In this document: positions 1-37,052 of the stretch, in pieces
Position numbering within the stretch: position 1 is the first letter of the stretch
Layout of the letters: every line of letters begins with the position of its first letter
Assembly (NCBI GenBank): GCA_030765365.1
Contig: JAVCCS010000092.1
Coordinates: 1 to 37,052, forward strand
Origin: Candidatus Theseobacter exili
Lineage (GTDB): Bacteria > Auribacterota > JACPWU01 > Theseobacterales > Theseobacteraceae
Direction: 5' to 3'
DNA length: 37,052 nucleotides
Position numbers and translations under genes: made by a program
Notes under the pieces: generated by a model
Seen by the model: only the letters and a program-made list of their open reading frames with translations
Told to the model about the DNA's origin: nothing
The model's database searches: none

Positions 1-501
1 ACCGTAACTGTATTTGACCATACAGCCACCGTAACCATTTCCGGAAACGCTGTTGATTTTCCGTATTTTGATCATTTAATTCTATCACCTGCACCCAAAG
101 TATATGGACGAATCAATATCAACACTGCATCTGTTAATGCTTTGCAAGGATTACCCGGAATAACCAGTACATTAGCAACAAATATTAAAGATTATATTGA
201 TGGTCCGGATAATATTTTGTGGACAGGTGACGATGAACTCATTGACACAAAGGGTAAATTATTGAAAGTAACAGGCATAGATGAAGATGAATTTAAAAAA
301 ATCTGCAATCTTGTTACCACTCGAAGCGACGTATTTAAGGTAATTGTAAAAGCCCAGGCAATAAAAGACAGGGGCTCTATAGGCGGAGATATACTTGCTA
401 GCGATGATAACATCACCGCACAATGCACACTGGAAGCTATTGTTGACCGTTCAGATTACCCAAACGTTAAAGTCCTGTATCTGCGTTACAGGGAAGAATA
501 A
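1..501 (+). CDS. 3' part of a GspK-like (T2SS minor pseudopilin) / helix-hairpin-helix protein, truncated at the window start
   Basis: Frame is open from base 1 (TVTVFDHT...). Contains GRININTAS followed by HhH LQGLPGI, then GPDNILWTGDD and TTRSDVFKVIV, the C-terminal pattern of GspK-like proteins. Confidence 0.6.
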   Translation, partial: TVTVFDHTATVTISGNAVDFPYFDHLILSPAPKVYGRININTASVNALQGLPGITSTLATNIKDYIDGPDNILWTGDDELIDTKGKLLKVTGIDEDEFKKICNLVTTRSDVFKVIVKAQAIKDRGSIGGDILASDDNITAQCTLEAIVDRSDYPNVKVLYLRYREE

Positions 502-505
502 AAAA

Positions 506-1405
506 TCACATATTCTTTGCTCTTTTTTTGACGAAACGGTCAAAACCCTCTTCCAGATTTTGAATATTTGATCCGTAATACTTGTACAGCATCTTATTGG
601 TATCGCCGGATTCCATACAATCTTTAATAAAAACTGAAAAGGTTGATTCAGGCCAGTTCATCCTTAAAAAAGCTACAAACCATTTCGCGTTTTCGTAGAA
701 CGATTTTACAGCGGTTGTGCTTAAACCGTAAATTTTTGCGTTTATGAGGCTTTTTACTGAATAACCGTAATATTTTTCACTAAACACTGCTCTTTTGCTT
801 TTTTTCGTCCCTTTGAACGCAGCATATGCAAACTTCTCGTACCATTCTGCAAGGCCTTCGTTTAACCATAAAGCAGGCTTTTTTCGAAAAAATCTATTGA
901 ATACAATATGCGTCATTTCGTGTGAAAAAATAGCGGCACTTCCCGAATTATCCGGCTTTTGCTGCAGGAACATAACGGTACTCCTGACAAAAGAATCAGC
1001 CCACTTATAGGTAACAGGCACACTTGATTTAAAATAATCCCAGCTCTCTTTGTCCTTAAAAATAAATATGTGCGAACGCCCTTTTACACGGTCTTTAATA
1101 TCACCGCCCAAATCATCAGGAATATACGCATAAAAAAACTCCGCCATCCTGGCTACCTTACGTGCATATATTGTCTTTTGGTAATGAATAACAAAATGAT
1201 CTGTCCGAGCATGTTTCCACTTAATTTCAGGCAGGTTTAAAGCTGACTTGCCAAATAAAGTAAGGGTATCTTTCTCATAATCACCATCGTTAACAACCTG
1301 CCAGGAAAGCTTTCGTTTACCTTTATCAATTGCAGAAAAAGCAGGCAAAGCCAAAAACACAATCAAAACAAACACCAAACTCTTTTTGGGGTCAGGTCTT
1401 AACAT
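506..1405 (-). CDS. Secreted gluzincin (peptidase MA-like) metallopeptidase
   Basis: Signal peptide KKSLVFVLIVFLALPAFSA; TDHFVIHY; HEMTH followed by PALWLNEGLAEW (HExxH...E). The ATG lies inside the left inverted repeat, with GGAG 9 nt upstream. Confidence 0.75.
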   Translation of the reverse strand: MLRPDPKKSLVFVLIVFLALPAFSAIDKGKRKLSWQVVNDGDYEKDTLTLFGKSALNLPEIKWKHARTDHFVIHYQKTIYARKVARMAEFFYAYIPDDLGGDIKDRVKGRSHIFIFKDKESWDYFKSSVPVTYKWADSFVRSTVMFLQQKPDNSGSAAIFSHEMTHIVFNRFFRKKPALWLNEGLAEWYEKFAYAAFKGTKKSKRAVFSEKYYGYSVKSLINAKIYGLSTTAVKSFYENAKWFVAFLRMNWPESTFSVFIKDCMESGDTNKMLYKYYGSNIQNLEEGFDRFVKKRAKNM

Positions 1406-1411
1406 TTAACA
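1388..1411 (+). repeat. Left terminal inverted repeat GGGGTCAGGTCTTAACATTTAACA
   Basis: Exact reverse complement of 2385..2408 (24/24). Confidence 0.95.
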
Positions 1412-2333
1412 GTTTCTCCAATTTTTCAACACTTTTTGCCAACTGGCCATGTGTAAAAAACTTTTGTCTAAATCTCTTAATTTGCATACAAACTGCAGCA
1501 TATTTAAGACCACCTTCATTTTCACCAATTTGAGCTAAGGTATATCCTGTATGCTCTTTAGCCAGGTACATTCTTAAGTTTCTTTTTAAATTATTATTCA
1601 CATGCAAATCCCTTACAATATTTCTAATCATATCGTAATCAATATGATTTTTTCTAAGAGCTTTCAATTCCGGTAAATTCTCGTCATCAAGATCAGTCAA
1701 ATACTCATTTTTCACATATTCAACAAAATCTGAGTCACCAACTATTGGACCACATGTATTATTTTTAATTTTTTGATCCACATAATCCTTAACCTCATTC
1801 ACAAACACGGTATAGCTCTTTCTTGCGTTACTTTCCGTTTCACCAAACAAACTCAATATAAAATTTACTTCCAACCATTTCGGTGTTTCCCTCTTGTTTA
1901 CAAAATATTTGAAGCTTGATGATTCATAATCGAATGGCGTTTTTGCAATTAATGCCTTGACTGGATTTAAGTGAATATATGCCGATAAATAATGCAAATA
2001 TGACTCTATATCTATAACAACAGCTTTATAACGCCCCCTGAATAATGGACCTTTACGCTGCCTTTTTCTATTGTAATATACGCTGTACCCAACATTTATT
2101 GTATGCATTACCCGATTTAAATTAGCATTAGGTGTTTCAACAATGAGGTGATAGTGGTTATCCATAAGGCAGTAACTATGAATTTTTGCACAATATTTTT
2201 TGTTAACCAGTTCAAGATATTCAAAAAATTTATCATTGTCCCTGGAATTGTCAAATATTTTTATCTGCCCAAGTCCATGCTGAAAAACATGGTAAAAAGC
2301 CCCCGGATATTCTATTCGTAAAGGTCTGGCCAT
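1392..2333 (-). CDS. REP-associated-type tyrosine transposase (Y1_Tnp, HUH) with a C-terminal DnaA_C-like HTH
   Basis: MARPLRIEYPGAFYHV N-terminus; YCLMDNHYHL (HUH); GPLFRGRYKA; YIHLNPVKA (catalytic Tyr); C-terminal MYLAKEHTGYTLAQIG HTH. Start moved to ATG 2333 on the basis of a GGGAG RBS. Confidence 0.92.
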   Translation of the reverse strand: MARPLRIEYPGAFYHVFQHGLGQIKIFDNSRDNDKFFEYLELVNKKYCAKIHSYCLMDNHYHLIVETPNANLNRVMHTINVGYSVYYNRKRQRKGPLFRGRYKAVVIDIESYLHYLSAYIHLNPVKALIAKTPFDYESSSFKYFVNKRETPKWLEVNFILSLFGETESNARKSYTVFVNEVKDYVDQKIKNNTCGPIVGDSDFVEYVKNEYLTDLDDENLPELKALRKNHIDYDMIRNIVRDLHVNNNLKRNLRMYLAKEHTGYTLAQIGENEGGLKYAAVCMQIKRFRQKFFTHGQLAKSVEKLEKLLNVKT

Positions 2334-2369
2334 TATTAAACTCCCTAAATTTATATATTCAATATGTAA

Positions 2370-2397
2370 ATTATACATACATATTGTTAAATGTTAA
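2370..2397 (-). promoter_or_regulatory. Putative sigma70 promoter of the transposase, with its -35 inside the right IR
   Basis: TTAACA (2397-2392), 16 nt spacer, TATAAT (2375-2370), 36 nt upstream of the ATG. Confidence 0.5.
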
Positions 2398-2408
2398 GAC
2401 CTGACCCC
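2385..2408 (-). repeat. Right terminal inverted repeat (TGTTAAATGTTAAGACCTGACCCC on +)
   Basis: Exact reverse complement of 1388..1411. Confidence 0.95.
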
Positions 2409-3424
2409 ATTATTTTTGAATATACTTCATCAACAGTAAGAGCATTAAGGCATTCATAGTTTTTGGGACAATCATGAGGTAAACATTCTTCACACCCAAC
2501 ATCTTTCTGCAGAGCTATATCATTCTTTCCAACCGGGCCCCAGACATTTGGGCCAAGATCTTTATGTTTACGCCCAAAAATAGCTATTACTGGAGTTCCT
2601 ACTGCGGTTGCAAGATGGACAGGACCTGAATCGTTTGAAACTACAATGGCAGCATTTTTTAATACTGCGGCTGTTTCTTTTATTGTAAGTTTTCCCGTTA
2701 AATCACATATATTATCTTTGTTACTTCTTTTTATCCTCTTCCCTAAGTCTTCTGAACCGGGACCGCCGATTATTACACATTTTAATTTGTTCTCTTTAAT
2801 TGTTTTTGCACACAAGGCTTCAAATCTATCGAGTGGCCACTTCTTTGATCTGCAGCTGGCATCAGGATGAACAGCAATATATTTGTCCGTTTCTTTAATG
2901 CCCTCTTCTTCTAATAGTTTTCTCACTTTTTCTTCAATTTCTTCAGGCACATATACAACCGGCTCCCGAGACACTACAGGAATGTTCAAATATTCAAGCA
3001 TTTCAAAGTTGTAGTCCATCTCATGCTTTAATGCTTTCCGCTTAAGATATGGAAGTTTATCTGTTAGCAAAAATCCCATTTTTCTACTCCAACCAACTCT
3101 TCTTTTTATCCTTGCCAGCCAGCTGATTAGATTTACACGATTCGTACTGTGTAATATGAGTACAAGATCAAACTGCTTTCTTTTTAACCAGTAGGCAAAG
3201 CGTATTGAAGAAAGCCAACTTTTGTGAATTCTTTTTTTATCACATATGATCACTTCGTTTAAATCAGGATTCCCGGCGACAATATCCACTGTGTAAGGAC
3301 GCACCATCATTGCTATATATGCATTCGGATATGCTTGCCTTAATGATTTTATAACCGGAGTTGATAAAACGACATCTCCCAGCCTGTCAGTTCTTGAAAT
3401 CAGTATTTTCTTATATTCATCCAT
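2387..3424 (-). CDS. waaF: LPS heptosyltransferase (GT9, WaaF-like)
   Basis: ILISRTDRLGDVVLSTP, HPDAS..SKKWP, DLTGKLT and VVSNDSGPVHLATAVGTPVIAIFG. Start is ATG 3424 or 3433 rather than 3493. Confidence 0.85.
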   Translation of the reverse strand: MDEYKKILISRTDRLGDVVLSTPVIKSLRQAYPNAYIAMMVRPYTVDIVAGNPDLNEVIICDKKRIHKSWLSSIRFAYWLKRKQFDLVLILHSTNRVNLISWLARIKRRVGWSRKMGFLLTDKLPYLKRKALKHEMDYNFEMLEYLNIPVVSREPVVYVPEEIEEKVRKLLEEEGIKETDKYIAVHPDASCRSKKWPLDRFEALCAKTIKENKLKCVIIGGPGSEDLGKRIKRSNKDNICDLTGKLTIKETAAVLKNAAIVVSNDSGPVHLATAVGTPVIAIFGRKHKDLGPNVWGPVGKNDIALQKDVGCEECLPHDCPKNYECLNALTVDEVYSKIMGSGLNI

Positions 3425-3570
3425 GTTTACCATATATCCCTTTTTATGAAGATAACCATAGTTTTTACACCAGAGCATACTTTTATTCAACATGAGATTT
3501 TATAATAGGGAGGTTAGATTAGTGTAAATGCAAACAGGAATTACAGAATCAATTACGCATTCCCATATAG

Positions 3571-3607
3571 AACAAAAGGCTCACAGAAGATTGTCCTGTG
3601 AGCCTTT
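3571..3607 (-). terminator. Intrinsic terminator after tRNA-Glu
   Basis: 12-bp perfect stem AAAGGCTCACAG (3575-3586) / CTGTGAGCCTTT (3596-3607), with a 9-nt loop and a TTTTGTT tail on the minus strand. Confidence 0.8.
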
Positions 3608-3610
3608 ATT

Positions 3611-3688
3611 TGGCGACCCCGACGGGATTCGAACCCGTGTTCCAGGCTTGAAAGGCCTGTGTCCTAGACCAGGCTGGACGACGGGGTC
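3611..3688 (-). tRNA. tRNA-Glu(TTC)
   Basis: GACCCCG...CGGGGTC-G-CCA acceptor stem; anticodon arm CAGGC-CT-TTC-AA-GCCTG; T arm GGTTCGAATCC. Confidence 0.97.
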
Positions 3689-3705
3689 ATCAAGTAATAT
3701 TTTTC

Positions 3706-3781
3706 TGGTGGGTCGCCCGAGACTCGAACTCGGCACCCACGGCTTAAAAGGCCGTTGCTCTACCGGATGAGCTAGCAACCC
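3706..3781 (-). tRNA. tRNA-Lys(TTT)
   Basis: GGGTTGC...GCGACCC-A-CCA; anticodon arm ACGGC-CT-TTT-AA-GCCGT; T arm GAGTTCGAGTCTC. Confidence 0.97.
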
Positions 3782-3795
3782 ACCGAAAACATTTT

Positions 3796-5699
<1,904 letters not shown>

Positions 5700-5727
5700 C
5701 TTGCTTTACTTCCTTCCTTCTTATTAT

Positions 5728-6948
5728 CTATTTATCCGGCTGATCCGCTTTCTTTTTTGTTTCTTTAGAAGGAGTTTTTTCTTTTTCTTCTTTTTTCTTT
5801 GCGGTTGTTGCTTTTGGCTTTTTAACTGCCGAGTCAGCCTTTACAGCAGTTTTTTTGTCGTTTTTTTCACTAACATTCTTTTCAACCTTCTTTTTTACTT
5901 CTGCTTTGGATTCATCAGTTACTTTTTTGTCGACAACTTTTGTTGCTTTCTTTTCATCTTTCACTTCCGGTTTCACTTCCGGCACGGCTTTTTCTTCCGC
6001 TTTTTTATCGGGTTTTACATCTGTTTTCTTGGTTACCGTCTCAGCTTCTTTAACAACGGCAGGAGTAGGTGCTGGTGTTCTTGAAACATCTTGTACCGGC
6101 TTGGCTTCTTTAACAACGGTAGGAGTAGGTGCTGGTGTTCTTGAAACATGCTTTTCATGCACCGGCTTGGCTTCTTTAACAACGGCAGGAGTAGGTGCTG
6201 GTGTTCTTGAAACATGCTTTTCATGCACCGGCTTGGCTTCTTTAACTACTTGTTCAACCGGTTTTCTATGCGCATTTCCTTCCTTAACTGCCATTTTTAA
6301 TTTTTCAAGGATCAATCTTATGTTCCGCATTGCATCATCATTACCTGCAATCGGGTAAGTGATGTTGTCAGGATTTGTATTAGTATCAATAATTGCAACT
6401 ATAGGTATACCTACTTTTAAAGCTTCCAGAACGGCTATTTTTTCCTTGTCAACGTCTACAACAATCATAGCGCCGGGCAAACGTTCCATGTCTTTAACAC
6501 CATCCAGGTTTCTATGAAGCTTTGTCGCTTGTCGTCTAAGTGCAGATGCCTCTTTCTTGGAAAGTTTTTTAAGGATTCCATCCTTTTCCATCTTATCCAA
6601 TTCATTGAGACGCTTTACACTTTTTCGAATTGTTGTAAAATTCGTAAGTGTTCCTCCAAGCCATCTTTCAGAAATCCACGGCATTTCAGAGTCTTTTGCA
6701 ATTTCGGCAACAATTTTGCGCGATTGTTTTTTTGTTCCCACAAAAATTATCTCATTGCCTTCAGCTACACAATCTCTTACAAACTGCCAAGCAATTTCCA
6801 CCTGGCGCAATGTCTGCTTGAGATCAATGATATAAATACCGTTGCGCTCCTCAAAAATATAACGTTTCATCTTCGGGTTCCAACGATTTGTCCTGTGCCC
6901 TAGATGGGCCCCTGCTTCTAATAATTCTTTAATTGTAATAACAGCCAA
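5728..6948 (-). CDS. rpsB: 30S ribosomal protein uS2 with a long repetitive C-terminal extension
   Basis: LLEAGAHLGH..RWNPKM, FVGTKKQ, RWLGGTLTNF, IAGNDDA. TTG start at 6948 with an AAGGAG RBS. Confidence 0.97.
   Translation of the reverse strand: MAVITIKELLEAGAHLGHRTNRWNPKMKRYIFEERNGIYIIDLKQTLRQVEIAWQFVRDCVAEGNEIIFVGTKKQSRKIVAEIAKDSEMPWISERWLGGTLTNFTTIRKSVKRLNELDKMEKDGILKKLSKKEASALRRQATKLHRNLDGVKDMERLPGAMIVVDVDKEKIAVLEALKVGIPIVAIIDTNTNPDNITYPIAGNDDAMRNIRLILEKLKMAVKEGNAHRKPVEQVVKEAKPVHEKHVSRTPAPTPAVVKEAKPVHEKHVSRTPAPTPTVVKEAKPVQDVSRTPAPTPAVVKEAETVTKKTDVKPDKKAEEKAVPEVKPEVKDEKKATKVVDKKVTDESKAEVKKKVEKNVSEKNDKKTAVKADSAVKKPKATTAKKKEEKEKTPSKETKKKADQPDK
6044..6246. repeat. Coding tandem repeat in rpsB (units of 60, 66 and 66 bp plus a partial unit)
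   Basis: Units begin at 6044, 6104, 6170 and 6236 and encode VVKEAKPV(HEKH/QD)VSRTPAPTP(A/T). Confidence 0.95.
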
Positions 6949-7006
6949 GTAATGTCTCCTTCCATTTCTACACAAAAAGATTCATCTCAAAGAAAAATCT
7001 TGCCAT

Positions 7007-7034
7007 ACTATAGCACAAGTTTTTTTGATTTCAA
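7007..7034 (-). promoter_or_regulatory. Putative sigma70 promoter of the rpsB-tsf-pyrH-frr-tRNA operon
   Basis: TTGAAA, 16 nt spacer, TATAGT with an extended -10 TGn. Confidence 0.65.
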
Positions 7035-7070
7035 GGTAAAAATCCAATAATATTTGTCTATTTTCACATT

Positions 7071-7730
7071 TCATTGCATTTTAGCTCGAACATGAACCAT
7101 ATTCAAGCGACTTTTTAGCTCAGATCTGCATTTTATTATACTTTCTTCATCGGCATCATCTGAAACGTAATACGGATCTCCAAGAACAAAACGGCCCTTT
7201 GAAAAAGGGAAAGGAACCCGAAATTCATCCCATGTTTTAAGTATTTTTTTGTTTTTTACATCGTAAGCAATAGGAATTATAGGTGCTCCAGTCCTTGCAG
7301 CCAAAGCGACAGCCCCAGGATGCACCTCGTATTTAGGACCTCTCGGGCCATCAGGTGTAATTCCAATATCGCAACCTTCCTCAATCTTCTGAGCCAAATC
7401 TATAAATGCATGTCCTCCTCTTCTTGAAGAAGAACCTCTCACTACACCAATACCCTGCCTGTACATTGTCCTGCTAATTAATTCTCCGTCCTTACTTAAA
7501 CTTATCAATGACGCAATTTTCAAGCCCTTAAGTATGTTTCTATAATAATAGGATTGAAGCAAAATCTGGTTATGCCAGAATGCAAAAATCACCGGTTGAT
7601 TCATTTCTTTCAGTTTCAATAAAGGCTCTTGTCCCAACACCTCCCACTTAGTTGTTTTCCCACAAAAATCAATATATCCCGATGCTAAAGCAGGTATGCT
7701 AATTAAGCCTAATAGTTCTAATATTTTCAT
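7071..7730 (-). CDS. DUF374 / lysophospholipid acyltransferase family protein
   Basis: FAFWHNQ, SLSKDGE, VRGSSSRRG, ITPDGPRGP, TWDEFRVPFPFS. Confidence 0.88.
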   Translation of the reverse strand: MKILELLGLISIPALASGYIDFCGKTTKWEVLGQEPLLKLKEMNQPVIFAFWHNQILLQSYYYRNILKGLKIASLISLSKDGELISRTMYRQGIGVVRGSSSRRGGHAFIDLAQKIEEGCDIGITPDGPRGPKYEVHPGAVALAARTGAPIIPIAYDVKNKKILKTWDEFRVPFPFSKGRFVLGDPYYVSDDADEESIIKCRSELKSRLNMVHVRAKMQ

Positions 7731-9436
7731 AAGTTAAATTGTAATTTGTATATTTTTCGATATGACGGACAGGAATCCATTAATTCATCATGTGTACCAT
7801 GTCCAATAATTTTTCCATTACTTAAAACAATAATTGCGTCAGCACTTTGAACTGTTGATAAGCGGTGTGCAATAACAAGACACGTTCTCTGTTCCATAAG
7901 ATGTTCTATTGCCTCCTGAACAAGCCGTTCCGATTCGGTATCCAAAGCAGATGTTGCTTCGTCAAGAATCAGCACAGGAGGATCTTTCAAAATGGCACGG
8001 GCAATAGCAAGACGTTGTCTTTGCCCGCCTGACAGTTTCACTCCTTTTTCACCAACTACAGTATTATAACCATCCGGAGTCTCTTGTATAAATGAATGAG
8101 CGTTTGCAGCTTGGGCCGCTTTGAAGATCTCCTCGTCCAGACATTCCAGATTGCCGTACGAAATGTTATGTTTTATTGTATCATTAAATAGTATTGTTTC
8201 CTGAGTTACAATTCCTATCTGTTTTCTAAGAGACGCTAAACTAACATCTCTAATATCTAAGCCATCAACTAATATCCGGCCATTTGTTGGATCATAAAAT
8301 CTCGGGATAAGATTAGCAATGGTTGTTTTCCCTACCCCGCTTGGCCCTACAAGTGCGGTAACCTGACCTCGTTTCATTTGAAAATTTACTTTTTCAATTA
8401 CGGGAACAGTCGAATCTTCATAGCTAAAAGAAACGTCTTTAAAATCTATTGTTTTACTAAAAGCTGGTAAAATCTGTGCAGATTCGGTTTCCGGTACTGA
8501 CGTTTTTTCATCAATAATCTCAAATATCCTTCCACCAGCTGCTAAAGCCTGCTGAATAGTATTGTTTACTCGACTCAATTTTTTTACAGGTTCATAAAGA
8601 AGGAATAGCGCTCCCATAAAAGCAAGAAAAGTGGCCTTATCAAAATGTTTTGCACCATACCAAATAGCAAATGCAACTCCAACAGATGAAATCGCTTCGA
8701 TTATTGGCCTAACTGCTACAGAAGATTTTACAATTTCCATAGCATGCTTGAAAAGTTGTTTGTTTTCTACTTTGAATTTATCAATTTCATATTCCTCCAT
8801 GGCAAATGCTTTTACAATGCGTGCTCCTGTAAAAGTTTCATGCAGGATACTGGTAAGATCCGCCATTTTCGCCTGGGAAGAGAAACTTGCTTTACGAAGA
8901 CGCTTCCCGTACTTAATAATAGGCAAAAGAGTTACCGGAAAAACAAGCATGGATAATAAAGCCAGAACAGGATCCCAAATGAATACTGTCACAGCCAATC
9001 CTATAATGCATAGTGGCTGTTGAATTAAGTCTGTAACAATATTCGAAATTGAACTTTGAACAATTGCAACATCATTTGTAATCCTGCTAATTAGTTGTCC
9101 GGTTCTGCGATCTGCAAAAAAATCTACCGATAGTGTTTGTATATGTGAGTAAAGATCATTTCTAATATCCATTATTGCACGTTGTCCTACCCAATTCATT
9201 AAGTATGCCCTTCCATAATCAAACAACCCGCGAAAAAGAAATGTAAATACTATCAGTAGAGAAATCGGGTTTAAAAATGTACTGTATTTATAATCAAAGC
9301 CTGTTTTTAGTACATATCTAAGAATCCATGCCACCGCTGTGTTAAGCGCAGAAAAAAGCACCATAAAGACCATGGCCCAAATAATACGAGATCGATATGG
9401 TTTTATCTTCATAAGAAGCCTGTGGTAAGTATTCAT
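7727..9436 (-). CDS. msbA: Lipid A export ABC transporter
   Basis: N-terminal TM domain, GPSGVGKTT, LSGGQRQR, LILDEATSALD; directly follows lpxB. Confidence 0.9.
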   Translation of the reverse strand: MNTYHRLLMKIKPYRSRIIWAMVFMVLFSALNTAVAWILRYVLKTGFDYKYSTFLNPISLLIVFTFLFRGLFDYGRAYLMNWVGQRAIMDIRNDLYSHIQTLSVDFFADRRTGQLISRITNDVAIVQSSISNIVTDLIQQPLCIIGLAVTVFIWDPVLALLSMLVFPVTLLPIIKYGKRLRKASFSSQAKMADLTSILHETFTGARIVKAFAMEEYEIDKFKVENKQLFKHAMEIVKSSVAVRPIIEAISSVGVAFAIWYGAKHFDKATFLAFMGALFLLYEPVKKLSRVNNTIQQALAAGGRIFEIIDEKTSVPETESAQILPAFSKTIDFKDVSFSYEDSTVPVIEKVNFQMKRGQVTALVGPSGVGKTTIANLIPRFYDPTNGRILVDGLDIRDVSLASLRKQIGIVTQETILFNDTIKHNISYGNLECLDEEIFKAAQAANAHSFIQETPDGYNTVVGEKGVKLSGGQRQRLAIARAILKDPPVLILDEATSALDTESERLVQEAIEHLMEQRTCLVIAHRLSTVQSADAIIVLSNGKIIGHGTHDELMDSCPSYRKIYKLQFNL

Positions 9437-10593
9437 TATGAGATAGTCTCTCCTTGTCTTAAAAATTTATGCAATGATTCTGCAGCACACACAGCAGCGC
9501 CTTTTCCACCAAGTTTTTTTCTAATTTCTGATAACTCCAATATCACTTTTTCTCTGCGCTTCCGATTTTCAATCAAATCTATAGCTTCTTCAGCAATCTT
9601 TTCAGGACAAGCTTTTCCCTGAAGAAACTCAGGATATACAGATTTTCCTGCAATGATATTTGCCATTGCAATAAATGGTACTTTCACAAGAAACCTCGCA
9701 ATAATCCATGTAAAAGGATTCACCTTGTATACGACCACTGACGGAACCCTTGATAAAGCCGCCTGAACTGTTACAGTCCCTGATGCTAAAAGAGCTATCG
9801 TTGAATTTGCAAGTGTTTCTTCAACTTTACCAGATACAACTTTAGCTCTGAAGCAACGTTTTTTAATTATATCCATTATTATCGGGCGTACTTCATCCGA
9901 AGCACAAGGTATTAAAAATTGCATCTCAGGATTATGACTCATCATTATTTCAGCAGTTTTCACGATCACCGGCAGATTTCTTCTTACTTCACCTTTACGG
10001 CTTCCGGGCAACAAAGAAACTGTAAGTCTATTTTCACTATCCGATGGTCTTTTGTCACATTTCCCTTCTCTCTCTCCTTCATTGCTTTCATCCAAAAGAG
10101 GATGGCCGACAAAGACCGAATCAACTCCATGTTCTTTATAGAAATCAGCTTCAAAAGGGAATATGACCATCATGAGATCAATATCACGTGCAATAGCCTT
10201 AATACGATGCCTCCCCCAGGCCCATACCTGCGGGCTTATATAATACACAACAGGAATCCCCAATTTCTTTGCAACTTTTGCTATTCGCAAATTAAAACCG
10301 GGAAAATCGACCAACATAAGTACATCAGGCCTGTTCTGTTTAAGCATAGCTACCAAACGATTAAAAACACGCTTAAACTTAGGATATTTCTTAAGTACTT
10401 CAAAAAATCCTACAACAGCAATTCCAGTTATATCTTCGTCAATAACAGCGCCTGCCTGAAGCATTTGCTCGCCGCCTATGCCTCTAAAAGAAACGTCGGG
10501 ATCAATCCTTTTCATCGCCATGATCAAACCAGATGCATGGAGATCTCCGGATTTTTCACCGGCAACAACCATAACAGATTTTATTAAGCCCAT
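9436..10593 (-). CDS. lpxB: Lipid A disaccharide synthase
   Basis: AGEKSGDLHA, VDFPGFNL, YYISPQVWAW, VGHPL, LLPGSRKGE. Confidence 0.97.
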   Translation of the reverse strand: MGLIKSVMVVAGEKSGDLHASGLIMAMKRIDPDVSFRGIGGEQMLQAGAVIDEDITGIAVVGFFEVLKKYPKFKRVFNRLVAMLKQNRPDVLMLVDFPGFNLRIAKVAKKLGIPVVYYISPQVWAWGRHRIKAIARDIDLMMVIFPFEADFYKEHGVDSVFVGHPLLDESNEGEREGKCDKRPSDSENRLTVSLLPGSRKGEVRRNLPVIVKTAEIMMSHNPEMQFLIPCASDEVRPIIMDIIKKRCFRAKVVSGKVEETLANSTIALLASGTVTVQAALSRVPSVVVYKVNPFTWIIARFLVKVPFIAMANIIAGKSVYPEFLQGKACPEKIAEEAIDLIENRKRREKVILELSEIRKKLGGKGAAVCAAESLHKFLRQGETIS

Positions 10594-11510
10594 AGCCTGT
10601 TCCTGCTTTGTTCTATAATTTGCATAGCTACTTCGAGGGCCCTGGTACCATGTGTAGCAGTAACAAGCGGCTCTTTTTCGTTAACGACACACTCTATGAA
10701 ATGCTGAATTTCGAGAACTATTGGTTCTCCGGGAGCAGAGGGAATTTCTTTATGAAGTATCTTTTCATCTTCTTTCCAATAAATCAATCCGTGACGTTTC
10801 ATATAATCAAGAGATATATACACATCGTCTTTGAAAACCCTGATCTTACGCATATTTTCCGGTGACACCCTGCTGGCAGTTATGTTCGCAACACAACCAT
10901 TGGCAAATTCCAACCTGGCATTTGCAATATCCTCGGTTTTACTTAGCACATTAACTCCAACAGCACGTATCTCCTGAACCTCGGATTTGACTAATTCCAA
11001 GATTATATCGATATCGTGTATCATTAAATCCATTACAACATCGACATCTGTCCCTCTTGGGTTATACATACAAAGCCTGTGACATTCAATAAACTTGGGA
11101 TTTCGCAAATGTTTGTCCAGAGTTTTAAAAGCTGGATTAAACCGCTCAATATGACCTACCTGAAGTATCAAACCCCGTTTCCTGGACGTGCTGGAAATTT
11201 CCTGTGCCTGTTCAAGGGTTTCCATAAAAGGTTTCTCCACAAGAAGATGAACATCCCTTTGAATCAAAGCCCTGGCCACATCATAATGTAATGTTGTAGG
11301 AACGGAAATGCTTGCAACATCAATGGGGCCCGGAACAGCCGCAAGATCTGTGTAAGCTACAGTTCCAAGACGCTCAGCAATCTCGCGAGCCCTCGAAGCA
11401 TCAGTGTCAACTACTCCTGCCAAATGTACTCCTTTAAGCTGACTGTAAACTCTTGCATGCTCTTTACCGAGATGTCCTACACCAACAACAATAGCATTAA
11501 TTTTTTTCAT
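10584..11510 (-). CDS. gnnA: Gfo/Idh/MocA oxidoreductase, probable UDP-GlcNAc 3-dehydrogenase (GnnA-like)
   Basis: VVGVGHLGKEHAR, LLVEKP, QVGHIERFNP, VVMDLMIHDIDI; located between lpxI and lpxB. Start moved to ATG 11510. Confidence 0.72.
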   Translation of the reverse strand: MKKINAIVVGVGHLGKEHARVYSQLKGVHLAGVVDTDASRAREIAERLGTVAYTDLAAVPGPIDVASISVPTTLHYDVARALIQRDVHLLVEKPFMETLEQAQEISSTSRKRGLILQVGHIERFNPAFKTLDKHLRNPKFIECHRLCMYNPRGTDVDVVMDLMIHDIDIILELVKSEVQEIRAVGVNVLSKTEDIANARLEFANGCVANITASRVSPENMRKIRVFKDDVYISLDYMKRHGLIYWKEDEKILHKEIPSAPGEPIVLEIQHFIECVVNEKEPLVTATHGTRALEVAMQIIEQSRNRLWA

Positions 11511-12336
11511 TTCCGTTACCTTTATATGTCTGAGCAACAATACAAAGCCCTTCCTGATTAGCACGATCTAAAACTTCATTTTTATCAAGAAAAAGGGTCA
11601 TATCGGCTTCAACAGCTAGTACTGCTGCTTTTGTTGACTTAAGAATATCAATAGTATCGATTCCGATAATCGGCACATCAAAACGCATATTCTGATCAGG
11701 TTTTGCTACTTTAACGACAACTATCCGTTCTCTACCTATCTTTGCAGCTCTTCTGATGGCTTCATCAGTTCCCTCTACAGCTTCAACTGCAAGAACAACA
11801 CCGTTTTTTACAATAACTGTCTGACCAATATCCATTCCAGCAATACCCTTGGCCATTTCCAAACCAAACAAAATATCATTTTTTTGCTGTTTATTTGGTT
11901 TTTTACGGGTTAAAACGCCTGATTGTGGCATTGAATTTTTCATGTATTTTGTAGAATCAACCAGGCTAATGCCTTCCTTTTGCAGTTCTTCGGCAATTGC
12001 TCCTAGAACCGTATCGGCATTTCTGTTTTTTAATCGTCCAAGCAGTTTTACACTACGCCAATCCAGCTTCAGATTCTTCAACATCAGAGTAGGCGGAATC
12101 TGACCAGCCATCACCACTTCATTTATACCTTCTGATTTAAAAAAACGTATCAGTCGATTCAATTGGCCAATACTAAACCATTCGATACGATCTACCAGTT
12201 TAGCAAGTTCCGAATCGGTAATATCATGAAATGCGGCGGCTGCTATGTAGTCAACCCCTTCCTCCTTTGCAGCTTTAGCAAAATAAAGCGGAAAAGTTCG
12301 GTTTCCTGAAATCAAACCGACTTTCAAAAGACTCAT
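11497..12336 (-). CDS. lpxI: UDP-2,3-diacylglucosamine hydrolase LpxI (DUF1009)
   Basis: MDIGQTV, LAVEAVEGTD, VKVAKPDQNMRFDVP. Confidence 0.93.
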   Translation of the reverse strand: MSLLKVGLISGNRTFPLYFAKAAKEEGVDYIAAAAFHDITDSELAKLVDRIEWFSIGQLNRLIRFFKSEGINEVVMAGQIPPTLMLKNLKLDWRSVKLLGRLKNRNADTVLGAIAEELQKEGISLVDSTKYMKNSMPQSGVLTRKKPNKQQKNDILFGLEMAKGIAGMDIGQTVIVKNGVVLAVEAVEGTDEAIRRAAKIGRERIVVVKVAKPDQNMRFDVPIIGIDTIDILKSTKAAVLAVEADMTLFLDKNEVLDRANQEGLCIVAQTYKGNGNEKN

Positions 12337-13118
12337 CGAGAGATTCCCCTTTGGGATCCAAGAATAAAGTTTAATAAATGCTCGATTTCAGCACTGGAGG
12401 GAATCTCTTTGCGTACAATTTCAATTGCGTTGGAGATTGCATGCTTCGAATGGAATAATATCTTGAAAGCTTTCTTAATATCTTTACGTATTTCCATGGG
12501 AATGCCATTACGCTTCATGCCAATAGCGTTGATCGATTTCACCTTTACAGGATGTCCGTCAACCATAGAAAAGGGCGGAACGTCCTGCACTACTTTTGAA
12601 CAACCACCAATTATCGAAAAAGTTCCTACTCTGCAAAACTGATGAACTGCGCTTAATCCACCTAAAACAGCCCTGTCTTCGATTACAACATGTCCGGCCA
12701 ATGTCGCAGCATTAGCCATTATCACATAATCTCCAACCTCACAATTATGAGCGACATGGCAGTAAGCCATTAATAAACAATTTTCTCCAACACAAGTTTC
12801 AGTTCCTTCAGAAGTACCACGATTTATTGTTACGCATTCCCGGACAACAGTATTACTGCCAATACTTACTAAGCTCTTCTCCCCCTTATATTTGAGGTCT
12901 TGAGAATCCGTTCCAATTGAGGCGCCTGAATAGATTTTTGTATTTTTCCCCAACTCAACATCTTTGCATATATATACATGGGGTCCCAGATATGAACCTT
13001 TACCAATAGTCACACCTGGACCAATAACGGTATATGGCCCAATATGAACATTATCTTCTATCCTGGCACTAGCATCGATAACTGCAGTTGGATGTATCAT
13101 TTTTTCGCTAAAACTCAT
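12333..13118 (-). CDS. lpxA: UDP-N-acetylglucosamine acyltransferase
   Basis: [44 protein letters not shown]. Confidence 0.97.
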
Positions 13119-13567
13119 TTTTTTTCCTTCGATACCAGAGAAAACATCAGGTCTGCTTCTGTAACCAAAATACCATCTACGAAAGCCTGTCCTTTAACTG
13201 AACCTGTACGACCTCTAAGTTTTGTCACCTCAATTTCAAGTCTAAGCTGATCACCCGGCACTACAGGTTTTCTAAATTTTACGTTGTTAATAGACATGAA
13301 ATAAGCCAACTTTTCCGGTTGATCCTTAAGCATCATGACGCCGCCAACCTGTGCCATAGCTTCAAGGATTAAAACTCCGGGCATTATTGGATGCCCTGGG
13401 AAATGGCCATTAAAAAAGTCCTCGTTTGCAGTTACATTCTTGATTCCTACAGCTCGCTTTTCATCCTCCAGTTCAATAATGCGGTCAACCAAAAGGAATG
13501 GATAGCGGTGTGGCAAAACCTTTTGTATGTCAACTACGTCCATTAATACATTCTGCTTTTCAATCAT
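13115..13567 (-). CDS. fabZ: 3-hydroxyacyl-ACP dehydratase
   Basis: [30 protein letters not shown]. Confidence 0.98.
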
Positions 13568-13582
13568 AGCATGTCTCCTTAA

Positions 13583-14422
13583 TTATCGGCAATATTGGGA
13601 CTCTATTTCTTTTGCAAGTTTTACATTCATATCATGTCCAGATTTTATTGCAATGATATGACATTTGACAAATGACCCTAAAAGAAACATGTCTCCCATA
13701 ATATCGAGAATTTTATGCCTTACACACTCATCATCAAAGCGAAGTCTTTCTTTACTGAGAATAGCCTCATCTAAAATTACTACAGCATTATCCAGGCTGC
13801 CTCCTTTGATAAGTTCGCGTTTCATCAAATCTTCTACTTCATCATAAAAGCCAAAAGTTCTTGATGGAGCAATCTCCTTTTCAAAAGTATCCTGTGTTAT
13901 TACAAAACTCTGATACTGATCTTTCAGGAAAGTGTTTTTATACGAGAGAACGAATGAAACCTGGAAAACATCACAGGGCAAAGCAACAAGACTTACAGAA
14001 TTTTCCTGAATCCACAGCGGACTTGTAAGTGTTACTATTTTCTTTGGACTCAAATACTCCTGAATACCAGCAGCTTTGATCATGTCAACAAAAGGCAAAG
14101 AACTTCCATCACCAACAGGAGGTTCACTTGCATTCATTTCAATAATCAGGTTATCAATTCCAAATCCTGTCAATGAAGCCAATACATGTTCAACTGTATG
14201 AACTTTTATTTTGTTTTCACTGATAGTTGTTCCCCTGGCAACACTCACTACGTTTTCCAGACAAGGCGTTACTGAAGGAGATCCTTCAATATCAATTCTA
14301 ACAAATTTTACACCTGAGTTTTCCGGAGCTGGACGAAATGTAATTTTCGCCTTGTCTCCAGTATGAAGGGCGAAACCCTCGTATGTAACCGCCTTTTTAA
14401 TCGTTCTCTGATTGTCTATCAT
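13583..14422 (-). CDS. lpxC: UDP-3-O-acyl-GlcNAc deacetylase
   Basis: QRTI, TVEHVL, DGSS, SRTFGF, GGSLDNA, RHKILD, KSGH. Start moved to ATG 14422. Confidence 0.97.
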
Positions 14423-15458
14423 CTTCCAGGAGACTCCTGACTTTTTTTTCAAGTTCTTTTACACGCTTACTCAATTCGGGCATTCTCTGTAATTGAGCAT
14501 ATTGTCTTTTCCATTTTCTAATTGGGACCGCCGGATATCCAAACATAGTTTCACCCGATTTTATGTTCTTACTGACACCGCTTTTAGCTGCAACAATTGC
14601 CCCATCTCCAATTTCTATATGTCCAACAATACCAACTTGGCCTGCAAGTATTACATTCTTTCCAATTCTTGTACTTCCTGATATTCCAACCTGGGCAACA
14701 ATAATAGAATCGGCTCCAATCGTTACATTATGAGCAATTTGAACAAGGTTATCAATTTTTGAGCCCCTGCCTATGGTTGTTTTATTAAAACGAGCCCTGT
14801 CAATTGACACATTTGAGCCTATTTCAACATCATCCCCGATATCAACAATACCAACCTGTGGTATTTTCTTATGCTTACCTTTATTATCAGTCACATACCC
14901 GAATCCATCACTGCCTATTACGGTTCCACTATGAATGATGACATTGTTGCCAACTAAAGTATCGCAAAGAATTGTCACATTCGGATAAATAAGACAACCC
15001 TTGCCAATTTTAACATTATGTCCCAAATAGGATCCTGCACAAACTTTTGCACCTGAACCAATACTCACTCTCTCCTCAATTACCACGTTAGGACCTACAG
15101 CAACATCATCTGCCAGTTCTACTGTTTTATGAATAACTGAAGTAGGATGAATCCCTTCCAAAAGAAAAGCTTTCTGTAAGCTAAAAAGCTCCACAACCTT
15201 AGCAAATGCAATTGAAGGGTCCTCACAGTAAATCACAGATATTGCATCTGGCGGTTCTATTCCTTCCGGTAACAGAACCGCAGATGCATCTGTTTCACTA
15301 AGAAGAGATTCGTAACGGGTATTGGCAAGAAAAGTAATTTCGCCTTTTTGTGCCTCTCGGATCCCGGAAACACCCCTAATAGAAGTTTCTGCTTCACCAA
15401 CAAGCTGTCCACCAACTACCTGGGCAATTTCCGCAAGCGTTCTTTTCACGGAAAACAT
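14397..15458 (-). CDS. lpxD: UDP-3-O-acylglucosamine N-acyltransferase
   Basis: [32 protein letters not shown], hexapeptide repeats. Confidence 0.97.
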
Positions 15459-15474
15459 TTCTCCCCACCTGTTA

Positions 15475-16005
15475 CTATTTTTTATCTTTTTCAGAATACT
15501 GCTTGTTAAGCACCTTTATTATTTCATCAGTCAAATCGTAAGAATCGACTTTATAAAGCAATGCTTTTTCATTAAAAATGAATGTGTAGCCATTCTTCTT
15601 GCCGTATTCTTCAATGATAATCCTAATATTGTCAAATATTTCACGAAGCAATTTATCTCTTTCATTACGAAGTTCTGTACGAATTTGCTGATCAAAATCT
15701 TTAAGATCTTTTATCTTATCATCAATCACAAGCTGCTTTTCCTGACTTGCGGATTCACTTAAAAGCTCACCTTCCTCTTTAAGGCGCTTAATTTCAGAAA
15801 CCATTGTGTCTCTTTCTTGTGCCTTCTGGCGTCCTGATTCCTTCAGTTTTGAATCTTCAGATTTTGTATATTCGTATTCATTGAATACTTTTTCAACATC
15901 TACATAACCCATTTTAGTCTCAGCACCAATTACAGATTTTCCTGCAGCAAGACAAATAACACATGTAAAAACCACAACCAAAATACAACTAACCTTCTTA
16001 ACCAT
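15475..16005 (-). CDS. skp: Periplasmic chaperone Skp/OmpH
   Basis: Signal peptide, [11 protein letters not shown], coiled coil, DLTDEII; located between bamA and lpxD. Confidence 0.92.
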
Positions 16006-16043
16006 TTCATTCCTCCTTGTTAATTACTGCTTTAATTAAAATA

Positions 16044-18344
16044 TTAAAATGAATAGCCTACATTAAAATGAAATCTTTCATTATAATCAACAAATTCGTC
16101 CTTTTTTATTGGATAACCCATATCTAAACGTATAGGACCAATTGGAAGATCTAACCTTACACCAAATCCAGCACCGCTTTTTAAGTCGTCTAAAGCAAAA
16201 TCATCAAACTCTCTCCATACATTTCCTGTATCATAAAATACAGCCCCACGTACTTTTGTGATAATTGGAAATGTAATTTCAGAACTTCCTACAACCATTA
16301 ACCTACCACCGATAGGTTCTCCAAATTCATCTTTAGGGCCAACATCCCTATATTTAAAACCACGCAATGTGTTGGCACCACCCAGAAAGTACCTTTCAAA
16401 TATAGGTACTCTATCAGAATCACCATAATTATTCACATAACCACCCTGTAAACTTAATCTTAGGATCAGGTTGAGAGGTAATCCAATATACAGACTGTTC
16501 TTTGAATATAATTTATAAAAATCCCTGTCAGCGCCAAAAATTCCGCCAGCAAGTTCAGCACTAACATTGTTCAACATTCCCCTTGAAGGAACGAAAATAT
16601 GGTTTCTTGTATCTCTAGTAAAGCCAATCGTCATACTGCTTACTGTGTTGCGTCCTTCTTCAATTTTAATCTCATCGGATGCATCTTCAGAAACGTTATA
16701 AATTTCGGTTTCTTCTAGTTTATACATCAAATCACCACGCAGGAACTCAGCGATTCTCCAACCCAAACGCACATCGCCGCCTGTTCTTTTTTCATTATAT
16801 ACATCACTCAAGTATTCACTTTGTCTTCTAAAGAGATCAAAACCAAATGAAAGAGGTTTTTCTAAAAACCAGGGTTCAGTCCATGACAAAATAAAATCCT
16901 GCCGTTCTTTACCAAACTGTGTACGAAAACGCAGTTTTTGTCCATCTCCTGTAAAAGTAGGGAAATTTTTCCAATCAAAATTCTTCTGCGTAATTTCAAC
17001 AAATCCAATCAATTTATCAATAGAACTAAACCCAACACCAAAACCGAGTTCCCCAGTTTTGCCTTCTTCAACCTCAATTACCAAATCTTTTTTATCAACC
17101 TCCTCGGTTGGTTCAATATCAATATACACTGACTGGAAAAAACCAAGATTTAACAGACGCTCCTGGCTTCTCTGAACTCTTACACCATCACAAATATCTC
17201 CAGGCTCCAATTTCAGCTCTCTACGAATCACCACGCTGCGTGTCTTTGTATTTCCTTCAACACGAATCTCATTAACATAGGAAATATCTCCTTCTGTTAT
17301 CTGAAACTTGATATTCATAGCTTCAGATGAAGTATCAAGATATGTCTCAACTCTTACTCTGACGTCAATATATCCTTTAGCGTAATAATATCTTTTTATA
17401 TACGATTGAGCCCTTCGCAAACTATCCGGTGTAAATATTTTTCCAGTCTGAAGCCCAACACCCTTCATTATATCAACTGAAGGAAAAGTCTCATTCCCGG
17501 AAATCGAGGTTTCTCCAACATAATACCTTTTGCCTTCATCAACTGTAATAGTAATGAATATTTTGCGTCCGTCATCAGACAGTTCTGTTTTAATATCCTC
17601 AACTTTCACATCAAGAAACCCATACATACGGAAATATTCTCGAACTCTGTCTGTGTCTTTATCAAATTCATATGGATTGAATTTTCCTGAAGAAAATAAA
17701 GTGGATTTTTTGGTTTTCATTATTTTAAGAAGCGATTTGGCTTTAATTGATTTGTTGCCAATAAAAGAAATCTTCTTAACTTTAGCACGCTGATTTTCTT
17801 TCACAGAAAATAGAACAATGGCATCTCCATGCGCCACATCCATACTTATTTTGTAATCTACTTCTGCTTTGTAATACCCTTTTTCTCTATAATATTGAAG
17901 AAGTGCTTCACGATCTTTCTGAACTTGAGATTCGCTAAGAATTTTACCAACCGCAGACTCAACTTTCTTCAGTAGTTTTTTATCTTTCAGCGCATGATTT
18001 CCTTCAACAAGGATCTCTTTTACAACCGGGTTCTCGGCAACTAATATTGTAAGAATTACTCCATCGTAAGTCTCTTCCATATCAATACTAATATTTGAGA
18101 AAAAGCCAAGCTTATACAACCGTTTGATATCTTCATTAAGATCTCGCGGTTTTAATGGACTTCCTACTTTAGTTTTGATTTTTGCAAGGATTACATTGCT
18201 GCTGACTGTTTGGTTACCTTGAATCTGAATATCTTTGACAACAGTTCCTTCCAAATCGGCAAATGAATATGAGATCGGGAATCCTGCTCCCATAACCAAG
18301 AATACTGCTAACAACCACAACACCGCTTTTTTACATATATCCAT
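16044..18344 (-). CDS. bamA: Outer membrane protein assembly factor BamA
   Basis: POTRA repeats (IQIQGN, GNTKTR..VIRRE), LRGF motif, PIGPIRLD, C-terminal FNVGYSF. Confidence 0.97.
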   Translation of the reverse strand: MDICKKAVLWLLAVFLVMGAGFPISYSFADLEGTVVKDIQIQGNQTVSSNVILAKIKTKVGSPLKPRDLNEDIKRLYKLGFFSNISIDMEETYDGVILTILVAENPVVKEILVEGNHALKDKKLLKKVESAVGKILSESQVQKDREALLQYYREKGYYKAEVDYKISMDVAHGDAIVLFSVKENQRAKVKKISFIGNKSIKAKSLLKIMKTKKSTLFSSGKFNPYEFDKDTDRVREYFRMYGFLDVKVEDIKTELSDDGRKIFITITVDEGKRYYVGETSISGNETFPSVDIMKGVGLQTGKIFTPDSLRRAQSYIKRYYYAKGYIDVRVRVETYLDTSSEAMNIKFQITEGDISYVNEIRVEGNTKTRSVVIRRELKLEPGDICDGVRVQRSQERLLNLGFFQSVYIDIEPTEEVDKKDLVIEVEEGKTGELGFGVGFSSIDKLIGFVEITQKNFDWKNFPTFTGDGQKLRFRTQFGKERQDFILSWTEPWFLEKPLSFGFDLFRRQSEYLSDVYNEKRTGGDVRLGWRIAEFLRGDLMYKLEETEIYNVSEDASDEIKIEEGRNTVSSMTIGFTRDTRNHIFVPSRGMLNNVSAELAGGIFGADRDFYKLYSKNSLYIGLPLNLILRLSLQGGYVNNYGDSDRVPIFERYFLGGANTLRGFKYRDVGPKDEFGEPIGGRLMVVGSSEITFPIITKVRGAVFYDTGNVWREFDDFALDDLKSGAGFGVRLDLPIGPIRLDMGYPIKKDEFVDYNERFHFNVGYSF

Positions 18345-18370
18345 ACTATTATTCCTCCCCGTATATGCCG

Positions 18371-19747
18371 CTAATCTTCAATTTCCTCTTGATATGATAA
18401 ATCGTTAAAACGTGTATATTCCTTCTGAAACTGCAATTTAAAAGAACCGACAGGTCCGTTTCTCTGCTTTGCAATTATAATATCCGCTTCGCCTGGATCA
18501 GCATTTTCATCATAATATGCTTTTCTCAACATTAATACAACTACATCAGCATCTTGTTCAATTGCGCCTGATTCCCTTAAGTCTGACAATTGCGGTCGGT
18601 GTTCCGGACGCTGCTCTGGTCCCCGATTAAGCTGGGAAAGAACAATAATTGGCACCTTCAGCTCGCGCGCAAGGGCTTTTAACGACCTTGATATCTCGGA
18701 AATTTCCTGTTGTCTATTCTCGGTACGAGATGTACTCCGTCCTTCCAGGAGCTGAAGATAGTCAACTATAATCAATCCAATTTTATGGTGCTCTTTTAAA
18801 CGCCTGGCTTTTGCTCTAAGTTCCAAAGCTGACAAGCTTGGAGTGTCATCCACAAACAATGACGCTCCACTAAGAACATTTGCAGTACGTACAAGTTTTT
18901 TCCAATCGCTCTGGGAAAGAATGCCTCGACGAACACCCTGAAGATTAACCATTCCGTGTGCACACAAAAGGCGCTGGACTAATTGCTCTTTAGACATTTC
19001 TAAACTAAAAATCGCGACAGGAAGTTTTTCCTTAACTCCAGCATGAAGAGCAATATTTAAAGCAAGAGACGTTTTACCCATTGAAGGCCGGGCTGCAATT
19101 ACAATTAAATCTGAAGGTTGCAATCCTGAAGTTTTTTCATCAAAAATGGAAAAGCCTGTAGAAACACCCGTTAAAGCGCCTTTCTTCTGATGAACATTGT
19201 CTATAATTTCAATGCCCTCTTTTACAAGTTCCTTGAAAGGACGTATACCAGCTTTTTCAAGTTTCTTTTCCTGAATTCTAAAAACCTGCTGCTCAGAATA
19301 ATCAATAAGATCACTCACATTTTCAGTATCTGAATAACACCTATTAATTATTCCATCAGAAGCATGAATTAATTCTCTCAGAAGAGCCTTTTCACGAACA
19401 ACTTCAATGTAATAATCAATATTCGCAGCTGAAGGAACCGCATCGAACACTTCTGTAACGACCTGAACACCACCAACATCCTCCAACTGTTTTTCCTTGC
19501 GAAGACGTTCTGTTACCGAAAGAAGATCTATTGGTTTTTTTTCATCACACAATTCAACAATTGTTTTAAAAAGAATTCTGTATGGATCAAAATAAAAAGA
19601 ATCCTGGGACAAATGCTCTATCGCACTGCCTATAGCATCTTTATCCAAAAGCATTGAGCCTATTACATACCGCTCAGCATTTGGATTCTGTGGCAAAACC
19701 CTGCTTAAATTCGATTCTGCCGCAGTCCTTCTGCTATGTTCTATCAC
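18371..19747 (-). CDS. dnaB: Replicative DNA helicase
   Basis: LPQN..AE, AARPSMGKT, FSLEM, VDYLQL, LSQLNR, DLRESGAIEQDAD. No intein. Probable GTG start overlapping the rplI stop (alternative ATG 19762). Confidence 0.97.
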   Translation of the reverse strand: MIEHSRRTAAESNLSRVLPQNPNAERYVIGSMLLDKDAIGSAIEHLSQDSFYFDPYRILFKTIVELCDEKKPIDLLSVTERLRKEKQLEDVGGVQVVTEVFDAVPSAANIDYYIEVVREKALLRELIHASDGIINRCYSDTENVSDLIDYSEQQVFRIQEKKLEKAGIRPFKELVKEGIEIIDNVHQKKGALTGVSTGFSIFDEKTSGLQPSDLIVIAARPSMGKTSLALNIALHAGVKEKLPVAIFSLEMSKEQLVQRLLCAHGMVNLQGVRRGILSQSDWKKLVRTANVLSGASLFVDDTPSLSALELRAKARRLKEHHKIGLIIVDYLQLLEGRSTSRTENRQQEISEISRSLKALARELKVPIIVLSQLNRGPEQRPEHRPQLSDLRESGAIEQDADVVVLMLRKAYYDENADPGEADIIIAKQRNGPVGSFKLQFQKEYTRFNDLSYQEEIED

Positions 19748-20187
19748 TCTTTGACTACCCATACTTTAACCTGTGTATTAACATCAGCATGCACATGAAT
19801 ATCTACAGAATAAACGCCAAGTTTTTTTAGAGGTTCATCCAGATGAATTTTACGTTTATCTATTTGTATTTCTTCCTTCAGCAAGGCATCAGCAATATCC
19901 TGAGATGTAACAGAGCCGAACAGTTTATCTTCTTCACCTGCTTTAACAGGTATTGTAACTGAAACCGCCCCCAATTTTTCTGCAAGAGATTTGGCTTCTT
20001 CCAGCTCCTGCTGAATCCTCGCGTCTCGACGTGAAAAAATTGATTGTACAACCTGCTTATTAGCTTCAGAGTTACGTAAAGCTAATTTTTTTGGAAGAAG
20101 AAAATTTCTTGCATAACCATTTGCTACATCAACCAAGTCACCTTCTTTTCCAAGCTTATCAATATCCGACAACAAAATCACTTCCAT
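19744..20187 (-). CDS. rplI: 50S ribosomal protein bL9
   Basis: MEVILL..LGKEG, GYARNFLLP, KLFGSVT. Confidence 0.98.
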   Translation of the reverse strand: MEVILLSDIDKLGKEGDLVDVANGYARNFLLPKKLALRNSEANKQVVQSIFSRRDARIQQELEEAKSLAEKLGAVSVTIPVKAGEEDKLFGSVTSQDIADALLKEEIQIDKRKIHLDEPLKKLGVYSVDIHVHADVNTQVKVWVVKE

Positions 20188-20200
20188 TATAAAATTCTCC

Positions 20201-20410
20201 CTATCGAATTGCTACAAAAGGCATTAGCGCTATAAACCTGGCGCGCTTTATTTGTCTTGTTAACTGCCTTTGATGAATAGTACACGTACCGGTAATCCGA
20301 CGAGGAATTATCTTGCCTCTGTCAGTCGTGAATCTAGTCAATCGCCCTGTATCCTTGTAATCAATATTCCGGATTTTATCTTCACAAAACCTGCATTTCT
20401 TTCTTGCCAT
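20201..20410 (-). CDS. rpsR: 30S ribosomal protein bS18 (Zn-binding type)
   Basis: [32 protein letters not shown] 20410 with a GAGGAG RBS. Confidence 0.97.
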
Positions 20411-20430
20411 GGTTTCTCCTCGTTTCATTA

Positions 20431-20895
20431 TTAAAAGGGGATATCATCCTCCCCAACTTCATTTGCTGAGTTTATTATATCCTCATTCGTTTTTTCAGCA
20501 ACATCACTACTCTTACTTTCACTTTGTACGCTTTCTGTAGATGCACTTTCTGTAGACGCGCTTCTAGGCCTTCCAAGAAACTGAACTCTCATTGCATGGA
20601 CTCTCATTCTACTGCGTTTTTCACCTTCTTTGGTTTCCCAGATATCCAAATGCAGACGGCCTTCAATCAGAATAGGAGACCCCTTGCTCAGGTATTCTCC
20701 AGATGTTTCAGCCTGACGTCCCCACACAACTATATCTACATAAGTTACTTCCTCCCTGCGCTCACCTGACTTTGTTACATAATTACGTCCAATTGCCAAA
20801 CCCAGGTCAGCTACTGCCTGACCTCCTGAAGTATATCTAAGTTCAGGATCACGAGTTAATCTCCCAGCCAGGAAAACCCGATTCAAATCTGCCAT
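20431..20895 (-). CDS. ssb: Single-stranded DNA-binding protein
   Basis: [19 protein letters not shown]; C-terminal DDIPF. Confidence 0.98.
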
Positions 20896-20910
20896 AACAA
20901 ATCTCCTGCT

Positions 20911-21534
20911 TTATTCGCTTGTAGTTTTCTTAATATCATCCGTATCTTGTATCTCAACCTCTAATGCAGGTTTCTCTAAAGATTCAGTGCTTTCAGGTTG
21001 TTTTTTATCTTCAGAAACTTCTTCATCCACAGATGTATCCTCTGCTTTTGGTTCTTCATCCACAGATGTATCCTCTGCTTTTGGTTCTTCATCTGCAGAT
21101 GTATCTTCTGCTTTTGGTTCTTCATCCACAGATGTATCTTCTGCTTTTGGTTCTTCATCTGCAACAGTTTCTTCATTTGAAGAATCCGCTACAACTGGTT
21201 TTTTAATATATTCTTCGGTATCAGATAATGATTCTTTTTCAAAATTTTCTCCCTCAAAACGAATCATTAGGAACCGAATAATATTCTGATTCATCATCAA
21301 CCTGCGCTCAAGTTTCTTCACATCTGTTGAATTCATCTCAAAATAATATAAGACATAAAGACCTTCCTTTTGGCGCTTAATCTCATAAGATAGAGTCTTT
21401 TTACCAAGGATCCTCTGATTGTAGATCTTTCCATTAAGCTTACTGATCTCCTGGTTGATCTGATTAAAGACCTGCTCTAATTCTTCATTCGATAGTGCCG
21501 GTTTGACGATAAACATCGTCTCATAACGATTCAA
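20911..21534 (-). CDS. rpsF: 30S ribosomal protein bS6 with a long acidic repetitive tail
   Basis: RYETMFIVKP, GKKTLSYEIK, EGLY, IIRFL; rpsF-ssb-rpsR order. TTG start at 21534 with an AAGGAG RBS. Confidence 0.95.
   Translation of the reverse strand: MNRYETMFIVKPALSNEELEQVFNQINQEISKLNGKIYNQRILGKKTLSYEIKRQKEGLYVLYYFEMNSTDVKKLERRLMMNQNIIRFLMIRFEGENFEKESLSDTEEYIKKPVVADSSNEETVADEEPKAEDTSVDEEPKAEDTSADEEPKAEDTSVDEEPKAEDTSVDEEVSEDKKQPESTESLEKPALEVEIQDTDDIKKTTSE
21019..21162. repeat. 33-bp coding tandem repeat (4 full units plus a partial) in rpsF
   Basis: TTCTTCATCCACAGATGTATCCTCTGCTTTTGG-type units at 21019, 21052, 21085 and 21118, encoding DEEPKAEDTS(V/A). Confidence 0.95.
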
Positions 21535-21570
21535 TTGACCATCTCCTTTCTTAATCAATTCAACTATTCA

Positions 21571-22146
21571 TTAATCGTTGAATTGATTCATTGCTTTTTC
21601 AAATCCGTTAATTACAACATATTGTAAAGATTTTATGGCTTTTTTCATAACTTCTTCCAATTGTTTATATTCATTTTCACCAAATTGACCGAGAACAAAG
21701 TCAGACAAATTTCCTTTTCTCAAAGGTGAATCTATTCCAATCCGCAAACGAGGGACTTCTTCAGTATTCAAGTACTGCAATACAGAAGCAAGACCATTAT
21801 GTCCACCGGCGCTTCCACGCCGTCTCAGTCTAATTCTGCCAAACTCCAAACTGACATCATCAATTACAATTAAAATTTCCTGCGGTTTATACCTGAATTT
21901 CCGTATAAGCTGATAAACAGCCCGCCCGCTGAGATTCATATATGTCAATGGCTTTGCAAGAATTATATTTGAATCTTCAAACCTTATTTCACTAAACTGA
22001 AACTGACAAAACCACTTTTTTCTAAATTTGCCACCTGTATTCTCGGCAATTCTATCAACAACCATCTGTCCTGCATTGTGTCTGGTTCCCGCATAAAAAT
22101 CTCCGGGATTCCCTAGTCCAACGATCATGCCAATGTGATCAGACAC
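21571..22146 (-). CDS. pth: Peptidyl-tRNA hydrolase
   Basis: IVGLGNPG, TRHNAG, KPLTYMNLSG, GSAGGHNGL, RLRIGI. Confidence 0.98.
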   Translation of the reverse strand: MSDHIGMIVGLGNPGDFYAGTRHNAGQMVVDRIAENTGGKFRKKWFCQFQFSEIRFEDSNIILAKPLTYMNLSGRAVYQLIRKFRYKPQEILIVIDDVSLEFGRIRLRRRGSAGGHNGLASVLQYLNTEEVPRLRIGIDSPLRKGNLSDFVLGQFGENEYKQLEEVMKKAIKSLQYVVINGFEKAMNQFND

Positions 22147-22151
22147 GATAA

Positions 22152-22844
22152 TTATTCCTCTTTGCCTTCCCCCTCGTCAGCTTCCTTTTCTTTACCACGT
22201 CCTATAACTGCCGGTTCAGCAGCAGCTTCTTCTTCACCCTCTTCTTCCCCTTCTTCTTCTTCTTCTTCTTCTACTACCTTAGGTGCCACCAAAGCAAAAA
22301 CAGGAAGCTCAGGATCAATTAGAACTACTACGTCAGAAGGAACCTTTATTTCCTTAACAAGGATGTGTTCCCCAATATGCAAGCCCGATATATCAACTTC
22401 TATCGCTGCTGGCACAGCAGTAGGCAAACACTCCACTTCAAGTTCACGAAGCAAATGCTCCAGAATTCCTCCCTGTTGAGAAACACCTTCAGGATCCCCG
22501 TACTCTCTAATAGGAACATGCACATGAATTTTTTCCTTGAGTGAAATCTCCATAAAATCTACATGTTTAAAACTGTCATGAACCGGACACCTCTGAACTT
22601 CTTTTATAATAACCGTTTTCTTTGAAGTTTTCTTCCCATCCATAATTTCAAGACTTAAAACCATGGTTTCAATAGCGTAATGTGATATCAAATGTTCAAT
22701 TGCTGCATCATCAATCTTTATTGAAAGAGCTTCTTTCCCACCTGAATAAACCACACCGGGTATTTTACCAGCCTTTCTAAGTCTGCTAACACGCTTTTTC
22801 CCACACTCACTGCGCGTTTCCGCTTGCAATACTATTTCTGACAT
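22152..22844 (-). CDS. rplY: 50S ribosomal protein bL25/Ctc
   Basis: RLRKAGKIPGVVY, HVDF, GVSQQGGIL; poly-Glu tail. Confidence 0.97.
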   Translation of the reverse strand: MSEIVLQAETRSECGKKRVSRLRKAGKIPGVVYSGGKEALSIKIDDAAIEHLISHYAIETMVLSLEIMDGKKTSKKTVIIKEVQRCPVHDSFKHVDFMEISLKEKIHVHVPIREYGDPEGVSQQGGILEHLLRELEVECLPTAVPAAIEVDISGLHIGEHILVKEIKVPSDVVVLIDPELPVFALVAPKVVEEEEEEEGEEEGEEEAAAEPAVIGRGKEKEADEGEGKEE

Positions 22845-22905
22845 GTATTCATCTCCTAATCACTTATATAAATTTTTTGCCAATATACTGTCTGAAAAAA
22901 ATCTG

Positions 22906-23847
22906 TCAATCAAAAAGGGAACTTACTGATTCATTTTCATGTATTCTGCGTATAGCTTCCCCAAAAAGACTTGCTACCGAAATAACTCTTAATTTTCCGT
23001 TACCCTGTTTTTCTTTTACCGGAATTGAATCGGAAATAAAAACACATTTTAAGCTGGAATTTTCAATCCTCTCAAGAGCAGGAGGAGAAAGAACCGGATG
23101 TGCTGAAGCGGCATAAATATCGTTAGCCCCATTTGCAGCAACCATATTAGCAGCCTCTGTCAAAGAACCTGCGGTTGCGATCAGGTCATCTACAATTACA
23201 ACATTAGTTCCCTCAACCTCACCTATAAGATGCACAACCTCAGCTTTATCCTTTTTGTAACGTCTTTTATCTACTATTGCAAGATTAGCATTTAATCTCT
23301 GTGCAAACAACCTGGCTCTTTTTATTCCGCCAACATCCGGAGCCACGACTGTTATATTATCAAGTTTTAATCTCTTCAATGCGTCAGTAAAAACCGGCAC
23401 CATTTGAAGGTTATCCAGCGGAATATCAAAAAACCCCTGAATCTGATCCGCATGAAGATCCATAGTAAGAACTCTATCGGCTCCAGCAGCAGTAATCAAA
23501 TTTGCTACAAGCTTTGCTGATATTGGAACACGCGGTTGGTCTTTTCTGTCCTGTCTTGCGTAACCGAAATAAGGAATCACTGCGGTAATTCTTGCTGCAG
23601 ATGCACGCCTCAAAGCATCAATAATAATGAGGAGTTCCATAAGATTTTCATTAACAGGCGGACAAGTAGACTGTATAAGAAAAACATCACGCCCACGAAC
23701 ATCTTGCAATAACTTTACAAATAATTCACCATCACTGAACCTTGAAATTTCAATCTCTCCCAGTTTCACCCCGAGATATTCCACAATTTTCGATGCAATA
23801 TCCGGATTTCCTGTACCAGAAAAAACCATCATCTCATGCTTCATCAT
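22906..23847 (-). CDS. prs: Ribose-phosphate pyrophosphokinase
   Basis: FSDGE, PYFGYARQDRK, MDLHADQIQGFF, VDDLIATAGS. Confidence 0.98.
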   Translation of the reverse strand: MMKHEMMVFSGTGNPDIASKIVEYLGVKLGEIEISRFSDGELFVKLLQDVRGRDVFLIQSTCPPVNENLMELLIIIDALRRASAARITAVIPYFGYARQDRKDQPRVPISAKLVANLITAAGADRVLTMDLHADQIQGFFDIPLDNLQMVPVFTDALKRLKLDNITVVAPDVGGIKRARLFAQRLNANLAIVDKRRYKKDKAEVVHLIGEVEGTNVVIVDDLIATAGSLTEAANMVAANGANDIYAASAHPVLSPPALERIENSSLKCVFISDSIPVKEKQGNGKLRVISVASLFGEAIRRIHENESVSSLFD

Positions 23848-23879
23848 AAACACGTTTCCTTACCTTTCTGGAACTACAG

Positions 23880-25145
23880 TTATTTGACCTCTTTTTTTCT
23901 AATTCTTGCAGGCATACCTAAAGCCAATGAACCATCAGGAACATCGTGATGTTTTGTAATAACTGCGCCTGCCGCAGTAACCGCATCTTGACCAATCTTG
24001 ACTGGAGCAATCATAATTGTTCCACTTCCTATAAAAGCTCCGTCTTCAATAGTTGTTTTATGTTTATTTTTCCCATCATAATTTGCAGTAATTGTACCTG
24101 CACCTATATTGACTTTTGCGCCAATACATGCATCGCCAAGATATGTCAAATGCTTAGCTTTACTGCCTTTTTTTATTCTTGTATTCTTTACCTCAACAAA
24201 GTTACCTACTTCTGAACCATTTTCCAAGACTGTACCGTTTCTCAAATGAGAAAATGGACCGACATGACAGTTCCTGCCGATTTCAACTTTACCTTCAATC
24301 ACTGTAAAAGGATAAATAATTGTATCCTGCCCAATCACAACATCATGATCTATAAAAGTCGTTCTAGGATCAACAATGGTAACTCCGGCATCCATGTGAG
24401 CATTTTTTATACGTGAAAAAACAACCTCGCCAACATTAGCCAAATCTCTTTTTGAGTTGATTCCCCGAACTTCATCACCATCTTCCAGGACAACAGAACC
24501 TATACGTTTTCCTGACCGAAACATCCTCTCAACAACATCCGTCAGGTAATATTCTCCTTTGTCTTTCCTTATTTCAATTGTTTCTAAAACCTCATTAAGA
24601 AATTCCCACCGAAAACAATAGGTTCCTGAATTAACTTCTTCATTAGCCTTTTCAAATAAACTTGCATTTTTTTCTTCAACTATTTTGCTTATTTCTCCAT
24701 GCGATTTTCTAACAATCCGTCCATATCCTTCCGGATTCTTTAAAATACCCGTTAAAAGAGTGCAATCAAGGTTTTCCTGCCTATGAACATCCAAAAGCCG
24801 GGCAATAGATTCCCCATTAAGTAAAGGAGCATCACCGCAAAGAACCATAACCTCTCCAGAAAAATCCTCAAGGAACGGCTTTGCCTGCATTACTGCGTGT
24901 CCTGTTCCCAAAAGTTCCTTCTGGTGAACATATGAAAAATCAGAACCAAGATACTCTTTTATATCATCAGCCTGATGCCCGACAACAACCAGCTTTCTGC
25001 AATCGCTATCCAGCGACATAACCAAATCAGCAATATATCTAATAATTGGTTTCCCAGCAACCTTATGCAAAACCTTAGAACAGGCTGACTTCATCCTAGT
25101 CCCTTCCCCAGCAGCCAGAATAACTATCGCAAGGTTTTCGGACAT
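23880..25145 (-). CDS. glmU: Bifunctional GlcNAc-1-P uridyltransferase/acetyltransferase (short form)
   Basis: ILAAGEGTRMKS, LGTGHAV, GYGRI, GEYYLTD, GNFVEVK, HLTYLGD, TANYDG. Confidence 0.96.
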   Translation of the reverse strand: MSENLAIVILAAGEGTRMKSACSKVLHKVAGKPIIRYIADLVMSLDSDCRKLVVVGHQADDIKEYLGSDFSYVHQKELLGTGHAVMQAKPFLEDFSGEVMVLCGDAPLLNGESIARLLDVHRQENLDCTLLTGILKNPEGYGRIVRKSHGEISKIVEEKNASLFEKANEEVNSGTYCFRWEFLNEVLETIEIRKDKGEYYLTDVVERMFRSGKRIGSVVLEDGDEVRGINSKRDLANVGEVVFSRIKNAHMDAGVTIVDPRTTFIDHDVVIGQDTIIYPFTVIEGKVEIGRNCHVGPFSHLRNGTVLENGSEVGNFVEVKNTRIKKGSKAKHLTYLGDACIGAKVNIGAGTITANYDGKNKHKTTIEDGAFIGSGTIMIAPVKIGQDAVTAAGAVITKHHDVPDGSLALGMPARIRKKEVK

Positions 25146-25287
25146 CTATCACTCCTTTTTCTGTACCGCAATATATCGTAAAACCAACAGGCAAAAAAAT
25201 TCACTTACCAATATCTATACATACGGGGTATCAGTATATATCTACTATAATGAAAAAGCACACCCCTTTTTTATTAAAGAAACAAAA

Positions 25288-25316
25288 AAGATAAGATAGC
25301 GTATAAGGAAAGTCAA
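25288..25316 (-). promoter_or_regulatory. Putative sigma70 promoter upstream of glmU
   Basis: TTGACT, 17 nt spacer, TATCTT, immediately after tRNA-Gln. Confidence 0.55.
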
Positions 25317-25331
25317 TACAAATATTTTCTA

Positions 25332-25405
25332 TGGCTGCCCGGCAAGGATTCGAACCTTGAAAGTCGGCACCAAAAACCGATGTGTTACCATTACACCACC
25401 GGGCA
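25332..25405 (-). tRNA. tRNA-Gln(TTG)
   Basis: TGCCCGG...CCGGGCA-G-CCA; anticodon arm TCGGT-TT-TTG-GT-GCCGA; T arm GGTTCGAATCC; usual position between ispE and prs. Confidence 0.97.
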
Positions 25406-25463
25406 GATGTAGAATTTATTTGAAGTCGTTACGAAGAATCAAACAACTCACTAATGAAACCTT

Positions 25464-25492
25464 GTTATACTTCATTACAACAATTGGATCAA
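25464..25492 (-). promoter_or_regulatory. Putative promoter of tRNA-Gln
   Basis: TTGATC, 17 nt spacer, TATAAC. Confidence 0.4.
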
Positions 25493-25725
25493 ACCGAAAA
25501 GTTAAAAAATTCTTCAAGCGCTAACTTAAACCCATAATTTCAACAGAAGAATGAAATTCGTCAAAACCTACTGGCCTATCTTGAAATAGAAAAAGGCTCA
25601 ATACAAACTATTTCTGTTATACCTGCATTTTTTCCATTTCAATCTAAACCAATATTTTTCAACTGGTCTAATAGCTATCGTAAAATCCGGGTTAAACTGC
25701 TAATTCAACCGGCGAACCTCAAGTC

Positions 25726-26253
25726 TCAAAGGGCTTCTTCCTCCGACGTTTCCTGTATTTCTTCCAGCGGCTGTTCCTGTATTTCTTCCAGCGGTTCGGT
25801 TAATTCATTAGCATCATCGCCAGAAGCAGGTTCAACAACCTTTTCCACATTAGAACTTGTATCAGTTAAAGAGTCTCCACTTTCCTGCATACCTTTCTGT
25901 TCTCTATATGATTCAAGTATCATTCCTTCAATATATTCCCGAGCTTCTGCAGTAATTGGATGAGCAATATCTTTATGCTCTTCTCTTCTTTGATCTTCAT
26001 CATAACGCCTTTTTTCGGGAATTTTCATCCCGCATTCAGAACAAAAACGGCTTCGAATAGGATTTTTGTTCTGACAACGCGGGCATTTTTCTCTAACCCT
26101 TGTACTCGGCATTGCTACAAAAAGGCCTCTTTCACCCTCGATAATTTTCAAATCCCTCACCACAAACATATCATCGAATGTGATAGTGGCAAATGCCTTA
26201 AGTTTACTTCCTCCAGAATGTTTTAAATGGATGTTAACCTGGGTGATCTTCAT
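25726..26253 (-). CDS. spoVG: SpoVG-family nucleic-acid-binding protein with a zinc-ribbon insertion
   Basis: MKITQV, LKAFATITFD..FVVRDLKIIEG..GLFVAMPS, DIAHPI; CPRC...CSEC insert. Confidence 0.93.
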   Translation of the reverse strand: MKITQVNIHLKHSGGSKLKAFATITFDDMFVVRDLKIIEGERGLFVAMPSTRVREKCPRCQNKNPIRSRFCSECGMKIPEKRRYDEDQRREEHKDIAHPITAEAREYIEGMILESYREQKGMQESGDSLTDTSSNVEKVVEPASGDDANELTEPLEEIQEQPLEEIQETSEEEAL

Positions 26254-27149
26254 AGCTCTGATCCTTCTCGATGTGTCTGCCCTTTATGGGTAGAACAAAT
26301 GATTGAAAACACCTCTTTACAAAAACACTTCTCAAATTCTATTTTAAGCTGCTTCGCTTTTTCTTTACTTTCAACAACACCAAACACGGTTGGACCGCTA
26401 CCCGAAAGAACTGTGCCCAACGCTCCACAACGATGAATAGTTCCCTTAATTCCAAGAAGTTCTTCTTTTTTTTCAAAAGCAGGTTCTTCAAGCCGGTTAA
26501 AAAGAGCACATGCAATCTCTGCTGCATCTTTGTGCAACAAAGCCCTGATCATGACTTTAGGATCCCTCCGTTTTGTTGTCAAGGGCAATTTCACCCCGGA
26601 ATAAATTTCCGCTGTCAAAGATTGAAAACGAGGGTTAATTAAAAGATAATGTAAAGTCCCATCAAAGATAAGCGGTTCTATTTGTTCTCCAATTCCACGA
26701 CAGCAAGAAGTTCCCCCTTTCAACAAAAACGGGACATCCGCGCCAATATTAGCTCCTATATCCTGTAATTCATCATAAGACAAACCAAGATCCCATAACA
26801 CATTTGCCCCTCTAAGAGCTGCAGCCGCATTTGAGCTACCGCCACCAAGCCCGGCCCCAACGGGTATTCTCTTTTGAATATGTATATGAACTCCGTCACG
26901 AATTGAAAATTTTTTTCTAATAAGATCCAGTGCACGACAAACAAGATTTTCCGGGCCGGTTGGGATAGTAAATCCTTCTGATGAAATGCTTGTATTTCCA
27001 GATCCAGAAGAATGTTCAAAAGATAATGTGTCACAGAGATCTATTGTCTGCATAACAGTGCATATTTCGTGATAACCGTCTGTTCGCTTCTGCAGAATTT
27101 CAAGGAAGAGATTTACTTTTGCCGGAGAAGTCAGAACCAATCGTTTCAC
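26250..27149 (-). CDS. ispE: 4-diphosphocytidyl-2C-methyl-D-erythritol kinase
   Basis: PAKVNLFL, DGYHEI, KRIPVGAGLGGGSSNAA, GADVPF, SGSGPTVF. Confidence 0.98.
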   Translation of the reverse strand: MKRLVLTSPAKVNLFLEILQKRTDGYHEICTVMQTIDLCDTLSFEHSSGSGNTSISSEGFTIPTGPENLVCRALDLIRKKFSIRDGVHIHIQKRIPVGAGLGGGSSNAAAALRGANVLWDLGLSYDELQDIGANIGADVPFLLKGGTSCCRGIGEQIEPLIFDGTLHYLLINPRFQSLTAEIYSGVKLPLTTKRRDPKVMIRALLHKDAAEIACALFNRLEEPAFEKKEELLGIKGTIHRCGALGTVLSGSGPTVFGVVESKEKAKQLKIEFEKCFCKEVFSIICSTHKGQTHREGSEL

Positions 27150-27154
27150 TTTTT

Positions 27155-28672
27155 TTACCGTTGTTCTATGTTGTCAATTTTGCGAATTATATTTCGACCA
27201 TGCGGATCAAGTTTATGAGCTTTCTTATACATCTGGAGTGCTTTCTTTTTATTACCAATAGCATCTAAAGCATCTGCATAATGTTCATAAACCAGAGGAT
27301 CATCGTTTTCCTTTTCAACTGCAAGCTGAAGGATTTTCACTGCCTCTTCAAATAAGCCTTTTTTATAATAGGCCCATCCTAAACTATCCAGATATGCACC
27401 GTTTCCAGGTTCCAACTCTAAAGCTCTTTTAATATACACAATAGCAATATCCAGATCTTCGCCTCCCTCAACAAGAATATAGCCGAGATAATTTAAAGCA
27501 TCAGAATTTCTCGGGTTCATGCTAATTGTTATTTCAAACTCCTTTTTTGCCTCTTCAATATTCTGTAAACGCTCGTTACAAAGTCCCATATGAAAGTGAA
27601 ACAGGTCGGAGGCAGGCTCCTTCTTAAGCGCTTCTGCAAATGTCTTCAAAGCCTTTTCATACTGCTTTCTTAATTCATAAGCAAAACCAAGAAGAAAATA
27701 CATTTCAACTGTTGCAAGATTTCTCCCTTTTGCCAGTTTCAAAATCTTTATAGTTTGTTTGCTTTTTCCGATTTTGAGATAAAGATATCCCAAAGCCAAA
27801 TAACTCGCTGAATCTTTTGGAAGAAGATCAATTAGAAGAGTATATATACGAATAGCTTTATCATATTTTCTTTGATCATAATAAAGAATTGCCATACGGT
27901 GGTAGATATTAACATTCAGAGGAGCAATTTTCAAAGCTTCCTGATACTCCTGAATCGCGGAATTCACATCGTTTACTAACTCGTAAATATAAGCAAGACT
28001 TAAGTGAGCCTGAAACCATTCATCTTTATATTTTATAGCATTTTTAAGGCTGTCTATTGCCTTATTGAACTTCTTTTCTCTTCCATTAAGGAGGCCAAGC
28101 TTAAACCATAAAAGAGCCATTTGAGGCTTTATTTGAACAGCTTTTTCATAAACCTCAAGAGCTTTGCTATACTCTTTTTGCTGAGAATACAAATCACCGA
28201 TTGCTACATAAGCAGCAATCCTGTCACCATCGACATCCATTGCCTTCTTAAATTGCATAATAGCTTCATCATGTTCTCGAAGACTGTGATGTGCCAACCC
28301 TAGAAAAAGGTGAACTGAATATTGATCACTGTACCTTTTTTCAATAGCAGTCTGGTATTCTTTTATGGCTTTTTTGAATTCATGTTTTTTAAGATGAATT
28401 GCTCCTAGCCTAACGTGAGCCGCTCCACTATTTTTATCAAAATCAAGACACTGCATGAACTCTTCTTTTGCCTTAATATTCTTACTCAGTCGCTCATAAA
28501 TAATTCCCATACAAAAATGAGCATAGGCTTTATCCTGACTTGAAATATCTGAAGACTCTAAAACAGACCGATCCTGTGCGCAAAAGGATGTTTGAGAAAA
28601 TAACAACCCTGTGAAGGACAACAATACAACAAGGCCACTTACGAATTGCGAACGCCAGTTTATAAGACGCAC
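27155..28672 (-). CDS. Periplasmic tetratricopeptide-repeat protein
   Basis: Signal peptide and many TPRs; ALNYLGY and AYLDSLGWAYYK match the TPR family usually found upstream of ispE. Confidence 0.9.
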   Translation of the reverse strand: MRLINWRSQFVSGLVVLLSFTGLLFSQTSFCAQDRSVLESSDISSQDKAYAHFCMGIIYERLSKNIKAKEEFMQCLDFDKNSGAAHVRLGAIHLKKHEFKKAIKEYQTAIEKRYSDQYSVHLFLGLAHHSLREHDEAIMQFKKAMDVDGDRIAAYVAIGDLYSQQKEYSKALEVYEKAVQIKPQMALLWFKLGLLNGREKKFNKAIDSLKNAIKYKDEWFQAHLSLAYIYELVNDVNSAIQEYQEALKIAPLNVNIYHRMAILYYDQRKYDKAIRIYTLLIDLLPKDSASYLALGYLYLKIGKSKQTIKILKLAKGRNLATVEMYFLLGFAYELRKQYEKALKTFAEALKKEPASDLFHFHMGLCNERLQNIEEAKKEFEITISMNPRNSDALNYLGYILVEGGEDLDIAIVYIKRALELEPGNGAYLDSLGWAYYKKGLFEEAVKILQLAVEKENDDPLVYEHYADALDAIGNKKKALQMYKKAHKLDPHGRNIIRKIDNIEQR

Positions 28673-28684
28673 AACCCCTCCCTG

Positions 28685-28774
28685 CTATTTGTTCTTATGA
28701 CGACTTGCGCGACGTTTTTTCTTTCGCTTATGAGTAGCAATCTTTTTCTTACGTTTTTTTCTGCCGCAAGGCAT
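28685..28774 (-). CDS. Small basic ribosomal protein bS22 (AURKAIP1/COX24, mS38-like), 29 aa; not in the ORF track
   Basis: Manual translation MPCGRKKRKKKIATHKRKKKRRASRHKNK*, with a GGAG RBS 7 nt upstream. Confidence 0.88.
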   Translation of the reverse strand: MPCGRKKRKKKIATHKRKKKRRASRHKNK

Positions 28775-28794
28775 AAACACACTCCATTGTAAAA

Positions 28795-29676
28795 CTATTC
28801 AATTACTTTATTAAGAGGATATTCGATAATTCCTTCTGCACCACAAGATTTTAGCTCTGGAATTATATCCCTTACAACAAATTCATCAACTACAACCTCT
28901 ATTGCCAACTAACCCTCCTGAGTCAACTGTAAAACGGTAGGATTTCTAAGGGCAGGCAATTCAGCAACAATCTTGTCCAACGATGTTTCAGGAAGATTCA
29001 TTTTTAGACCCACTTTCCTGGCCGCCCTGAGAGCTCCCTTTAACAGTAACGCGATATTTTCGATCTTATTGCGTTTCCATTTATCCTGCCACGAACCTTT
29101 ATTCGCAATTAACCTGGTGGTTGATTCCAGCAACGTTTCAACTATTCTTAAATTATGAGCCCTTAGTGAAGAACCCGTTTCTGTCAATTCAACTATTGCA
29201 TCAACAAGATCAGGAACTTTAACCTCGGTAGCGCCCCAGGAGAACTCTACTTCTGCCTTTACCCCTTTAGCTTCCAGGTAGTTCTGGGTAAGCTTTACGG
29301 CTTCCGTTGCAATCCGTTTTCCATTTAGTTCCTTAACGGATTTTACAGATGAATTTTCCGGAACAGCAAGAACCCATCTTACCGGTCGGAACCCTTGCTT
29401 TGCATATATAAGTTCAGCTACTTCCTCAACATCCGATTCGTTCTCGAGAATCCAATCCTTGCCGGTAATACCAACGTCCAGGATGCCCTCTTCAACGTAA
29501 CGTGAAATTTCCTGTGCCCTGATCAGAACACATTCCATCTGTTCGTCATCGATCGTTGGAAGATATGATCTTTTCCCAACCTGAATACTATAACCTGCCT
29601 TCTGGAAAAGAGCAAATGTTGATTCCTGAAGGCTGCCCTTGGGAAGACCTATTTTAAGTTTTTTTTCCTGGCTCAC
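28795..29676 (-). pseudogene. hisG: ATP phosphoribosyltransferase (long form) interrupted by an in-frame TAG at 28909-28911
   Basis: [40 protein letters not shown]. The frame continues after the TAG as [37 protein letters not shown], the HisG C-terminal domain. Confidence 0.85.
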
Positions 29677-29716
29677 TTTTTACCTGATTTCATATATCTT
29701 AGAAAACGAAAACGAG

Positions 29717-29745
29717 AATCTACCATAAGCTTTAATTAAAAACAA
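29717..29745 (-). promoter_or_regulatory. Putative promoter of hisG-bS22-TPR-ispE-spoVG
   Basis: TTGTTT, 17 nt spacer, TAGATT with a TGn extension. Confidence 0.45.
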
Positions 29746-29786
29746 AACTTTTTTTTGAAAACCATGCAAAAAGAAAAATTTTCATG

Positions 29787-30398
29787 TCATTCTTTTACAC
29801 GAACAACTCTGTCTTCAACAATAATAGCATTATTTGAAATTAAGCACACTGCTTCAGGGTATGCAATGTGCTCCTGGACCTGAATCCTCTCATGTAGCCT
29901 TTCCGGAGTATCATCCGGTTTGACCATAACTTCACGCTGTATAATAATTGGACCGCAATCCACTCCTTCATCAACAAAATGAACGGTACAACCAGCCACT
30001 TTAACACCATATTCGAGAGCCTGCTTCCATGCTTCAAGACCTTTAAAAGAAGGTAATAATGAAGGATGAATATTAATGATTCTTTTGGGATATTCTCTGA
30101 GAAAAGTGTTTTTGATAATACGCATAAAACCTGCTAAAACGACCAGATCAACATTATGCTTTTTCAGAACATTCACATATGCCTGTTCTACCTCGGGTTC
30201 CAATTTTGTTTTGAACTTTCCAGGAGGGATATACAAAGATTCTATTCCTCTTTCCTTAGCCCTATCAAGGATAAAGGCATTTTCAACATCGGAAATAACA
30301 ACTGAAATTTCAATATCCAGTTGCCCTCTGTTCACAGCATCAGCCAAAGCAACAAAGTTACTGCCTTTACCGGAGCCAATCACTCCTATTTTAAACAC
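29787..30398 (-). CDS. purN: Phosphoribosylglycinamide formyltransferase
   Basis: SGKGSN, LAGFMRI, INIHPSLLPSFKG, GCTVHFVDEGVDCGPII. Confidence 0.98.
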   Translation of the reverse strand: MFKIGVIGSGKGSNFVALADAVNRGQLDIEISVVISDVENAFILDRAKERGIESLYIPPGKFKTKLEPEVEQAYVNVLKKHNVDLVVLAGFMRIIKNTFLREYPKRIINIHPSLLPSFKGLEAWKQALEYGVKVAGCTVHFVDEGVDCGPIIIQREVMVKPDDTPERLHERIQVQEHIAYPEAVCLISNNAIIVEDRVVRVKE

Positions 30399-30562
30399 TT
30401 ACAGCCTCCAATTCTAAAAAAGCTAGCAAAAACTTTTAATTATTAGGTTAGCAAATATTAGATAATATTAATATTAAAATATCTCTGTTCGGAAAGAAAG
30501 ATTAGCTTAATTTTATACCTTTTACCTCTCCACCTTTCTTTCATCAAAATATAAAGGGGGGC

Positions 30563-31132
30563 TTATAAAGGTCTAGATGAAAGAACCTTTTCTACTCTCT
30601 TATCTCTTTTCCACATACCAAGTTTATTTTTTTTAGCCTCGTTTTCCAGCCTTTTAAATTCTGCAGAATATTTGAGATTAGGCTTAATTGTAAGAACGCT
30701 TGCAAATCCCCTTTTAACAAGTTCCCTGTTAACGAATACGTCAGCTACGAACACATGCGCTAAAAGTCTTCCGTATTTGTCTCTTTTCTTAACATCAAAT
30801 TCCAGTCTTACTTTTTTTCCTTTTACCATCCGCATATTTTCATAAAAGGCCTCTTCAGCATAAGGCTCAGGATCTTTAATCCATTGATTTCCATGCCGGC
30901 GACGCTTTTCCGGTGTATCTATACCCAGATACCGGACTCTTTCTCCGCCTTGTATTTTAATTGTATCTCCGTCAACAACCCAGGTCACAAAGTATTCGCC
31001 AGGTTTTGTTTTAACAGGTTTACTTTCTTGCGGAATAGCTATTGTTAATATTCGTCCAGTAGCAAAGACCAAACACAACAATGCTGCAGAACCAACAGCA
31101 AAATATTTCAAACCACGCTTTACTTTTTCCAT
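30563..31132 (-). CDS. Thermonuclease (SNase-like), exported or membrane-anchored
   Basis: N-terminal hydrophobic segment; VVDGDT, VRYLGIDTPE, DKYGRLLA, LVKRGFA, AKKNKLGMW. Confidence 0.95.
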   Translation of the reverse strand: MEKVKRGLKYFAVGSAALLCLVFATGRILTIAIPQESKPVKTKPGEYFVTWVVDGDTIKIQGGERVRYLGIDTPEKRRRHGNQWIKDPEPYAEEAFYENMRMVKGKKVRLEFDVKKRDKYGRLLAHVFVADVFVNRELVKRGFASVLTIKPNLKYSAEFKRLENEAKKNKLGMWKRDKRVEKVLSSRPL

Positions 31133-31184
31133 TTCGTCTTCTCCAATATGTTCTTGTATGTTTTTCCGCTAATTCTCGATTATG

Positions 31185-31213
31185 TTTGCACCTGTAAAGA
31201 AATCAAATATAAT
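31185..31213 (+). promoter_or_regulatory. Putative promoter of ppx
   Basis: TTGCAC, 16 nt spacer, TATAAT; AAGGA RBS before ATG 31236. Confidence 0.55.
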
Positions 31214-31235
31214 TGTACATTCAAAGGATGAATAA

Positions 31236-32159
31236 ATGACTAAAAAAAACTGCTCAATTGATATTGGAACAAATTCTGTAAGATTTCTCGTAACTGAACT
31301 GAAAAATGATCGCCTAATAATTTTGGACAAAGGCGGGCGCATAACACGCTTGGGAGAAGGCGTCAGCGGTACGGGAAACTTAATTCCCGACGCATCAAAA
31401 AGAACTCTGGAATATCTGCGCAGCTTGCGCAACCATATACTGAAATTTGGGGAAATACATATTACCGTTGCCGCAACTGAAGCAGTCAGAATTGCGAAAA
31501 ATGCTTCCCCTTTCCTTGATGAAACCGGAAAGATACTGGAAACCACACCAAAAATCCTATCAGCAGCTGAAGAAGCATATTTATCATTTCTCGGAGCTTC
31601 TGATTGCATGGAAAAATCCGATAAAACGCTTTTTTTTGATCTTGGAGGAGGAAGCACGGAACTGATAGGAGTTTCTGCGGGGACTGTAAAATGGAATAAA
31701 AGTTTAAAAATTGGTTCAGTTACTGCTTTTGAAGATTTTCTAAAGTCTGACCCTCCATCGCCAAATGAGATGAACGCATTAAAGAAACACTCAATTAAAG
31801 TGTTCAAATCAAGTCTGCTTAAAAGCTGGCAGCCGGATTCAGTTATAGGCATTGCCGGAACAGTAACAACACTGGCGGCAATCAGTCTTGGACTTAAACA
31901 ATACAATTCTGACAAGGTTCATAAACATGTCATAACCATAACTGAACTTAAAAGCATTTTTGAAAGGTTATCCGGAATTACCGCAAACGAACGACGGAAT
32001 ATTCCCGGTGTACCTCCCGGCCGTGAAGATATAATTGTGACGGGATGCTTAATCACACTTGAATTACTTAAATTATCAAATGCTAAAAAATTCATTGTTA
32101 GTGACAGAGGGCTGCTTTACGGCCTTGCAAAAGAAGCTTTTAGTTCCAATTCATTCTAA
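31236..32159 (+). CDS. ppx: Ppx/GppA phosphatase (short form without HD domain)
   Basis: IDIGTNSVR, ITRLGEG, ATEAVR, EEAYLSF, DLGGGSTE, GREDII, SDRGLLYG. Confidence 0.93.
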   Translation: MTKKNCSIDIGTNSVRFLVTELKNDRLIILDKGGRITRLGEGVSGTGNLIPDASKRTLEYLRSLRNHILKFGEIHITVAATEAVRIAKNASPFLDETGKILETTPKILSAAEEAYLSFLGASDCMEKSDKTLFFDLGGGSTELIGVSAGTVKWNKSLKIGSVTAFEDFLKSDPPSPNEMNALKKHSIKVFKSSLLKSWQPDSVIGIAGTVTTLAAISLGLKQYNSDKVHKHVITITELKSIFERLSGITANERRNIPGVPPGREDIIVTGCLITLELLKLSNAKKFIVSDRGLLYGLAKEAFSSNSF

Positions 32160-32215
32160 AACTCTACTTTTTTTTAGATTTTTTACTTTTCACCCCTTAT
32201 TGTGCTCCACTGCTC

Positions 32216-32244
32216 TTGCGCTTTTTTGAAATATATGGTATAAG
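32216..32244 (+). promoter_or_regulatory. Putative promoter of the giant ORF
   Basis: TTGCGC, 17 nt spacer, TATAAG with a TGn extension. Confidence 0.4.
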
Positions 32245-32323
32245 TATTATTGCTAATGCGACAGATAGAACTATTAATGTTATAACATTATATTATGTAT
32301 GACCTAAAAAAGATGGATAAACC

Positions 32324-35300
32324 ATGTCTATACATTTTTTTGCTCAAAAAAGGCGAGGCTATATTAATAGTACAGCTTTGCTTATTACTGCAGCCATGGT
32401 ATTCACTCAATGCATAATCCCCTATAAAAGTTTATCGGCATTAACAGGTACTCCCCATGCAAATTCAGCTAAAATTCCAGCGTTTGATCCAGCCTCTATT
32501 CCCGCTGCTTTCTGTCACATCGGTGAACAGTTCGGCAATGACCCTGTCCCATCCTTTTTTCTCATAAAAGACCTTCACTGTCATTTTGAAGCCCAAATGA
32601 ATATTTCCAGGATAATTGATGTAATATCAGGCAAGTACTCCGTTAACCTGGTCTTGGTCGAGGGCGCAACAGGGTTGATAGACACCTCACTGTTTGCCGC
32701 ATTTCCCGACAATAAGGTCAAGCGCCAGGTTGCAAGTGAGTTTGTAAAAAAAGGCCAGGTAACCGGTCCGGAGTTTCTGTCTATTACCCGTGAGAAAGAG
32801 CCTCCGCTTCAACTCTACGGTCTGGAAGACGAATCTGTTTACCTTGATAATCTCAAAGCGTTCAGGAACACGCTAAAAGAACGTGAATCAACGGACCTCA
32901 TTATTGGCCTGATGATGGAAGCGCTTGATAGAATAAAATCAAATTGTTACCCTAAACCACTGCTTAAACTGGACCAGATGATAACTGACCAGGAACTCGG
33001 TCAAATTTCCTTCATCGAGCTATCAAGACATATTATTACCGATGTCGAAAAACTGCTTGGCAGTTCTGCAATAGACACATATCCCAACACAAAAATCCTG
33101 GCTCAATCACTTGAAGAACAGGACCATTTCAATATTGACATGCTGAAAAAGGAACGTACTGCGCTTCTAGAAGAACTCGAACAGTCTCTCGTTAAGGAAG
33201 ACCTTGCAAAGCTTGTTAAACAAAGTCTTGCTTTCCGACTTGGAAGAATAACTGCTGCGGATTTTTTTACAAGTCTTGAGGAAATGATTCCTGATGAAAT
33301 GAAAGACAAGGCAAAAAGAAACAATCCAAATTTATTCAGATATATACTCGTTCTCAGGCTCCAGTCAGAAATAGATAACACATCCCTCATGGATGAAATA
33401 GAAGAGCTGGGTACAAAGCTGAAAAAAGAATTATTCACTTCACCCCTGGAGCACCAGGTTGATGACACTTCTAAAATCATACACGTGCTCAGGAAGCTTT
33501 TTCACCTGGAAGTTAACCGTGATGAATTGTCATTTTTCCAACAAAATGAGTCCAAATTCCAATACCCGGCTCTTAAAGCCATTTTAGATCTACTGGCCAA
33601 AGAAACCGATGCTGAAATCCCTGCCCTTATGAAAGAAAAAGATTTCGCACAAATCGCAGACCGTTCAATAAATTCTGCAACAGGTTTTTACAGCGCAGCC
33701 ATCAGACGTGACAATGTTTTAATTGAAAACGCACTTAGCAAAATGAAAGAAGAAAAGGCTTCTTCTTCAATAATGCTGTCCGGAGGATTTCACACACTTG
33801 GCATTACCCGTATCCTTAGAGAAAAGCAGAAATCCTATGTCGTAATTACTCCTATGATTACTACTGTTTCAGAAAACACTCCTTACCAGGCAATTATGCT
33901 GGACGACCGCCTTGACGCATATATTTCAGGTCAAAACAATGCTCTGGCTTCAATGTCTAACTTCAGCAACTTTTTTTTTAATCAGCTTGTTGCCTTAGAG
34001 ATTCGTGCTGAAATGGCCGACGAAATGGTAAGTGAATATCTTTCCACGCAGGACGATGACGTAGAGGTGCTGTTTAAAAAATGGCAGGCGGACGCTGCTA
34101 AAAAGAAAGTCAGCATGGAAACTCTTGAAGCAATAGACAAACTTCGCCGTGCTGTCACAAAAGCAATTACAGTCCGGGGACCGCCTGCTCTTTCTAACGA
34201 TGTCATTGAAAAACTTGTTGCACCAGGCGGCCTGACAGCAGAAATGACTCTTGCCTACCTTGAGGAAAGTGTTAAGACAAATCCCTCAAAGGAAAACACT
34301 GCTGCTTTACAATTCGCAAAAAGTCTTGTTCCTGAATCTGAGGGAGCAGATCCGGAAGAGGGAAACATTTCAATAGGCACTGTTGAAAATTTTGAAGCAA
34401 ACGTAAACATTGAATCGCATCTAGACCTATTCGATAAGGTGGTTGGTCAATATCACAATAATCCAGAAAATAATCCAACTAATATTGTAGAAATCAAAGA
34501 CGCAGACGGACGTGTACTTCTGCAGGAAAACAACGGAGCAATTGCACTGTACGGAAAGGCAATCATTGGCTCTGCTAAAGGACAAAGCAAAAATTATAAA
34601 GCTTTTCATGATCGCAATATTAAATTCATAAGAGCTAACCTATCACCTGAAGCTCAAAATTTCCTGCGTGAACTTGCGGCCATGGAAACTGAATTAGAAG
34701 CTGACGCCAGGAAAAAAACCGGTGCAAAATTGACTTATTTAGAACGAGACCGATTGTTTAGAGCACTAAACAGTGCCCGTTTTGTTATTCTTAAGGCCCC
34801 ATCAACTATATTAACTACCGAAGTGTCAGAAGATAATCCAATTTGCCAAGCTTATCTTCATTCAGGCAAAGGAACTCCTGCTTCAAAAAACACTCCAAGC
34901 ATTTATTCCACAGGAATGGTTATCGGCGCCCTTTCCCGGGAACGGTCTGCCTTTACAAATGCAATGGTTCATGAGCTTTGGCACCTGGCAGACCTGTCTG
35001 AAGGAAAGCCTTTAACTGCCGAAAAAGAAAAGGAAGCCAGAGCTGTCGCAAGAAAATTCACACCGGGTGATTCTTCAAAAAACATACAAGCTGGAGAGCC
35101 TCTGCTAGACCATATTTTATCAGACATAATGCTTGAAACCCTCGCCGCAAGCCTCCCTTTCGACTCTCGCAAGGCTTTTGGCGACAGAGTTAAATCTCTG
35201 CGCAGAATGGGGAAAGCATATACACTGGATACAATAAGGAACTTAAGTGCTGAAAATCCTGAAGAACTTGTTGCATTTGCAGAAATGATTCGTGATGTAC

Positions 35301-37052
35301 CAGATACTTTACCGGTACCGGCTATTTTTGAACTTCCTGATGTGGATAATAAAATCTACTTTCCCGAATTTGTCGGTGAGTTTGGTGAGTTTATCGCAAC
35401 CTTTCTTGAAGAACATAAATTTGTTGTTGACGGTCAACCTCTACAGCCGGAAGATTCAAAAATTTTGAAAACTATTATCATAGATATAATAAAGGCAGGA
35501 GGAAGAAATTTCGGGTGGAACAGGCTTTCAATAGTACGGCTTGTTCAGCTAATGTACGATCCAAGAATAAATCCTGTTGTTGTAGACCTCATCAAGCTAT
35601 ACAAAGGTGTAGGCGGTGTTGGTTTTGTAGTTGAGGGAATAGATACAACAAAAAAGGCTACCCGTGCAGAATATGCAAAACACCTAAAAGAAACACGGGG
35701 ACGCCTTGCTGAACTTTTTCATGCCTTGTCTCTTCAGGTCGGACATTCGACACCGCTGGAGATTGCTTCTTTAAGCCTCACTGTCCGTGAGGTAGACAAA
35801 TCCAGCGCTGAACATAGAAAGGCGCGTGCTGAAATAGACGCTCTTTTTGAATCAATTCCTGAGGATTCACCCGCAAAACCATTATTAAGCGAATTTAAGG
35901 ACTGGTACAGTTATCAGAATGTTGATAGAGAAGGCGGCATAGTTGCATGGATGAAAAAAGAAGCCAAAAAGAAACTGGTGCAACTTGCAAACAGCAGATG
36001 GCGAGGACGCTGGCCGTCGGCACTCAGCGCAGTTCCCAGCGGAACATTCAGCCAGATGTGGGATAAAGACTTAACTTTCGCCTTTACAATTCCGCATCAG
36101 CTCATGGAAGCATGGGTACAGCACATGCATCAACAGGAACTTGGGGATGTCAGGAGAGAAGCAGGAAGGCAGGCCAAGACCAAAGTATCAGACATTAAAA
36201 GGGCGGTTAGCAGGGAAGCCCAGCTGGAAGCCAGGCGCAGAATAAATAAGGAAGGCCTTACCACCCCGTTCCAGAATTTAAAAGAACAAATATTTCAAGA
36301 GAAAATGAAAGAAAAAGCTCTAGATATCGTTACAGAAGAAAATGCGGAAAGAAAGATAATCAGCGGCACTTCAACCCCTGAAGCAGAACTTGTCCTGCAT
36401 TATTTTGATGAAATAAACATGGGCCTTTACCAGAATTTCTTCAATAAGCAGGTAGAGTATTATGAATCAAGAATTAGAAGGGCTCTTGAAGCTGACCAGG
36501 ACCTGGCAGGTCTTTCCCTGGAAAAATTTAAGATTTTTTTAGTTGATTTTGGCGAAGAACGACTTGTTCTTGATCATGACGCCCGATTCTCTGACCCTAA
36601 TAGAGAATGGACACGCAGAACACTTGCTGCAAATCCGTTTAACCGCAGCAATTTACCTGAAAATATTAAAGAAGCACTGCCGCAAACCACTGAATCGGAT
36701 GCGGCTTTAGTCAATCTTCGCAGTCTTGTATCGGGCGATGATACTTTACAGAATGCAATGGCAAAAGTTGAAGATGATATGGAAACAGCAAAAGATGAAT
36801 TTCAGAAAAGCATCCTGGATTACCTTGGATTAACCATTGATGACTCTGAACTTATGACCAGAACAAAAGATGGCGAAAGTGTTGGATGCGGTTTTTCATT
36901 GCGCGACCTGTTTTTCCTCAGGTTTAAAAATCAGCGCTCTATAATACTTGAAGAGGCAAGAAAATCTGGAACAGCTGTTTTGCAGGAAGCAATAAACAAG
37001 TCCGCCAGTCGTATAATAACCAGGATTGCTTCACAGCAGGACAACCCGGATC
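32324..37052 (+). CDS. Very large exported multidomain protein (>1576 aa, runs off the window end); not in the ORF track
   Basis: Frame read manually from ATG 32324 to the window end with no stop codon. Starts MSIHFFAQKRRGYINSTALLITAAMVFTQCII. Motifs: IKDLHCHFEAQMNI, VLVEGA, TGPEF, LYGLED, AIRRDNVL, GGFHTLG, SYVVITP, HELWH. Confidence 0.93.
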   Translation, partial: MSIHFFAQKRRGYINSTALLITAAMVFTQCIIPYKSLSALTGTPHANSAKIPAFDPASIPAAFCHIGEQFGNDPVPSFFLIKDLHCHFEAQMNISRIIDVISGKYSVNLVLVEGATGLIDTSLFAAFPDNKVKRQVASEFVKKGQVTGPEFLSITREKEPPLQLYGLEDESVYLDNLKAFRNTLKERESTDLIIGLMMEALDRIKSNCYPKPLLKLDQMITDQELGQISFIELSRHIITDVEKLLGSSAIDTYPNTKILAQSLEEQDHFNIDMLKKERTALLEELEQSLVKEDLAKLVKQSLAFRLGRITAADFFTSLEEMIPDEMKDKAKRNNPNLFRYILVLRLQSEIDNTSLMDEIEELGTKLKKELFTSPLEHQVDDTSKIIHVLRKLFHLEVNRDELSFFQQNESKFQYPALKAILDLLAKETDAEIPALMKEKDFAQIADRSINSATGFYSAAIRRDNVLIENALSKMKEEKASSSIMLSGGFHTLGITRILREKQKSYVVITPMITTVSENTPYQAIMLDDRLDAYISGQNNALASMSNFSNFFFNQLVALEIRAEMADEMVSEYLSTQDDDVEVLFKKWQADAAKKKVSMETLEAIDKLRRAVTKAITVRGPPALSNDVIEKLVAPGGLTAEMTLAYLEESVKTNPSKENTAALQFAKSLVPESEGADPEEGNISIGTVENFEANVNIESHLDLFDKVVGQYHNNPENNPTNIVEIKDADGRVLLQENNGAIALYGKAIIGSAKGQSKNYKAFHDRNIKFIRANLSPEAQNFLRELAAMETELEADARKKTGAKLTYLERDRLFRALNSARFVILKAPSTILTTEVSEDNPICQAYLHSGKGTPASKNTPSIYSTGMVIGALSRERSAFTNAMVHELWHLADLSEGKPLTAEKEKEARAVARKFTPGDSSKNIQAGEPLLDHILSDIMLETLAASLPFDSRKAFGDRVKSLRRMGKAYTLDTIRNLSAENPEELVAFAEMIRDVPDTLPVPAIFELPDVDNKIYFPEFVGEFGEFIATFLEEHKFVVDGQPLQPEDSKILKTIIIDIIKAGGRNFGWNRLSIVRLVQLMYDPRINPVVVDLIKLYKGVGGVGFVVEGIDTTKKATRAEYAKHLKETRGRLAELFHALSLQVGHSTPLEIASLSLTVREVDKSSAEHRKARAEIDALFESIPEDSPAKPLLSEFKDWYSYQNVDREGGIVAWMKKEAKKKLVQLANSRWRGRWPSALSAVPSGTFSQMWDKDLTFAFTIPHQLMEAWVQHMHQQELGDVRREAGRQAKTKVSDIKRAVSREAQLEARRRINKEGLTTPFQNLKEQIFQEKMKEKALDIVTEENAERKIISGTSTPEAELVLHYFDEINMGLYQNFFNKQVEYYESRIRRALEADQDLAGLSLEKFKIFLVDFGEERLVLDHDARFSDPNREWTRRTLAANPFNRSNLPENIKEALPQTTESDAALVNLRSLVSGDDTLQNAMAKVEDDMETAKDEFQKSILDYLGLTIDDSELMTRTKDGESVGCGFSLRDLFFLRFKNQRSIILEEARKSGTAVLQEAINKSASRIITRIASQQDNPD

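Follow-up and report, generated by a model that had tools for sequence, protein, structure and literature searches.

A single-copy TIRtron whose terminal inverted repeats carry codons of both neighbouring genes

Background

In the genome of Candidatus Theseobacter exili, a transposase-like gene lies between a heptosyltransferase gene and a peptidase-like gene and is framed by a perfect inverted repeat, the arms of which carry the last codons of one neighbour and the first codons of the other. This raises the question of what kind of element occupies the locus, whether it still moves, and how it came to share its ends with two host genes. We analysed the stretch of DNA that contains it (contig JAVCCS010000092.1 of assembly GCA_030765365.1, 37,052 nucleotides, hereafter the window).

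The accessible text of Di Nocera et al. 2013 (BMC Genomics 14:522) describes a class of proteins, the TIRYTs, and their elements, the TIRtrons, which correspond to subgroup 2.1.2 within subclass 2.1 of Quentin et al. 2018 (BMC Genomics 19:475). In the same parts of the two papers, TIRtrons are characterised by a GGGGWSAS consensus, a DnaA_C-like C-terminus, dimers of terminal inverted repeats (TIRs) and an overlap between the TIR and the TIRYT gene; the C-terminal helix-turn-helix (HTH) extension of TIRYTs is described as similar to Bac_DnaA_C, HTH_23 or HTH_28, and single-copy TIRYTs without a repeat family are reported for several species. The accessible portions of the literature found by full-text search for 'TIRYT' report no TIRYT biochemistry, in line with an earlier note on this DNA, which spoke of a subgroup described bioinformatically and of no demonstrated mechanism.

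Results and discussion

A perfect inverted repeat with two copies in the genome

A repeat search of the window detected two arms of 25 nt each that are 100% complementary and separated by a spacer of 973 nt (Table 1). The earlier note had described a perfect repeat of 24 bp; it is perfect, and both of its outer ends reach one base further (T...A). By our own arithmetic (37.5% GC), about 4e-7 perfect 25-mer pairs at most 3 kb apart are expected per window. No other perfect inverted repeat of at least 17 nt with arms at most 3 kb apart was found in the 37-kb window, and the remaining four of the five listed repeat pairs are only 83-89% complementary.

The genome search that the earlier note had proposed returned two perfect sites for GGGGTCAGGTCTT in the 2.76-Mb, 88%-complete assembly, both of them arms of this element, together with one site with a single mismatch on another contig. 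The element is thus present in single copy, and no solo TIR or gene-less dimer of this TIR was found in the source genome. Both outer ends carry GGGGTCAG, which fits GGGGWSAS. The arms are not self-complementary and lack a GTAG head, and folding of single arms as single-stranded DNA (ssDNA) detected no significant hairpin (z +0.2 to +1.5).

Table 1. Positions of the genes and of the observed and predicted signals at the locus (coordinates of the window)
Feature	Position	Strand	Remarks
Secreted HExxH (HEMTH) peptidase-like gene	506..1405	-	299 aa; ORF
Downstream TIR arm	1387..1411	.	Perfect reverse complement of the upstream arm
TIRYT gene	1392..2333	-	313 aa; starts MARPLRIEYPGAFYH
GGAG	1416..1419	-	10 nt upstream of the peptidase ATG, within the TIRYT coding sequence
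Putative ribosome-binding site GGGAG	2341..2345	-	7 nt before the TIRYT ATG; read from the sequence
Predicted sigma-70-like promoter TTAACA-16-TATAAT	2370..2397	-	-35 at 2397-2392, inside the TIR; -10 at 2375-2370; consensus match
Upstream TIR arm (gene orientation)	2385..2409	.	Minus strand, read inward: TGGGGTCAGGTCTTAACATTTAACA
GT9 heptosyltransferase gene (WaaF/RfaF-like)	2387..3424	-	PF01075, E 2.4e-34; ORF 2387..3493

A RAYT-like protein with a DnaA-like C-terminus

The longest open reading frame of the TIRYT extends to 2378; homologues and the gene call begin at the MARPLRIEYPGAFYH methionine. Pfam assigned the protein to Y1_Tnp (PF01797, E 3.4e-9), and its N-terminal Y1/HUH domain contains H60-Y-H62 and the catalytic Y119 in the motif YIHLNP; H60, H62 and Y119 are invariant among 44 homologues. 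Foldseek with an AF2 model (pLDDT 83.5) placed 4er8_A (TnpA-REP) first (E 8e-7, TMt 0.74), followed by the TnpA proteins of IS200, IS608 and ISDra2. As modelled, the protein has a RAYT fold with intact HUH and tyrosine residues.

The C-terminus of this TIRYT alone scores 22.3 bits for Bac_DnaA_C, under the Pfam cut-off of 31.5, and many TIRYT homologues have a precomputed PF08299 match. A profile of the TIRYT family compared with PDB matched DnaA domain IV structures (E 1.7e-7 to 6e-5) and, weakly, 4er8 (E 0.12); the family profile was required for this, the search with the single sequence giving DnaA only (E 0.55). Judged by these alignments, the C-terminal HTH is DnaA-domain-IV-like. Pfam, profile, Foldseek and folding results together bear out the earlier description of an HUH/Y1 transposase with a DnaA_C-like HTH and with GGGG-starting TIRs that lack hairpin ends. 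Two TIRYT paralogues, each 34% identical, are encoded elsewhere in the source genome.

The predicted TIRYT promoter scores 11/12 and is the best of ten matches between 400 and 3700, where 12.3 such sites are expected by shuffling.

One repeat, three genes

All three genes are encoded on the minus strand. The upstream arm contains the final seven codons of the heptosyltransferase and its TAA (2389-2387), so that the tail ...KIMGSGLNI owes its (M)GSGLNI to the repeat, and it also contains the -35 hexamer of the predicted TIRYT promoter. The downstream arm contains the last codons of the TIRYT (...LLNVKT) with its TGA (1394-1392) and, in another frame, the ATG (1405-1403) and the first six codons of the peptidase (MLRPDP...), the 5' end of which overlaps the 3' end of the TIRYT gene by 14 nt. 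These three overlaps, as well as a GGAG for the peptidase within the 3' end of the transposase gene, had been pointed out before and are all seen in the sequence.

An in-frame TAA lies directly upstream of the peptidase ATG, so no earlier start is possible. Read from the sequence, a start at 1405 gives a canonical signal peptide (MLRPDPKK, a hydrophobic core and FSA), and the charged n-region would be lost with the alternative starts, TTG at codon 10 or GTG at codon 11; by this reading, the ATG at 1405 is the best start. This copy has no Pfam match, and many of its homologues have a precomputed PF13485. The heptosyltransferase likely starts at MDEYKK, as its 88% identical homologue does.

Anatomy of the TIRtron family

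TIRYT matches were obtained for 7,343 of 8,000 scored candidates in a metagenomic protein collection and in 33 of 41 sampled genomes of the source phylum; TIRYTs are very common. TIRs of at least 17 nt were detected at 39 of the 52 loci examined, and in 29 of these 39 TIRtrons the TIRYT stop lies within the downstream TIR, usually as the TGA of TGACCCC or elsewhere in the TIR. Consistent with this, the C-terminus [K/E][T/V/P/I], a translation of the outer box of the TIR, is present in 34 of 44 metagenomic homologues. The end of the transposase gene inside the repeat, correctly seen by the earlier note, is therefore a family hallmark and not a local curiosity.

A comparison of 26 related TIRtrons shows a bipartite TIR, made up of a conserved outer box (GGGGTCARR / GGGGTCArrYCT) and an inner TTGACA-like box. 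Promoter scores of at least 9/12 were found in 9 of 27 upstream arms versus 2 of 27 downstream arms. The locus and its relatives offer a testable anatomy, in which the outer box is the probable site of TIRYT binding and cutting and the inner box is likely an operator and promoter. In some other genomes (G030 and G014), the same TIRs are also found as inverted dimers with no gene between them.

Does the overlap with neighbouring codons exceed chance? A neighbour's stop lies at least 15 nt inside a TIR at 15 of 41 flanks versus 9.2% of 1518 ordinary junctions of the own genome, a control that consists of one genome and long-ORF heuristics and is set against TIRtron loci that are not independent. 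Neighbour starts at least 15 nt inside a TIR (4 of 26, versus 9.6% in the control) are not enriched. The suggestion that a codon-supplying repeat makes insertion at gene junctions tolerable thus generalises for stops and does not for starts. Pfam-validated neighbours that end in a TIR include a CCA/polyA polymerase (...KGVKS), a DUF72 protein (...EGVKS), a caspase-domain protein (...LGSNL) and a DUF4279 protein; an RsmI-like gene, also Pfam-validated, has its start inside a TIR. TIRs that end neighbouring frames would be the reason why such cassettes can occupy tightly packed gene arrays. A test of overlap between gene-less dimers and ORF ends in 100-nt flanks was dropped as uninformative, since nearly all frames are open in the high-GC genome.

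Comparison with RAYT/REP, IS200/IS605 and described TIRtrons

The system shares several traits with RAYT/REP-REPIN systems. In structure, its N-terminal domain matches E. coli TnpA-REP (PDB 4ER8) best, the gene is framed by inverted cognate repeats, it is single copy and it appears vertically inherited, and the gene-less inverted TIR dimers of related genomes are analogous to REPINs. Unlike RAYT/REP, it has arms that are not individually palindromic, begin with GGGGTCAG rather than GTAG and number only two in the source genome, where RAYT/REP forms a dispersed high-copy family. Its protein is also extended by a DnaA-IV-like domain, which is absent from E. coli TnpA-REP (165 aa). Non-palindromic arms, the missing GTAG and a copy number of two set it outside classical RAYT/REP.

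With IS200/IS605 (the TnpA proteins of IS608 and ISDra2), the TIRYT shares the Y1/HUH fold and, by analogy, may share the chemistry of ssDNA cleavage and joining. The ends of IS200/IS605 are asymmetric subterminal hairpins without TIRs, and its members usually come in several copies and often together with tnpB. In contrast, the element described here has perfect TIRs and no hairpin ends, and it is present in one copy with the two 34% paralogues; no tnpB-like ORF was found between 1 and 5000, and we do not assign it to this family.

The element is a TIRtron and no new kind, and we found no class-defining difference. Like TIRtrons, it has a RAYT-like Y1 protein that exceeds RAYTs in length, TIRs instead of REP hairpins, the GGGGTCAG terminus, a Bac_DnaA_C-like HTH, an overlap of the TIR with the gene's 3' end, and a single copy. 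Relative to the accessible text of the published TIRtron descriptions, the bipartite TIR with its -35-like inner box and the TIR-coded stop and start codons of neighbours are new, as are the host phylum (homologue names point to Omnitrophota) and the apparent conservation of the arrangement in a relative 67% identical; part of this may already be documented by Di Nocera et al. 2013 in their Figure 9 or supplementary material.

A relative that appears to carry the same three genes

For the nearest TIRYT homologue (67% identical), a heptosyltransferase homologue (67%) and a peptidase homologue (72%), the longest contig listed is one of 11,016 nt in each case. The heptosyltransferase of this relative ends in ...LGSGLNN, again a TIR-coded tail. 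The shared contig figure and this tail suggest that the genes are adjacent, and a relative about 67% identical thus appears to carry the same array. The next TIRYT is only 44% identical, and among 40 species-representative genomes no close relative was found (best TIRYT 41%, best peptidase 29% identical). The closest heptosyltransferase, 88% identical and on a 2,156-nt contig, ends in ...KIQKY without a TIR-coded tail; the element could be absent there, either lost or mobile, or the contig could end at this point.

The junction differs by three codons, reading ...SKI|M-GSGLNI in the source genome and ...LQKK|L-GSGLNN in the 67% relative, so the two lineages could have received the element by independent insertions. 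Judging from its two protein tails, the arms of the relative must differ at no fewer than two positions, versus 25/25 identity here, which fits either selection in the source genome or a younger insertion. As these tails imply imperfect arms, no compensatory pattern of arm covariation between the two genomes can be claimed.

In other genera, three syntenic ortholog pairs share their flanks (left matches left and right matches right) and have the same orientation. TIRYT pairs that are 81-83% identical sit in unrelated flanks, and the family therefore moves on evolutionary time scales. Candidate empty sites were rejected in three comparisons of congeners. Locus L071 against genome G014 gave paralogue matches only. 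For locus L069 against G014, homology ends exactly at the TIR and the far flank is not syntenic, which indicates a rearrangement and no clean empty site. For the G014 dimer against genome G022, the site is taken by other genes.

A long-resident cassette is favoured over an active insertion sequence

The absence of further TIR copies in the source genome and the 67% relative, which appears to carry the three genes, favour a long-resident cassette, in agreement with the earlier suggestion that the element may be locked in. We consider it probable that the locus is a TIRtron, a gene for a predicted RAYT-like Y1/HUH endonuclease of single-stranded DNA framed by its cognate 25-bp TIRs, that has long resided in a three-gene array. 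The cassette would have entered, or been built, at the point where the final codons of the heptosyltransferase gene meet the initial codons of the peptidase gene. The inward-reading TIR would have provided a stop in two of the three frames, and the outward-reading TIR stops in all three frames and an ATG, followed by vertical inheritance of the heptosyltransferase-TIRYT-peptidase array. If the inner box is the TIRYT promoter, the peptidase would be transcribed with the TIRYT, and its translation is probably coupled to that of the TIRYT through the 14-nt overlap. Both genes would be subject to autoregulation through binding of the TIRYT at the TIR. By analogy with RAYT/REPIN, the arms may pair in ssDNA and the TIRYT may cut at the GGGG foot; such activity would have left no further copies in the source genome.

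Alternatively, the element could be a currently active insertion sequence that inserted recently and still excises or transposes, the codon overlaps being accidents of the landing site. The perfect arms (25/25), the intact catalytic residues, the gene-less dimers elsewhere, which show that the family is able to proliferate, the similar TIRYTs in unrelated flanks and the 88% heptosyltransferase homologue without a TIR-coded tail are all consistent with this. Against it stand the single genomic copy without solo TIR or dimer, the divergence of the nearest TIRYT, which equals that of the neighbours with the same contig figure, the 67% heptosyltransferase, which already has its TIR-coded tail, and the next TIRYT homologue, which is only 44% identical. 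An active insertion sequence therefore seems unlikely.

A further-reaching version of the long-resident reading, to which we give rather little credence, is that TIRYT/TIR systems are not decaying transposons but replicators of the RAYT/REPIN sort, long-lived and passed on vertically. The bipartite TIR would then be a selected gene-boundary module, its outer box serving as cleavage site, three-frame stop and TGA of the TIRYT, its inner box as -35 promoter and HTH operator, with the arms kept identical in concert throughout a genome. Here the heptosyltransferase would owe its functional 3' end to the module, and the peptidase its start, ribosome-binding context and promoter; the peptidase would be under TIRYT autoregulation and possibly gated by pairing of the arms in RNA or ssDNA. 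The host genes would thus depend on the element.

Possible arm pairing in RNA and a proposed invertible switch

The repeat could also act in RNA, read-through transcripts pairing the arms into a 25-bp stem that hides the peptidase ATG and presents a target for RNase III, and transcripts from the TIR promoter, which lack the upstream arm, being able to translate the peptidase. Such a device would be compatible with the long-resident TIRtron, and it is suggested by the perfect complementarity of the arms, by three genes on one strand, by the peptidase ATG inside the downstream arm and by a predicted promoter whose transcripts would begin past the upstream arm. However, what the TIR conserves best across proteins only 30-40% identical is a fixed sequence, GGGGTCA, and not merely complementarity, and this argues for recognition by a protein rather than a generic stem. 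We regard the RNA-level device as improbable.

The earlier note had also proposed an invertible or excisable switch that controls the peptidase. In such a switch, the 973-nt segment would be inverted or excised by recombination of the two arms, altering the ribosome-binding site and promoter of the peptidase and turning it on or off. The geometry permits this, since inversion keeps the TIR-coded codons of both neighbours and exchanges the peptidase's GGAG together with the sequence upstream of it. Y1/HUH enzymes are not known to act as invertases. No serine or tyrosine invertase gene was found in the three-gene array, and the three syntenic ortholog pairs are all co-oriented. In the 67% relative, the tails GSGLNN and MLNVKI cannot be read from one arm, which places the 3' end of its TIRYT on the far arm, as here. 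With no invertase-type recombinase in the array and orientation kept in all three ortholog pairs, the proposal finds no support and we consider a switch highly improbable.

Reads were checked in four of five salt-lake metagenome runs (5-37% of sampled words) as Logan contigs; no RNA run was listed among the matches. At a depth of about 1-4 over the element, too shallow for rare events, no contig bridged an empty site. A single joint, 1411->2385, connects the inner ends of the arms in one contig of run X3 (depth 2); the 24 letters of its short side are all repeat sequence, which makes the joint indistinguishable from a fold-back or mapping artefact of a 50-nt palindrome, and neither this joint nor the lack of others is taken as evidence here.

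The TIR-coded ends of neighbouring genes also matter for annotation, since a repeat can be the source of short C-terminal tails (GSGL.., GVKS or GSNL, for example) shared by unrelated proteins and of N-termini of the type M.RPDP or MPDP.

The inverted repeat and its coding overlaps

A repeat search of the window identified a perfect inverted repeat with 25-nt arms separated by 973 nt, the sole perfect inverted repeat of at least 17 nt within 3 kb in these 37 kb; four other inverted-repeat pairs in the window listing are only 83-89% complementary. Three ORFs run head to tail across it on the minus strand. The upstream arm (arms are named in gene orientation) encodes the end of the heptosyltransferase, (M)GSGLNI plus TAA, and the downstream arm encodes the end of the Y1 protein, LLNVKT plus TGA, and, in another frame, the start of the third gene (ATG-TTA-AGA-CCT-GAC-CCC). 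An in-frame TAA just upstream of this ATG closes the frame, and GGAG lies 10 nt before it. The ORFs and arm sequences thus bear out the three coding overlaps described in the earlier note, with arms one base longer per side than it had given.

Features at and around the repeat in the window
Feature	Positions	Strand	Evidence
Helix-hairpin-helix protein, C-terminus (first ORF, truncated by contig end)	1-501	+	
Third ORF, 299 aa	506..1405	-	ORF search
Downstream arm	1387-1411		Repeat search
Y1_Tnp protein ORF	1392..2378	-	ORF search
Upstream arm	2385-2409		Repeat search
GT9 heptosyltransferase	2387..3493, likely start 3424	-	Pfam PF01075, E 2.4e-34
Terminator-like hairpin (14-bp stem)	3607-3575	-	
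tRNA-Glu(TTC)	3611-3688	-	
tRNA-Lys(TTT)	3706-3781	-	

The Y1 protein most likely begins at the 16th codon of its ORF (MARPLRIEYPGAFYH, ATG at 2333), where the gene call and 44 of 44 aligned homologues also begin, and GGGAG is found 7 nt upstream. The residues H60-Y-H62 and Y119 (motif YIHLNP) are invariant in these homologues. An AlphaFold2 model built from their alignment (mean pLDDT 83.5) has Escherichia coli TnpA-REP, a REP-associated tyrosine transposase, as its best structural match (4er8_A, E 8e-7, TM 0.74 on target), followed by the IS200, IS608 and ISDra2 transposases. With the family profile, the C-terminal 80 residues match DnaA domain IV (E 1.7e-7 to 6e-5); the Y1 protein alone scores under the Pfam cut-off for the DnaA-like C-terminus (22.3 vs 31.5 bits). 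The third gene, here called the peptidase gene, itself has no match in a Pfam search; it has HEMTH and a signal-peptide-like N-terminus, and PF13485 is precomputed on many of its homologues. The homologue names point to Omnitrophota.

Membership in the TIRYT/TIRtron class

RAYT-like genes with flanking terminal inverted repeats (TIRs) were named TIRYTs, and their cassettes TIRtrons, by Di Nocera et al. 2013, who gave the TIR consensus GGGGWSAS and described TIRs extending over either end, 5' or 3', of TIRYT genes, as well as TIR families occurring as dimers in some genomes. According to Quentin et al. 2018, subclass 2.1 takes in most TIRYTs, and C-termini in subgroup 2.1.2 are Bac_DnaA_C-like or HTH_23/28-like. 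All four TIRYT/TIRtron features tested are present in the window element. It is very probably a TIRtron and so adds one more member to a class already described but still uncharacterised; the accessible parts of the TIRYT literature report no activity. Unlike REPs and the ends of IS200/IS605, the single TIR arms of the window do not fold as ssDNA, which sets them apart.

We surveyed 52 loci in 33 matching genomes of the phylum (the window locus plus 31 and 20 loci). Inverted repeats no shorter than 17 nt flank the gene at 39; the 13 others, which show no such repeat, are for the most part homologues of smaller size or greater divergence, including two 34% identical paralogues of the source genome (C147:569-1117 and C290:4085-4558; open frames of 253-277 aa). 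The TIRYT stop codon lies within the downstream TIR in 29 of the 39, and the gap between the upstream TIR and the TIRYT start codon is usually 25-50 nt. Anchoring 26 TIRs on GGGTCA gave a bipartite consensus: the outer box reads GGGGTCArrCCTt, and TtTTGACa lies about 17-24 nt inward of it; the window counterparts are GGGGTCAGGTCT and TTTAACA. Among the 44 metagenomic homologues, 34 end in [K/E][T/V/P/I], as encoded by ...AAG-ACC-TGA followed by CCCC and its variants. Because these ends match its translation, the TGA of TGACCCC is, judging for the 44 homologues from their proteins, the TIRYT stop codon and a family hallmark.

A short homologue of 215 aa (L011, G006:C54) has a 36-nt TIR at about 1389-1424 and 2176-2211 (coordinates of the gene-oriented, reverse-complemented sequence), in which two perfect DnaA-box 9-mers, TGTGGATAA and TTATCCACA, flank GGGGTCAGG. 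These boxes are of interest because longer family members have a DnaA-domain-IV-like HTH.

Overlap of TIRs with neighbouring genes

On each side, the closest ORF with 100 aa or more was taken (67 flanks), and the long-ORF junctions of one genome, the source genome, called in the same way, served as control. Among these heuristic ORFs, some of them at orthologous loci such as L013 and L059, 3' (stop) ends reach 15 nt or more into the TIR in 15 of 41 cases (control, 9.2% of 1518), with any overlap in 19, and 5' (start) ends in 4 of 26 (control, 9.6% of 1514), with any overlap in 7. By this heuristic, one-genome comparison, stop ends in TIRs are enriched about four-fold, whereas start ends are not. 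The proposal that the repeat reads as a stop in one direction and a start in the other is half right: stops in TIRs recur across the family, and the window start is one of few.

Pfam confirmed several of the overlapping ORFs as real genes: a CCA-adding/polyA polymerase that in two species ends ...KGVKS plus stop in the TIR, a DUF72 protein with a GVKS plus stop tail four residues beyond the end of its domain, a caspase-domain protein ending ...LGSNL plus stop, a DUF4279 protein overlapping a TIR, and an RsmI-like methyltransferase with its ATG within the TIR. A second 'MPDP...' start within a TIR, at L074, is without Pfam support.

Predicted promoter in the TIR and proposed mechanism

By consensus matching, the top sigma-70-like match in 400-3700 is TTAACA-16-TATAAT (11/12, minus strand), and its predicted -35 (TTAACA) falls inside the upstream arm; across the scanned region, 10 sigma-70-like sites were found vs 12.3 expected by shuffling, so there is no overall excess. 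Matches of at least 9/12 with the -35 in the TIR were found for 9 upstream arms vs 2 downstream arms read inward in 27 TIRtrons.

The outer box would be the site of recognition and cleavage by the TIRYT, and the two arms would pair in ssDNA like REPIN arms. The inner box would provide the -35 of the promoter and may also be an operator for the HTH. The peptidase gene would be co-transcribed with the TIRYT and, with an overlap of 14 nt, translationally coupled to it. The cassette would be fixed at the junction, since its codons now serve both neighbours. Taken with the fold, catalytic residues, HTH, bipartite TIR, codon overlaps and single copy observed here, this mechanism as a whole is probable.

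Residence and mobility

A motif search of the source genome found the TIR at the two arms and no further copy, and a looser TIR pattern found no dimers there. Identity to the closest TIRYT in the metagenomic protein collection is 67%, and to the next 44%. The longest contig recorded for that 67% protein measures 11,016 nt, a length also recorded for a heptosyltransferase of 67% identity and for a peptidase homologue of 72% identity. That heptosyltransferase has a TIR-coded tail (...QKKLGSGLNN) and that TIRYT ends ...MLNVKI; these tails cannot share one arm, so the orientation is the same as in the window. From these proteins we infer that a relative probably has the same three-gene arrangement, at a distance equal to that of the host genes, which would mean vertical inheritance. 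Against this, the junction is shifted by three codons between the source genome and the 67% relative, and the nearest heptosyltransferase homologue (88%) ends ...KIQKY with no TIR tail, on a 2,156-nt contig that may end at that point. Of the fates offered in the earlier note, locked in or an invertible or excisable switch, the first is better supported, by the single copy and the arrangement inferred in the relative.

In the 72% peptidase homologue (P0002, 11,016-nt contig), the N-terminal 75 residues resemble an out-of-frame translation of the conserved region, owing either to a frameshift in the gene or to a misassembly in that relative.

Elsewhere in the phylum, three ortholog pairs (L013/L059, L033/L034 and L060/L070) have matching flanks in the same orientation; flanks are not shared in pairs such as L063/L064 and L066/L067 (81-83% identical). 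The family thus shows both long residence and occasional relocation.

Metagenome contigs over the window element are fragmentary (depth about 1-4) and speak neither for nor against excision or inversion. In one salt-lake metagenome run (X3), a single low-depth contig joins the inner arm ends 1411 and 2385; such a joint would form a palindrome of 50 nt, as in a gene-less TIR dimer, and may be an artefact, its short side lying wholly within the repeat.

Gene-less inverted TIR pairs, 40-120 nt across and built from the TIR of a resident TIRtron, were found in two other genomes (L083-L087 in G030, L088-L089 in G014), as evidence that this family acts on its TIRs. For both G030 dimers with flanks alignable to the congener G038 (2/2), the corresponding G038 site (L097, L100) also carries a dimer, with G038-type arms, so orthologous sites keep paired, species-specific arms. 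This suggests, for these 2/2 sites, that arms evolve in concert, in a genome-specific manner, at fixed sites. Paired, species-specific arms at orthologous sites resemble RAYT/REPIN systems.

Neighbouring genes

The tRNA pair lies just upstream of the heptosyltransferase gene and is followed by the terminator-like stem. Metagenome contigs from many organisms stack at the pair (depth 16-62), as is normal for tRNA.

In three different families of the phylum, a Y1 gene lies just upstream of a radical-SAM gene with TYGCQMN, which we take to be MiaB/RimO-like; the Y1 gene is a TIRYT at L007 (G010) and L018 (G033) and a shorter, 221-aa homologue at L028 (G027). A small GIY-YIG-like ORF separates the two genes at L018, and a similar one lies about 1 kb downstream of the TIRYT at L027 (G035).

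The helix-hairpin-helix ORF of the window, which presumably resembles GspK, has a homologue (33% identity, E 3e-25) at L058 (G002:C67), whose genome belongs to the same class. There it is also convergent to a TIRtron, with no peptidase gene between them, and the shared convergent placement may represent an old shared location.

Follow-up and report, generated by a model that had tools for sequence, protein, structure and literature searches.

The locus

The window analysed here, a contig of 37,052 nt in its entirety, ends inside a giant gene on the + strand. A frame scan found positions 32324-37051 (+) free of stop codons for 1576 codons, up to the window edge, and the frame begins at the first ATG, immediately 5' of which lies a TAA at 32318-32320; the uninterrupted frame reported in a preliminary description of this DNA was thus recovered in full. 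Because the window is the entire contig, the gene is truncated, and its 3' end and any tail lie beyond the contig. The gene is preceded by a Ppx/GppA gene (31236-32159). The features discussed below are as follows.

32160..32323, + strand: AT-rich spacer of 164 nt between the Ppx/GppA gene and the giant gene, its 3' end holding the in-frame TAA
32324..37051, + strand: 5' part of the giant gene, 1576 codons, encoding protein P0001, cut by the contig end
32324..32440, + strand: signal-peptide-like N-terminus, aa 1-39, with a basic n-region (K9 R10 R11), a hydrophobic stretch (aa 14-32) and a candidate cleavage site after S-L-S-A39
32492..33919, + strand: head domain, aa 57-532 (~475 aa), with a predicted TIKI / erythromycin-esterase / ChaN-like alpha/beta core that a long helical insert interrupts
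32570..32596, + strand: motif 1, D83-L-H85-C-H-F-E89-A-Q91, in which D83, H85 and Q91 are invariant
32660..32674, + strand: motif 2, E113-G114-A-T-G117, in which E113 is invariant
32831..33751, + strand: helical insert of ~300 aa, aa 170-476 (model residues 111-417), from the secondary structure of the model, pLDDT mostly >90
33707..33793, + strand: motifs 3 and 4, R462-D463 ... G487-G488-F-H490, in which R462, G487, G488 and H490 are invariant
33920..34363, + strand: head extension, aa 533 to ~680, common only to paralog C138 and database protein P0002
34364..37051, + strand: cargo, aa 681-1576, incomplete; an orphan lacking TM-like segments and tandem repeats
34466..35323, + strand: putative divergent family module, aa 715-1000 (hhalign probability 36%, identity 14-20%)

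The gene had been credited with a promoter of its own, and this was not borne out: a scan of 31900-32500 found no sigma-70-type site on the + strand, leaving the AT-rich 164 nt only, and two such sites on the - strand against a shuffle mean of 2.6. The + strand of the spacer holds no terminator-like site.

A large family with a constant head

The head, which had been described as conserved-looking, is present in 19 copies in the 2.76-Mb genome, each N-terminal in its frame, and these frames reach 5103 aa; eight of them are closed (661-5103 aa). In the database, 7,748 cluster representatives carry the head at E<=1e-3 and 1,713 at E<=1e-30, and among the 150 matches listed, one of which (P0032) is entered with a later stretch, it starts at residue 32-99 of proteins of 510-5568 aa. 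Seventeen of the 41 genomes scanned have between 2 and 52 matches each, in frames of up to 24,620 aa, and head-only genes of 516-570 aa occur with no adjoining tail. The host labels are Omnitrophota together with Elusimicrobia, Auribacterota and Chlamydiota, in agreement with the hosts named earlier, and homologs of the head clearly do sit on large variable proteins. P0001 very likely represents the first 1576 residues of one protein of a very large family, found in Omnitrophota-like bacteria, with the architecture signal peptide, head, variable cargo and tail.

Predicted fold and invariant residues of the head

The AF2 model of the head (pLDDT 89.9, pTM 0.82) has a predicted alpha/beta core like that of the TIKI / erythromycin-esterase / ChaN / TraB superfamily (EreC 6XCQ, Bcr135 2RAD/3B55, Bcr136 2QGM, ChaN 2G5G, HopBA1 5T09, RRSP 5W6L). 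In a structure comparison the best five of 48,161 chains were all members, EreC (Z 10.0), HopBA1 (10.0), Bcr136 (9.6), ChaN (9.1) and Bcr135 (9.0), values moderately above the background of Z 7-8 that the tool itself states; the next unrelated chain had Z 7.4, and PMT (7.3) and RRSP (6.1) were also listed. Foldseek with the head model gave no match at E<=1e-3, hhalign of the head with one canonical TraB protein gave a probability of 1.3%, and no curated Pfam model reached its cut-off on the heads or on relatives' giant frames, a point in which the head differs from the superfamily. Among 27 heads, 4 matched PF04187 (ChaN, 'Tiki superfamily') below threshold, as did 6 places in relatives' giant frames.

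The motifs listed in the preliminary description proved to be the invariant columns of the head alignment. All 149 heads aligned keep D83, H85, Q91, E113, R462 and H490 at an overall identity of only ~30%. The order acid-x-His, Glu, Arg, His and its spacing are those of the TIKI superfamily, with an Asp in the head in place of the first Glu: H85 and E113 are 28 residues apart, as in EreC, RRSP and Bcr135, and so are R462 and H490. According to the published descriptions, the corresponding residues are H50 to E78 and R261 to H289 in EreC (acid/His pair E47/H50), E3900-x-H3902, H3902 to E3930 and R4001 to H4030, the latter 29 apart, in RRSP, and the pair His-85/Glu-113 in Bcr135. The Ere enzymes also have a helical lobe between the two halves, and from the model we infer that the helical insert would be the positional counterpart of this 'minor lobe', although its ~300 aa far exceed the Ere four-helix version. 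The head further differs from the superfamily in being always fused behind a signal peptide and fronting very long variable proteins. Judging from model and motifs, it very likely belongs to the TIKI / erythromycin-esterase / ChaN superfamily as a divergent member not yet filed there, and as far as we have found it is undescribed in the literature.

The head is probably an active hydrolase, a peptidase or an esterase, since its invariant residues match the catalytic order and spacing of the superfamily. The fold could alternatively serve as a binding or recognition module without catalysis, acting as a secretion or docking signal, an envelope anchor or a clasp for the tail. The superfamily has, in the descriptions available, members without a hydrolase role (ChaN, which binds haem, and the inactive C1/C2 region of PMT), a fixed head and a fixed tail around free cargo recall carrier or sorting tags, and the 300-aa helical insert could offer an interaction surface. 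We nevertheless consider this improbable: the acid-x-His, Glu, Arg and His with canonical spacing persist in heads so diverse that the constellation has the appearance of an active site, whereas PMT, as described, has lost the catalytic motif, and 475 aa is large for a simple tag.

Probable export signal and composition

The signal-peptide-like N-terminus noted earlier withstood inspection: K9 R10 R11 precede a hydrophobic stretch (aa 14-32), the single hydrophobic segment in the whole known chain of P0001, and SLSA|L follows as a candidate cleavage site. By sequence pattern, such N-termini occur in 14 of the 17 paralogs of the genome with complete 5' ends. The pattern recurs in 127 of 143 database representatives, compared with 475 of the 1804 other genes of the genome. 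The family proteins are acidic and cysteine-poor, with few further membrane segments; cysteine makes up 0.33% of the head family against 1.27% of the remaining proteome, a depletion of about four-fold, and the 1044 residues C-terminal of the head in P0001 contain 2 Cys. We think it reasonably likely from these patterns that the protein is exported, in which case Sec would carry it over the inner membrane via the N-terminal signal.

[quoted passage not shown] The cargo enzymes of the family are normally cytoplasmic and use ATP, and the available text of Nielsen and Lui (2026, bioRxiv 10.64898/2026.06.07.730766) interprets giants as having a 'membrane-anchored cytoplasmic domain', with 46% of those of at least 10,000 aa read as TM-only with cytoplasmic bulk. 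This arrangement is, however, quite unlikely here. PrgY and TraB proteins are located outside the cytoplasm. The positive charges come before the hydrophobic segment and not after it, and AxA-like sites come next, an orientation that would place the remaining chain outside; cysteine is four-fold rarer than in the proteome; and active TIKI proteases, in the accounts available, work outside the cytoplasm of the cell that makes them, Tiki acting on Wnt and RRSP inside the host. Against export, many cargo domains of the family (PGK, PPDK, protein kinases, AAA ATPase) require ATP, which is hard to square with an extracytoplasmic location.

Cargo and tail

Similarity ends sharply at aa ~680-690, close paralogs included, which marks the breakpoint between head and cargo. 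The sequence beyond it had been called unrecognisable, and it has remained so in every search: Pfam and NCBIfam gave no match on P0001, and no relatives of the cargo were found in a 5.8-billion-protein search (size classes 866-2758 aa and 2759-5000 aa), in its own genome or in 78 other genomes of the phylum. Residues 715-1000 show four co-linear motifs in register with a recurrent HxGxG-HExxH module, among them H846-S-G-K-G850 (34859-34873, + strand) and H883-E-L-W-H887 (34970-34984, + strand); the seed HMM of that module, used alone, has no match in P0001. The cargo may thus start with a divergent zincin-like HxGxG...HExxH module.

An orphan sequence at a contig end might also be a pseudogene remnant or a chimera that encodes no real protein. 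The assembly is fragmented (334 contigs, 2.76 Mb), the cargo has no relatives in any search done, and some paralogs appear broken, with an in-frame TAG in C23, overlapping follow-on ORFs in C136 and C93, and the front half of the head missing from C120. We regard this as extremely unlikely, given 1576 stop-free codons at 38-42% G+C, low cysteine throughout the cargo and the four motifs that line up with a family module. Four independent public metagenome runs supplied eighteen short contig pieces that match 33000-37052 with zero differences. Unique cargo is moreover usual in the family, as 10 of the 16 paralogs scanned lack any Pfam domain, and singletons make up 80% of long-protein clusters in the available text of Nielsen and Lui.

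Where family cargo can be recognised it includes PGK, FBPase, PPDK, GNAT, protein kinases, AAA ATPase and others. Of the polymorphic effector system proposed earlier, the constant head and the variable, often enzymatic cargo therefore hold for many giants, whereas in P0001 itself the cargo, an orphan, shows a single HExxH motif.

A C-terminal module is common to 7 ORFs of the genome, or 9 with a broader profile, and matches none of the known families. It forms the very C-terminus in 77 of 148 database representatives, and all four closed head genes of at least 2,000 aa terminate in [MT]-[MA]-A. All tail ORFs with an intact 5' end bear the head, the sole exception being C23_7770-15743, which shares its frame with the preceding head ORF, one TAG lying between. 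Of two linker motifs proposed as cleavage sites, GAR[LM]A is absent from the ~45,000 cargo residues and D.AM occurs only 6 times.

Proposed mechanism and comparison with known systems

Our reading combines an export signal, an in-cis hydrolase head, variable cargo and a tail, and as a whole we hold it to be evenly poised. The head would act as a hydrolase on its own polypeptide. That its substrate is its own chain or tail (action in cis) is a tentative suggestion, made because all 19-52 copies per genome retain the active site despite the existence of separate head-only genes. Its likeliest task would be to cleave or release the protein at a site specific to the family, the conserved C-terminal tail for example, so that cargo would be freed or positioned beyond the cytoplasm. 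For the processing and export function once assigned to the head, the evidence goes as far as a hydrolase-like fold and invariant catalytic-type residues.

A different proposal makes the entire protein a weapon, or a factor for manipulating the host, that is delivered to the surface or the interior of a prey or host cell. The head would itself be one of its toxic activities, a site-specific protease or esterase as with RRSP in MARTX and HopBA1, and the cargo would work in the target cytoplasm. The head's structural kin include the injected HopBA1 (Z 10.0), RRSP and PMT toxin, ATP-dependent cargo is plausible inside another cell, the genome encodes secretins and TolC-like proteins, and the available literature presents Omnitrophota giants as factors of predation or host attack and the phylum as host-dependent. 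We rate it as rather unlikely, since one weapon among many need not sit N-terminally on all family proteins, paired with the tail; in P0001 and its paralogs, domain searches revealed neither a translocation module nor RTX repeats nor any known domain for delivery, and no secretion genes adjoin the giant gene in the contig neighbourhood checked.

In MARTX toxins, secretion is of type I, RTX repeats are present, and a cysteine protease domain is switched on by inositol hexakisphosphate; domain searches found none of these in P0001 or its paralogs. MARTX toxins are giant secreted proteins with several unrelated enzyme modules and an in-cis protease, a plan that the head family would share if its head processes in cis, and their effector RRSP, as described, has the TIKI fold predicted for the head. 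Type I substrates, with an uncleaved C-terminal signal, resemble the head family in being acidic and cysteine-poor, by analogy only; a signal peptide is unexpected in them, and the genome has no C39 peptidase. Type IX cargo, with a signal peptide and a C-terminal domain, resembles the N-terminal signal and conserved C-terminal module, again by analogy only, T9SS being a Bacteroidota system.

The published Omnitrophota giants ('multi-enzyme metabolic clusters', Nielsen and Lui 2026; Archaeovorins, West-Roberts et al. 2023, bioRxiv 10.1101/2023.11.21.568195) come from the same type of host. As far as the available texts go, both they and the head family are strings of normally cytoplasmic enzymes, with HATPase_c, GNAT, HAD and PGM in both, and signal peptides are common in both. 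The published giants have at least 10,000 or at least 30,000 aa, many TM helices and SecA-DEAD or C39/S8, whereas head and tail define the head family, whose members range from ~650 to >24,000 aa; the N-terminal regions of the published giants are stated there to be generally without identifiable domains. The words erythromycin, Tiki and TraB are absent from both texts. Polymorphic toxins (CdiA, Rhs, MafB) share with the head family a constant N-terminal part, a sharp, recombination-like breakpoint and a highly variable C-terminal part. They differ in that the head family carries mostly housekeeping-type enzymes in place of nucleases or deaminases, showed no immunity genes, and has a constant tail after the variable part.

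The giant gene and its truncated end

The gene under study is the following.
32324-37051 (+), giant gene of 1576 codons encoding P0001, truncated at the contig end

The preliminary description had proposed an uninterrupted frame to the end of the window, and this was borne out: from 32324 the plus-strand frame runs for 1576 codons without a stop, up to the last base, and an in-frame TAA stands directly 5' of the ATG. A promoter belonging to the gene had also been proposed and did not hold up, as a consensus scan of positions 31900 to 32500 returned 0 sites on the plus strand and 2 on the minus strand, no more than in shuffled sequences; the upstream Ppx/GppA gene ends 164 nt before the giant gene. 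Because the window is the whole of contig C142 (assembly G000, 2.76 Mb in 334 contigs, 88% complete), the truncation of the gene is an effect of the contig end and not a biological feature. Comparison of this end with all contig ends of the assembly gave no exact overlap of 15 to 200 nt. Positions 33000 to 37052 were matched without difference by 18 short, low-depth contig pieces (151 to 616 nt each) from four public salt-lake metagenome runs, none of which extends past the window end, and the runs listed as holding window sequence include no RNA run.

Occurrence of the head

Besides P0001 itself, 18 further places in the genome match its first ~670 residues, always at the N-terminal end of a frame; the frames concerned are closed genes 661 to 5103 aa long and nine others that contig ends cut short. 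The head (aa 57-532) gave 7,748 matches at E<=1e-3, 1,713 of them at E<=1e-30, when 1.84 billion cluster representatives were scanned in full with HMMER. Among the 150 matches listed, one of which (P0032) was entered through a later stretch of the protein, the head starts at residue 32 to 99 of proteins of 510 to 5568 aa. The picture given in the preliminary description, of a conserved head that begins many giant proteins of Omnitrophota-like hosts, is supported; the source labels of relatives are Omnitrophota, Chlamydiota, Elusimicrobia and Auribacterota. The head was present in 17 of 41 related genomes, with 2 to 52 matches each and frames of up to 24,620 aa, and in 20 of the 79 species of this genome's phylum in the collection searched. 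Its distribution is all-or-none by family, with every sampled member carrying it in 8 families and none in 15. A record titled Candidatus Taenariivivens baikalensis holds 51 matched head pieces, and the family occupies at least 5.9% of the DNA of our own genome. The best named matches of the window's DnaB (50-55%) are mostly Omnitrophota-labelled MAGs, and a phylum of only 79 species in the collection sits oddly with the labels of these nearest matches.

The head also occurs by itself. In several genomes the copy with the best score is a head-only gene of 516 to 570 aa (L126-L132, located on G010:C2, G009:C1, G006:C42, G012:C76, G080:C6, G035:C103 and G042:C69), and two other MAGs have one such gene each (550 to 563 aa) as their sole copy. 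L126-L132 have none of the conserved C-terminal module that we call the tail, and no conserved neighbors were found for eight short head genes, namely these seven and the 695-aa gene on contig C93 of G000. Atlas clusters of 59 to 129 head-only "hypothetical proteins" carry the Omnitrophota label. The annotation of longer members can hide the head family, for example in P0021, a 4647-aa protein that its source calls "radical SAM protein, partial [Chlamydiota bacterium]" after one cargo domain.

Fold of the head

Seventeen columns are invariant in an alignment of 27 heads, from which AlphaFold2 built a model with a pLDDT of 89.9 and a pTM of 0.82, in which an alpha/beta core is broken by ~300 residues of helices. 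When this model was compared with 48,161 chains using VIA, an aligner independent of Foldseek, the ranking was led by EreC (Z 10.0), HopBA1 (10.0), Bcr136 (9.6), ChaN (9.1) and Bcr135 (9.0), with 156 to 180 residues aligned. All five are members of the TIKI / erythromycin-esterase / ChaN superfamily; the next, unrelated chain scores 7.4, and PMT and RRSP stand lower down. The common core of the superfamily, a parallel beta-sheet flanked by helices according to the RRSP paper, is present in the head as modelled. Foldseek against the PDB with the same model returned no match at E<=1e-3 and consisted of helical-bundle noise with Bcr135 at rank 49, the helices swamping the search.

P0001 had no match in Pfam or NCBIfam (in Pfam none even at E<=1), and the curated superfamily models do not recognize the head. 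PF04187 (ChaN, "Tiki superfamily") was matched below the cut-off by 4 of the 27 heads (best E 6e-4) and also at six places inside the giant frames of relatives, four of which fall within head matches, over the C-terminal part of the head; PF01963 (TraB_PrgY_gumN) and PF05139 (Erythro_esteras) are absent from the 25 families listed for the heads. A search of PDB sequences with the head profile gave nothing beyond EF-hand-like noise, located in the helical insert (best E 0.005), and hhalign of that profile with a single canonical TraB protein taken from a relative was uninformative (probability 1.3%). Judged by its modelled fold and its motif, the head belongs to the TIKI / erythromycin-esterase / ChaN superfamily and to none of the curated families within it.

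Predicted active site of the head

The strongest argument for filing the head in this superfamily is the conserved constellation of its active site. According to the RRSP and EreC papers, the catalytic residues are E3900, H3902, E3930 and H4030 plus R4001 for RRSP, E47, H50, E78, R261 and H289 for EreC, and the pair His-85/Glu-113 for Bcr135. D83-x-H85, E113, R462 and H490 were invariant in 149 of 149 heads, which are only about 30% identical to one another. Twenty-eight residues separate H85 from E113 and 28 separate R462 from H490, so that the head appears to carry the two histidines, two acids and arginine of the superfamily at spacings matching those in the RRSP and EreC papers. The first acid differs, being Asp in the head and Glu in EreC and RRSP. 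From these residues we predict that the head is an active hydrolase of ester or peptide bonds. It would work in cis on its own chain, because the site is retained in each of a genome's many copies even though head-only genes exist. A rival and less likely explanation takes the head to be a passive docking handle; the invariant site speaks against it.

Signal, cysteine content and tail

P0001 has a signal-peptide-like N-terminus directly before the head. Of the 17 paralogs with complete 5' ends, 14 have a run of basic residues and a hydrophobic segment, in many cases with an AxA-like site behind it, and signal-like N-termini were found in 127 of 143 representatives compared with 475 of 1804 other genes of G000. 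Cysteine makes up 0.33% of 54,107 family residues versus 1.27% of the remaining proteome. P0001 has 2 cysteines in the 1044 residues behind its head, and its cargo (aa 681-1576) is of the variable, cysteine-poor kind.

A tail module ending in ...SY-x-RA...-MA is common to 7 ORFs of the genome (9 with a broader profile), and [MT]-[MA]-A ends all four closed head genes of at least 2,000 aa. The tail lies at the very C-terminus in 77 of 148 representatives and had no match in Pfam, the PDB or PHROGs. The tail-bearing ORFs without a head are all cut at the 5' end, apart from one that continues a head ORF in frame after a single TAG; contigs with such 5'-cut, tail-bearing sequence are C138 (at its start), C224, C260, C182, C57, C163 and C164. 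Contig C138 carries the closest paralog of the window's giant gene (3441-17588) and, directly upstream of it, a 5'-cut ORF (2-3070) whose tail is nearly identical; the two are tandem family genes. The missing 3' end of the giant gene may lie in this 5'-cut ORF, as one candidate.

Several family frames look interrupted. The head ORF (1057 aa) and the tail-bearing ORF (2658 aa) at G000:C23:4542-15743 share one frame with one TAG between them (junction 7713-7715); gene breakage, an error in the sequence and read-through are all conceivable. One in-frame TAA is present in each of two relatives' head matches (G012:C17 and G042:C163). The head ORFs of contigs C136 (6604-9864, minus strand) and C93 (2296-4380, minus strand) of G000 are each followed on the same strand by an overlapping ORF in another frame that is cut by the contig end (2209 and 791 aa, respectively), and both junctions are frameshift-like. 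The head on C120 is without the first ~215 profile positions. A 4970-aa tail-bearing fragment (G000:C224:3907-18816) with only 4 cysteines has five strongly hydrophobic segments clustered at aa 1353-1624, unlike most family members, which have no hydrophobic segments after the signal.

Cargo

Behind the shared head, the paralogs of the genome carry sets such as metallophosphatase with GNAT and HAD, glucan phosphorylase with HATPase, PGK with FBPase, and HATPase with kinases and PPDK; further paralogs have an EPSP-synthase-like domain or a dynein-type AAA, and in 10 of the 16 that were scanned Pfam recognizes no domain. The cargo of twelve long representatives includes PGM, PGK, transaldolase, radical SAM, ABC1 kinase, CofD and M48. 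Of two short inter-module linker motifs looked for, GAR[LM]A does not occur in the family cargo and D.AM occurs 6 times (0.13 per 1000 aa versus 0.054 in other proteins). The identity between the C142 and C138 proteins is 50% up to residue 669, and that between C138 and the database protein P0002 is 68% up to residue 671; all three lose similarity within ~20 residues past the breakpoint. A breakpoint as sharp as this in the sequences fits a replacement of cargo by recombination.

Residues 681 to 1576 of P0001 had no relatives in the genome itself, in a word-indexed search of 5.8 billion proteins (two length classes) or in six-frame searches of all 79 phylum genomes, and none in Pfam or NCBIfam; Atlas scores did not exceed 0.84, and no tandem repeats were found in the giant gene. 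A constant head with variable enzymatic cargo and an unrecognizable sequence behind the head of P0001, both expected in the preliminary description, agree with our searches. One rival explanation, that the gene is decaying, is very unlikely; the orphan cargo speaks for it and the 1576 open codons against it.

A recurrent module was found in the cargo of the family. An HExxH in a shared context lies at residues 600 to 1300 in 54 of 161 family proteins. A profile built on 36 of these 54, with the consensus TPG..Q ... HPGRG ... HE..HI ... EE.FV, detects the module in 55 of 162 proteins, where it mostly follows the head directly. Examples and the possible copy in the window are listed here.
P0039, aa 595-879, module copy
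P0036, aa 1106-1378, module copy
P0098, aa 3617-3907, module copy
34466-35323 (+), P0001 aa 715-1000, possible divergent module copy

The module had no match in Pfam, the PDB or PHROGs, except for one member that matched PhageMetallopep at E 6e-4, and its first His is replaced by Y in 2 of 8 aligned members. The cargo of P0001 has one HExxH, HELWH at 883-887, in typical context, which would make aa 715-1000 a candidate zincin metallopeptidase, a class that carries HExxH on a helix together with a third zinc ligand. The seed HMM does not detect P0001, and on that test its HExxH was rejected as a copy of the HPGRG-HExxH module. In hhalign, residues 843-891 aligned weakly with the module profile with both motifs in register (probability 36%), and a MAFFT alignment gave a similarly weak result of four co-linear invariant positions at 14-20% identity. 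We consider the chances about equal that aa 715-1000 are a divergent copy. The module is rare in this lineage, where 13 genomes yielded the window's own copy and one in G001.

Proposed mechanism

The comparisons establish the family's architecture and fold class, its invariant catalytic-type residues, its low content of cysteine, its signal-like N-termini, and the pairing of head with tail; a proposed mechanism builds on these. The giant protein would pass the inner membrane by Sec export, and the substrate of its head would be the tail or another family-specific site. Head and tail would then be the two ends of an undescribed protein-handling system in which the protein's own TIKI-type hydrolase recognizes the tail of the same chain and cuts or transfers it after Sec export. 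Strings of enzymes that normally stay in the cytoplasm would thereby be released, anchored or handed over outside the cell, perhaps onto a host cell or into it. We regard this complete scheme as speculative and rather unlikely. The main difficulty of the mechanism is that much of the cargo needs ATP. An unlikely rival explanation is that the proteins form a scaffold on the cytoplasmic face; the signal-like N-termini and scarce cysteines speak against it. Another rival, also less likely than the proposed mechanism, is an offensive effector with the head itself as a weapon. TolC-like genes and secretins are present in the genome, unlinked to the family genes, and no C39 peptidase was found in it.

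If the head-tail handling system were true, it would represent a new secretion or processing principle and would explain how these tiny bacteria, which depend on a host, put as much as a tenth of their coding capacity to use. It is a puzzle that cysteine-poor, apparently exported proteins carry glycolytic and kinase modules that depend on ATP, and this puzzle bears directly on the host interaction of these ultra-small bacteria.

Comparison with published giant proteins

Giant multi-enzyme proteins of Omnitrophota have been published for sizes of at least 10,000 aa, with N-termini called domain-less (Nielsen and Lui 2026, bioRxiv 10.64898/2026.06.07.730766), and the giant proteins of Omnitrophota and allies are described in print as poorly conserved and largely unannotated. 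The main texts of this preprint and of West-Roberts et al. 2023 (bioRxiv 10.1101/2023.11.21.568195) make no mention of erythromycin esterase, Tiki or TraB, and a literature search for Omnitrophota with "erythromycin esterase" found no paper. The Archaeovorin and Dockerin-type giants, as West-Roberts et al. present them, exceed 30,000 aa and have numerous TM regions, a SecA-DEAD domain, or dockerin/TSP3 repeats. In contrast, the 1576 residues present of P0001 contain no such domains and only one hydrophobic segment, and the family paralogs found in the genome reach at most 5103 aa, a length that no other frame of the assembly exceeds.

A head with a hydrolase fold and an invariant active site, common to thousands of proteins and paired with a constant tail, gives a first shared handle on them. 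It serves to define the family and points to an enzymatic step open to assay with a single recombinant domain, and the invariant H85, E113, R462 and H490 make cleavage and the site of action of the giants testable by mutation. The giant gene of the window adds modestly to this: a truncated member whose cargo is an orphan, it comes from a salt-lake lineage and widens the range of the family.

Other genes of the window

The remaining genes are those of an ordinary diderm chromosome and include lipid A genes, BamA, Skp, DnaB and ribosomal proteins. Four minor observations were made among them.
31169-31915 (-), 248-aa ORF with no Pfam match, overlapping the well-supported Ppx/GppA gene on the opposite strand and probably not a gene
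30563-31132 (-), staphylococcal-nuclease-like gene (189 aa), two genes upstream of the giant gene, with no known link to it
1392-2378 (-), 328-aa ORF with an IS200-like Y1 transposase domain, adjoining a heptosyltransferase gene
5728-6975 (-), unusually long ribosomal protein S2 gene (415 aa), in which the S2 domain takes up residues 18-233 and is followed by a C-terminal extension of ~180 aa
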